A DNA stretch of 64,000 bases, taken from NCBI GenBank assembly GCA_040954595.2, contig CM082584.2:12933166-12997165 (forward strand). The letters run 5' to 3'. The translations under genes were made by a program, and so were the position numbers. How positions within the stretch are numbered: position 1 is the stretch's first letter; the number at the start of each line of letters is the position of its first letter. The stretch comes from Balanoglossus misakiensis (Eukaryota; Animalia; Hemichordata). Under the pieces are notes generated by a model that searched no databases, was not told the DNA's origin, and worked only from the letters and a program-made list of their open reading frames with translations. This document shows, piece by piece, positions 1 through 64,000 of the stretch.

Positions 1-267
1 ACATGTGTAAAATACAATATTTAAAAAAAAAATTAAGAAAGTGACCAGATGAAGCCACTTCAATCAACAATGTCTTACTTCAGGAAAAAAGTTATGGCAT
101 TGCTTCCATGGTACAATGGTTATAAAAGTCATATTGCACTTGATGTCTATACCACCCATGAGATTTCAATAAAAATGTTTGAATTATCAATTTCTATGCA
201 TGTACATGATTTACTTTGTCAAGACTGGATGGAATTGTTTTATCTGTACACATCTTTCAGAAAGACC

Positions 268-3200
268 TCAAACAGGAGGATAATTTTCTTTATAAATGTT
301 TCTGTTTCCATAGCAATCTATACTCTGTTGCACCATCATTTTAGCCTCAGTCCGGAGCTTCTGGTAAAATTTCAAGACATCAGAACTTGCTCGCACACAG
401 CTCTTGTCAAAGTCCACTACTCTGAGACCCTCTAGGTTCCTGGCTCTTGATAGGGCCACATAAGCTTGTCCACATTCAAACACTCTGGAGAGAGACATTT
501 CAACACAGTCCAGAGACAGACCCTACAAGGAAAGAAAGATGGAATATTACACAGGGAAAATCACACACTTTTGATGTATAAAATGTATATTTATACAGAC
601 TTCACTACTAGAATTATGGACATTCAAAATCAACATGTACATTTATTGTATGGCATTTATTAACCCACAAGCTTACCTGACTTTTATGAATTGATATTGC
701 CCAGGCTAGCTGCAGAGGTAACTGTCGCCTCATTAGCAATGCGCCACCTCCCAATTTGATTGGCCACTTCTCAGGACCAATTGTTTCTTCCAGTCCACTT
801 AGAAATCGTACAATTGGCAGACCTGTATTAACAAACAAAATGTCATTGTATATTCATTACAGTTGAGTCATTTGCATATTGGTGTTTATTTGACCAAATT
901 TGAATTATTATCCTAGCTATTGGGTGTGGTTACCATAGTTACCTTTCTCTTTGGCAAAGCCAGTGATGACACCTCGAGCACCATTGACCAATCCTCGGCC
1001 GACATCCAGGTTCTTGGTCAGCATCACCTGCAATGGCAGCATTCAAGATGCAAAGTACTCTAATTATTCGACCACTAAATATTGAGTCAACCTGACCATT
1101 TTTAACACTTACCTGAGCTCCTTTCTTGAGAGTAATTGTTTGTTTGACTGTACACTGGTTGTTGATTAACTTCACCAATGCTGGGTCACTGTCAATAGCT
1201 TCAAATGCACGACTATCATCTAGGATGAAACAAACAATTGAAGCAACAGACTGGAATATACATTTGTTACAAGGTGGATTTCACAAATTGTATTCTCAAT
1301 CTTCTAAACAAAAAATTGCGATTCTTACCTTTCAATTTTTGCAGCTGTACAACATTGATCTGTTCCACATCCTCCTTGTGGGTGCACAGTCTTGTTGCAT
1401 GGATACCATTCTTGTCTATTTTGTTTGTTGCCGTGCCAACCAGTGTCTCAGCCATTGCCTCTGGGCATCTTCACAGAAGGTACAGAAAGAATATTTCAGT
1501 TTAACACTTCAGGGAACTTGGTTTGTTGCCATTTTTAAAAGATCATAAAAGCACCCAGAAGCTCTTTATCATTACCTTCCAACTCGAATGTGTTGTAAAA
1601 CATTGATGAATTCAGTGTCTGTCTGTCTCCGCACTTCTCTTAGTTCCATTGTCTTCTGTATACACCTCCACCAGGCAGGAGACTGAAATTACATGAGCAC
1701 AAAAAGGAAAATTATAACTTCAATCACAATCATGAAATTTAATTTGAACTTGCAGCAGGCAGTGAATTCCAGTCAAATTCTACACATGCTCTTGTACACT
1801 GTATGGTACCCAGAGTTGGAGTATCTATTGAAAGTCACAGCAACTGTCTGGGGACAAGTTTTTTTACCTGGAAACAAAACCGTCTTTTCTGTCCAGCCTT
1901 TGTGACCGGCGGAAGCTGCAGAAAGTCTCCACACAGAATCAGTTGAATTCCACCAAATGGTTTATCCTTCTGACGGACAACCCTAGCCACGTGCTGAAAA
2001 GGGAAAGAACAACAGAACTGTCAACAGGTACATAAAAATCCAAGACCTGAAAATTAATGTACAGAAGTTATGACTAAAATGCTCCCTATGTTGTATCTCC
2101 TAATACATGTATCATTATTGTACCTCTAGTTTTGTGAAGAAGTCGGCATCTAACATGGAAACTTCATCCACTATGAGATGTTTGCATTTTCTCCATTGTC
2201 TTGCTCTTGCTGGTCGTGATGCCAACTCAACACACTGTTCCAATGGCTGGCTACCTGATCCCATCCCTACCATGAAAACAAAAGCAAAACGTGGTAGAAA
2301 CGGGTGAGGGCTCCCTGTCACAAGTACATGTACATGTATTAGTATAATCTTCTATGGGCAAAAACATGAAGTTATGAGGAAATCCAATCAATGTTCCCCC
2401 TTATACTGATCACAGGACATAGTATTCCTCACCTGCAAACTGATGAAGAGTGATGCCGTTGATATGACAGGCAGCAACACCAGTGCTGGCCGTGGCAAAG
2501 GTCGAATCAGGGGGTAGTGCTCCTATGATCCGTTTCAGCAGGAAAGATTTGCCAGTGCCTGCACTGCCAGTGAAAAAGACATTGCTTCCTGCTAAGACAG
2601 CTTTCAAGACTTCACACTGTTCCTGAGAGAGCCTCATGGGGACAGAGGAAACTGAGAGTTTCTTCTTGGGAGCTGATTCAATCTGTGAAAATATTGAAAC
2701 AGATGGAAAAGAAAGCCATACACTGACATTTATTGAGGACACTTCAAAAGTTAACAGAAGAATTTATTTCATCAAGAGTTTTGCATCATCTAAGTGAATT
2801 TTCCCACTTATACTTCCTCTAAGTGGCTTTTAGATTGTAATTCAGCTACTGGCCACTCACCTTATTAGCATCATCATCCAGTTCAATTCGACCCCTCTTC
2901 ATGCCCCTCTTCTTACTGGCTGCGCTTGGTGTGGTGTCTGTACCCCTGGACTCTGCTTGCTGATTCCTGATATTGCTGACAGTGTTGAAGTCTTTTTCTG
3001 TCAGGGGACTGATGTTATCAAATGTTCTGGGCAGCTCTGATCTCAGCCTCTGTCTGTCACTAACGGTACTGAGGCTTCTCTTGATTTCCAATTTTGTGAC
3101 AAGACACTTCAGGAAGCGAATGAGTTGATCTGGTGGACAGTTCGCTAACATGATCTGAACCTTGTGGTCTGGCAAGTGGATTGTCGCTTTTCCGTCTTTG

Positions 3201-3400
3201 ACAAAACGTTTGTGTAGCTTCATTTCATTGACTCGGTACTTTGCACTCATTTTGCCAAACTCCATCTTTAGGATAATATCCCTGAATTCATTGCGTCCCA
3301 GAATGAGTCTAGTATTCCTATGCACTGCACGTTTAGACACAGTTCCCACACCAGTTAACGTTTCCAGTGTCACAGTGCATTGCAATTCACTCATATCCAT
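268..3400 (-). CDS. PIF1: ATP-dependent DNA helicase PIF1 (multi-exon)
   Basis: Exons encode the PIF1 N-terminal domain ([27 protein letters not shown]), Walker [57 protein letters not shown] and [20 protein letters not shown] at 3400 just after an acceptor; stop at 268-270; likely non-coding first exon with donor near 3650. Confidence 0.95.
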
Positions 3401-3649
3401 GATGCCCTGTAATATATAACACAAAGCTATCACAGACAGTATAATCACGCCGCGATCGCATATGCAGTACACCAGTATGCAGTACAACGTCGACACTGTG
3501 CTCCTACACAATGTCGATAGTAGGAAAATTTAAATCCCCTGGACAAAGAAATTAGTGCGATCGGTGTAAAAGCGTTTAGATCTAGTGACAAAACCCAAGT
3601 AAACGTGCACGGCGGACACAGGTCTACCTTTGGGGTGACTTCCACGACT

Positions 3650-3985
3650 TACCGATTTCTTTCCAGGGATATTGGACCAGTTTCAGGGAATATTCAGGCA
3701 CTCACACGCCGCTTTGTTGAGTTTTAAAATTGTGCGCTTTCTCAATGCACTTCAACAACCAATGAGAAGTGATGTAGTAAATACAATGGAATCGTCTGAG
3801 CGAATGAAATTGCAGTTAATGCATGACGGGTAATTTGCTCGGGGTCAGGGTTCACGGGATAGCAACTTACTTCCGGGTTGACAGAGGACACCAAAACAAA
3901 CGTGACAGACACCAATGTAGTATACTTGCTAGTCTGTTCCAGAGACAATGCACTTTATCAGGGTTTTGTGAAGTTATAAAGAACA
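3650..3985. promoter_or_regulatory. Putative bidirectional promoter PIF1/TTC33
   Basis: Head-to-head genes about 330 bp apart; ETS-type TACTTCCGGGT at 3868-3878 and GACGGGTAATTTGCT at 3825-3839. Confidence 0.6.
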
Positions 3986-5125
3986 ATGACGTCTTTCGGT
4001 TGGAAGAGGAAAATAGGTGAGAGCGTTCAGAAAACAGCGTTATCGAAATTTCAAGATGCCACAGGTGATGATGAAGAATCAGACGACGAATTGTATGGCA
4101 CAGGTGAAATAGACTGGCTCGAGTTATCTCGAATTAAGAAGAAGCCGAAGTTTATGCAGTTAGAGGATAATGAAGCAAAAAGCAACAGATTAAGACAAGA
4201 AGGTGCGACGCTTGCAGAAACCGAAAGGTAGGGAGCTATCATTATAATAAACTGGGGAGGGGCGGGGCACTCAAATATTATCTACTACAAGTGCCAGGAA
4301 ACTAGTACATTTGTTTTGTATTGTTGTTGTGGTGGTGGCCTTGTCTTGTATTAACTGACTACATAGCTGTCCCTTTCATTTAGATTCTGGGAAGCCATCA
4401 TGAAGTGGGATGAAGCAATTGAACTGACCCCTGCAGATGCCAAGCTCTATGAGATGAAAGCCCAGGTGAATTAATTGCAATGTATTTGGAAAGGGTTTTG
4501 ATTACAATGTAATCATTTCCATATATTGGCGTAGTTTGATTTTCGAACAAGCTAAGATGAGCCTGTCCCACTTTGTGCTAACTGTAAGTTGAATTGCTTG
4601 ATTTTTTTGTTTGAAAGGCCTTGATGGAATTAGCTGAAGTATACCCAGCAGTGAAGACAGCAGAGAAGGCTGTAGAAATTAATTGTAAATGGTGGGTAGC
4701 ACATCAAACATTAGGAAGAGCACTGCTAGGACTTGGAGAAATAGAGCTGGTGAGTTTAACTGCATGGAATGCTTCAAAACACATTGTATTCCATGCCATA
4801 CAACAAACAGCACATAGTCAATATATCCCATTCATCATCGTGGTAGCACATAGTCAATATTTCCCATTCATCATTTTGTCAAACTCATAATCATACCTTC
4901 TACCATTTTCAGGCAATTGTCAGTTTTTCCAAAGCATTACACGTGAATCCTTGGGAGACTGAGCTGTGGCAGGATGACCTGGCGTGGGCTTTGGATCTGA
5001 ACAAACAGAAGAAAGAAAAGGACCGGCAAAGGGAAATGCAAGATGAGGATTTCAGTAAAGAAAACAGTGAGGACATCAGAGACGCTGTAGTGATTCAAAA
5101 AGAGGGACAGATTAAAGCAAGGTGA
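3986..5125 (+). CDS. TTC33: Tetratricopeptide repeat protein 33
   Basis: Starts MTSFGWKRKIGE, the characteristic TTC33 N-terminus. Four in-phase exons (3986-4227, 4384-4465, 4618-4749, 4913-5125) with TPR-like segments (FWEAIMKWDEAIELTP, WWVAHQTLGRALLGLGE, LWQDDLAWA). Confidence 0.9.
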
Positions 5126-5939
5126 CATCTCGTATGTGACGTCACCTGCTGAAACACTATACAATTTGACAGTAAAGTCCCCCAAATGTATGTACAACAT
5201 CATACAAAACCCTAAAGCATTGTATACCAGTGATATCAGTTAGGGTTGACTGCAGGGAAACTGCTCACATTGCTGGTTGTTGTCCATAATGCAGTACATG
5301 TGTATGTGTCACGTCACCTGGCAGTCTTGGCCAGTGTGATAGCGCCACCAGTGGCCAACATTCAATGGCCTACTTGGTCCATCCTGCCCCAGAGAGATGC
5401 AGTCTGGTTGTCAAAACTAAAAAAGGAAGATTACCTGGTACTTGATGTCCCAAGAAATGACAACCATGGCACTAACCATGTCGTTTGAAGTGAAACGATT
5501 GTTATAAAGACGTATTAAACTCGTGTCTCAGTATGTGGTGATGATAGATGACAGCAGAATTCTCTATATGTGACTGATTTTTCAGAACATGATGTAGGAT
5601 GTGTTATACACAATATGAAGGAGATATGAACAGTCGCAGTGTACGGGGAACACGCGCTTGTTTTCCCTTGGTTGCTGGCTGTCATAACATAACCTTCTTC
5701 CGCCCTCAGCAGACATTCTTAAATGACAGATCTCTTTTACGTCAAGATATATAAACCTTGCTCAGTTCGAATGGCATGCTCATGTACGGATTTACAAAGT
5801 GCGAAGGTTAAATTATATTATGAGTGTTGATTTCATGCCTGTGGATAAACTCATGATGTATACAGTATATGTGGCAAGCGGCCACGCAGCGACCACTACT
5901 CAAACACCCTGATTGTCGTTGGCATCCTGAGTTGAAATC

Positions 5940-8900
5940 ATGGCGGTAGTCATGGCGAGTTTACACTGGTTACCAACCAAGGTGCTAGGTGATCCACCTT
6001 CACCAAGGTGAGATTCGTTTCTGTCTATTTTTATCATAGATTTTTGTATAGAATCGATGGTTGCCAGAGCATGTCATCTTGGCGTGTACCAAGACCTTTA
6101 CATGTGTTACAGTCCTACTTGACAGATAATCAACTTATGACACTTGGGAAGTACATTGAAATCACAGGATCGACTCTATAAATTGAGTGCGACCCTTCGA
6201 GTGTTTTTTCTCTTGCTTTGAGTATCATTTAAATGTCCGTGATGTCAGAGACTTTTTGGTTACTTCGGTTTGTTTTGTTTTCGCAGACAAGGTCATGCCA
6301 TCGCTATCCTTGGAAACGCGGTCTATCTGTTCGGTGGAAGTAGCTCCAAGTCACAGGTAAGAATGGAGCATGCCAGGAATCAAACGGTTGATGAAGTTGC
6401 CATAGTGACTCGATAGTACTTAATGTGTAGATAGCGTGATTGTGTTTTTAGCACATATATAAAATGATTCTTTATTACATTATCAGTTATCTTAATCGTC
6501 CTGAGCCGTATCTCTGACCCGACCAACACGCGGCACGAGATGTCGCATAAATGATTACATCCAATCTTTCAAACGTTCATTCGACACCGTATCCGTCTTG
6601 TGTACCGAGAATTTGATAAACGCGAGGCAACGATAAAATTTAATAGTCTTAAACGTTGAAACTTAATCCATTCTGTGGAAAGGCCAAAGTTTACATGTCA
6701 GTGGTGACCCATTGGGATTACACTATATATCATTGCTTGGTTTGCTTTAATGACGTTGACAAAATTTACGAAACGAGACATTATCAGTGCTTGGATGTTT
6801 TTTGGAAATAAAGGAATACAAACGATTTTTTTATTTATTGACTTGAACCTACTTTGTCAATATTCGTAAACATAAGCCTTTTCACATGCGCACTTTGCAA
6901 CTATTTTTGCAGGGTCAGTCATCGGATGGAGGGGGAGAAACACTTGACGAAACAGGCGATAATATCGTGTTTTACAGCGATTTATACAAACTAAAAAGTA
7001 AGCCGCCATTACTTAAGTATGCAACATATGGTATTCCAATCTTTCTGTTTGATGATGTGACCTTCGATGTTTCGCTGGAATGCAATAACATCCAGCGTTA
7101 TCCCCAGCACCGCTGATCTCGACAGTTTTGTAGAATTTGAACCGAAGCCAACAATACCGAAAGATCTCCCGGATCACTGGATTTCAATTCCGCGGATGAC
7201 GGGCGTGGTTTCTCGAACCGGTTTGCCTTCGGGATTTTCCCGACTTAGCGAAACTGCCGAATCTAATTGACTCCAGCTGTAAGAAAGAATTTCAGTGATT
7301 AAATGTTACACGGATTAGATGTTGACATGGCAACCTTTTTGTGTAGAGATGCCAAACTTTGCGACGCGTTGTTTAATAGATATAATGAGCAGGTGTATTT
7401 ATTTATTTGTTTGTTTGTTTATTTTTTAAGTCAGCAGTCGGTTGGAATGGAAAAGGCTGACACAGATCGGAGACATTCCTCCTAAACGAGATGAACATTC
7501 ATTTTGGTAAGTATTGTCAAGGCCAACATGTTCACTTGTACGTTGGGGATGGGGTACTGTTGATATAATGATACTCAAAATGAAAAACTAATCGATCGAT
7601 CGATCGATCTGTATGTCTTTCTGTCGATACCGGTCTGCCTGTCACCCAATCTCTCTGACACACCGTTTCTTTGACCATCCACAGTCCCGTTGGTTCATTG
7701 CTGTTTCTCTTCGGAGGTAAAGACCACCTGTTGTCAACCAGGAATTTAAAGGGCGTGTATATCTTTGACCCAGGTGAGCTATCATTGTATTAGCGTAGCA
7801 GTTCATTGGCCAAACATCACAACTGATATTCCATATTCCTTTTTTGTAATAAGATATGCGCCTGTCATTTAGATTTCAATCGCGAGATATTCGTGTTAAT
7901 TTAATCGACAGAGACACTAAACTGGGAGAAATGCAAGACTCGAGGACCGGAGCCCAGAACACTGAGCAATACAGCGTCCGTGGTGGGAAATAAAATTTAC
8001 GTGTTTGGAGGGATTCAGAACTCACAGGCCACAAACACTATGTCTGTGTTTGATACAGGTAAACTGTACTATAATACTATAGAAATTTAAAATTAACCAC
8101 TGATATACTTCGCCAGATAAATCAGCGGAACATTGAGCTCTGGTTTAAAAGGTTCAAAGGCTACGTACAAAGCCCGTGTTTGACCGAAAAACGAAAATAT
8201 AACTGTTTTAGCTACTGCCAAATAATCTCTTTAGCTGACAATAATGGTAAAAACCAGTGCCATATCTCACTAATTTTATTTTTATTCTATTCTGCACTCT
8301 TATTCCTGTCAACCTGTAGACAATCTACAATGGAATGAAATAACAGCTCAGAGCATAGCGCCACTTCCCAGGTAGGTGTGACTATATCTGTATGAGTTTA
8401 TCCACGTGTAAGTAAAACGACGTCATTTGATTTCATAACACATCGTTCACATACAAGTTCTCATGTCTGTATAACTTTGAAAAAAGTATTTGATTTTAAA
8501 TGTCCCCTTGTTCAATGGAGAGTATAAGAAAGGCCAGTCTGTTGACTCTGTTGTTAAATCGACAAATGGTCAAAACGAGGCAGATCCAAAAAAATAAGTT
8601 TCGCATACTCCAAAAAATAAATCCTTCGAGCCGGATTCGAACCAGCGACCTAAGGATGACAGCTTAGGCAATCCACTACAGTCCTCCGCTCTACCAACTG
8701 AGCTATCGAAGGATACGCATTGATCGATAATCGTTATCAAGATTTATGTCAACACGGGTTTATATGTTATAACGCGTTCTGAAAAGCGTTTACGATATCA
8801 ATGGCCTATATTTGTCGTTATGTAGGTATATAAGTATCTATTCTTTTGCTGATTGCAACATGCACTTTAGGCCCTTTAATCAATGGATATTAGTTTGTTG

Positions 8901-11239
8901 TTATGCAAATTACATTGTCCAGTATTTAACTGACTACTAGTATATTACATGTGTACTAGTGAAAATTGTCCGACCTGCATTAATTTTTTAAAGTATGTCA
9001 TCGAAACCATATGTTTTGCTTGGTCTCCGACATATATTAAACTATAATTAGGTTTCTGGTGTGAGATCATAAGCCTTGTCTGCGAATAAAGTTATCTGAG
9101 TGAAGTTGACGTATGAGAAGTTAGTCCTCTTTCATTTAACAATTTTATAGATGTGACCACGCCGCAGCGGTCGTTAAGGAACAGATTTACATATTTGGTG
9201 GATGTGGAGGTGAAAACGTTTACTTCGACGATTTCCATGTTTTCGACGCAGGTGAGAAAGAATTAGCCTATCGATCTATAAATTGTGAAGGCCTCTGTTA
9301 ATATTGTGTGGCTTTTTGCCAGTGGAAAATGCTACGTCTGTTTAATATCAGCCTCGGTTTAGTTGAGTGTCTCAACTTTCGGTTTGTCACGTCATTTAAT
9401 CATAAGTTTGCTGCCAAATAGATCATATTTTCGCATTGCAGAGTCACGTGCTTGGTCGACGCCCACTGTTCATGGGAGGGCACCAACAGCAAGGGGGTGT
9501 CACACATTTTCAAGTCACAGAGACAAGGTCAGTAAAGTTTATAGGACAACCATCTCTGAGTTCGATAGCATTGGCTTTGCGGAAAAGAACAAATCTGGTC
9601 TTTTTAATTGGTTGGTAACTCGAGCATAGAACTTACCTTGTATTTATCCAGTTCTTACTCTATTTCCTTTTCCTTTTTAAGGATATTTATGTTTTTGGTG
9701 GTTTCAATGACACTCTCAGAGGACATAATGGCACATTTGGAGATATTTGTAAACTGAGCTTAGGTAAAGATTAACTCATACCTTCCGTTATGTTGTGTTA
9801 TGATTGATCAATTCGTTCTACATCACGTAAGTGCACGTGTGACACGGAAACTCTGAAGGTTTCCTCTTTGTTGGGAGGGGTAAGACGGGGTTCAGGATTC
9901 CGTCGATCGTTTCAGTACCACGTCTCCCACGGTCATTTTCAGGTATTATGAAATGGAAACATCCTCTTCATACGGGTACTGCACCAAATAAGCGATATGG
10001 CCACAAGGCATTTGTATTCCACAGTCGAGTAAGTACATGTATATATTTTCCCGTCACTACAAAGTCATGTGTCATTTCATATTCAGCTTTTGGGTATTTT
10101 GAATTCGTGAATTCCGAGTCGTTGGCAACGTTTGCCTTATCTTCCCAGCTGTTCGTCATTGGCGGAATCAACGATCAGGGATTTTACAACAATGACGTCA
10201 AAATCGCCAAACTCATCAACCCGTCCGAAAGAAGGAAAAGTAAGATGCCTTTTACCTTTAAAACTTGGGTGTATGTGTGCATGACACTGAAATAAATGGC
10301 TCCGCTGATAATATAGTTCATGCTTGATTTATCTGAAAACGACGATGGCTTGGAAAACCATGGCACTGGTATCAGGAGGAAAATAAAATGTCTATGCCAC
10401 GGATATTTAATCGGAAGATGTGTTTTCCCCCACTTTCCTTCCAGTTATCTCAAATAGGCACCTTCGGCTGATCAACAGGTGGTCGGAAATTTGCGCAAAA
10501 CACTACGACCCTCCTGCCTGCATAACGAGAAACGCAAACCGTTTATCACACATCAGGTCATGATATCTTCATTTCTAAACTATGTTTATTATCTAACAGT
10601 GTTTATGCTGGCTGGTGGCACCCCTGCGCACGTGCACACCACTTCTGATCGACTTAGTCGGAGCATGGGGTCGCCTGAAACAAATCCACTTCTGCGAACA
10701 GCGCCACCTGTGTTGAGGGAGAGTGACAGAATGGCGATGGGAGGGGCCTGGCCAGGTATGAAGAAATAAGTTTTCTTTACTCTTTTTTTCCTAGTTTTGT
10801 TCCCCGTTTTGTAGGACATACACCAAGTTAGCAGTGGACTCCAGTGTGTTGTCATTTACAAAAAGAACATGTAAAAAAAATATTTTAATGCAATTGTTGA
10901 TTTTCTGTTTTTACCTTTACTTCTTGCAGAACAAACTTCCGTTTCAAGGTTGTCTTTGAGCTTGTCTCAGCCTCTTCATGGGTACACCGTCCAAGGTCAA
11001 CCGTAAGTGATTCACTTATTGTATTGTTAATATCTGTGTCTCCCTGACAATTTTTTACCAGTGTGTATTGAAACACAAACTGACTAATAGCTCCTTGTGT
11101 AAGGGAAATGTATTGGCAACATATAGTTCTGTTTTGATTCTCTGCAGCTATCAACAATCCTTATATCAGTCAGCTTTACAGTCCAGTCCGTCTACCAGTG
11201 GTTTACCACCTTTGAATTCAGCGGCACATCAGCAGCAGC

Positions 11240-11271
<32 letters not shown>

Positions 11272-12284
11272 AAGCAAAGGCAGCAGCAACAGGAGGTAAA
11301 ACATAGTACATACATACATACATACATACATACATACATACATACATACATACATACATACATACATACATACATACATACATACATACATACATACATT
11401 CAGATTAAAATGAATATGCAATTTTTTTTGTCTTAGAGCACAAATGATGTACTGACAGCAAAGATTACAAATGATGTACTTGTGGCACAGAGGAACGCCT
11501 TTCAGCACGTCAGCAGAGCATTTCAAATTCTACAAGAAAACTACAAAGAAATAGAAAGGTATGTCCTCATGGATACATCATTCTTTCTCGGATTTACATT
11601 TACTTTGGGCCTCGTTCTCTGACATACACCACAATTGTGTTGCAGAGTCTTATAATCTGGCGAGCCTTTCTTTGCAGAGAACGTCAACGTCTTGTTGAAG
11701 AAAGAACGGCTTTGAACCAAGACAGGGAAAGGCAGGTGCAGGCAAACAGTAAACAGCAAAAGGTAAATGCACAACTAAGGAAATGAAATCCCACAAACTT
11801 TATAGCAACTGCAAGCTGTCAGTTATAAAAACCTGATGATAACATTTTTGGTAGCCATCTCAGAGTGAGTTGTGGATTTTGTCATGTCATGTTGTGCTGT
11901 TCAACTCTAAATTTTTTACCCACAGCTCGAGAAGAAAAAGTCCAAACATCAAGACAAATCGAAGAAAAAGAAGACACGTCCTGAAAAAGCGCTGAATGAG
12001 ACAGAAGAGGATGTTGACAAGCAACGGGTAAGATGGGATGCATTGGTACACTTAGTTTTGAATATTTTGGAGGGATTTTAGTCATAAACTGATTTTATTC
12101 CTCTATCTTTATGCGTCATGACTGGTAGGCTCAACTTGAGGCAGAATACCAGAAATTACTTCATGAACAAGACCAGCTACAACAAACAATTGAAGATGTT
12201 GACGGTTCCACACCATCCATTGCACATGCTCAGTCGGAAAGTGTCGTAAAAGAGTCCAGTCAGCTGCAAGATTGTCAGCAATAG
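5940..12284 (+). CDS. Kelch-repeat beta-propeller protein (RABEPK/KLHDC-like) with low-complexity, polyQ and coiled-coil C-terminus
   Basis: About 19 exons give PPSPRQGHAIAILGNAVYLFGG, LFLFGG, KIYVFGG, PRCDHAAAVVKEQIYIFGG, PTARGCHTF..DIYVFGG, RYGHKAF..LFVIGG (six kelch blades). In-phase exons then continue through the polyQ exon and charged helical exons to TAG at 12282-12284. Exon choice in the C-terminal half is less certain. Confidence 0.8.
8612..8621 (-). terminator. RNA polymerase III T-run terminator of tRNA-Tyr
   Basis: TTTATTTTTT immediately 3' of the tRNA on the minus strand. Confidence 0.75.
8622..8712 (-). tRNA. tRNA-Tyr(GTA) with 18-nt intron
   Basis: Minus strand reads CCTTCGATAGCTCAGTTGGTAGAGCGGAGGACTGTAG-tggattgcctaagctgtc-ATCCTTAGGTCGCTGGTTCGAATCCGGCTCGAAGGA: 73-nt canonical metazoan tRNA-Tyr, intron (8658-8675) after position 37, intact A and B boxes. 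Confidence 0.97.
11229..11291 (+). repeat. Coding (CAG/CAA)n polyglutamine tract
   Basis: In-frame Q run ([23 protein letters not shown]) in a kelch-gene exon. Confidence 0.85.
11307..11399. repeat. (TACA)n microsatellite
   Basis: About 23 perfect tetranucleotide units, intronic. Confidence 0.95.
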
Positions 12285-12936
12285 ATTGATTTTCAGTCTG
12301 TTTTGTTTTTGTTTGCAAGACTGAAAAATTAATGTGTTTATAATAGTAATTTTGTCCATCAAATGCAACACATTGTCACTTTTCAAGCACCCCTATATTT
12401 TCATACTCATTCAGTAAACTAGAGTTTGTATATATATTAATATATTAACCACACACACAGTCAACAAGCACTTGGCTTACATCACTGTTTTTTTCATAAG
12501 TTTGTGTTTTATTGAGTGTATACTGTTTTATGTAAAGGTAAAATTTCTCTCATTATATAGTCAATTAATCATACAAATCACACATGTAACACAAATATTT
12601 CTTTGGTATAAGTTGGATTTATTGAGACTGTGGAAAGCTGTGGAAAATGAGATGTTCAGGTACTTTTAAAAATGATACCTGGCGGTAAAATAGATTTATA
12701 CTTAAAGATTACAAAAGTGTGATACATAAAGATGGCTGCCCATTACACACGGATTACTGTCTATCCTCTGTGATCACTTCATCATTCCAACAGAAATCTC
12801 ATTTGATGAATTGACCAGACACTCGGGGGTTCTGTGCGTAATAAAACAAATATGAGCAAATTTTGTCAAACTAAACAGATTAATATGGGGTCTAAGTCAC
12901 TTTTTATGGTTGAAAAGGGAATAAAATATCAATGGA

Positions 12937-15010
12937 CTAGACTGGTATAGGCTTTCCTGTGACTACCTTTGGTTCTCTGCTGTACAGGAATGTGGCTGCT
13001 ATGACAAACGATGCTCCAATGAAGAAAAATCTACAGAAGAGATCAAAGCACAGGATAACCATGTTAGAAATTTGCATTCTTACCTCAATTGACACAAAAA
13101 CATTTAGCAATCTGGTATGTCTCATACAAACATTGTAACGGGACTAAAATACTCACATTGTCGGAATAAAATCGTTGAGCCAGTAATAGGACACTACTGT
13201 TGATAATATGATCGATAATGAAGTTGCAAAACCTTTGAGAATGTTGTCAGCGTATTTGATAACGGCTGCTATCACCAAACCACCAAACGCCTGCAAAGAA
13301 TATGAGTGAGACCTTGTGATTGGCAATCATCTTTTGACTGGAGACCATGTTTAACACTTAAAGGTCAGTTGGCTAACTTTTGGATTCTTTCACAGTATTT
13401 TTGCTTTGATCAATGCAGCATGGTGAACTGACCAACATTTTTCAACTCATCCCATTACGTGCACTCAGGATTTTTATCGCTGATAAATGAATTCCTGGTT
13501 TCAATGAATGGGAACAGAATACTAGTAATCACAAATGTTGATTTCTTTACCTGTAGTGAGATGACCACCCAGGTCATGTTATTATATCCTTGAAGGAAAC
13601 CATCACTTTTCACTGCTTCTCCGTCATACCAGAAGACACCCATCAAACCAAATAAGGTACCAAACACACCTGTGGCAGATAAGTACAATGACAAGATCAA
13701 ACAGGATTTAGCTGGCCTCCAGAGGACCAGTTCTACCATGGTAACAATATAATACCATAGCAACATGCATGGTCCATCTGAAAAGTTTTCATCATGAAAA
13801 ATATAATTAAGTCGAACAAAAGACAAATACACTGTTGACTTACCTAGTTGTATATTTCTCAGCCAAATGGACTGTTTTGTGCCTTTTAAAATTTTCTCAA
13901 AATAAACCCCAGCAAAACCGCTTGAAAAGCAAGCACTGAGAACTGCTATAAGTCCCACTAACTGATTGGCTGTTGACAATGATTTTTCTTGTGAACTTGA
14001 GGAGTCTGATGGCATCTGTGATAAGAACAATCAAGGCACTCATATTCATTCAATGTTTTTGCTGCCATTTAGTGTCAGAGAAAAATGAAACAATAAAAAG
14101 TGGTAAAGTGTCTGCTGAAACAAATGTTTCTAAGTTGTTGTCAACGACATATTTTTCACTCACATATAAAACCTGAATAGGAACAAATATATCATGAACT
14201 CAGTACCTGTACTAGTGCTACCCCAACCATCAGCATTACCAGCGACACCCATTTCAATACATTTAACTTCTTTCCCAACATCAGCACAGAAAACATGGCA
14301 GTTGTGAGGATTTTCAGTTGATATGTAACCTGTGTGAAGAAAAAACACTTGTTGTGACACATCACTGAGGTAACTGAACTGATAGGCATGGATGCATGTA
14401 TGGTTTATGACATGAACTGTTTTATTCACGACACAGCAGTGGATACAATTCTATGCCTTCACATTACTCACCTGGTATGTTGCTGCATCTAAATTTGATA
14501 GTGCTATAAATAAAAGATTGTTTTGAATCGTGTATAGGCCTGCTGGAATGGCTAATTTAAAAGTCTCCTTTGGCTTGTTAATAATTTCCGCTTGTATTGT
14601 TGTGACAAAGCCTGGTATACCACTTCCTGCACAAAAAACATGAAAAGAGGATTAATTCAAAAGGTGATGCCGGAAATAGGTTGAAATAACATGCAGTGTT
14701 CTTCCCAGAAACTAATAACAATGCTCTATGACAATTTTGAAGGCATATAAACAAATAAATATACAGTATTTATTATTATAACTTATTTTCTTTTGGGATA
14801 TCGAGTCTAAATACACTTACCTTGTTGCAAATACACCATAATAACGCAGGCTGCAATCTTCATCATTTCTGACATGACTACAGCTGTTGAGGACAGATAC
14901 CTTGTTCCTTCTTCCTTCATTGTGCGTGAATACCTCATAGCTAAAACTGCTGAAGTTGTCTGCACTATGAGTATTCCCAAAGACAGGTATTTCAACCGAT
15001 TTGACCCCAT
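12937..15010 (-). CDS. SLC35A3: UDP-N-acetylglucosamine (nucleotide-sugar) transporter, SLC35A family
   Basis: [111 protein letters not shown] at 15010, stop at 12937. The A3 versus A2 call rests on motif recall. Confidence 0.88.
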
Positions 15011-15319
15011 CTGAAAGCGAGAAAAATGCAAGGAAGAAACTTTTAAAAGATGTCACTTTGGGTATGTCCGTTTCATGAGTTTGTTAAAAAAAGAAAAATG
15101 CGAACCAAACGAGAAATAGCGGTGACGTGGACACTGCAACACCCACAGTGATAGATCAAGACGTGGCAGAACTTGTTCATATACCCGATCTCTGATTTCA
15201 CAATTAATACGGCAAAAAAAGTTGGATCTGAGATCGGTTAGGTCGATCACTGCACAACAACCATAGTCGACTCACTGCTGATCGAAGTTATGCGCGAGCA
15301 AATACGCGATCAAACACAC

Positions 15320-15683
15320 CTACCTTCTAAATATCCCCTTCCTTCGACTAAAATGTGTGAACAGACTAGCATCTATCAAAAAACATCCCGTTATGTTAAC
15401 GTCCCTCCATGTACTACCCCCAAGTCGACACTGTCAGCCACGTAGACGTACGTACGATCGTGAAAGACTTGTTGATGGTGTCTGACCCGGAAGTATTTGT
15501 CGACGGGTAATTTGCTTTTGGGTTGTTCGGTAAGATCGACTATTTTCATACTATTTTATAATATTATATGTTTTGCAATAAAATAAAATTTCCTAGTGCG
15601 CTGGCTATGATTTAATAACATAGACATTGATATAAAACCAAAAACATTTGACCTCAAATGACCCATGATACTTGGTATCCAAA
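15320..15683. promoter_or_regulatory. Putative bidirectional promoter SLC35A3/ATPAF1
   Basis: Head-to-head arrangement; ETS ACCCGGAAGTA at 15485-15495, GACGGGTAATTTGCT at 15502-15516, YY1-like AAAATGGC over the ATPAF1 start. Confidence 0.6.
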
Positions 15684-17712
15684 ATGGCAGCGCCCATGAG
15701 ACCGTACTTCTTGTTACCTGCTCGATGTAGAAACTATTACAAGTTTCTCAGGGAGTTTCGAGTAACAGCAAATACTTTCAACAAGACACGAAGTGATGAA
15801 GGACTTGAAGAAAATCCGTTTTATTCAAAATACTCCTCAAAAATTGAAGAAAAACGTCGGTAAGAACGCGCTGTGCAGGCACATACACTATTCCAGTTCA
15901 ACTTGTACAGATTCATGGATTCCTTGTCTAATAATACACTTGCACATATTTCAGTACAAACCCTGAAGAATACCAGGCCTATGTAGAAGAGAAGCAGAAA
16001 TTGAAGTCAACTGCTAAAAGTAGGAACGATCTAGCTACAGATAACCTCCAGGTAAGTCGTGGGCTGTTTGGTAGACAAATCTTTCTTTTGAGGGGGGGGG
16101 GGGGGGGGGGTGGTCTCATGGAATAATGTTATACCAGTGTCTTATTTTCAATTTCCTTTGCAGGCATCAAAACCAGGCAAGCCACCTCTATCAACAGCAT
16201 CACCAGTTCAAACGCACCGGGTCAGTTGAACATTTGTATTTTTCATTCAAAACTTTACTTTGATGAAATTATGCCCATCCCCATGCTTCAAAGTGTAGTT
16301 TTATGAACATGAAAAAGAATAATATATTTTTGTTTCTTTATCCTTATTTGAGCAGAGTCTTAGCTCCATTTTGAAACTAGAACTTATACAAGATAAAACA
16401 AGTGAAGAAATTTCTCAGGTAAGCCATAGATACATCAGTGGGAGTGAGTACATGTGTATGTATGTAAACGTTCATCAGATAGAACTGTTGTCACCAGTGG
16501 CTGACATGGATTAAATATATAAGTGCTCTGAGTTTGTTACTTTTGCTCTCTCTTTATCTAAAATAATTTTTCTTTGGTTTTAATGACAGATATGGAAAGA
16601 CTACCATAGGCAGAAGGACTGTATTGCTGCAGTTATACCTGTAAGTGTTATCATAAAATCTTGTGTTCAGCGTGTGAACGGTTTGTTTTTTATGGTGAAA
16701 ATTCTGTTTGAAATACTAGCGACACAATTCCAAAAAGGACTTCTGTAAAATATATTTAATGTTTTAAATAGGAATTAAGCCTATTGTTTATTTCAGAGTG
16801 CAAATTACAGTAAAATCCACGAGAGGGGTCAGAAATATCCATTATTTCTGTATCCAGTACCAAGAGGTGAAGGCTATGAGTTTATGATTGGACAATTTGA
16901 TGATCATAACTGCCATTTTACATCACTTATCAATTACCAGGTGAGATATCTTTCAGTTACATTTATTTAAAACATCTACACCTTGTATACTGCAAGTGTT
17001 GACAGCCCAGTTACACAGTAGCCCTATTTGAAACTGTTTTGAAACTGTTGTTCCCGTGAGTTTCCTACAACCTGTTCTCATTTACATCTTCTTTGACAGG
17101 CACATCAAGAAAACGCACCAATTCTGCTGACAATGATACATTACACTGAGTTCATGAAAGAAAAAGGTAAGTAACTCTTTATCCAGTGAGTGTGTTTGTA
17201 TGTGTTGTTACTCTATTTATGTTGCAAGTGCCAAATCCATTTACTGCTGGTAATGGATGGTGTGAATTGATTTGCTGGTAAACACATTTTAGAAAAGTAA
17301 TGTTGATTTCTTTCTCATTCCAGGTGTTGTACTGATGCATGGTGAACTTGATACAGAACAACTGGCAAGTATTCACTTTGTTTTCTCAGTATTAATCAAC
17401 CCCTCAGTAGTTGAAATTTTGAATTTGGAGGAATTTCTTTGTTTCTGACAAAATCGTCTTTGCGAATGTTCTTTACTAAACCGAAATCTTGTTGCGAATG
17501 TTCTTTACTAAACCGAAATCTTGTTATCTTGAACACAGCAAGTGCATGAAGCTCAATTTCTGGCCAACCAGGTGCAGCTGTACTACGGATCAGACAATCC
17601 GGAAAAGCTGGATCTACTGGACTCGTTTACCAACCACCCGGAAAAATTCAGTCACATGGATGTGATCCGAGAATTACAGAACACCAAAGTAACATTGCCA
17701 GTGGATCAGTGA
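15684..17712 (+). CDS. ATPAF1: ATP synthase mitochondrial F1 complex assembly factor 1 (Atp11)
   Basis: Arg-rich presequence MAAPMRPYFLLPARCR, LEENPFYSKYSSKI, LSSILKLELIQDKT.EEI.QIWKDYH, YPLFLYPVPRGEGYEF, HFTSLINYQ, EAQFLANQVQLYYG; TGA at 17710-17712. Confidence 0.93.
17461..17524. repeat. Perfect 32-bp tandem duplication (intronic)
   Basis: TGCGAATGTTCTTTACTAAACCGAAATCTTGT x2. Confidence 0.9.
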
Positions 17713-19580
17713 ATGAAGTGGGCTGTATACATGCTGCAATCCCCTGCAGTTCGTAGAGGATGTCGTATTCCCATTGTTTTCGATGGTTGGTTGGACTATA
17801 CCAATAGGAATGTAGGGGGAACATGTGCATGTAGAAGATATTGAAGATGCATGATACTGCTTGGACAGGTATAGATGAGGGGGGGTTTCCAAATATACCA
17901 CTATGCCAATGAACGGGCTGTTACTGTTTGTATCACTTGTGATTGCCAAGATACTTTTCCATTTGATGAAAGTTGTGTTTTTGTTGGTTTCACAAGCAGG
18001 ATTTGCACAATTCCATGGTGCGTGTGTGGGAGATAAAGATTAAGAATAGTTTGTAAATATTTTTATTTTATTTTGTGTATGCATATTATGTAAAATAAAC
18101 AACTGCAACACACTTATGATTTTTACATTTTTATTTCTATGTTAAATTTTATTTACATATTCACATGATAATCATTACCCATTCATTTGAGAGAGAAAAA
18201 TAAATGCACACACATCAAAATGAAGGAATATACCGATTGGCAAGTCAGTGACTGGATTACATTGTCTTTTTCAGTGTTCAAATTTACCCGAACGTACATT
18301 AATAGCAGTGTCTTCTATGGTAGTTCTCACTCTAAAATTCACTTATGACCAACTGAAGACTTGCCAGACAGACCCAACTCGTGGCACAACACACCAGACT
18401 GACTGATGTAAAGTGTAGCCAGGTTTTACAGTACAAAGGTAGTCACTCATTGCTGTGCAATGCCGAAAGAGTAGGCTCTCTTAAAGGTAAGACTAATTCT
18501 TGTCTTTGTGTCACCATGTCACAACTTCTGTCTTCCCAGTGGTAAAACAAAAAGAAATTCCTTTGTCAAGTCTTCAAATATACAATGGCATGCTCAAGTA
18601 AACTACAAAATCAAAAATGTTAACCTGGACAGTTTCTATGACAATATTTGCTCAATATTCCCACATAAAAACAGTTTCTAAGTCGCACTTCAATACGCTA
18701 GAAAGTTACACATTTATATTAAAAATCCAAGGTGCTACATATAATGTAGACTTCAATGGTATGGAAAAAATGTGGCTATTTCCGAATCAAAGTAGTTAGT
18801 ACGGTTCCTCATCCCAAGGTTTCTGCCAAGCTCCTTTGTAACCTGAGAAACCACACATCCATTATTGGGCTTAGAAGTTTGAAGGTTTTTTGGCAGGAAT
18901 GTAGAAAATACCTAGCAGTTGGCACAAAAAACTAGCCATGAGCAAAAGAAAATGACTGCCCCTGAAAAGATGACTTCAGTGGAAAAATCCACATGTAAAT
19001 TTAATCGGAACCACTGCTGGGTATATTGCAAAAAGAAAGTTACTGTGTCAGTCTCGGCAGACATACAGTGGTTTAAGTCTAGGTTAGCCTTGCACTACAC
19101 TTTCCATCCCCTGCCACATACAGGGGATGGGAAAGGAGAGGTAGGTTTTTTCAGCGATAATCCATAAAGCTAGGAAATAAGTGGTAGGCCAGTATAAATG
19201 TCTGCAAAGGAGAACCATAAATAGGAAATTCATAAATTCTAGTTTTCATACTGTCCTTTCTCTATAATTTAATGCTAAAGTCATATGGAAGATACAACAT
19301 GTACTATAATACATAATAATTACATAAATTCTGTATTAAAAACACAATCCATTGTAGTCAGTAATGTACTGATTTTTGGACTATGACCCTATAAACCAAA
19401 TATCCAGTTTGCACCTGTGTGCAGACCCAATTGTATGAGGGGATGATACTATCTTCTTTCGGAAGGACTTTCAGACAGACAAGTACAATATAACTTTAAG
19501 ATTTTGTGTGTGTGTGTGCATTGAATGAGCACGACGAAGACACGAGCACACCTATCAACCATATCTGCACATACAGTGTT

Positions 19581-22500
19581 CTATGCATTGAACGGTCCCC
19601 AATGAACGTGTTTGTAGCGTTTTCTCAGCACCTCTTCTAATTCTTTGCCGTGTTCTTCATCTCTGGTTTCAACAACACACTTGACCTGAAAATATGAACA
19701 ACAAAGTTATCTTCAAATACATTTAATTTTTATGACTACCCTTCTGAAGATCAATTCGGCACCAAGTCGAATTTGAATATGTGTGCATGGTGAAACTCAA
19801 CACCAAAGGGGCCGTGACGAGTTTTCAGGGGTATATAACACTACAGCAAGGTTCAACTTGTCAAAACTCACCAGAACACTAAAGATGTCTGTACGCAACC
19901 ATGCCCGTTCATGAAAGATGTCCTTGAGGCTGTGGTTGAAAAATAAAAAATAAATAAATGATCCATTTATTGCAAAGTTGTGTACAACGTTTCTGAGAAC
20001 AACAGGAAGATTAGGTATATGATTTTTTGAGAAGCAGGAAATTGTTCCACGAAAGACAGGCAGGAAATACTGTAAACCATAGTTTATAAACAGAATCACG
20101 TGGTCCCCATTGAGATTGTATGTACAACTGTTACTGTTGCCCTGACCTTAAATTTGACCTCTGCAGGCAGTGGGACCCTGCTTTTGTTTAATAGCCCATA
20201 TCAGGGTTAAATATGCGTGATTCCATCTACTAACCTGACTCCTACGTCTGCAATTATTTTGGTGAGTTCTGCGATCCCACCCGGTCGGTCACTGACTTGA
20301 ACAATGAATCGACATAGTCGACCATCGGCTGCCAAACCACGTTCAATGCAACGTCCCAGAACCGCTGTGTCTATATTTCCCCCACACAGTGGGATAACAA
20401 CCCTGTGAAAATATAACAGTGCATTAATGATGTTGGTGGAAGATAACTGTCCAACTGAACTACTAGTGATAATATTTTAGATTGAAACGGAAGAGAACTT
20501 CCTTTAAAATGAAACTCACTTTTTGCCCTTCAACTCTGGAAGTCTGTCACCCAAGATGGCCGCCAATCCAGTAGCACCAGCGCCCTCTACAACAGCCTTC
20601 TCCAGCTCTATCAGCCTCAGAATGGCCAATGCAATCAGGTCCTCACTGTAAAAGAAAAGTGATTCATGCTGGTAAATAGACACCAGGACACAAGAACATT
20701 ACCGTTATTTTCTTGTTTTCTCTTCAAACCTGTATAATTTTGAAGTGAACACGTGGTTATCGAAGTCAATACTTACGTTACTGTAACTACTTTGTCGACA
20801 AGTGGCCTTGCTGTTGCAAAGGCGTTCACTCCTACAGTGGGAACTGCTAGACCTGAAAAGATACACCAGTCTCATTTGAGTAATGGATAGGGAGTACCTC
20901 CTCGGTCCTATTTCCATCCCCATCTCTCACAACAATGGCACAACCATATCTGCTGGATTGATGATGACTGGTTTGCCACAAGATGCGACTCCCTCACCAG
21001 TGACTTATTTTCATTCCCATTCATCATTGATTGTCATTCCGAAAGAGTCAGACTTACCATCTGCTAATGTGGAAGACACTTTTGTGTAAACTGGATGACC
21101 GGCTTCTAATGCTGCTTTGAAACTTGCACAGCTCTCTGCTTCAACTCCCTATTATATACAAGAGGCAAAAATGATATCCTCTTTCAATGGCCATGCTTGG
21201 ATCATCCTTGATGGCACAATTCAGAGAAAACAGAACAATCCTGATAAATTTCAGAGATGAAAGGTCTCAACTGACTTACAATGATTTGTATATGTGGATA
21301 GAGGCTCTTGACAGCCAAGGCTGTTCCAGCAATCAAGCCTGCACCCCCGACTGGTATGACCACTGCATCAATGTCAGGAACTTGTTCCACAATCTCCAAT
21401 CCCATGGTTCCTTGCCCTGCCAAGATGTGTGGATGGTCGTATCTGAAATGACAAGACACCAATGAAAATACAAGTGTGCTTACAAGTTGACAGATGTTCT
21501 CCTAGAACACATTCATTCACTTCTGAGACGCAAGAACTCCTGAAATTGTTCATTAGAACAAGACTCACCCATTTATGTACTGCAGACCTTTTTCCTTGGC
21601 TATTTTCATGGCATATTTCTTGGACTGAAACAAACAAACACAATACAATTAATTACTGAAGTTCTTTCAACATATAGTATATGGGTGTACCAGATACCAT
21701 TGACGGTGAAGGTGCCAGACTACATCATGGTAGGCAAGATAAGAATTTCACTTCTCGCTCACCTCTCCTAAATCAGCACCAGTGACAATGACATTAGCAC
21801 CATGCTGTTTGCACAGACTTATCTTCATAATGGGTGCAATGATTGGCATGACAACAAACACAGGAATGCCAAGGTCTTTGCCGTGATAGGACAATGCCAG
21901 GGCGTGATTTCCGGCCGAAGCTGCGATGACACCAACTTTTTGCTGTTCTGGTGACAACATCAGTAATGTGTATCTTGCGCCTCTTTCTTTGAAGCTGTGG
22001 AAATAAGATACATTCATGTACACATTATCATGTACACATTATCTTGTTTTGTAAGTGGGGAATGTTTGTCAATATTGTAGCCATGACAACCTTACCAGCA
22101 GCATGGAGAATGCTAGGCTTTATTCAAATAAGAAGATCAGAAAGTCCCTTCACACTTACCTTCCTGTGTACTGTAAAAATTCTTTCTTGAAAAATATATC
22201 AACTCCTGTCATAGCAGACAAATGTGACTTCTGCAATGAAAGATGAAAATATTCTCAGAAAGTTTTCATCATTGTCCATCATGTTGAGCAATTTGGTTAA
22301 TAGGTGGTTCTCTAAAACAAAAATCATTACAATGATCCCAATTTCCTTTTGATTTCTTTAACAGTGTATCTGCAAAACATCTGTGAGTGTAACTTAGACT
22401 CCATCCTTTATGCATTCTGAGCTCTGCATGCCATCCAGAATGAGTCTACATTTCTTGGTACTGAGCCATGTGTTATGATCACCAAACATACGTATGCACT

Positions 22501-23016
22501 CAAATTTGCATACAATGTTCGCTTTAAACACAGTCCTTCTGTGGTGCTTTTAAATTTACATAAGCATTGAATATCCTATTTGGTGCCTTTAGGCCCACAA
22601 TGGGGACTGCCCCTACAGGGTGACCTCGAATGACCTTGGGAGGCAATCAATCAAAACAACATTATGGGTACTATTGTGTAAACATTGCATAATGGTGATC
22701 AAGTTACGCACTTGGAAATCACATGCATGTACTTGGAATTTTTTTCCCATGAAATATTTCCATTTTGTTTTTAAAATCAGCTGAATGAAGGTACTGTCCT
22801 TACATGGCATGGAGTCCTTTGGATTCCATTTTTAATTTTGTACGCTGCTGCACTGACGTCTTGAAAACGGACGACAACTGGGTTTTCTGGATCACAGAAT
22901 TCATCCTTCAATTCTTCCTCCTCATCCTCCTTGATTTTAAGGGGTTCTGTCACACCATTGACCCCATTCTCTATAGAGTCTTGGGCTGCTGGCATTGTGT
23001 TCACTTCTGGTTTCAT
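19581..23016 (-). CDS. PLP-dependent L-threonine/serine dehydratase (TdcB-like) with C-terminal ACT-like domain
   Basis: FLQYTGSFKERGA (PLP lysine), GVIAASAGNHALA, YDHPHILAGQGTMGLEI, IPVGGAGLIAG, TLADGLAVP, VVEGAGATG, LCGGNIDT, VSDRPGGIA. ATG at 23016, TAG at 19581; a 5' non-coding exon donor lies near 23665. Confidence 0.93.
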
Positions 23017-24061
23017 CTACTGGTGTTCCAAACAGAAAGAAAAACTGATGTATCCAAATTTTGGGGCAGTATAATAATAATGACTATTCTCATGCATGGG
23101 TAAAACAGTTTTGATAAATGTTTGCATTACTTGGTGAAATGAAAACATGTTACAGATACCAGTACCAGATTATGCAAATCACAAATGATTTTGTGGCATA
23201 TTGCCAGAATGGTTTGGGACACAAACATCAGCATGTCCTCAACCTAGTTTTTCTTGGTTTTGCGAGAGAAGCATATACATCATCACTAGATGATAAAGCG
23301 AAGAAAGTTCTACATCAACGCAAATATTTATGCGACAAGACAGTCATGCGCACTTGTTATGCCCTCGGTAATGATCATGTGCCATCAGATCGTTTTTAGT
23401 TTCTTTTATCAAACCAAGGTCAAATCTAAGGTCATCAAACCCTTCCCTCAGCGTATGCCATGGATATTCCGGGTATTGATCGAATTATCACACAAAGTTT
23501 TAGGATAGATGGATTCTCGAGCAGCCCCCCCCCCCCCCAGCGAGAAATGAACAGCCACAGATGTTTACGAAATTGACAGAGCATGTAAACACACAGCTGA
23601 CGCGAGCAAAACAGTAATCCATTTCCGATCTCTAATTATCTGCCTCAGTAATTTTGATCACTTACCTATAAATGCACGGATCTCTCTTTTGTTAACGACG
23701 ATGTATCTGTGTGTCACTCTAACTCGAAAATCTTGAAAACTGACGGAAACTGAGTAGCAAGTGTCAGGTGATTACGACTGTGATGTCAACTGTAGTAACT
23801 GGTATAAGCCGGGTAAAGACAGGGCGTAAAGACTAATGACGCACGACGGGCAATAACCCTTTGTTCGCCAGTCTTCACACACTAGACACTTCAGGTAATC
23901 GCGGCACGTATTAACAGCCACAAGCTTGTAAAATACTAAGCAGGTGAGTTCTCCGAGAACTGCTAAAACTGCTGGCTAAAAACTGGTAAAATCGCAAATA
24001 TCAAAATAGAACGCACTTCATCACAACAACATAGCGGCTTGCAATATGGTCACAAATAAAC

Positions 24062-24106
24062 GCTGATTGGCTGTTACGCAGTTCCATTCTGGAAGCTGAT
24101 TGGCTG
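24062..24106 (-). promoter_or_regulatory. Tandem CCAAT (NF-Y-type) boxes upstream of the dehydratase gene
   Basis: GCTGATTGGCTG at 24062-24073 and 24095-24106, 33 bp apart. Confidence 0.5.
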
Positions 24107-25482
24107 ACAGGGACAACGCCCTCCTCACGGTCAATGAAGGTCATGTGAAACTTGTCATGTGATTAGCAGGTCGTATCAGGTGGATTACCTGCTGTGTCAC
24201 AGCAATGCGAGGCTAACTAAAAAGGCTACCCCAAGATAAAATTGCCTAAATAGAGAGAACTGTTGAAATTACTATTTGTATGTAGTGATTACTTAACTAC
24301 GCGTTACATCGCTCTCTAGCTCTCCGTATTTTTTCTAAGTTCATCATCATAGGTCGCGGGGGTCAGGGTCGACACACGAAGCCACAATAAATATGACGTA
24401 CTTCCAGAATACCATAAACAGTTCCGGACCCCGAGGAAATCAAACACACGAAAAAATCCCCCGCTTAATGATTAATAGATTGTATGCAAAAATAAAACTT
24501 AGTTGGCTTTTAATTTAAATATTCTGATGAGAACATGAAATGCAATTTTGAAATATGATATTTTGTTCGGATACGGTTGACATCTAGCCGTTCCTGATAA
24601 AGACACTGGAATCAGCATTATTTTTGTTTTATTGCAGCGAGAACAATTAGTTTCGGGGTGTCTCCAGTATCGCATCTACGAGTTGCCGTAAAAGATCTGT
24701 GGTTTACGACATTGAGACTGGCCACGTGTAATGCACAGTTTCACCAGGTGGTTTCATACATGCGTACGCACCACTTCATTCGCGTCGCCATTTTCCACGG
24801 TGAGAGCATCATGTCGGATGACGACGAAATATTCATACCAGAAAGACTTTACAGAGTGAATCAGAAAAGACAACAAGAAGAGACTGATGAGGAAGACTAG
24901 TTTTCCCAGCGTTTTGGAGAACTTCTTGGGGCAAATTTGCACGACTCTAAAGGCCTACGGAAAGAAACTGCAATTGGAATCTGCCGAAGTCCGTTCCTAC
25001 AAGCAGAACAAAACAAGTAAGCAGACACTATTCTTTCATGTAACTGCCCGGTTGTGGCATTTTTATCGTTGAATATTCCCCCAACATATATTGTCTGCAT
25101 ATATTTGAAAACCTAGTCAGCCAGGCTTAGCTGGGCCGGGCAATTGATAAATAGTCAGTGGCCTGTTTCTTTAGAAACGCGCACTGATAGTGGAAAGGTA
25201 TAGAGGTCGCGATAGAGGTAATCGTTGTGACATGACTTCTTACCAGCACTAGAGGAGGATTTCGGGTAAATGGGTGTAATACAAATATAGTTTATTAGCA
25301 AACGAACAAAACGATTTACAAGACAGGCAAGACGCAGCAAAATAGTGTTACTATTGGTGAGCCAATAGCCACTGCCTGTAACACGCCCATACTATTAGTT
25401 GCTTAACTAATTGGAGGTGTCAATCGTTTCACTGAAATCAAACAAGAAATTAATATGAGAATTACGTTTAAGTTGTCCGCAC

Positions 25483-28400
25483 TCAACAGAAATCTGTTCT
25501 GTAAACCCCGTCGTTCAACGCGGGATCAGCGGATAAATCTGAAGGCACGTGGAGTGCAGGCATGAGGCGACGACGATGATTGTCCAGTCGGGTCTGTAGC
25601 TGGGTGACTATCTCTGTCTCGTTGGCCGATAGATCGTCGCGTTCATTCGGGTCATCTGTTGAAATTGGGTAAAACAGGTACAAACGTTGAAATACAAGTA
25701 ATATTGTATTTGGTTGAACCGTAAATATAGGCAAAAGGTATCTGATCATAGACAAACTACAGAAAGCAGAATTGCTCAGGAGAAACTGGACAAATGTACC
25801 TTTCAGGTTAAAGAGATACAAGACATCTGGTTGCTCTGGCATACCAGTTGTATCATTTGGTGGAGGAAAGTATACAGGTGACACAACCGTCTCATTAACT
25901 CCCGTCGGCGGTAGATACCAATCGTCTGATATAAATACATGAAATGTGGAGGGATAATATGATTTACCGATCAATGTGCCAACGGTTTACGGCCTCGCGG
26001 GTATGAGCGATATTAAGGTATTGCCTGAAATATTATCTAGAGCCGTGTTACAGTATTAAATTTACCTATTGTGTCCCATGTAGATGTGTGGTGTCTAAGG
26101 CTACCTAATAGAATAGGGTTTGTGTTGGATAGTGATCATAATGAGACCAATTATACCTGGCATCATACCTGAATAATGTATATTCTGATCAAATTGGGAA
26201 AAATTGTTGTAGATCTATTAATATGAAAGGAATGATTGAGTCGTGCATTTTAATGCATGCGTATTACCTTGATCGTACACAGTTGGATAAAACATTTGGT
26301 GATTTCCTTCGATGAGTTTCCAATCGCCAACCCTGAAATCAAGTAATTTAACTGTTTAATTTCAGTGGCAAAGTCGCTCTTTTTAACCGTTTGGTGATAT
26401 CAAGAATACATGCATTAAAGTCTCTCAGTGTAGAAAATAATGATGGCCTCAGACTTAAACCAGTCTTTTACCTTATTGCTGCGCCTCCTAGTATTTCGTC
26501 AATGTACACTATTTCATCTCTGGGAGATTCCTTCCCCTTCGAAATCACATCCCAGATGTTCATACCATCCATATCTGGGTCTGTTGATTAAAACATGCGT
26601 ACACAAAGAATGTTAAAATCCTGATTAATTTTAAGATAACATGAAAAAGAGCAACGGAAATTCTTCACTGCAGTGGCAAATCTTGTCGTGGAGGTCTGTC
26701 TTATATTAGATTGTCGTTACTTAAATTGCATGTCAAGAACAGAGTTGCATTTTTTTAATAAATAAATATATTGTGCGAATTACCTGGTGTACCACCTGCC
26801 ACGGATAGAAAGGTTGGATACCAGTCGGTAATATGCATAAGACTGAAACGGAGACAAAGGAAAGTTGTACATGCAAATATATTCATCGTGTGAGTTGTGG
26901 CAAACACCATAGGTTGTCGTCCCACGTGTTAATGACCCGATCCGCCTATTAGAATAAAAGCACCATGCACTCACCCATCGTTCACGTAGCGCCTTTTCTC
27001 AAGCAAACCTCCGGCCGCAAATGTGACAACTCTTTCACCTCCTTCGAAGAGAGTACCCTTAGCACCTCGTAGTGGATAGTTAAAACCACCAAAGTTAGGA
27101 GTTCCACCGTTCTGGACATGAATGAAATTAAAAATTCTCTTGCTGAGAAATACAAGTGTTTCTTCTTGAAGACCCATTCATTCCCACGCTCCTGTCAGGG
27201 TACATACTGTGGTGTTGTACCATGGTGTTTGGAAGAAGCGAAATCTGAAGTATGTAATATATTATTTTTTATACCGTACCATGGTTACTTACGTCACTCA
27301 TGAAGACAAAAAGTGTGTTCTCCCACATCCCTTTCTCCATTAGCTTGTTGGTCAAATTTCCAATAATCTCATCCATCATGGACACCATTCCTACAAAGTG
27401 GACATCAATGCATATCTATACTGTCTATCATTGTGTCTATGGTTGGGTGAATCAAAAGGCCAATATCTGTACATTGGGTTAGACAATACATCATTTGGGT
27501 TCAGATGAATTGAATTGCCGGTTAAGAAATGATGAGCGAAGGACTTTCCCATGTGTGTGGCACATACAGTTGACGATAATTGACATAACTACGGGCAGAT
27601 ATAATAATTCTCGTAGAAGCAGGTAATGTTGAGGATACTACGCGGCTATATTATACTGATAGCCACGCCTGTGAAAACTCACCATTGTAAGCTCTTCTGT
27701 TTCTGTTCCTGTGGTTAGGATAGAGATTCTCGTACTCTTCCGGTACCTGAACAAATAAACCAGAGACTGGTTTTAATTAAGTTGTATTTATACATATTTG
27801 ATTTCGGTCAAATATAAACCATTTGTAGAATGTAGTACATGTTTAAACGAAAAACACAGAAACTGCTTAAACAGGACTTACTTGTAGATAGAAATGAGGC
27901 AGAGGTGAAGAATAGTATAGAAACATCGGCATGTCTTTGTTGTGTTTGTCAATCAATTCTTCAGCTCTCTTGCTCAGCAAGTACTGCAATTTTGATGACG
28001 TCACATGAAAATAAAATCAAAGACAATAAGGTAGTCGTAGGTGCTAAAAATGGAGTTTGATCAATTTGCAATAATGAAACAAAATGAACATTCGTAAAAT
28101 GTCACTCACGCTGATATGTGTGGTTTTATCCAGAACCATGCCGGCGTTATCCCAGAAATCATAGCCACTGTAATGTCCAACGCCTATAAACATTAATATA
28201 GACTGCATTACAGGGATATATAGTTGGTAGGTTAATAACTACGTACGTTACCAGTTACTCTTTTGTCGCACTGCAATTGTATTGTCATGCAGAGAGTATT
28301 ACCTTCTTCATAAATGTCCTCAATTATTCCGATAAGGTCCTGGTTTGTATGCGCATAGTAGTCAATGTAGCTGTTCAGGAAACCATAGAATGAGTCAAAA

Positions 28401-31167
28401 CCACGGTTTATTGGTAAGAAAGCTTCCTTGCACATGCCCAGATGCCATCTGGAATTGAACAAGATGGGGGGGGGGGGGGTCAGAGAGACTGGTTTGTGTG
28501 TGTTGAAGCGAGAACAGGCTTGCTCGCTCACTCACTCACTCACTCGTTCACTCACTCTGAATTTATTGCTTTGGCCTCCCTATCACTCACACACTCACTC
28601 ATTTACTCACTTTCCTATCATGTGGTTAGTGTATCCCAGTGATTTCAGTTCCTGAGGCAGAAGAGTAAAGTTGGTTGGGAGACCGTACGGAGACAGCGTT
28701 TGTATTACTGCATGCTGTGAAAAAAACACATATTCATAATGCTCGTTATTTGAATGATGTGTCATTTTTTGTTTTAGTTAAGTAATACATTATGTTCAAT
28801 TGAGCAAAACCATGTACTAAGACACTTGCCTGCAGTCCCGTCTTAAAAGTATAATACCCAGACATCAGCGAAGCGCGGCTCCTAGAAAAAGACAGAAAGG
28901 GTATTTCATACATACGTCTGTGATGCCGTGTGTACAGCACATGAATCTAAGTTTATGCGAAATAACTGTATTGATTTGATTTGGCGAAGTAAGTTTAATA
29001 ATGATATACACCAAATGTACAAAGAAAAGAAACGTCGCCTTACGGAGTGCACATTGGATTTGAGTATGCTTGATTAAAGATCACGCCCTCAGCAGCCAGT
29101 CTGTCCATATTCGGTGTCAGCATTTCCGGATTATTGTAGCCGACGTCATACCAACCTGAAACAAAGTAGAAACACGGTTAAACCACAGGAATATTTGAAC
29201 GCAATACATACATACATACATACATACATACATACATACATACATACATACATACATACATACATACATACATACATACAGTTAGCTAAAATACCCCCCC
29301 CCCCCATACCCACCTAAATCGTCTGCCAGAAAGAATACAATGTGAGGGGGTTTTCGGGTTGTGGTTTCATTCACATTTGGACCTAAACGAAGATTGAAAG
29401 TAATGTTATATACAATTAAACTATGTTTTAAATACAGCGCATGCATGCATGCATGCATACAGTCAGTCGTTCAGAAAGGCAGACAGACAGACTAGGCACT
29501 TGGTGGTAGACAGACATTTAGACCAGCACATGCATAAATTCTCTTGCAACGCACGTATTTTGCTTTTGGAAATCATGAGAACTCTGGTGAAGTTGCCTGA
29601 AAAATACTGTTTTTAGAAATCTTCCGATTCGTCAGATAAGGACATACAAAATCTTATTGACTCACAGTTCTTGTTCTCGATGCCCGTTTTCTTGCGGAAG
29701 AAGTCGTATTTTACTTTTAAAAAAGAAATGATATTAAAACAATGAAATAATGCACGAGCACTGTGACAGTGGTTGACCAAGATACATGTGACATCTCCAT
29801 TCACACAAATTCCCAGATAAAAAAAGTCCAAAACACGTCTGTTGAAATATTAGGCTCTGATTTCCTTGATACCATATACATTTTCATAACAAGGGCGTTG
29901 AAAACATTTAATCATAATCACTTGACTTGTTCAGTGGTCCTTTGGCAGAAACTTAATATTTCTGAACATAAATCTCGGATATGCAACTTTAGTCCCCAGT
30001 GCATGACTGGCAAAACAACATAGACAAGAATGGGAGAACTCACCCAAAAGAACCACAACTACAACAACTACAACAACACAGATACCTAGAGTAACTATGA
30101 TACATGTTTTGGAGACCCTGTGGGCGGCTTTCTTCTTGTTATCGTCTAGGGCATACGTTTGTGAGCGTGCAGTCGGGTTTGGTTGTGCTGGCTTGTTTTG
30201 GGCACTTGCTACTTTGTGGTCATCGTTTTGGTAGGTTGGGTTGATGTACGTTGGTGCCTGCAAGAAATAAACGTCTCTGTTTCTTGACGATTTGTGTATT
30301 GCGCATGCAGAGGAAACCAAGGCTTATGGTTAAATTGACTTTCAAATGGCGATTTCAATTACAGTGGCCTCTATGGCACCCTATGTCCAGGTGCCCATAA
30401 ATCAACCTACATGTTTGTGCAACCTTTCTTTGTCGTCCGCCCCATTGCGAAACGTTTACGTCATACATAAAAAACGAAGTCTTAGTTTCCAAAATTATAG
30501 TCGCGCTCTCATTCTAGCAGTTGACGACCTAAATTCAACGAACTTTGAATTCCGATCACGAAACCCATTCCATTCTCATCGATTACTAGTATTTTGGGGA
30601 AAGCATTAGGCCCAGAATGATCCATATAATCTGAAAATATGAAGTCAGTGATTTTACGCAGGTAATGTTCGGGTATAAGTTTACCCCTTGGAGAATTGTT
30701 GGGCTTACATTTAGTAAACCCCACAAAATACGATAGTACGGTGTCACGTATGTCACGTAATTTAACAAGCCTGTTTCTTCAACCTTGACAACCTTTCTTT
30801 ATCATACGTCTTGACCCCTCGACCTTTGCGAACTGTTTGCTTCGTGAATAGTTTGTTTTCCTCAACGAAACGCCATAAAGTATAGCTCACGCTTCGTTTT
30901 CCTTTTTTTTCTTCTAAATCTCTTTCTGTTCTCGGGGAAGAAAGGTCGAGTTATTCGAATTCAACAAATGTATACGAAGTATTGGAATAGAAAGGGTTCG
31001 ACAATATTTTAGTACATGTGCAATCCCATGCAGCACTCTGAGTCTACAACTGTGATCTTGGTTTTAGGAACAAATTACGTCATTCCTGGTCAAGGGTTGA
31101 TTTTGTCGCTAACTTATTTTACTCCTAAAGGGAAAAATCTTACCTCTACATTGCATTCAGTCGCCAT
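25483..31167 (-). CDS. Arylsulfatase B-like sulfatase, copy 1 (predicted type II membrane anchor)
   Basis: MATECNVE|APTYINPTY...hydrophobic helix...[51 protein letters not shown], ending GVYRTDFC*. The junctions I checked are in phase. Confidence 0.92.
28527..28610. repeat. Imperfect (CACT)n microsatellite
   Basis: Intronic repeated CTCA units. Confidence 0.7.
29205..29280. repeat. (TACA)n microsatellite
   Basis: About 19 perfect units, intronic. Confidence 0.95.
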
Positions 31168-31766
31168 TTTCTTACTCTGTGGGTGAGGTGTGCAAGTACA
31201 TCACTGGCAAAAGCGAACTCTTTTTGGGGAACGCCTTAAATGTATACGGTCATCAATCACGTGCCTCCACATGCATGGTGATTCGTTGACTTAGACGTGT
31301 CATTTGACCAAATATGGGCATATGTAAATAAGAGGTGATTGACACTAAAATACCAAATCAAATACACATTTATTCGTGCGCATAAAATTATAATATAAAT
31401 TACTATACATATATTTTGAATAAGCCACCAACTGCAAATAATATGCAGGTAAACAGAAAACTTGCTTTTAATTGCATGAGAAATATTACAATGTATCCGT
31501 AATTTATTGATAGATCATAAAAGTATTAGTGTTTTTTTTACATAAACAACAGGTGGTTATCTAAAGGAGACACGAAAATACAATTTTTTGCCAAAAAATG
31601 CAAAAAAGTCTAAAAACCACCTTGCCAAAAACTCGATACACAAGACTGGCTCAAAATCAGTTTTGTTGATAAAATTCTCAAAATTGGGTGTTTTGTGGGA
31701 TGACTCCTCCCACCCTAAATTCCTGGGATATGGTTCGCGCCGTCGGTGTAGTTTTCGTCATGGTTG

Positions 31767-34409
31767 TTAGCAGAATCCTGTCCTCCATATACCGCCAGTT
31801 TTTGAAGGATCGGCTGACAAGTCTGGTGGTGGGTGCATCGCGGGAACTGCTCGACTGCGGCGATAGTTCAGTCGCGCCTGCAGCTCGGCCACTATCTCCG
31901 GCTCACTATCTGCCAGATTATGACTCTCGGTTGGATCATCTGTTGAAAAGATAACGTGAATATTTCAGTTTGCATACTGAAAGTCTCAGCTGACACGAAA
32001 AAGGTGCGAAGAAATGCTGAATTTACCTTTTAGATTGAATAAATACAAGACATCCGCCGCTGGTGGTGGTTCCTCGTCTGAATCACCGATCCATCCTGGA
32101 GGAACCACTGTCTGGTTGTCTTCAGTCGGTGGGAAATACCATCCGTCTGCAAAAGAGCGAAATGTCATATGTGAACACAATAGTAGTTAAAAGTAACCCA
32201 AATGACGATGGGTGGTTGGTTGGTTGGTCAGTCGGTTGGTTGGTTGGTTGGTTGGTTGGTCAAGTGGTTGGTTGGTTGTTTTTGTTTAAAGATAGAAAAA
32301 AAAAACGGATTTTAGCGCATATTTGTACATTGTACCTTGAGCGTACACGTAGGGGTAGAACATCTGGTGATTGCCTTCGATGAGCTTCCAATCCCCAACC
32401 CTGAAATTTGATAAAATAGTACATACATTTATCTATGAGATCAGCAATATGACGTATTTATAGCCTTGGCGTATAAAGTGATTCGTGAACAATAAGACTG
32501 GAATGGGGGCAAGTGCATTGTATTGTTCTGAGGTTCAACCACTACATCATGTCCTTGGCGAGATGTTGCCTTGCCAACAACAATGGCTTCTTGAGTTCTG
32601 TCTGTCAGTTCTGACTTTCTGTTGACCCGATATCTCAAGAGCACCTTATCAGATTTTAATCAAATTTGGTACACAGGTTCTATTTTAAGTGGCAAATTGT
32701 GACTAGTTTTTTGGCGGGTGAAGTCTGTGAATTTATGAAGCTATGAACAAAAGAAAATTTAGACAGTCGGTTCATATCAGGTTATCTAAAATGTAGTAGT
32801 TCATATACCTTATCGCCGCACCTCCAATTATTTCGTCGATGCTGTACACAATCTCGTCTCTTGGAGACATTTTCCCCTTTAATACAAAATCCCGCATGCT
32901 CATTCCATCCATATCTGGGTCTTAGATTGGGAATAATATGCAAAAAACTTTTGTTGACTGTTATGATCCTAAATTTAACGTGCGGGGTTTGATTTGAAGT
33001 ACACCGTTCCCACTTGACCAATTTTCTTCTCGTGACGTCACGTTCAAATTCTACCGTCGTTATTCTAGTAGGATTCAATACATTCATGTATATACAGATA
33101 TTTTAGAAAAATGAATTGTTGGAATACCTGGAGAACCACCAGCCATAGACACAAAAGTTGGGTACCAGTCTGTTATATGCATAAGACTGAAAGAGACAAG
33201 AGATTTAGTTTACTTCATTACATACCAACCGTATACATGTACGTGCAATTTGAAATCATGCTATAAGCACAGTCTCTCAATAGGTGCAGCGAGCTCCCTT
33301 ACTTACCCATTATTGACGTATCTCATTTTCTTAAGGGCACCCCCAGCGGCAAAAGTAACAACTCTTGTTCCACCTTCGAAAAGCGTTGCCTTGGATCCTC
33401 TCAGGGGAAAGTTGAAGCCAGCGCTTCCTGGGGTTCCACCGTTCTGGGGATAAAATAGCAGTTGACCACTCATAATTTCAATTCTCACTCTGGGTCATGT
33501 TGTGTAGCTTTCATATCAGGGATGTATTGTTGTCCCTTATGTAGAGGGAGGGGGGGGGGGGGCTACCGTATATTAAACATCAATTTGATAATATATGGCG
33601 GTTACTTACGTCACTCATGAAGACAAAAAGTGTGTTCTCCCACATTCCTTTCTCCATTAGCTTGTTGGTCAAATTTCCAATAATCTCGTCCATCATGGAT
33701 ACCATACCTACATGCAGACAAAAAGGAATGATAATATCAACTATACAGGCATAAAGAGGCTGGTTGCTTCTGATTAGAATTACGTACAAATATAGGCCTC
33801 ATGGTATTCGCGCAACATCTTACCATTGTAAATTTTCCTGTCTCTATTTTTGTGGTTAGGATACAAGTTTTCGTATTCTTCGGGCACCTGTAAACAATCA
33901 CAAACATTAACCGAGTTAGTTGAACTTGCGCCTGAATTCAAAGTCTGTATGCCTTCCGCGAATCAACAGGATGGGTGTCATCATCCGGGTATTTTCCCAG
34001 CATGCATTTGCCAAGATGGCTGCAAAGGGGTTTGTTCATTTTGCCCTGATATGCTATTTTTCTATGCGCCAATTTCACAGACGCGTGCATTGCACATCAG
34101 CATTTTGCCTCAGAAGTGAGGACGACTTAAGTAAGAACCAATGCAATGTGGTTTTAGGTTTGTAAGAACTTTCCCTTTAAACGCAAACCAGTGTCGTGAA
34201 TGCCGGGTCCTTGATTACACATAGGCCTATAGATACTTACGGTCAGAAAGAAATGAGGTAGTGGTGAAGCGAAGTAGAGAAACATTGGTGTATCTTTGTT
34301 GTGTTTTTCGATCAATTCTTCTGCTTTATTGTTCAGTAAATACTGCAACAGAATCATGGGAAAATATGCATTCAAATAACATCGGCGGTGGTGGTGGTGA
34401 TGGTGATGG

Positions 34410-34455
<46 letters not shown>

Positions 34456-37400
34456 TGATACTTTCAAGTTTAGTTTATCACACCTGGCGCACCCTGGGTA
34501 AATAAATCAGAAAGAAAACAATAGGTAACACTTACGCTAATATACGTAGTATTATCAAGTATCATTCCAGTGTTATCCCAGAAATCATATGCACTGAAAT
34601 TACCGGCCTCTGCAAAAAGGTTTTTCTATCATTAGAGTTAATCACCAGATACACTTTCAGAGAATACAGCAGACTTATAACTGTCATTCTCATATTTATC
34701 AAATTGTAATTCCCTCTGATCATAAGAATTTAATTTCAACTAACTCAAATAATCATAGACCGATGCGTTTTCATTATATCACGTGACGTTACCTCCCCCA
34801 AGGGCTTCCTGAAAAAATCCCTGTGCATCCTGGTTCGTGTGGTCGTAATATTCAATGAAGTTGTTCAGATAACCATAGAACGAGTCGAAGCCACGATTGA
34901 AAGGGAGATAATCTTCCTTACACATTCCCAAGTGCCACCTAATGATGAAACGGGGTGATTTTGTGACATAGGCTGTGGCAGTGTAATTTAAATATAATGT
35001 GGCGAGTCTGGATACGTGTTTGTTGAAATTGGACAGATACTTACTTTCCTATCATATGAGTAGAGTATCCCAGAGGTTTGAGTGCTTTGGGCAAAATAGT
35101 CAAGTTGGTTGGCAGACCATATGGAGATAGTTGTTGTAATACATGGTGCTGTCAAAGAAGACAGTCAAGGTCTGTTAGGGATTGCATTCAAATTTCTACT
35201 CTTCCTTCTGAATACAAATGCAATGTAACGTATCCATGACGTCAAATTTTTCGTCAACATTTTTTGCGCTGAAATTATTCCATTTAGCTGTATGTATTTC
35301 CAATGGGGACACGCATCAGAGTAAAATTAATAGTTCATATTCTGAGATACCCATCACTTTACAATGTTTGGAGGATTAGAAAAAAGTGAGATGCAAATTC
35401 GCTCACCTGCATTCCTGTATTAAAGGAATAATACCCGCTCATCAGAGCGGAACGAGCCCTACAGAAGAAAAAAAAATAAAAATGAGCGGTTCCCAAGAAT
35501 GAAACCAAACCAATCAAGAAAAGTTAATAAAACTGAACATGAATATAACATGATTTACTGGAAGTAAATGTTCGCCTTACGGAGAACAGGACGGATGACT
35601 GTACGTTTGATTGAAGATGACGCCCTCGGTGGCTAATCTGTCCATATTCGGTGTTAACATTTCTGGATTGTGGTAACCGACGTCATGCCAACCTGAAAAC
35701 AATGTATTCCTGAATTTGACACGCTTCTCAGGATATCACTTGTTCGGTTTCATTGCAATTTTTTGGACTAAGGTGTGCTGCTGACCCCTTGGGTGATCTA
35801 ACTAAAAGTCAGATTTGCCTAAATTGTGACAGAATCAATGCCTTTCAATGCTTACTCACCCAAATCGTCCGCCAGGAAGAATACAATATGAGGGGGCTTC
35901 TGTGCCTCTGGTGCACACTCATTTTGATCTATAAATGGATGGAGAAAAGTCATTGTTATTCAGTGTTATGAGGGTATATTAATTATTTGTGCAATTGATC
36001 TTGAATAAGATACAAAAGTGGCGATAATAATCAAATTTTATTTTACTAACAAGATAATACTTTCGGAAGTCGATTCGATTCCTGAAGGAACTTGGATGTG
36101 CGGATGGTAAATTGCAATTTCACTTACACTCATCAGGATCTGTCTTGTTGGAGGAATTACCTCTCACTGAAAGTGAATACAAACAAGCGTCGTAATATAT
36201 GACACAATCGATTTAATTTGCTGTCAGTATAACACATAACCAGAGAAAACAAATGATACTTGTCCGCGGACAGGGTGACTCATGCGGCAAGAGTCATTAA
36301 CGAAGACTTACCGAGTAGAACCACTGCTAATGCAACTACACATGCAAAGAGACCAAAGATTACAATGCCAACGACCAAGATTTTTCGGAAAGTGAAGACG
36401 TAGGTCTTCTCCTTGTCGACATCGCTGTGGCTTTGACCCTTCACCGCCCAGTCGCCGTCGTTTCCAAATTTTACAGCTGCGGATTTTTGTTGATCCTTCT
36501 GTCGTAGCTCGTCCGCTTCATAAGCGATGTTGGTGAACGCGGAGAGCTGAAAGAAATTAAAGTTCGTTGAGGTTGTTTGAGTGTACAGATGTTGACGTCG
36601 AGAAGTGTCAGGGCCTTGTCGCATATTCGACAATGCAAAGATCGGGAAAACATATTTGTCAAAAACCTGACATGACGTATACATACAAATTTAGGAACAG
36701 CACTGTTCTCTTTATACCTTGTTCCGTCTGCCCGGAATTGTATCAAGCTACTGACTTCAACTTTCTTCCAAGGCCAGGTTTATAAATAGGTGAAATAAGT
36801 AGGCTATATGTAGATGGCTTAGATTTCAATCTAACTATAAAGATGGCACTCCTGATAAGAATCCCACTAACTGTTGATGGTCAATATAAAACCTTCTTGT
36901 CTCCGAGTCTTCAGTTCATTTTGATTTAGAATATATTTTGACCACATTACAATAGACTGATAACTATCTTATTGGTGACAAGATGCGTGAACTGTTAACA
37001 GTTTTGACGGTCAGAGAACTCCGAAGTTATCTGATCGCAAGCCACTCTAGTTTGATTTATTAGTTTGATATATAGCCACCTGTATTGTGTGGCTGTCGCC
37101 GATCAGTGACAAGAACCAGTTGTTTACTGCCCTATCTTGTTGTTGGTGTTTTCACGTGACCACTTAACTGTTGAACACCGCGTGACAGACAAAATATGCA
37201 GATATACTGATAAGATATCGTCTGATAACATTGTTGATTTAACATCAACAAGTGCGAGTAAGTGATAACTGAGGCCAATTTGAGTTCAAGACACTGAACT
37301 GTGTCGCGAGTGAGTGTACTTAGGTATAGGAGAGGTGAATACTTTCCACAGTCGGTCTTCTTTGTATGTGTACTAGCTGCCATTTTGCCTGTACTTTTGG

Positions 37401-37775
37401 AAAAGATGCGAAGAAGGAAGATCTCGTCTCCCTCTCAGAATTTCGTTTTTCAAGAATGGCCAACAATGCCCTCGGAATGTTCGAAGCCTAATTCAATCTT
37501 CTGATTTCTGAAAGCCATAATTTAACTATATATTGTAAAATACATAGAGGTTTCTCTCACACTAATCATTGGAAATCACAGACTCTACACAACCTGCCGG
37601 CCAAAAACTCTTGTTCTCTTTCCTAACACCAAGCGAACTCGCTGTTGGAATCTCGTACGACACTGCGATGACGCAGTGACAAATCTGCCATTGAGGCGAT
37701 AAACTTATGATGATAACATTTTAACAAAAATGGAAAGAAATCTGTATTTACCTCAGGAACATGTTGATTTGCCAT
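31767..37775 (-). CDS. Arylsulfatase B-like sulfatase, copy 2 (predicted type II membrane anchor)
   Basis: MANQHVPE|LSAFTNIAY...ILVVGIVIFGLFACVVALAVVLL...[41 protein letters not shown], ending GIWRTGFC*. Confidence 0.92.
32210..32278. repeat. Imperfect (TGGT)n microsatellite
   Basis: Intronic repeated TGGT units. Confidence 0.8.
34385..34452. repeat. (GGT)n(GAT)n microsatellite
   Basis: Intronic trinucleotide array; source of the spurious poly-D ORF. Confidence 0.9.
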
Positions 37776-37912
37776 TACTGAAGTCGCTGTCAAACGTTGA
37801 CCAGTTTCCAACACGACAGAAGCGATTTTAATGGCTCCGAGCGATTACGACTTCTGGCAAGAAACGCGCACCCCACGACTGAAAACCACATCCTGGTACT
37901 TTGCAAATAAAT

Positions 37913-37975
37913 TTGCATGATCATAAAGTACATCAGAAAATACGACACTTTCTGATGTACTTTATGATCATGCAA
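37913..37975. repeat. Perfect inverted repeat, 27-bp stem and 9-nt loop
   Basis: TTGCATGATCATAAAGTACATCAGAAA-atacgacac-TTTCTGATGTACTTTATGATCATGCAA. Confidence 0.95.
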
Positions 37976-38081
37976 GCTATGATAAGATTGGCGTTTTCCA
38001 CATACACATTCTTTGACACAGAGAGATTCTACTTCTATTTATTACAGTTTTGTAAATTTTATTCAGTTGTCTTTCTAACGA

Positions 38082-41000
38082 TCAACAAAAGCCTGTCCTC
38101 CAGATTCCGCCGGTCAGATCGGGATCAGCTCCAAAATTCGGAGGTGGGTGAAGTTCGGGAACTCCGCGGTTGCGATGATAGTTCAGACGGGCCATCAGCT
38201 CAGCTACTTTCTCTGGTTCCTCAGCCGATAGATCGTGATGTTCATTCGGATCATCTGTATACGTTGAAAGGGGTGGAATAAGATTGTGTTAATTCGTAGA
38301 CTATAAACTATTACACACTTAAAGACGTTTAACACAATTGTACGCATACTAGCAAATTGTCCATTGCGGCATAAAAGACATTCTGCAACTTTACCTCTAA
38401 GGTTGAATAGATACAGAACATCTGGCATTGGCGGGGGGTCTTGACCGACACCTGGAACAAAAATTGGCGGCACAACCGTCTCGTTCTCTCCAGTGGGTGG
38501 CAGAAACCAACCATCTAAAACGTGAAATATGACGTAACGTTGTCATAGTTACCAATATTTATAATAGCGGTCATATTATTATACCTTTAATTTTAAGAAA
38601 AGAGATAAGTGTGTACTGTTTGATGATTCAGAGTTCTGTACGAGGACCCTAGATACCAATTGTTAACATTACCTTGGCCATATACATAGGGATAAACAGC
38701 GTGATGATTTCCATCTATAAGTTTCCAATCACCAACTCTGGAATTCAAACAAAGTACATGTATGTACATGTAATTGACAGAAATGTATGGATTTTGTCTC
38801 TCTCATTAAATGGTGCACACAGCGTGTATGTTCCATAAAAAGGTTTCCTAATTATGTAAATTTATAGATACCTTATTGCCGCGCCTCTAGTGGGCATTTC
38901 GGTCATAATATTGTAGACTATTTCGTCTCTGGGAGATTTCCTTCCCTTTGATATAGTATCCCATAAATTCTTTCCGTCCATATTCTGGTCTGTAATTGGT
39001 AAAAATCACAGACAAAAACGACGCCATTTGTACAGCATCGAATGAAACCTGTCATTGGCTACATCTCAACTTGTCATGGTAACTGTATCCAAATTTGCAT
39101 ATGTGTATATGGTCATTTTCGCTTCCAACTGGGCTGATTTTAGCATACTAAGAAACAAATGAACTTATCTTACAGAGTGGAGCAAAATAATTGACGACCA
39201 ACTATACCTGGAGTACCACCGGCCAAAGAAACAAACGTTGGATACCAATCTGTTATGTGGATAAGACTGTAACAGACACAGACGCCCCATTTGATCATAA
39301 GGTATGTAATTTTATGTTTCTTTAATATATTGAGTAAACAGAAAACAGTCGAGTGTTCAAAATGAAATGTTAACAATTCTCACTGACCCATCATAGACGT
39401 AGCCTGTCTTCTCAAGCGCGCCTCCAGCGGCAAACGTAATAACCCTTGTACCTCCTTCAAACAGTGTTGTCTTGGCACCTCGCAAAGGGTAGTTATAACC
39501 ACCATAAGTAGGACCACCGCCATTCTGAAAATAACTTGAGATGGTGATTCTGTATTCTGTAAGCCTTCTATGCGAGAACAGCACAAACAGAAATATCAAA
39601 ACTTTACTACAAGGCATTTACTCACGTCGCTCATGAACACAAAGAGAGTGTTTTCCCACATTCCGTTTTCTTTAAGTTTATTTGTTACATTGCCAATGAT
39701 CTCATCCATCATGGACACCATACCTAGATAGGAAGGAACAATACTCCAGAAATATATATGTGCTCCTCCGTCATTTGCGCGCACACTCACACATACACAC
39801 GGATGCTATATCACAGGCAGACGGACACATCAGTATAGGTCTGTTTCTACTCTCTGCAAGAAACCATGCATGTGTACAAAACAGCACAAAATTTGAATAT
39901 GCCCTTTATTTGGACACGCTCCTACCGCTGTATATTCTTCTATCCCTGTTTCTGTTGTCAGCATAAAGGTTTTCGTACTCGTCTGGTACCTGCAAAAAAC
40001 GTAAACTCATTTGAAGCCAATGTTTATTAATTTGACTGATGTTCGAATGTGATTATAGTTGCATATTTATTCAGAAGTACAACCAAGGATTGCGTTGATC
40101 AAGACTTACTTCTAATAAGAAATGAGGCAGAGGGGAAGCATAGTATAGAAACATCGGCGTGTCTTTGTTGTGTTTGTCAATCAATTCTTCGGCTCTCTTG
40201 CTCAACAAGTACTGCAAACATAAACAACGAGCAACATATAAATCTATCGTTCTATCAAAATCAAGATTGTGCAAGAAACAAGTATGGAATGTTACTTTCT
40301 TGAATTCTCAGTGCACAGATGATGGGCTATGCATGAGAAACTATATTTCTACAGCAAATGTGACTTGCGCACAGAGCCACAAAATACACGTATACAAGTA
40401 TATTTGAGGGAGTACATAGGACATTGAAATGTAAAACTCACGCTGATGTGTGTAGTATTGTCGAGTACCATGCCGATATTATCCCAGAAATCATAGCCAC
40501 TATAAGGTTTAGAGCCTGCAAGTAAGAGTAGGTGTTAGGTTAAAAGGGTATGTATACATGTACTTTGGCCTATGTCAGGACATGTACATGTGCTTCAGTG
40601 CCGTCTCTACTGAAATTTTTTTCTTACTTTCTCCTCATTTTTTATTTGTGTAATTTTGACACTTCTTGTTTCTCTAGAAGATCACCTTTAACCATAACTG
40701 GGCGTGTATATGTAATTGTATTCCAAAACTATCTTACCCTCTCCAAAAAGTCCGATGGCGTCTTGGTTTGTATGGTCATAGTATCTAATGTAGTTGTTCA
40801 GAAAACCGTAGTACGAGTCAAAACCACGATAAAATGGTAAATAGGCTTCCTTGCACATTCCTAAATGCCACCTAAAAATTTCATAAACAGGAGACGCTTG
40901 AATAAATGCATGTACATTTGTCTGTCACCGCCCTGTAGCGGCCAATCGGTAGGTCACCATCAACTTTGGTGCTGGAAGGCACCCCATGACGGTGAACAAT

Positions 41001-43096
41001 TGAACATAGCTTCCCGGGGATGTAAATGTCACATTTAACTAACATACTTACTTTCCTATCATGTGAGTATTGTAGCCCAGTGGTTTGAGTGCCTGTGGCA
41101 GAAGAGTCAAGTCGGTAGAGAGACCGTAGGGAGATAACGGTTGAATGACGTGGTGCTAAGGAATAAGCAAATTAAATGTCTTTACGGCTTTCATATTTTC
41201 GGTGCTCTTGTGAAATGAAAATGACAGAAATTGTGTGTGAATAACATGAATACCTCATCATTATGTAAACATTGCCTGGCAGAAAAGTACACTCGGGTTC
41301 GTATAAGTTTTAGTGTGCATCTCCGGCCCTTTGCGCTATCACTATCTTTACCTGCAATCCTGTTCTGAATGGATAATACCCACTCATCAGAGATGAACGA
41401 CTCCTAAAAAGCGAAAGAAATCAAATCAACTCCCATTTGCCAGGTGCGAAATACTTAATTAGCAGTCTGTTACACTGAAATTTACAAAACAAAACCGATT
41501 TCAAGAAATGTTGCCGCGCGTTCATGAAAAGAGGCCAACAGTGGCCAATTTCTAAAAAGTCACGCGCCAACTTCACACATCGAAGCAGCAAAAATGCCTC
41601 CATTTAATTGAAAAGATCATGTGTTTCATTGAAAGAAACCGATATCTGTAGAAATGAACCACTGTTTAGGTCAGTACGTTTCGTCTTACGGAGAACACTG
41701 CGGTTGAGCGTATGCTTGACTGAAGATGACGCCCTCTGAGGCGAGTCTGTCCATGTTCGGTGTACACATTTCTGGATTATGGTAACCGACGTCGTACCAA
41801 CCTGAAATGAAGAAAGCAAGGAAGTGCATGTTCTTAATGATGAGCATATTTGTTGTTGTTGTTGTTGTTGTTGTTGTTTGTAATCAGATTTACAAAACGA
41901 CCGATCAGTCAAGCAATGGCAAAATGACTGGAACTGACCTCGAAATCCAATCGAGGAATAATGCAATATTTTAACTTTATCTTTATTTATATTTTGGTTA
42001 AATTTTATTACGTACTCACCTAAATCATCCGCCAGGAAAAATATAATATGAGGTGGTTTCCGTGCTGGAGTTCCACATCCACTTTGACCTTAAAGAGTAT
42101 CAAAAAATTTGAATTCAAGAAATTTGTCATCATGGTCCGAACAAGCAGATCAAGCCTTCTAGCGTGCGGTCAGAATAGAAATTAAAAGAAATTGTTTGTT
42201 GCCATTAGCGTTTAAAGCAATGAACAATAACATCTTACGTATCAGAACCGCTACCATGACAACTACGGCGGAAAAGAGACAGAAGAATAGGGTAGCGAAA
42301 AAGCAGGTTTGCCGGGATGTGTAGACAGACACTTTCCCTTCAGCACCCTCGGTACTTTTCTGCCTGGTGGATTGGCTTTGGTCTTTTTTCTCTCCGTCTC
42401 CTCCACTGCAGGATTTTGACAACGAGGGTTTAAGATGTACATTCTCTTTTGGTTCTGTGCCTCCCTCATCGTATGCGGGCGACTGAAAGAAATTGAATTT
42501 TACTGATCAGTGGTTATGCCACTGTGAACTTTGTTCGACCTCAGTCAGTCACACCCGCGTTAAGGAGTCGGTACTAGAGGTACATGTCCTTGAGAACTGG
42601 TTATAACTGAGGGTGACTGTAGTCGTATATCACTGAGTTGTAAGTGATAAATAAACGATGAATGACAATGGGGCTTACAGACATAGTTATGGTATTTTGT
42701 CTGCGCTTATCGCTGTTTTTGTTGTGGCAGTCGCAGCGCCGAATTGGACCACTTTTCACGTGTTAGGCTAACCTCATGACCTTGACATACTGCGTCGAGT
42801 GTACGTACGCCTGAAGTCGCCGGGGGAAATGTGGTCTTGCATTGCATTGGAAGCAATCAGAAAGGTGTCAGGTGAATAATAACAGGGTTCTAATGAAAAT
42901 ATCACAAAACGTGCGCGAATATATTAGCGCAGCTGACCACCATCTTAGTCTGTACTAGAGCTGTCAGAGAGACCAAGAGAAAAATGTGCACAGAAACATG
43001 CGTGAAAGTAACGTTATACCGAACCTGTGAACAAAAAAGCTAACTTAGGAAACCAAAAAATTTGCTTCATACCTGCGGAATACCTTGAGTCGCCAT
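38082..43096 (-). CDS. Arylsulfatase B-like sulfatase, copy 3 (predicted type II membrane anchor)
   Basis: MATQGIPQ|SPAYDE...[23 protein letters not shown]...[41 protein letters not shown], ending GIWRTGFC*. Confidence 0.92.
41850..41878. repeat. (TGT)n microsatellite
   Basis: Intronic trinucleotide run. Confidence 0.85.
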
Positions 43097-44226
43097 GAGT
43101 CCCTGCGGAAATCGACCAAGCGCTGGTCTTATTCGCGTTCACATAAGGTTTGACACGAGGTCACTTTATCAGACCATGGCAGACGACATAAACGACAAAA
43201 AATAAAGTTGACGGGTTCAAACAAGTATAATAAATTGTTCACGTCTTTGAGCAGTGATTAGTGATAAGCATACAGACGCTTTCCGTTGATGCTTTTTGCT
43301 GATTAGGCCAACTTTGTTATCCAACACATGATTTATAACCAGGTAAAATTGAAGCGACAGCAGCCATACCTTTTGGTTATACGTTTAGCATTCATATTGA
43401 AAATTGAATTCAAGTCCTGGCCTAAATTCAATTTTCAGCAATTATAACAATAAAAATTAAAGAATAAAATCAAATGAATTCACAACAATAGTTATAAACA
43501 AGGAAATGTTTATTTTAATAGATAAATCATCAGCTTTAATTCATAACGATTAAATTTAAGGAAAAATATAATCCCCTTCATTGGTAGAATTAACTGGACT
43601 TAAATTACCCGTAGACAGAAAGTTTCGCTAAAGACGGAGCAGCACTTTCTGTTTTAAAATACTGTTACAAAAATATCTTGAAAATGCACAATATTTAATA
43701 TAAAACCCCGAAAACCGCCATGAACAGACATTTACAGATTGTCTGCAGCCATTCAGTCTGGCTTTGTCATAACCAATCAAAATAGGTCTTACATTAAAGA
43801 ACTTTTAAATTGAAATTATGACAATAGGAGGTGATTATTGGATTCATCTATTTCATACGGTGGTTTTCATTGGTAGATGCTATCCGCAGCCATTCAATGT
43901 GGCGTTGTCGTGACCAATCAACTTGCGCCCCACATCAAATAACTTTTGACTAATCACTGGTTTTATCGGTAGAAAACTATCACAGACAACATCAGATACG
44001 AAATTAGATGTACATGTACATAATTCTTTGGTTGCAAAAGGTTTTGTTAATAATTTGGAACTTTGATTCGTGCTCATAACGTACACAAAATTCATCGACA
44101 GAGAATGAATAAATATAAACCTAGCTAATAATAGTAAGCAATTGAATAATAAATGAACTTCATAGATGCCATGTTCTTATTTTCTTTTCCGTGTGCACCC
44201 GCGGGTTGGACGAGACTCGCCAGAAA

Positions 44227-47200
44227 TTAGCAAAAACCTGTCCTCCAGATGCCGTCCGTTAGAGCGGGATCCGCTGCAAAGTTAGGAGGTGGATGAAGTG
44301 CGGGAACTGCGCGGCTACGTTGATAGTTTAGGCGTGCCTGTAGCTCAGCTACTTTCTCCGTCTCGTTTGCCGATAGATCGTGATGCTCATTCGGATCATC
44401 TGTTCAAAATTCATACATAATATTAGGTTCATTTAGTTTCAACAAGAAAGCTTAAAACAGCCAAACAGACTTTCACAGACTTTCAATCAGACTTTGATAG
44501 ACTTTCAAATGATGTGTCAAATCAAGTATATTCTGGTTGCACAAAATGTGCCATTTCCAAATGAACTAAATGAAATTCTGGCGAGAATAGTTCATGCTGA
44601 CAAAAGAAATGATCAACGTTGTTTACCTTTCAAGTTGAATAGATACAAAACGTCTGGCCTCGGTGGAGGGACCAGACCGGGCAGTGGAATGAAAATCGGG
44701 GAAACAACAGTCTGGTTAGGTTCAGTCGGTGGGAGATACCAGCCCTCTGGGGGGAAAATAAGAAGAACATTTGACATTAGATAATTTTGAAGTCGCCTTT
44801 TGATGCGTTTCTAGGTTTTGGTACCAGTTTGAAACATTCTACTGAACGTTTTCGTAACAGCAAACACAAGCGTTCCACCAAAAAAACCCTAACCCAATCT
44901 ATTAGTTACATCGGCTTAGATACGTCAGAACTACGCACGAGTCTTTAAATATTGCCTTTTATAGGACTTGTCTGTAGTCTTTGTGAAAAGGAAAAGTTCT
45001 GACAATCCTACCTTCATCGTATACTATTGGATAAAACATCTGGTGATTTCCTTCTATAAGTTTCCAATCACCGACCCTGAAATCAAAACGCACGTTATCA
45101 ATATACAAAACACCCTTGCATGAGATGAATAGTTTAAACATGGTAGGAATACGTCATCTTGAAAATATGTCCACAACGTGATTTTTATCACTCAACTAGG
45201 TAGTCAAACCGATTTAAGGTATTGTACATGATGTTTTACCTTATTGCCGCACCTCTTTCAGGCATAATTTCATCGATGTTGTAGATTATTTCATCCCTGG
45301 GAGACACTGCTCCGTCTAATACAACTTCCTTCATATTTATTCCGTCCAAATCTGGTTCTGTGGGTTGGGATGAGAAGAGTAAGTTGAAGACATGTTTACG
45401 AACAACAGTTAACCTTCTGGGTTATCTGTTAAACTGTGAGAAGATTTTTACTTGTACGTCAATCTGATTCAAATCGACTTTAGAGAAAGGCTTTGAGCAC
45501 AGATTGGTTGTTATCATTCTGTTTCGTCAGCCATTACTCACGTGAGAATAATTATTTGCATATCAAAAATAGTAATTACGACATGTTTGATCAAGAAAAG
45601 TAAACAACGGACTGTCCGTTTACCTGGAGTACCGCCGGCCATGGAGACAAAGGTGGGAAACCAGTCTGTCATATGCATAAGACTGAAACAGAAATCAAAG
45701 TCGACATAATTAGTTCCTTGCTCGATTTCTTGTTGACATGGAAACACTACCAAAATCTGCATCACAATCACCGAAAAGCGCCCTCACTTACCCGTCGTTA
45801 GTGTAGCCCGTTTTTTCGAGCACGCCACCAGCGGCGAATGTAACAACCCTTGCTCCTCCGTCGAACAAAGTGGCTTTAGCGCCTCGCAGGGGGTAATTAA
45901 AACCTCCCCAGCCGGGAGTACCACCATTCTGAAATACAGAAATTTGACATGGAGCTTATAGTATAAACTATATCTCTATTCCTTGTTTTAATGCTAATGC
46001 ATCGAAAATACATTGTTGTAAATATTGTTCTATACTTACGTCACTCATGAAGACAAAAAGTGTGTTCTCCCACATTTCTTTCTCTTTTAGTTTGTTTGTC
46101 AAATTTCCAATAATCTCATCCATCATGGATACCATACCTATGTAGATGGAAAGAAATCAGGTTGCATATCATATTGAATCTATCCCAACAGACAGACAGA
46201 CAGACAGACACTGCTTTCGTTTCCTTGCCCAGTGTAACATATATATGGACGCTGAGACTTTATGCACATCAAGACAACTCACCATTATAAATTCTTCTAT
46301 CGCTGTTCCTATGGTCAGGATATAGGTTTTCGTATTCTTCTGGTACCTTGGAGAGAGATATCAACAAATTGTAACCAATTGTAGTTTTAGATATAATTGT
46401 TGGACGTGCTTTAGGATTGGCGGCGACAAACTCTTGCGTCAAAACATATTTTGCAAAAGAATGAGACTTACTTCCAGGAAGAAATGGGGCAGTGGTGAAG
46501 AGTAATAGAGAAACATCGGCGTGTCTTTGTTGTGTTTGTCAATCAATTCTTCGGCTCTCTTGCTCAGCAAGTACTGAATCATAAATAAGGAGAAACATAC
46601 TTTAGTCTATCAAAATCAAGATTGTGCTAAAAAGATCACATTCCAGATGAAAATAAAATCACAATAGGTAACACTCACGCTGATGTAGGTAGATTTATCC
46701 AGTACCGAACCAGTGTTATCCCAGAAATCATAGCCACTAAACACTCCAAAAGCTAAAGAAAAATATTCAAAAAATATTCAATATTAGCTACAGTCTTGTA
46801 GGGCACTGTACAGGTGCATCCCTTCAGATACTTTCCTGTACCTGTAATCTCTGTCTATCTCTACATTTGTTGATGAGACAACAATCTGTTTTCTGTGAAC
46901 ACTTTATTTCCCGGATTATAAGTTTTAAATGTTGAATGCGACGTTTATCGTACTATTAAGTTGCAAATGCATTTGTTGAGAGTGGTGCGTCAATATAAAT
47001 GACACAGACATGCTTACCGGTTCCAAGTAATTCCTGGAGAACACCGCGTATGTCCTGGTTCGTGTGTTCGTACCACTCAATGTAATTGTTCAGAAAACCA
47101 TAGAAAGAGTCAAAACCACGGTTTAAAGGAAGAAACTCTTCTTTGCACATTCCCAAGTGCCATCTGAAATTTGAATAGAACAATTGCGTGGACACTTTTA

Positions 47201-50200
47201 ATTCGTAATTCACTTTCTAGTACATTGCATTCTCCAGACCAAGGGTTTATTATTTGCGAGTTATTTGAGTCCATTAATAGCGACCTCTAGAGTTCCACTT
47301 ACTTTCCTATCATGTGAGTCGTGTATCCAAGTGGTTTGAGCGCCTGCGGCAGAAGAGTGAAGTTTGTTGGGAGACCATAGGGAGCAAGCTGTTGCAGTAC
47401 TCTGTGCTGTGGAACAAAATGAATGAAACATTAATGTGGAAAGCATGAAATTTATTTTTTCGGTTTACCTTTGTCAGACTTCGGCAGTTTTGGGGTGTCG
47501 CTCGCTGCGTTCTGCTTGTAGCCTGTATAGTAACGCATCATTGGAAAGGTAAATAACTACTACATGTAGTCCTGGTGACTTTCTTACCTGCATTCCCGTT
47601 CTGAATGAGTAAACGCCACTAAGCAGCGCCGAACGACTCCTGCAAAACAATCGACGGTAAAAATGACAAAAATGAATACTCTGATATATGTGTTTGAGGC
47701 GTGCTGTTTTTCCATAATTTTGTTATATAAATGTCACTGACGAGAAGGGATATTTATCAAATATCACATTTGTTTAGTTCGTCATCACTACTATTACGGG
47801 AATCGGTGCAAGCGACAAGTCACAAATTTTCGTCTTACGGCGAACAGGTCGGATGAGTGTATGTTTGATTGAAGGTGACGCCCTCGGCGGCCAGTCGGTC
47901 CATATTCGGTGTCAGCATTTCCGGATTATTGTAGCCGACGTCATACCAACCTGAAACAAAGCAGAAACACGATCAGACCAGGCTTAAACGAGCAAGGTCC
48001 ATCACAACGGCATCATTCCAATGGAAATTACTGACTAGATAAACGTACCCTTTTCATCGCCTACTTACCTAAATCGTCCGCAAGAAAGAACACAATATGC
48101 GGTGGTTGTGTCTTTTCTTCAGTTTTACACTGATTTGGACCTTAAGTGAAAAGAAAATATTTTTGTTATTGTTATGTTGCATTTTGTTGTCTTATCTGTT
48201 AAGTGTATTGACAAAGAAGAGCTCGGTGGTCATATATGTAGATGGGAAACCGAGAGAAGTAGCAAAATAATTGATAATTGATAGATCTCTTATGATCTCA
48301 CTCACAAAATCCGTCAATTTCGTTTTATTTATAAGACCTGTAATAAAACTGACTGTTTGGTAAATATTCCTCACTTACAGTTCCCATGATCAACGGTCGC
48401 CTTCTTTCCGAATGAGTCGCAGCCCACTGAAATGTAAAACATAAAAAAAGAATATAAATTTCAGCTGGTATTCTGACATGTACATGTAAGACACGCACGC
48501 ACGCACGCACACACACGCGCTCGCGGAATGTGATTCGCGAAGGTAAACCTCCATCTCTGAATCATATCTTATTGACATGAGAGATTTAGCAACTGCATGG
48601 TGGCTGTTTCGAAGGACGTTCTAAACATTCTTCTGTGTTGTGATATGATATCACATATTTCTTTGATAAAAAATAACTTGATGTTTGTTTGTTTGTATTC
48701 ACAATGAAATCGATAGGAAACCAACCATCATCAATGCTAAACTCAAGACGAGGCCAACACTCGACCAGTGCGTGATGGTACCAGGATGTGACCACTAATA
48801 AACAAGGTTTCAAACGCCCCTTTGAAATGGTGAGTTAAATACTTTAATACTTTATCATATAAAGCAACAAACATTTCTCTTTGAAATGTTTTTATACTAT
48901 CATACACCGAGTGTACTGTACGAATTGCCCCCCCCCCCACCCCCACCCAATAAAAAAATATATTGAGAGGATATGAATTGAATTTCAATATGAGGTTTTT
49001 ATCCTTGTATTAATGCCCGGATGCTGTTATAACACGTAACCATGAAAACATGGTTGCTGACATTCAGACTAGATTGAAGAACGATGGTGAGGTCACAAAT
49101 AAACAACTAAACACAAACAAACTTATCGATTGAGATGACCTTGTCCTCAGATTGTAAGTAAAACCAATGACATGACAAGAATAATAATGCGACTGGGAGA
49201 AAAAATGGATAATTAGTCAATTTGATGATTTCTCGTGAACACAACATGACTTACCCATGAGAACCACTGCTAATGCAACTATGATAGCGTAGACACCGAA
49301 GATTAAAGTAACTATGAGACAGTTCTTCTGAGATGTATAGATGAATTTCTTTCTTTTATCGACCGGGGAATATTCCTGCTTGTCAGACTGGCTGCGACTG
49401 TTTGCCATGTTGTCGGCGCCGTTTTTAGTTTTTGCCGTTGGTTCGGATTGGCCGTTTGGTGTACTTTCCGCAGCTGGTTCCTCGCCTTCGTACGCGGGAT
49501 TCACAAATGCAGGTGCCTGAAGTAAAATAATAACAAATGATATTAACTTTATGGAATGTGTATGTTATCTGAAAGTTACCGGCAAATAGCTGTTCGATGT
49601 TCTAATCGCATTGTCGGTTCAACACAAGGTTGACAAGGATGTAGATTAGAGGTTTCGTCACGTCATTCGGGGTCGAATTTGAATCGAATCACGATGTTTT
49701 TTATCGAAAAAAAATACGAGTCTTTCTGCAAGTGGTTACTGTCTAGGTTTAAGAAATTTTAAAGTCAAACATTTTTTTTTCGATATGGCCAATCTGTTCA
49801 ATTTGCCTTGGTCGACCATCGCAGCTAGTACAGGCTAATGTCAAAAAAATGTATTGTACTATAAATGCAAAATTCCTCTTTACATTAATTCACCTCGAAC
49901 TCTAGCAATGGAGAATGATACGTTTTCTTGAAATTCGAGCCCTTACCAAAGAAAAAGAAGCGAAACGATGTATTTTAAAATGAGATATTGGCCATCGTCA
50001 ATTTTACCTTTTACACCGCGCTCCTACTTACTGTTTCCTTGTCTGTGAAGTGATGAGACCTTTTGGGCAAACTATGATGATGACTTCAGACACAATGCAG
50101 AGAAACCGTCACCCAAGCGATTTTGTGCGGGTCGTACTGTCGTCAAACAAGTCCGAGGCAAGTGATGTACGAGCAACGGCGCCAATACCGATACAGATCA

Positions 50201-50863
50201 AATGTTGGCTACTGCTGGGGTTTATATGCAATCCCTGTGTCCCTCCCCCACTCTTCTGACCGTGACCCATAGCCTACTTTAAACGAATGAAGACATTGAC
50301 CATCCCTCACCAAGGGCGGATTTTCTTGTGATCAGATGAATTTCCGCTTATTGCAGGGACCGTGGACTCGCCAACCTTGTTACATCTAGTTACGTAACAG
50401 AACGGTTATACTGCATTCTAAAAGTTAACGCGTCTGTCAAATTTAATTTAGTCAATTTCCAAAAGGGGGAATGTTATACTTGAATGAGAGTAGTGTAACA
50501 AGGAAAACAGTATGTTAGATTGTCCACTGTCCTTTCACTCGAGAAGACATTCATTCAATTCCGAGTCACAGTTGCAGGGTAAAGGTCGTGCGTGACAGAG
50601 TCAGATACAGTCCCCTCTCCCATCACCAGTGATGAAGGGGGACTGTTGATCAAGATTTATAGGGGTGGGTGAGCCCTGCACCTGCGTATAGAATCAGTTG
50701 TAGTATCGGCGCCAGTTTGCGCCAATTGCAACGCCGCATGTTAACATGCTCAAGAATGTCTGTAGTGAGTTTCAGCCCAACTCAATAACCGATCATCTAC
50801 ATTACCATTAACTTATCAAAAGTGATTAGTAATACACACCTCGGCGTCACCTGTACTCGCCAT
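44227..50863 (-). CDS. Arylsulfatase B-like sulfatase, copy 4 (predicted type II membrane anchor)
   Basis: MASTGDAE|APAFVNPAY...CLIVTLIFGVYAIIVALAVVLM...[41 protein letters not shown], ending GIWRTGFC*. The first exon is assigned by analogy with the 8-codon first exons of copies 1-3. Confidence 0.9.
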
Positions 50864-52000
50864 TCTTCTATTGGCAGCGTCGTGTGGACAATCTTAATAG
50901 TCTGTATTAAGTCACTTGACTGAAAACTACCACAAGCTGTCCGTTCCGTGTACCCTAGGCCTTTCCCCCACCTCCGCAGTCACTCTACAATAATATGGGT
51001 GTCGCATACCGCTTGTCTATATGCAAAAGAGGAACGATTTCAATACGAAAAGGTGGAGTGCATTCTTTCTGTATCGAAGGTATTGTTAAAGGTTATCGAT
51101 GTCGAGTCGACAAAAGAGTATAGGTCACAGTGTGCAACAGTGCGTGCCAGGTCCTAGATGAGCTACAAAGAGAAAGTATTTTCTCTTTGTCTGTGGTTGA
51201 ACTGATGTGAATTAAAATATGTTAACGACACTATTTCATTTATATGCGCGTGTATATGATACCACGTATATGTCGTGTTTATGCCGCATTGCAAGTTTAT
51301 GATGGAGATTTCGACAAAGACTGTAATTCACTGAGAATCTATAATCACCTTTCAAAGGATCTTTGGAAGGTTAATTACGAGCAGACAATGTCGACTTACC
51401 CTATTTCAAAGTACATGTTGCGTATGCAAAATGTCTAAGACACCAAATTGTTTGCTTACTCACATGCGAGGATCACTTTATTAGAAACACCGGGAAATAG
51501 AGTTGCCAAACAAATATTTTTTTCGAGATCCTGCTGACACCTTGCTAAGGAATGCGTTGATATGACTTTCTTTTTGCATACAGGCACCTTTTATTTACAA
51601 ACAATGTCCACTTTGAACAAATGTGTCTGCCAGACCAACAAATAATAGAAAATCAGATGTAGACATTTTCTTTTCACAAGATGTACAAAGCCATGTTATT
51701 TTAGCACGCATATGAATTCATTTCGTGATCATACGATTTAATATGGCCATTGTAATCGTACAAGTCCATTCATGTTACTCGTACGCAGAAAATCAAGGGA
51801 CCTGTATTTCCTTTCAAAGCTATAAAAAGTGAATTGGTTTTCATATGCTTAATGTACATACCCAATTGGCGCACACAAAAAATGACCTCCACATGAAGCC
51901 AGATATGAATGGAATATTTTCATGTTTTATTAAGACAGCGCAACAAAACTTTTAAATAGCTCATAAATATCTCTTCAGTGTAATTCAACGAAAATGTCAT

Positions 52001-55000
52001 TCAGCATCTCCCGGGAACCCAAACACCACTGCTATAAGAATTCCGAAGATCTTCAGCAGTTGCCATAGAAATTGCTTCTTTCACATGGTCTATCCTCGAT
52101 ACGAGTTTTCCATGAAGTTCTTTAACTTTCTCTGGGTGACTTGCTGCTAGGTTTGTTTCTTCTGATGGGTCGTCTGAAAAGAAAATAACGGGTAGATTAT
52201 TAATTACTAGGATGTTCGATAGAAGTTCAGGAAAATTTTATGAGAGCAGTCCTTTTTACATTTTTGTGTTTTCTTTATTTATCAATTACCGTGTAGGTTG
52301 CAACTTACCTGAAAGATTGTATAAATATTTGATACTGCTATCAAAATTATACGTGGTATTTTGGTTTAGCATGCTATATTCTGTGGTATCGTTAGCACCT
52401 GAGGATTGAAAACATGAAAAATGAAACTTTATTGCATATGCACTGGAACAGAATCACTTGTACATTTTGCATTGCAAAACAAAATTATTCCAGTTACAAT
52501 TCATTTGAATCTTTGCTGACATTTTGACTTTTTTTGAAACCAATCCTGACAAATAATGGAGAAAAAGTCAACAATACGGCAAATAACTAAAACGTAATAC
52601 TTCATCAACATGGTTTTAAATATTCTTACAGAGAGAGAGACAGACCTTTGTTTCCGACTTGCTTCTGCTCGGGAGAAGTAAAGTCTTTTTCGACAAGTTT
52701 GTAATCACCTTGTCTGGAAAAAAGAATTGTGTGTACACATTTGAGTATTATTACAAACTGTGCGCTTTTTAAGACAGGAAATCAGTTTATAAAAGCCATA
52801 AATTATGAAGTACTAGATATACGTCCTTGTCTGGATGCTGCTAACGATCGATTGTAAACTGTAAAATGCGTGCTGCGACGTTGAAATTGTATTCTCTTCG
52901 AGATTTGTTTGAGCACTAGTAACGTAGAGGGTGTAAATTAATCACCCACCTGATACCAGCAATACCAGAATTGTCTAATTCAATGTTGTATATAAACTCA
53001 TTCCTTGGTGAGGGTTTCCCGCCAAGAAGTGTTTCAGACATGTCCATGCCATCAAACGGATCTGCTGGAAAATATTTAAAATTGAAGCAAATTTGCCAAC
53101 GAGAGAATACATGTATAATCGGCCAAAAAACATTGCCATAATTAATTGTCTTAATACGAGAATACCTACGGGTTGACTGCGGGCCACCGGCTATGGACAC
53201 TAATGTTGGCATCCAGTCTGTGACGTGTATAAGCCTGCATCACAAAGAAGGAATCAAAATTCTTGTTAGAGACGGAATCATACAGTCATTCTGATCAAAA
53301 TCAGCTGTAGAGAATTGCCCCATCAACAATTCTAAATACTTCAAAAAAAAAAACACCGATGCATTAAAAGTTTGTTGCTTACTCGGTATTAACGTAACCA
53401 GTTTTATTCAGCAATTTGCCATACACAAAAGCTGGAACTTGAGTTTGTCTTTCGGACAGAGACCCAGGGCTGTCATTGGGCACTTTCGTATCATCCGGGT
53501 TCTTGTGGTCAACCCCATTCTGAATAAATGTAGAGAATTTACGAAACACTATTCGTTTGTAAGTTTGCAGAGGTCGGTGCATGGGTTGGTTGGTAGGTCA
53601 ACGTGCACACAACAAGACAATCAAACGAAAGACAGCACCTTGCATTACAAATCTAAAAGTTAAAAAGGAGCGCCCAAAAGTGGCAACTTGTTTTATACTC
53701 ACACTACTGGAAAATACCAATACAGTTTGTTGTAATAATCCACTGCTTTCCAGGTGTATTCTTAGGTTGCCGATCAACTCGTCGACTGCTTGATGCATAT
53801 CCTGAAAACGATCGGGGATCTGCAACGAGGAAAGGAACTCTACATGAAAAATTCGCCATTTTATCGAGGAAAACAATTCGTGAATTTCATTCAATCGTAT
53901 CTAAGCTTTCATCTGTTGAGTCTAATAGCAAGTCTTTATCGAGGTTGGTTAGTTGGTTGTTTGGTTGGTTGGTTCACTTGGTAGATCGATCGGTCAGTCG
54001 GTAAATTGATTATTGGATGTATGCACTTACTCCTTGAGAGGACAACATGCTATCGATGCTTAGCAATAGAAACATCGAGTTTTGAGGATTTGTAGTGGCA
54101 ATTAAGTGTGCTATCCTTTTCTCAAATAAATCCTGTAAGTATAACACAAGAAGGAAAATTACTTTGGAGTATAACTATCAAGCCACTTGGTGGCGCTCTA
54201 ATTTCAAGCGAAAAACTATCGATAGTTCGCCGCACAAAGCAGTTCAGCTGCAGTTTACTTACAAATAGAAACGTGTTGTTCTCATAGCTGACTACTCCAG
54301 TGTTGTCATAGAGATTTATGCCTTCCAATCCTAAAATGTGAACGGAAATGACAGACCAATAAAGCAATTTAATCACTTTATAGTCATGAAGTTAAAGAGA
54401 ATATGTTTGAACAATGTCACCTGTAGGCTAGAAAAAAGCAATTTTACTGGAGTCTCATAAAAGCGTCAACTTCAAGTTAATCTTACAAGATTTGATGAAA
54501 GCGATATCTTAATATCCGAATATCTTAATTCCGAATATCGACGATTCAAGGTTGGATTAAACGAATGAACTAAACTGGTAATGGAAGCCATATTCAGTCA
54601 CAAATTTCAAAGGTTATGAGGAACTGGTATTGATTATTAACACATCAAAGTACTTCATACTGACCTGTGACAGGATCTTTGTACGAATGAGTCAGAGGCG
54701 ATATATCGTTCATATAGTACCCGTAAAACGAATCAAATCCTCGATATAGCGGCGTGTCGCCCACGTCACACAGTCCTATATCCCATCTGTGAAATGGAAA
54801 TTGGACAGAAAAGGTCGCCAAACTCGTAAATTATCACTATGAGGCCCCAACACGATTATTCAACAACAAGTACTGGTTATTCCTGCGTGAAGCCGAATTT
54901 TCCGTAAAAAATACTCAATCTCATCTTGATGGTTGTTAGATATTGTTTGCAGTTTGTTTTTAAGCGGTTTTGTTCAGTTGTGTAGATAGTTCTTGAGTTG

Positions 55001-57432
55001 TGTTAAATAATTCAATGTTGACTGTACGAATAACCCGGTGATGTATTAATTTAGTATTTTGCCAATCTATTGACAAGTCACACTTGTTACATACTTGCCA
55101 ATCATATGCGTCGAATATCCCATCTGTTTGAGTCTCCGCGGAAGGAGAGTGCCGTCTTCTGGCAAACCGACGCGAGGAACGCCATTGACATAGTCTTGCT
55201 GCAAGGCGACAACAGAAAACATTTCAGCAAATGCAAATGTGACACGTTTTTAAGCAAATTATTAACAGGTTTGCATTCTGTTGCTTAAAGACTTATCAGT
55301 GAGTAAGCAGCTTAATGCAAAGATTTCTCGTAAGATTTCGGATAAAATTTATACAATTATACTTCAGTTTTTATCTTCTCAACTTTTGGCAAAAAAATCG
55401 TTGCATATTACAAAGTCATACTTCATATGCGTTTGTAGGGTCATATATGAATGTTGGGTCAAAATGTGCATTGAAAGTGAATCTTTCTGACCTGAAAGCC
55501 AAGCTTGTATGGATAACGACCAGTCAGCAAGGCTGCTCTTGATCTGGAAAAAAATGTCACAAGGCAAAAGCAAACATCATCATGTGACCTTACAGCGATG
55601 TCTGATATTCACAAACAATTGTCAGGTAAAATAAAACAATTTGCTGCTGGACCCGGATATCATCTAACCAAAGAAAGTTATTTCAAACACAGAGAGGGTG
55701 TTTGTATGCGGGGCCTCAGTGATCGATTATGTAACGCATCTCCATTCATTGATGATACCTGAACATGAATGGAAGACGAGGTCAGTTAGGGATTATGATT
55801 ATAATTTAATAACAATGGTTACATGTCAAAAAATATTTGCCCATTGTATTGCAACTTTGTTGAAATCGTGTGAAACTTACGCTGTAGCCGATGATTGGGC
55901 GTAATAATTATTTAAGATGATTCCCTCCGAAGCAAGTGAATTCAGAGTGGGCGTTTTCAATTCTGAATTATTCCAGCCAACTTCGTTTGAGCCTGAAATA
56001 AAATCAAGAACGAGTACAAATAATATAATCTTGGATTGCTGAAGAATATTTGTAATGAAAGGCTCGCTGAGACAACTGTACTCAGTCTTTCTCGACAAAG
56101 TGGCCTTACCTAGGTTGTCGACAAGAATGAATACGATATGTGGTCGTTTGTCTTCTAGACTTGTCGCGCTACTGAAATCCTTGCAGTCCGTTTTCTTCTT
56201 TTCTGAGGTGACTGGAAGAAACATAAATATTTTGATTTCACATCGTCTTGGTAGCCATATAGGGATGAGGATCATCGTCATCATCATTATTATTATCACC
56301 ATCATCATTGTCGTCGTCGTAATCACTACGTTCGTCACCACCACCACCACCACCACCATAGATATTTTATATAAATATACGAACTTGGGGAGAACATAAA
56401 CTATCACGCCCACCATTATATTAGTGGTCGTGTTCTCGAGCAGAAATCTAAGGACAGAACACTCGCAACTATGACAACGACTACCTTGGGTTCCCGATAA
56501 GCAGAGATAAGTTGCGCACGCAAAACCAGTTGCAGATATCAGCCTTTCGATATAGGTACTTGACTTTTGATCCCCGATGAGTTTAACCCCATTGTTCCCA
56601 CACTCACATACTTGTAAAACATGAAAACATCATTCGTGTTTCGTGGCAGAGAGGCGCAAATACTATATAGGTGTAAATAGCGCATTCATAAATTTTCAGA
56701 ACTGGTAACACCTTGCAATAGAAGATATCAAAATATCGCACAGGCCGTTCAGTCATGCGGACGGGCCCGGGCGGGGAAATCATCTTACCGTTCAGCATAA
56801 GTGCCAATATCAATATTAAAGACACGACAGTAAATGAGGCAGTGACGGCATAAAGTCTGTATTTGTTGAGATCTTTTTCATCGGCAACGACCAGCTTGCC
56901 ATCTTTCTCCGGTTCATAACTCACTTCGATGCGATTCTCGCCACCATTCTGATCGCATTCTTCAATTTTCAGAGCGTCCTATAGCCAGGAAGTTAAAAAC
57001 AAAACCCATTAATTTAGCAAACAGGCACCTAATTTGCCGCCTAATTTCATTTCCATAATTATCAGACACCATATAACGAAGGTTACGTACGTTACATATT
57101 AACTTCACTCCATGTAATTTTACATGCCGGCTTGCCGGGATCAAACAAAGTGAAAAACAATTCTGTTTGATGTGATAAATCGATAGTTCACGAAATATCA
57201 GCATCAATGCTTCCTGTCGCGTGTGTCTTCCCAGGAAATAATGGTGTTATTGTAATAATAATACAGATTTAGGCTTTTTCTCTTTTAAAGCGTGCACTCG
57301 TGGCCGCGCGCGCGTTTCGAAGGGAAAAGAACGACGACGCGCGCGCGACGGGACGCGGACGAGGAATTAAAACAGTAAATCTTTTTCGCTTACCTCCCTT
57401 AGACAGCCATTTGTAGCGGAATTCGGTTCCAT
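52001..57432 (-). CDS. Divergent arylsulfatase-like protein, copy 5, predicted catalytically inactive
   Basis: 16 in-phase exons with no stop: MEPNSATNGCLRE|...LYAVTASFTVVSLILILALML...RPHIVFILVDNLG...YYAQSSATASRAALLTGRYP...GKWDIG...RGFDSFYG...FSSSNG...HVTDWMPTL...PSPRNEFIYNI...YLYNLSDDPSEETNLA...GVWVPGRC*. Confidence 0.88.
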
Positions 57433-59635
57433 AACAAGGTCAATCGTTGGTTTGTTGTCGGAATACCAGGGATTGCAGAGTTAAAGGTTATATACGCTGC
57501 GGTAGTGTTCCATTACAATACAAAGGCGTGTTCACAAACAGCGAACTCTGACTCGTGCGCGTGTTGACAATTATCTACACAAACCTAAAGGGTCTTTCGA
57601 CACGTGTCTGTATTGCTAAAGAGGGTCGTACAATCTGATTTGGGAGGAAAGGCGTCACAAGATAGGTGTGTGAAATTCCTGCCATTACTGTTTGAAAACT
57701 CAGGCTGTCAAGTTGTCATGGGCACACATGGTGGGGGGGGGGGGGGGGCGGGGGGGCATGTAGCGCATGTACACTATTAGGCTATATAGAAACACGCGCA
57801 CGCAGTGAGATGAACTGATCGCATACAATATCTGCCACAGTCCCTTTTTATTACATGTATCTGCAAATCTACTTAAAATGGCTTCAATATACATCAATAG
57901 TATTTATAGCGTTGATTGAGTTGAGTGATGGATGAGAGGGCACAGGAAAATCACAGTAAGCTAAGGAGCCTTAGTAAGAGTGTCAAGTGAACAGCAGGCT
58001 GGGTTTTTTTTCACTGTGACCCGGAGATCTCGAATTCCAACTTTTTTTTAATCCGGTTTGTTAGTTCACTGACTCATTCACAAGTTTACCATTCATTCAT
58101 TGTCTCAAAAATTCAAAACACTGTAAGCTTGTGTGTGTGTGTGGGGGGGGGGGGGTGCTTTTTCCCCCTCTCACATCACATACCGACCCTTCGCAAAAAC
58201 ATGCTTGTACAACCCAATGATGAAGTTTTCCGGTATTATCTAAAAACAATTATATAAGCCGGGCGCATCATAGTGTCTGGGACAAAAAGCTTTGAATTTG
58301 TGAGCGATTATTGTGGCCAACTTCTCACGCCTGTGTGCGTCAACCTCTCCACTGACACAAGTGTATGGATTGTGTCACTGTCGACGACAATCGAAATGAA
58401 GCTAACCTCCTCCAGCTATTGGCGAAGAAATTTCATTTTAACATTCGCGTGTTTTAGTCATACATGGGTCCAAGTTTCTGTATAGACTCGACAATGCCTA
58501 ATTAATAAGCATTGCCTTCAACAGAAAATACCAATATTCATAACATGTTAAATGACATGGCGTATCGTTAAATAAAATTTCCATTTTTATTGATATGACA
58601 TTTATAGATCCATAAAATTAGTTTAATGAACTACACAAGGGACCAATCAGATGCCTTTGAGGTCATGTTACAACAAGTAATACAATCTTGACCATTTTCG
58701 TTGATAGCTGTATGAATCAGGATGTACATTGACTGTCATTTAGGCGACTATCCCGGGTTTCAAAGCAAAAAAAAATTCTTCCCATGATAATGCTTAATTC
58801 AGTTTTTGTATTGACGAATTCGACCTCCCGACCCTTTATCAAGGAATGAGTAATCGACCTTTGGTTATCGATGTTTGATCACAACCTTCAACACATATCT
58901 TGTTGACGATGTTGACCATATCACACGTATGATAAACTGTGATGGTCAAAGTGTGATCGTATGTGACGCGGCCTTGCGATTATTCCCATAGAACCTATAA
59001 AATGAATAATCTTTCTATACAAGTTTTCTAACGTTCTCATCAATGATGTCCGTTTTATTTGATTTTTAGAGCTACATGCGACAACACGAAGAGACTGTGA
59101 TGCGGGCCACAGCAGAAAATATTTACTAAAAATGGTGCCAACCTTTCAAAGTAGCAGAAGAGACAGGTACGTAATGTATTCTAGCTAGTGACACAAGTTG
59201 GCTATCTCTTAAAAACCCACACACACATACACATACAAAATACAAACCCATTAGTTCACATGGCAACTTTATTGCGCGGCATTTCTAGACGACATATATT
59301 ATTTTGCGATTCAAAAACTTTCCATTTCAAAAGATCATATGCCAATGCATGATCTGTAACTTGCTGTTTGTAAGCAATCGTTATGCGAGTAAGGTACAGC
59401 ATAATCCTTTATCGTTAAACGCATGTACCGTACGAATCTGTAAAGGACAGGAAAGGTCGAAACTTTTCTCTAAAAAATCCAATAGATGTTCACTCCACGA
59501 TGAAAAAATGTGATAAGGTCAAAATGTAAAAGTCTTATGACAATGCTACATTGACATTGGTTTTACTCCAGTGATGTAGTTGCTCTGTGTCGTCAACACG
59601 GTTCGATGACATGACTCAGTGCTTGTACGCGTCGG

Positions 59636-61377
59636 TCATAGTCCAAAGAGTGCATCCAACAGATGGCTGTAGTTCCTGTAGTTCTACATATCGACATTTC
59701 TTTTCTTTTCATTCTTTAATTAACCATATTTGTCAGTTAATATTAGCTACAATACGAGATTGTCATTTAGGGTCTTTCTAGTACGCGTATTATACACGCG
59801 ACGTAATCGTTATTGATATAGAATACTTTTCAAATATTATTAACAATAACACTCACAAGTGTCGTTCTTATAACCAAACCTAGCTATAAACCGGTTCATT
59901 CAATAAGCTGTAATGCCAATGCGCATGCGTTAGTTCATCACCGAAAAGGCAAGAACTCACATCACGGGTTTAGGGAGACTGACCAGTACCAAGAACCCCA
60001 TCATTATGGACGCTTGGGCAAAGGTCCAGGCATTAAGCCACTTTAGTAGAGGATCCCAGGGTTTCATAATGTACACCAGTAATAAGACCAGCATCGAAAC
60101 CTGAGAACAAAACAAATATTTTAATGTGGGAGGTTTTTCGTGTCACATTGCTGTATTTTGGGTAACACTTAATACCGGGTGACGGTTTAATTGGGTATTG
60201 GCTTGGCTAATAGTTTACGTGCATGTACTAATAGCGTTCTTATTGCGCAGTTCAGTACGAGCAACTGTAAGTGAAATGAGATGACAATTGACTGTCCCAG
60301 CAACTGTGTGATTGGCCAAATCTTGTTCTATAATTAATGATTACTGTCAGTGAACGGAATCTCAAAAACATTATATTCTTACCGTGTTTTCATATACCAG
60401 TACATGCAGTGTGGCAAGGTAAGGAATCCGGTACGCTACTTTGCCCACAACGTCACGCGAACTGAACCATCTGTGTTCAAGCTTTCCACTGCCTTCTGGT
60501 TCATACTGGATTTCGACTTCGTAAGGGTTATCAACACTATCACGAGGATAAAATAATGAAAACGATAAATGAGTGACAATACGGTAAAATATCAAAGATG
60601 ATATATCTTAAATCATTGCTATTACACTTCGATTTTGGGGTAATGTCAAATTCGTCTCACGCAGGCAATAGTTATTATAGGAAACACCTAAACTCAGCTA
60701 CTAAACATTTAGCGCCGTTGAGGGCAGTGTTCCGAAGGGAATTTCCCTACCCTGGCCATGCACTACTTACTCGACTTGGGTGACCCGCTGAACGTATAGA
60801 GACCTTCTTGATGGATCTTTAACCACGATGATGTCACCGATATTTATAGAATATGACGTCACTTTGCTGAGAACCAATAGGTCTCCCTTGTCAGCCACCG
60901 AGTGTACTCTACATGAACATAACATATTGCGAAAAGAAAACGAAAGTTGACGAATTAGTGGGAAGACAAAATGAAAGTAGGCCTAAACGAGTATTTGTTG
61001 TTATGCTGAATTCCCATGAAATCCGACACAGCTTCCCCCCCCTCTCTCTCTCTCCCCTCCCGAGGCCCCTCTCTCTCATTTTATAACTTACCCTGAGTTG
61101 ACCACAGCAACGGCGACGGGATAATTCTTTAATAAATAAAAGAGTATCCACAACCAGGAGACACAGTTGACGAATCCATATTCGTGTAACAAAGAGAGTA
61201 CATCGCAGAATCTCCGGTAAACACTCTTGACAAGTACGCGTAGGTTCACCTATAGATGCAAAACAGACAAGCGAATCTATACGATGGTTTTCATTACACG
61301 TTTTGATTTCTGGTATAATTTTAAAATCTATCCCATGTTTGCTAACTTTTAACACAACTGAAGTCCGTACGTACCAT
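59636..61377 (-). CDS. SEC11-like (peptidase S26B family) protein lacking the catalytic residues
   Basis: In-phase exons ATG(61375-61377), 61092-61249, 60771-60908, 60383-60536, 59961-60100 give ...WLWILFYLLKNYPVAVAVVNSGVHSVADKGDLLVLSKVTSYSINIGDIIVVKDPSRRSLYVQRV...HRWFSSRDVVGKVAYRIPYLATLHVLVYENTVSMLVLLLVYIM. By eye this is colinear with SEC11 ([41 protein letters not shown]). Start codon and last exon are uncertain. Confidence 0.7.
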
Positions 61378-61885
61378 CTTTAAATTTCGATACTGGCTTC
61401 AAATGGACTCGAATTCCTTCCACTTCTTCGACTGTCAAGAGTTTCAGTGGCGGTGCTCTGCAGACGATGGATTGCTTCCCTCTGCAGTGATTACCCAGCG
61501 TCGCACAACGTTTTATTTTGCTATATGCAAATTATCTGGGGGATTTTTCGACTACTAATAATAGAATATTCTTGGCTTTACAGCCATACCAACCTATAGA
61601 AGAATTCTTTGCAAGCCAATCAGCAACGGACAGCTCAGCGTTTGCTTGCAGACACAACAAATTAATCGATGCGCATTTTCATTGCAACCCTCTTCTTGCA
61701 TTGTAATGCGTGAGCTCAGTGAATTCTTATCCTGCAAGTTCATATATACCGGAAAAGGTTAACTTGATGGCAGTGCCTTCAATATTGCAGAATCACGAAA
61801 CACGTGAATATTCACGGAATCACTAATTTTTGGGGTCATCTTGCGTGGATATTGGCAGGCTCATCGCCTTGGGGTGACGTGTGTA

Positions 61886-62137
61886 AGGGCTATCCCCGAC
61901 TTGCAGCCAATCAGAATGTGACACTCACAAGATATTGAATAGCGTTGTTGGTTACTTGGACTACAAGCGAAATGTTTGTCAATATAGACATTCGCAATTT
62001 ACATGTTTCGCCGAATTACCGGGTACAGAACACACTGTAAAAAGGGTAAATATCTAGTTGTTTACGACTTTGTTATCGATACACGCATTTTACCGTGTGT
62101 GTCGCTTTATGATTGGCTGTAAGTCGGGGATAGCCCT
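61886..62137. mobile_element. Putative MITE (non-autonomous DNA transposon)
   Basis: About 40-bp imperfect terminal inverted repeats: AGGGCTATCCCCGACTTGCAGCCAATCAGAATGTGACAC ... GTGTCGCTTTATGATTGGCTGTAAGTCGGGGATAGCCCT. No coding capacity; no clear TSD. Confidence 0.65.
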
Positions 62138-64000
62138 CTTATTATTTAGCTACAATACGCCAGAATTGAAAACAGGTCTGCCAAAAGGGTTCAACATCCT
62201 ACACTAATACATTAATGCGCCCTCAACAGTTTGGCAAGCAAGACAGGCAAATGATGTTACGAGATTCGCTCACTTGAACGTTGAGGACGCTCACTCAATA
62301 TGATAAGTTTGCGAAGACGGTGGCGTCTTGGAGTTCACATCGAAGTTGTTCTAGTTTAGTGAATATCGCCCTCACAGGCTTTCCCGAACTAATTCTATCA
62401 ACAAATTCTATAAACAAATTTCCTTTCTATGAATTTGCCCGTATCCGGTTGTGTTTACCCAGAGTCGTTGTATAACCTTGTACGTTGAAACGTGTATGTT
62501 GTCACGGTGGCTGGATTGACGATCGGCACACCTGCCAGGTATTGTACTTGACAAAACAGTTTGCCTATCTGATAGTATATCTGTCAGATATCTATTGTTT
62601 TCCGTCGAAATCTTAAACTGGGAGCCTTTCTCCAACTCCCAAACTATGTATGCACTTTTCGAACGCAACATTTGATATACTGGGAGTGCGGTGATATGAC
62701 GTCATTGGGCGGTGTCAGTAGAGATCAGATGGCAGCTGCTGATCACGTGTCCCGGCTTCAAAAACGTTGATATGCCTTGGCCCAGGTGTTACGTGGTCGG
62801 TGTCAATTGTACAGGTGTGCTGGCACAGCCTTGCCAATCTCAACAAAAGTGTAAAGATCAAGGTTAGAAGTTCATTCAATAAGCATATCAAATCACTGCT
62901 AAGCCTCCCCATAAGCATGTCACTGTACCCTGCGTTACGTGAATTCGCACGCTGCGATTGAGCGGAAAATTCCCGAACGATAGATATGGAAGTCATTACA
63001 GATTGACTACATATCCGTTTGCAACACCCCTCCCACTCTTCCGTATAGAAAAGAATGTCAAACAAATATTTCTTTTTAAAGTCTATATTTTATTTCCTCG
63101 CCGGCAATGGATATTGATATATGCCTTTGGCTTTGTACAGTCATAAAATTACATTTACTCATATTTAAAAATCAAAATGCAACAACAAAAATAAACACGT
63201 TTACTGGCAAAGAATGGCAAGCGAGTATTCCTTGTGCCAAACTGTTTTCTTTAATTGTAACAAGCACTTATCGTGATATTTCATTTGTAAGTTTATCTGG
63301 ATAACAAGTCAAATGACCATTGCTTGTAAATGTACTCTTTCTCGTTAGAAACTTCAATGTTTCTTTGGTGCCCGAGTGTTAAAAACACGTCAACCTAAAT
63401 GAAAGCACTTGAAACACAAAAATAAAATAACATCAAGCAAGCATTCATCACACATACCAACATTGCCAACGACCCATTTTATATCAAAATGTGTTCACAC
63501 GAGATAGTAGACGCATTACAGCTAAAAAGAATAGCTACAGCCCGTTATGATAATACGCGACTCAGGGAGTTAACACAAAGATTGACGTCGGCCATTTTGA
63601 ATTTCTAATTTGAGACCATTTTGCTCTCCCATTCGAAATTTGGCACAAAGTTTTTATTCTGTTTATCGCGAACAAAGATCTCTATCACCTGCATATCTTG
63701 TTTTTCAGTTTTAGCACAATAATCTTTATAACTGTCCTTATCTTATAGCTAGAGTAATATATTTTCATCCTCCCATATCGTGTATTTACTAACAAAACAG
63801 CAAGATAAAAAAGTAATTTAGTGATGTGTTTGACTAATAAAACATACAGTGGCTGAACTCTGCTGTTATCAGCAGCTAATGTTTCAGTAAGATTGCTTGC
63901 TATCTTGCTGAATAGCTGGCTTTGCCAGTCATGTCACCATTTTGGAGGACGAAAGCACTGTAGGTTGCCTCAGCTGTAGAAAGCATATTTCACAACTCCT

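Follow-up and report, generated by a model that had tools for sequence, protein, structure and literature searches.

Formylglycine sulfatases share the catalytic signature [CS]-x-[PA]-x-R, and a cysteine or serine occupies its nucleophile position in 4058 aligned sequences (PMC5066984). The roles of the eleven active-site residues scored here (D53, D54, C91, P93, R95, K145, H147, H242, D300, N301 and K318, in human ARSB numbers) are taken from two published accounts (PMC4014121; PMC6282714). Within a window of 64,000 nucleotides from the acorn worm Balanoglossus misakiensis, an earlier note had singled out the fifth copy of a sulfatase array as a membrane-anchored, selected pseudoenzyme. The closest described systems are the ARSB/ARSI/ARSJ-like S1 sulfatases, above all human ARSB (1fsu), which the Ptychodera flava ortholog of copy 5 resembles in sequence, predicted fold and PF00884 profile; unlike human ARSB, the copy 5 clade is without the formylglycine Cys/Ser, Asp54, Asp300, His147, His242 and Lys318, and it has a predicted N-terminal membrane anchor. 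Sulfatase folds without a formylglycine precursor also exist as the engineered ARSA variants C69A and C69S (PDB 1e2s, 1e1z), but these are single changes that keep the metal and sulfate ligands, whereas copy 5 is natural and such ligands are lost as well.

The sea urchin arylsulfatase is a catalytically competent enzyme, and copy 5 differs from it by its lost active site and predicted anchor. Mitsunaga-Nakatsubo et al. (2009, cited in PMC13199485) reportedly presented it as an extracellular-matrix component, which suggests that an ambulacrarian protein of the sulfatase fold serves a structural role, so that the idea of a non-catalytic role of this fold has already been raised. An analogy in the way of working, with an unrelated fold, is HPSE2, the inactive paralog of an enzyme that processes glycans; it is kept by selection and reportedly binds heparan sulfate and inhibits HPSE1 (PMC12406646). 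In copy 5, by contrast, the sulfate-binding residues are gone. Pseudoenzymes are known in many families, and none of the papers listed in our literature search describes an animal S1 sulfatase that is naturally without catalysis and conserved.

The sulfatase array and the copy 5 gene

The features are listed below. Exons 1, 8 and 12 to 15 are placed by the gene model, and exons 3, 5, 6, 9, 11 and 16 by gene model and alignment.

25483..30323, minus strand: copy 1, active-type sulfatase, intact
31767..36690, minus strand: copy 2, active-type sulfatase, intact
38082..42506, minus strand: copy 3, active-type sulfatase, intact
44227..49516, minus strand: copy 4, active-type sulfatase, intact, with anchor exon; start-codon exon not located
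52001..57432, minus strand: copy 5, pseudo-sulfatase gene, 16 coding exons, 551 aa (gene model and orthologs)
57394..57432, minus strand: exon 1, with the start codon; cytosolic tail by predicted topology
56789..56978, minus strand: exon 2, tail, then the type II signal-anchor helix (predicted, about residues 57-75)
56110..56211, minus strand: exon 3, stem with the first metal motif
55881..55992, minus strand: exon 4, formylglycine cysteine position, Ala (codon 55888-55886)
55492..55543, minus strand: exon 5, Arg95 and LLTGR segment retained
55095..55198, minus strand: exon 6, runs to Lys145 (retained)
54665..54786, minus strand: exon 7, His147 position, Asp (codon 54782-54780); RGFDSFYG retained
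54263..54330, minus strand: exon 8
54031..54132, minus strand: exon 9, His242 segment, without histidine
53703..53819, minus strand: exon 10, paralog exons 10 and 11 fused, 15 codons lost in frame
53383..53519, minus strand: exon 11, Asn301 retained; Lys318 loop remodelled
53170..53234, minus strand: exon 12, HVTDWMPT retained
52950..53064, minus strand: exon 13
52646..52713, minus strand: exon 14
52309..52398, minus strand: exon 15, C-terminal loop, variable
52001..52173, minus strand: exon 16, C-terminal helix, terminal Cys, stop

Copies 1-4, modelled from exon 3 onward and in the case of copy 4 also with the anchor exon, have open frames and all 11 active-site residues; they are mutually 71-76% identical and form a separate, recently expanded clade, and copy-3-like exons are found on other contigs. 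The nearest stand-in for an active partner in P. flava, P0216, is without His242 and Lys318.

The intact 16-exon frame with canonical splice sites that had been claimed for copy 5 was confirmed: in our splice model, the coding exons run on the minus strand from 57432 to 52001, all 15 introns are GT-AG with splice-site scores similar to those of the active copies, and 551 codons of an ARSB-like protein stay open up to the stop. The marks of an unprocessed pseudogene, stops, frameshifts and broken splice sites, are absent, and the one lesion is an in-frame deletion of 15 codons. The last residues of exon 1 match the N-terminus of the P. flava ortholog.

Loss of the active site

Copy 5 retains Asp53, Arg95, Lys145 and Asn301, and 7 of the 11 scored residues are lost, including the cysteine that is converted to formylglycine, two of the calcium ligands and the two residues that bind sulfate; the P. 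flava ortholog likewise keeps 4/11, and that of Glandiceps talaboti 3/11. All motif changes described earlier are present, namely VDN for ADD, A-T-A-S-R for C-x-P-x-R, split by the intron at 55880-55544 as noted, GKWDIG, the His-free segment SIDSMLSS, SSNG and PGSLSERQ; the accompanying statement that nearly every catalytic position differs holds for the cysteine and six others and has to be narrowed for the four retained sites. In exon 3, Asp53 is followed by Asn in place of Asp54 (codon 56116-56114), Pro93 is replaced by Ala in a codon split over the intron after exon 4, and the Asp300 position in exon 10 is Ser.

At the nucleophile position, copy 5 and its P. flava and G. talaboti orthologs have Ala, Ala and Gly, so that the catalytic signature is missing from all three, whereas the cysteine is kept in 76 of 77 other aligned proteins (the 77th is truncated at that place) and in all 61 other matched loci of the genome, comprising copies 1-4 and all 57 other exon-4 loci fetched. 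The metal ligands Asp53, Asp54, Asp300 and Asn301 are reduced to 2/4, 2/4 and 1/4, respectively; in the formylglycine-binding set, Arg95 and Lys145 are retained and His147 is Asp throughout, and the sulfate-binding His242 and Lys318 are gone from all three, the residue that replaces Lys318 being uncertain in a loop of poor alignment and low model confidence. An alternative exon supplying CxPxR is ruled out at the locus, as an exon-4 search of the window gave five matches, one per copy, none of them an additional cysteine-bearing exon. A Ser/Thr beside the motif was considered as a stand-in nucleophile and rejected, since such a residue is displaced by one position and the cysteine of the active copies has similar neighbours.

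A repurposed enzyme, with a chemistry that needs neither formylglycine nor the calcium site, could account for the invariance of Asp53, Arg95, Lys145 and the new Asp147 across the three orthologs and for the predicted intact fold. We regard it as very improbable: none of the residues at the nucleophile position is able to attack, the Asp54 and Asp300 positions vary among the three proteins (Asn, Asn, Gly and Ser, Asn, Thr), unlike a selected catalytic set, and invariant residues specific to the clade show no enrichment around the former catalytic positions (5/50 vs 26/404, p=0.37). This non-significant test lends no support to a re-selected pocket either, which is a point against the binding role proposed below.

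Orthologs, descent and selection

A search for orthologs, as the note had called for, gave full-length proteins that share the active-site losses in at least two other acorn worms, which belong to two families: P. flava (XP_070562843.1, XP_070562844.1) and G. talaboti (XP_077981526.1, XP_077981527.1). Copy 5 is 61% identical to the former and 46% to the latter, but only 32-36% to copies 1-4, and when the genome was searched exon by exon with the P. flava protein, the best matches by identity were those of copy 5. The three proteins share the Pro93-to-Ala and His147-to-Asp changes, the histidine-free 242 segment and a clade-specific C-terminal ending with terminal Cys; 195 of 525 columns are identical in all three, and 43 of these, anchor and C-terminal positions among them, are rare in active relatives. 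In a tree of 79 rows from which the 11 catalytic columns had been taken out, copy 5 and the two orthologs form one clade (SH-aLRT 100), and a 92%-supported group unites it with copies 1-4 and with two further type II sulfatases of acorn worms. A HMMER search listed the ortholog at rank 92 of 150, and rescoring with the full model identified it; a word-based search for homologs, with the frame of exons 3-4 as query, gave nothing at E 0.001 among 288 candidates, two further, word-limited searches (37 matches each, about 8000 scored candidates) gave no ortholog beyond these two species among the matches listed, and the ESM Atlas gave general sulfatase clusters only.

Against an active pair drawn from the same two genomes, the lineage evolves about 2.7x faster (62.3% vs 83.7% identity, the control pair having a close paralog at 81.7%), and constraint is therefore relaxed. 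The losses are nevertheless concentrated: copy 5 keeps 42 of 55 near-invariant non-catalytic columns (the orthologs 45 and 46) vs 4 of 11 catalytic ones, and catalytic columns are lost more than other near-invariant columns in copy 5 (Fisher p=0.014) and in the two orthologs (p=0.004 and 0.0004), in three tests that share ancestry. When neutral, substitution-only decay was simulated to 80, 78 and 70% identity, 0/400 frames remained stop-free each time. Together with intact orthologs at 61% and 46% identity, this points, at the protein level, to purifying selection across species as what keeps the copy 5 lineage. In a genome with at least 62 sulfatase-like exon-4 loci and much recent duplication, one might suspect copy 5 to be simply a recent array copy that decays as a pseudogene, but we consider this scarcely credible, as it is contradicted by the simulations and by orthologs that are intact, share the losses and are far closer to copy 5 than copies 1-4 are. 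The open frame, the shared losses, their concentration in the active site and the predicted fold thus argue for an old, selected pseudo-sulfatase, as the earlier note had proposed, and a selected non-catalytic state of copy 5 is, taken alone, highly probable.

The deletion in exon 10 comprises 45 nt, or 15 residues, relative to paralog exons 10+11, and had escaped the earlier note. The segment is still present in both orthologs, the deletion being unique to copy 5, and a hidden 45-nt exon is not apparent, as the missing segment is without any match within the locus. The 15 residues include one position near-invariant in active relatives and correspond in the ortholog model to a loop and the beginning of helix 317-342, so that their loss could destabilise the B. 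misakiensis protein. Accordingly, the lineage might be a real pseudoenzyme while the B. misakiensis copy represents a damaged allele, a pseudogene at an early stage or, at exon 10, a misassembly, and the slightly lower number of near-invariant columns kept by copy 5 fits this; yet the deletion is in frame, splice sites and frame are intact, and the end branches are near equal (0.27 for copy 5, 0.25 for P. flava), which makes this rather improbable. RefSeq gives two isoforms for each ortholog, and one pair differs exactly at the exon 9/10 junction. Such isoform listings usually reflect transcript data.

Predicted fold and membrane anchor, and a probable binding role

The fold was modelled on the P. 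flava ortholog (pLDDT 78.9, pTM 0.75), and the top match of the model is human ARSB 1fsu (E 1.4e-46, TM 0.84 of target), which is also the best solved match by sequence (E 2.6e-71). The orthologs score 139 (P. flava) and 127 bits against Pfam PF00884, with a cut-off of 25. Profile and fold were thus tested on the orthologs and extend to copy 5 by alignment, as an S1 sulfatase fold by descent; the ARSB fold is predicted to be kept, and copy 5 would combine lost catalysis with a retained fold, as expected of a pseudoenzyme. The ortholog model contains an anchor helix (53-82), the anchor being the same as in copy 5 but missing in the shorter G. talaboti isoform, and a type II topology facing the lumen or cell exterior is predicted for copy 5. 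The membrane anchor of the earlier description thus stands as a prediction, but it does not distinguish copy 5, as each of the five copies has a hydrophobic signal-anchor exon upstream.

We propose that copy 5 arose by duplication in a membrane-anchored ARSB-like clade that was also the source of copies 1-4, that catalysis was lost once, before the ptychoderid/spengelid split, and that the non-catalytic lineage was then kept for a binding role. The old pocket would be metal-free, with Asp53, Arg95, Lys145 and the new Asp at the His147 position pairing in the metal's place, and for such a pocket a protein, or a glycan outside the sulfate subsite, would be a more likely ligand than a sulfate ester. 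Copy 5 is likely a non-enzymatic binding module, predicted to be membrane-tethered, and we consider the selected non-catalytic state and the binding role, taken together, reasonably probable.

A dedicated regulator of active sulfatases, acting HPSE2-like as heterodimer, trafficking chaperone or substrate competitor, would find its partners close by, since copy 5 and the four active paralogs, alike in predicted topology, are arranged head-to-tail and also fall together in the 92%-supported group, and the inhibition of heparanase 1 by heparanase 2 is a precedent (PMC12406646). However, copies 1-4 are recent duplicates and copy 5 is old and single, and their adjacency is therefore explained by common origin. 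Human ARSB reportedly acts as a monomer (PMC6282714), the absence of both sulfate-binding residues weakens substrate competition, and the absence of both Cys and Pro would weaken the idea of a decoy for the formylglycine-generating enzyme (for the role of the motif, PMC5066984), so that we consider regulation unlikely. The partnership with the active paralogs that the earlier note had suggested finds no support.

Returning to the binding module, a more far-reaching version is offered tentatively: the lineage may be the first family of natural pseudo-sulfatases in animals, a receptor with a sulfatase fold that is encoded by a single-copy gene, acts at the cell surface or in the endolysosomal system, has been fixed among acorn worms over hundreds of millions of years and binds a glycan or protein ligand. 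If this is true, the sulfatase scaffold would be convertible into a receptor. The reach is so far limited to hemichordates, within which a lineage across two acorn-worm families represents a natural experiment on non-catalytic sulfatase-fold roles, directly testable in P. flava, a genome-sequenced model. For annotation, of the RefSeq entries that carry arylsulfatase-like names, at least four probably do not represent enzymes; the names of the four ortholog entries, 'arylsulfatase B-like / J-like', give no hint of the lost site.

Gene model and active site of copy 5

Copy 5, the minus-strand ARSB-like gene of this array, is intact and runs from 57432 to 52001 in 16 exons built by coordinates (1656 nt, 551 residues plus stop), with GT-AG borders at every intron. 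The intron phases agree with those of the neighbouring copy 4, bar one intron absent from copy 5, and six exon lengths are shared exactly by the two genes, which argues that the model was not forced. Mean splice scores (donor 6.7, acceptor 10.0 bits) are near the values of copies 1-4 (donor 7.4-8.8, acceptor 7.8-9.0 bits), which, modelled from exon 3 on, have open frames with a complete active-site set.

In human ARSB, whose residue numbers are used here, Asp53, Asp54, Asp300 and Asn301 are listed as metal-binding, position 91 as the formylglycine, Arg95, Lys145 and His147 as formylglycine-binding, and His242 and Lys318 as sulfate-binding (PMC4014121); Pro93 is placed in the pocket (PMC6282714), and the nucleophile position is given as Cys or Ser across 4058 aligned sequences (PMC5066984). 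In our alignment, copy 5 carries a dead signature: it keeps Asp53, Arg95, Lys145 and Asn301 and has lost the other seven of these 11 sites, including the nucleophile, half of the metal site and both sulfate-binding residues. The view of the earlier note that nearly every catalytic position differs thus overstated a loss that does hold for 7/11 sites and the nucleophile, as 4/11 are kept. The Ala at the nucleophile position permits no conversion. Copy 5 is a descendant of the ARSB-like S1 sulfatases that fails every catalytic membership test for this family, and by sequence criteria it qualifies as a pseudoenzyme.

Orthologs and constraint

With the exon 3-4 frame of copy 5 as query, HMMER listed 150 proteins; these were rescored against the full model, and the standout among them was Glandiceps talaboti XP_077981527 (Spengelidae; 46% over 454 residues). 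A search with this ortholog found Ptychodera flava XP_070562844 (Ptychoderidae), which is 60.7% identical to copy 5 in a match that takes in the first exon, the tail and the anchor. Common to all three are Pro93→Ala, His147→Asp, the lack of any His in the 242 segment, the loss of Asp54, Asp300 and Lys318, and the replacement of Cys by Ala or Gly, so that the check for orthologs in related species suggested earlier returned two orthologs with the same active-site losses. In an alignment of 80 rows (database matches of 400-800 aa, copies 1-4 and the dead three), the Cys is present in 76/77 of the other proteins, and the remaining one is truncated at that position. The losses are of common descent: in a quick tree without bootstrap, built after removal of the 11 catalytic columns and of the truncated row, the dead three group together as a clade (SH-aLRT 100) in which P. 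flava is the sister of copy 5; copies 1-4 make up a clade of their own, and a 92% group unites both with two more acorn-worm proteins. Judged by similarity, the window is likely to stem from an acorn worm closer to Ptychodera. A harrimaniid-ptychoderid split at 373 Ma is stated in PMC4729200, and PMC11175523 treats ptychoderids and spengelids as sister groups and quotes >370 Ma for them; since the 373 Ma figure belongs to a deeper split, 370 Ma is best taken as an upper guide to the age of the dead clade. A shorter G. talaboti isoform (database protein P0092, versus P0151) begins past the anchor, and an unanchored form is thus annotated.

Constraint was assessed on the columns that 69 active references conserve to at least 90%. 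Of these, copy 5 keeps 42/55 non-catalytic versus 4/11 catalytic columns (Fisher p 0.014), the P. flava ortholog 45/55 versus 4/11 (p 0.004) and the G. talaboti ortholog 46/55 versus 3/11 (p 0.0004), the three tests not being independent. Simulated neutral decay by substitutions only, to 80, 78 or 70% identity, left 0/400 frames stop-free in each case. An active P. flava sulfatase and its closest locus among those examined in this genome are 83.7% identical (416/497), a control to be read with the caveat of a second paralog at 81.7%, and by the same method the dead pair of P. flava and copy 5 reaches 62.3% (331/531), about 2.7 times the distance of the active pair. As far as protein sequences tell, constraint on the dead clade is real but relaxed, and it acts at the level of the fold. 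Intact orthologs, the same losses, the excess loss of catalytic columns and the absence of open neutral frames support the earlier reading of a selected pseudoenzyme rather than a decaying pseudogene. The pseudo-sulfatase is real, and pseudoenzymes are themselves a known category; a literature search, with most subscription journals outside its scope, returned no account of a conserved animal pseudo-sulfatase.

Predicted fold and possible role

The protein folded was the P. flava ortholog, with a 42-sequence alignment. The model (pLDDT 78.9, pTM 0.75) has a helix at 53-82 and is of low confidence in the tail, in the stem, at residues 361-376 (formerly the Lys318 loop) and at 474-512. Human ARSB is the top match by fold and by sequence, and the predicted fold resembles it; an ARSB fold and a type II topology are predictions for the dead clade. 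Against the reading of a selected pseudoenzyme stands a gap of 15 residues at the junction of paralog exons 10 and 11, seen in copy 5 alone. Both orthologs retain these residues, which in the P. flava model make up a loop and the beginning of helix 317-342. No hidden exon for them was found in the copy 5 locus. Candidate explanations of the gap are an in-frame deletion that is tolerated and came with the loss of an intron, damage to this allele, and a fault of the assembly.

The main rival reading, drawn by analogy with HPSE2, which is described as a regulator of HPSE1 (PMC12406646), is that copy 5 might regulate its active paralogs, but adjacency to these by itself gives that reading no support. 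We favour a non-catalytic binding module, which would act in the secretory pathway or at the cell surface. With the metal site gone, neither sulfate-binding residue left and His147 replaced by Asp, neutralisation of the old sulfate subsite is likely, and sulfate-ester trapping is therefore less likely than protein binding, or glycan binding elsewhere on the domain. Against the binding-module reading, residues invariant specifically in the clade are not enriched around the old active site (p=0.37), so a newly selected pocket lacks support. In Schizocardium, secretory cells marked by an arylsulfatase are reported (PMC13554239).

Sulfatase loci, membrane anchor and neighbouring genes

When the 319.5 Mb genome was searched with exon 4, 62 of the 66 candidates scored were matches, and five of these 62 lie inside the window. 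The Cys is present in 57/57 loci outside the window and in 61/61 with copies 1-4 added, a lower bound for the size of the family, and copy 5 is the sole Cys-less locus among these matches. Identity is 71-76% among copies 1-4 and 32-36% between these and copy 5. Each of the five copies is preceded by a hydrophobic signal-anchor stretch, which is also found in a Saccoglossus relative, and this makes the anchor a clade trait; the earlier description of copy 5 as membrane-anchored holds as a prediction, but not as a special trait. For each of copies 1-4, a cytosolic tail is predicted that starts with an NPxY-like or related tyrosine motif, and NPxY is absent from copy 5. NPxY-like motifs are a possible sorting signal.

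Predicted tails with a tyrosine motif
49516-49255, minus, copy 4
42506-42162, minus, copy 3
36690-36283, minus, copy 2
30323-29934, minus, copy 1

Near-identical copies of copy-3 exon 4 lie on four further contigs (loci L013, L032, L033 and L034), the mark of what appears to be a recently dispersed array subfamily. Some small contigs carry long sulfatase matches without introns (G000:C30:268-1344, C37:72088-72450, C38:99991-100350), which may be retrocopies or else sequence of bacterial origin within the assembly. Among database proteins, the unrelated metagenomic P0006 / P0157 (JGI/IMG, 1454 aa) has three tandem sulfatase-like domains, with the Cys absent from two and kept in the third, apparently independently of the acorn-worm loss; Cys loss by sulfatase-like domains is thus not unique in nature. 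One related sulfatase of type II, P0216 (P. flava XP_070563074), is encoded on a contig equal in length to that of the dead P. flava ortholog; it keeps CxPxR and has lost His242 and Lys318, and its active site would be partly degenerate or retuned.

Directly upstream of copy 5, a multi-exon gene (61249-59962, minus) resembles signal peptidase SEC11 / peptidase S26, with a weak Pfam match (E 0.035) below the cut-off, one match in the genome and none in the PDB. It reads NSGVHSV and YVQRV at the catalytic Ser and His motifs, which we take to be SGSMEP and IVHRV in SEC11-like peptidases, and is possibly a second dead enzyme. Other exons in the window are as follows.

Exons of other genes
14030-13458, minus, nucleotide-sugar transporter
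3529-2849, minus, LRR1 PH-domain gene
9843-10292, plus, kelch-repeat gene

Just past the window end, long minus-strand frames (locus L059) may belong to a TGF-beta / inhibin-type precursor gene.
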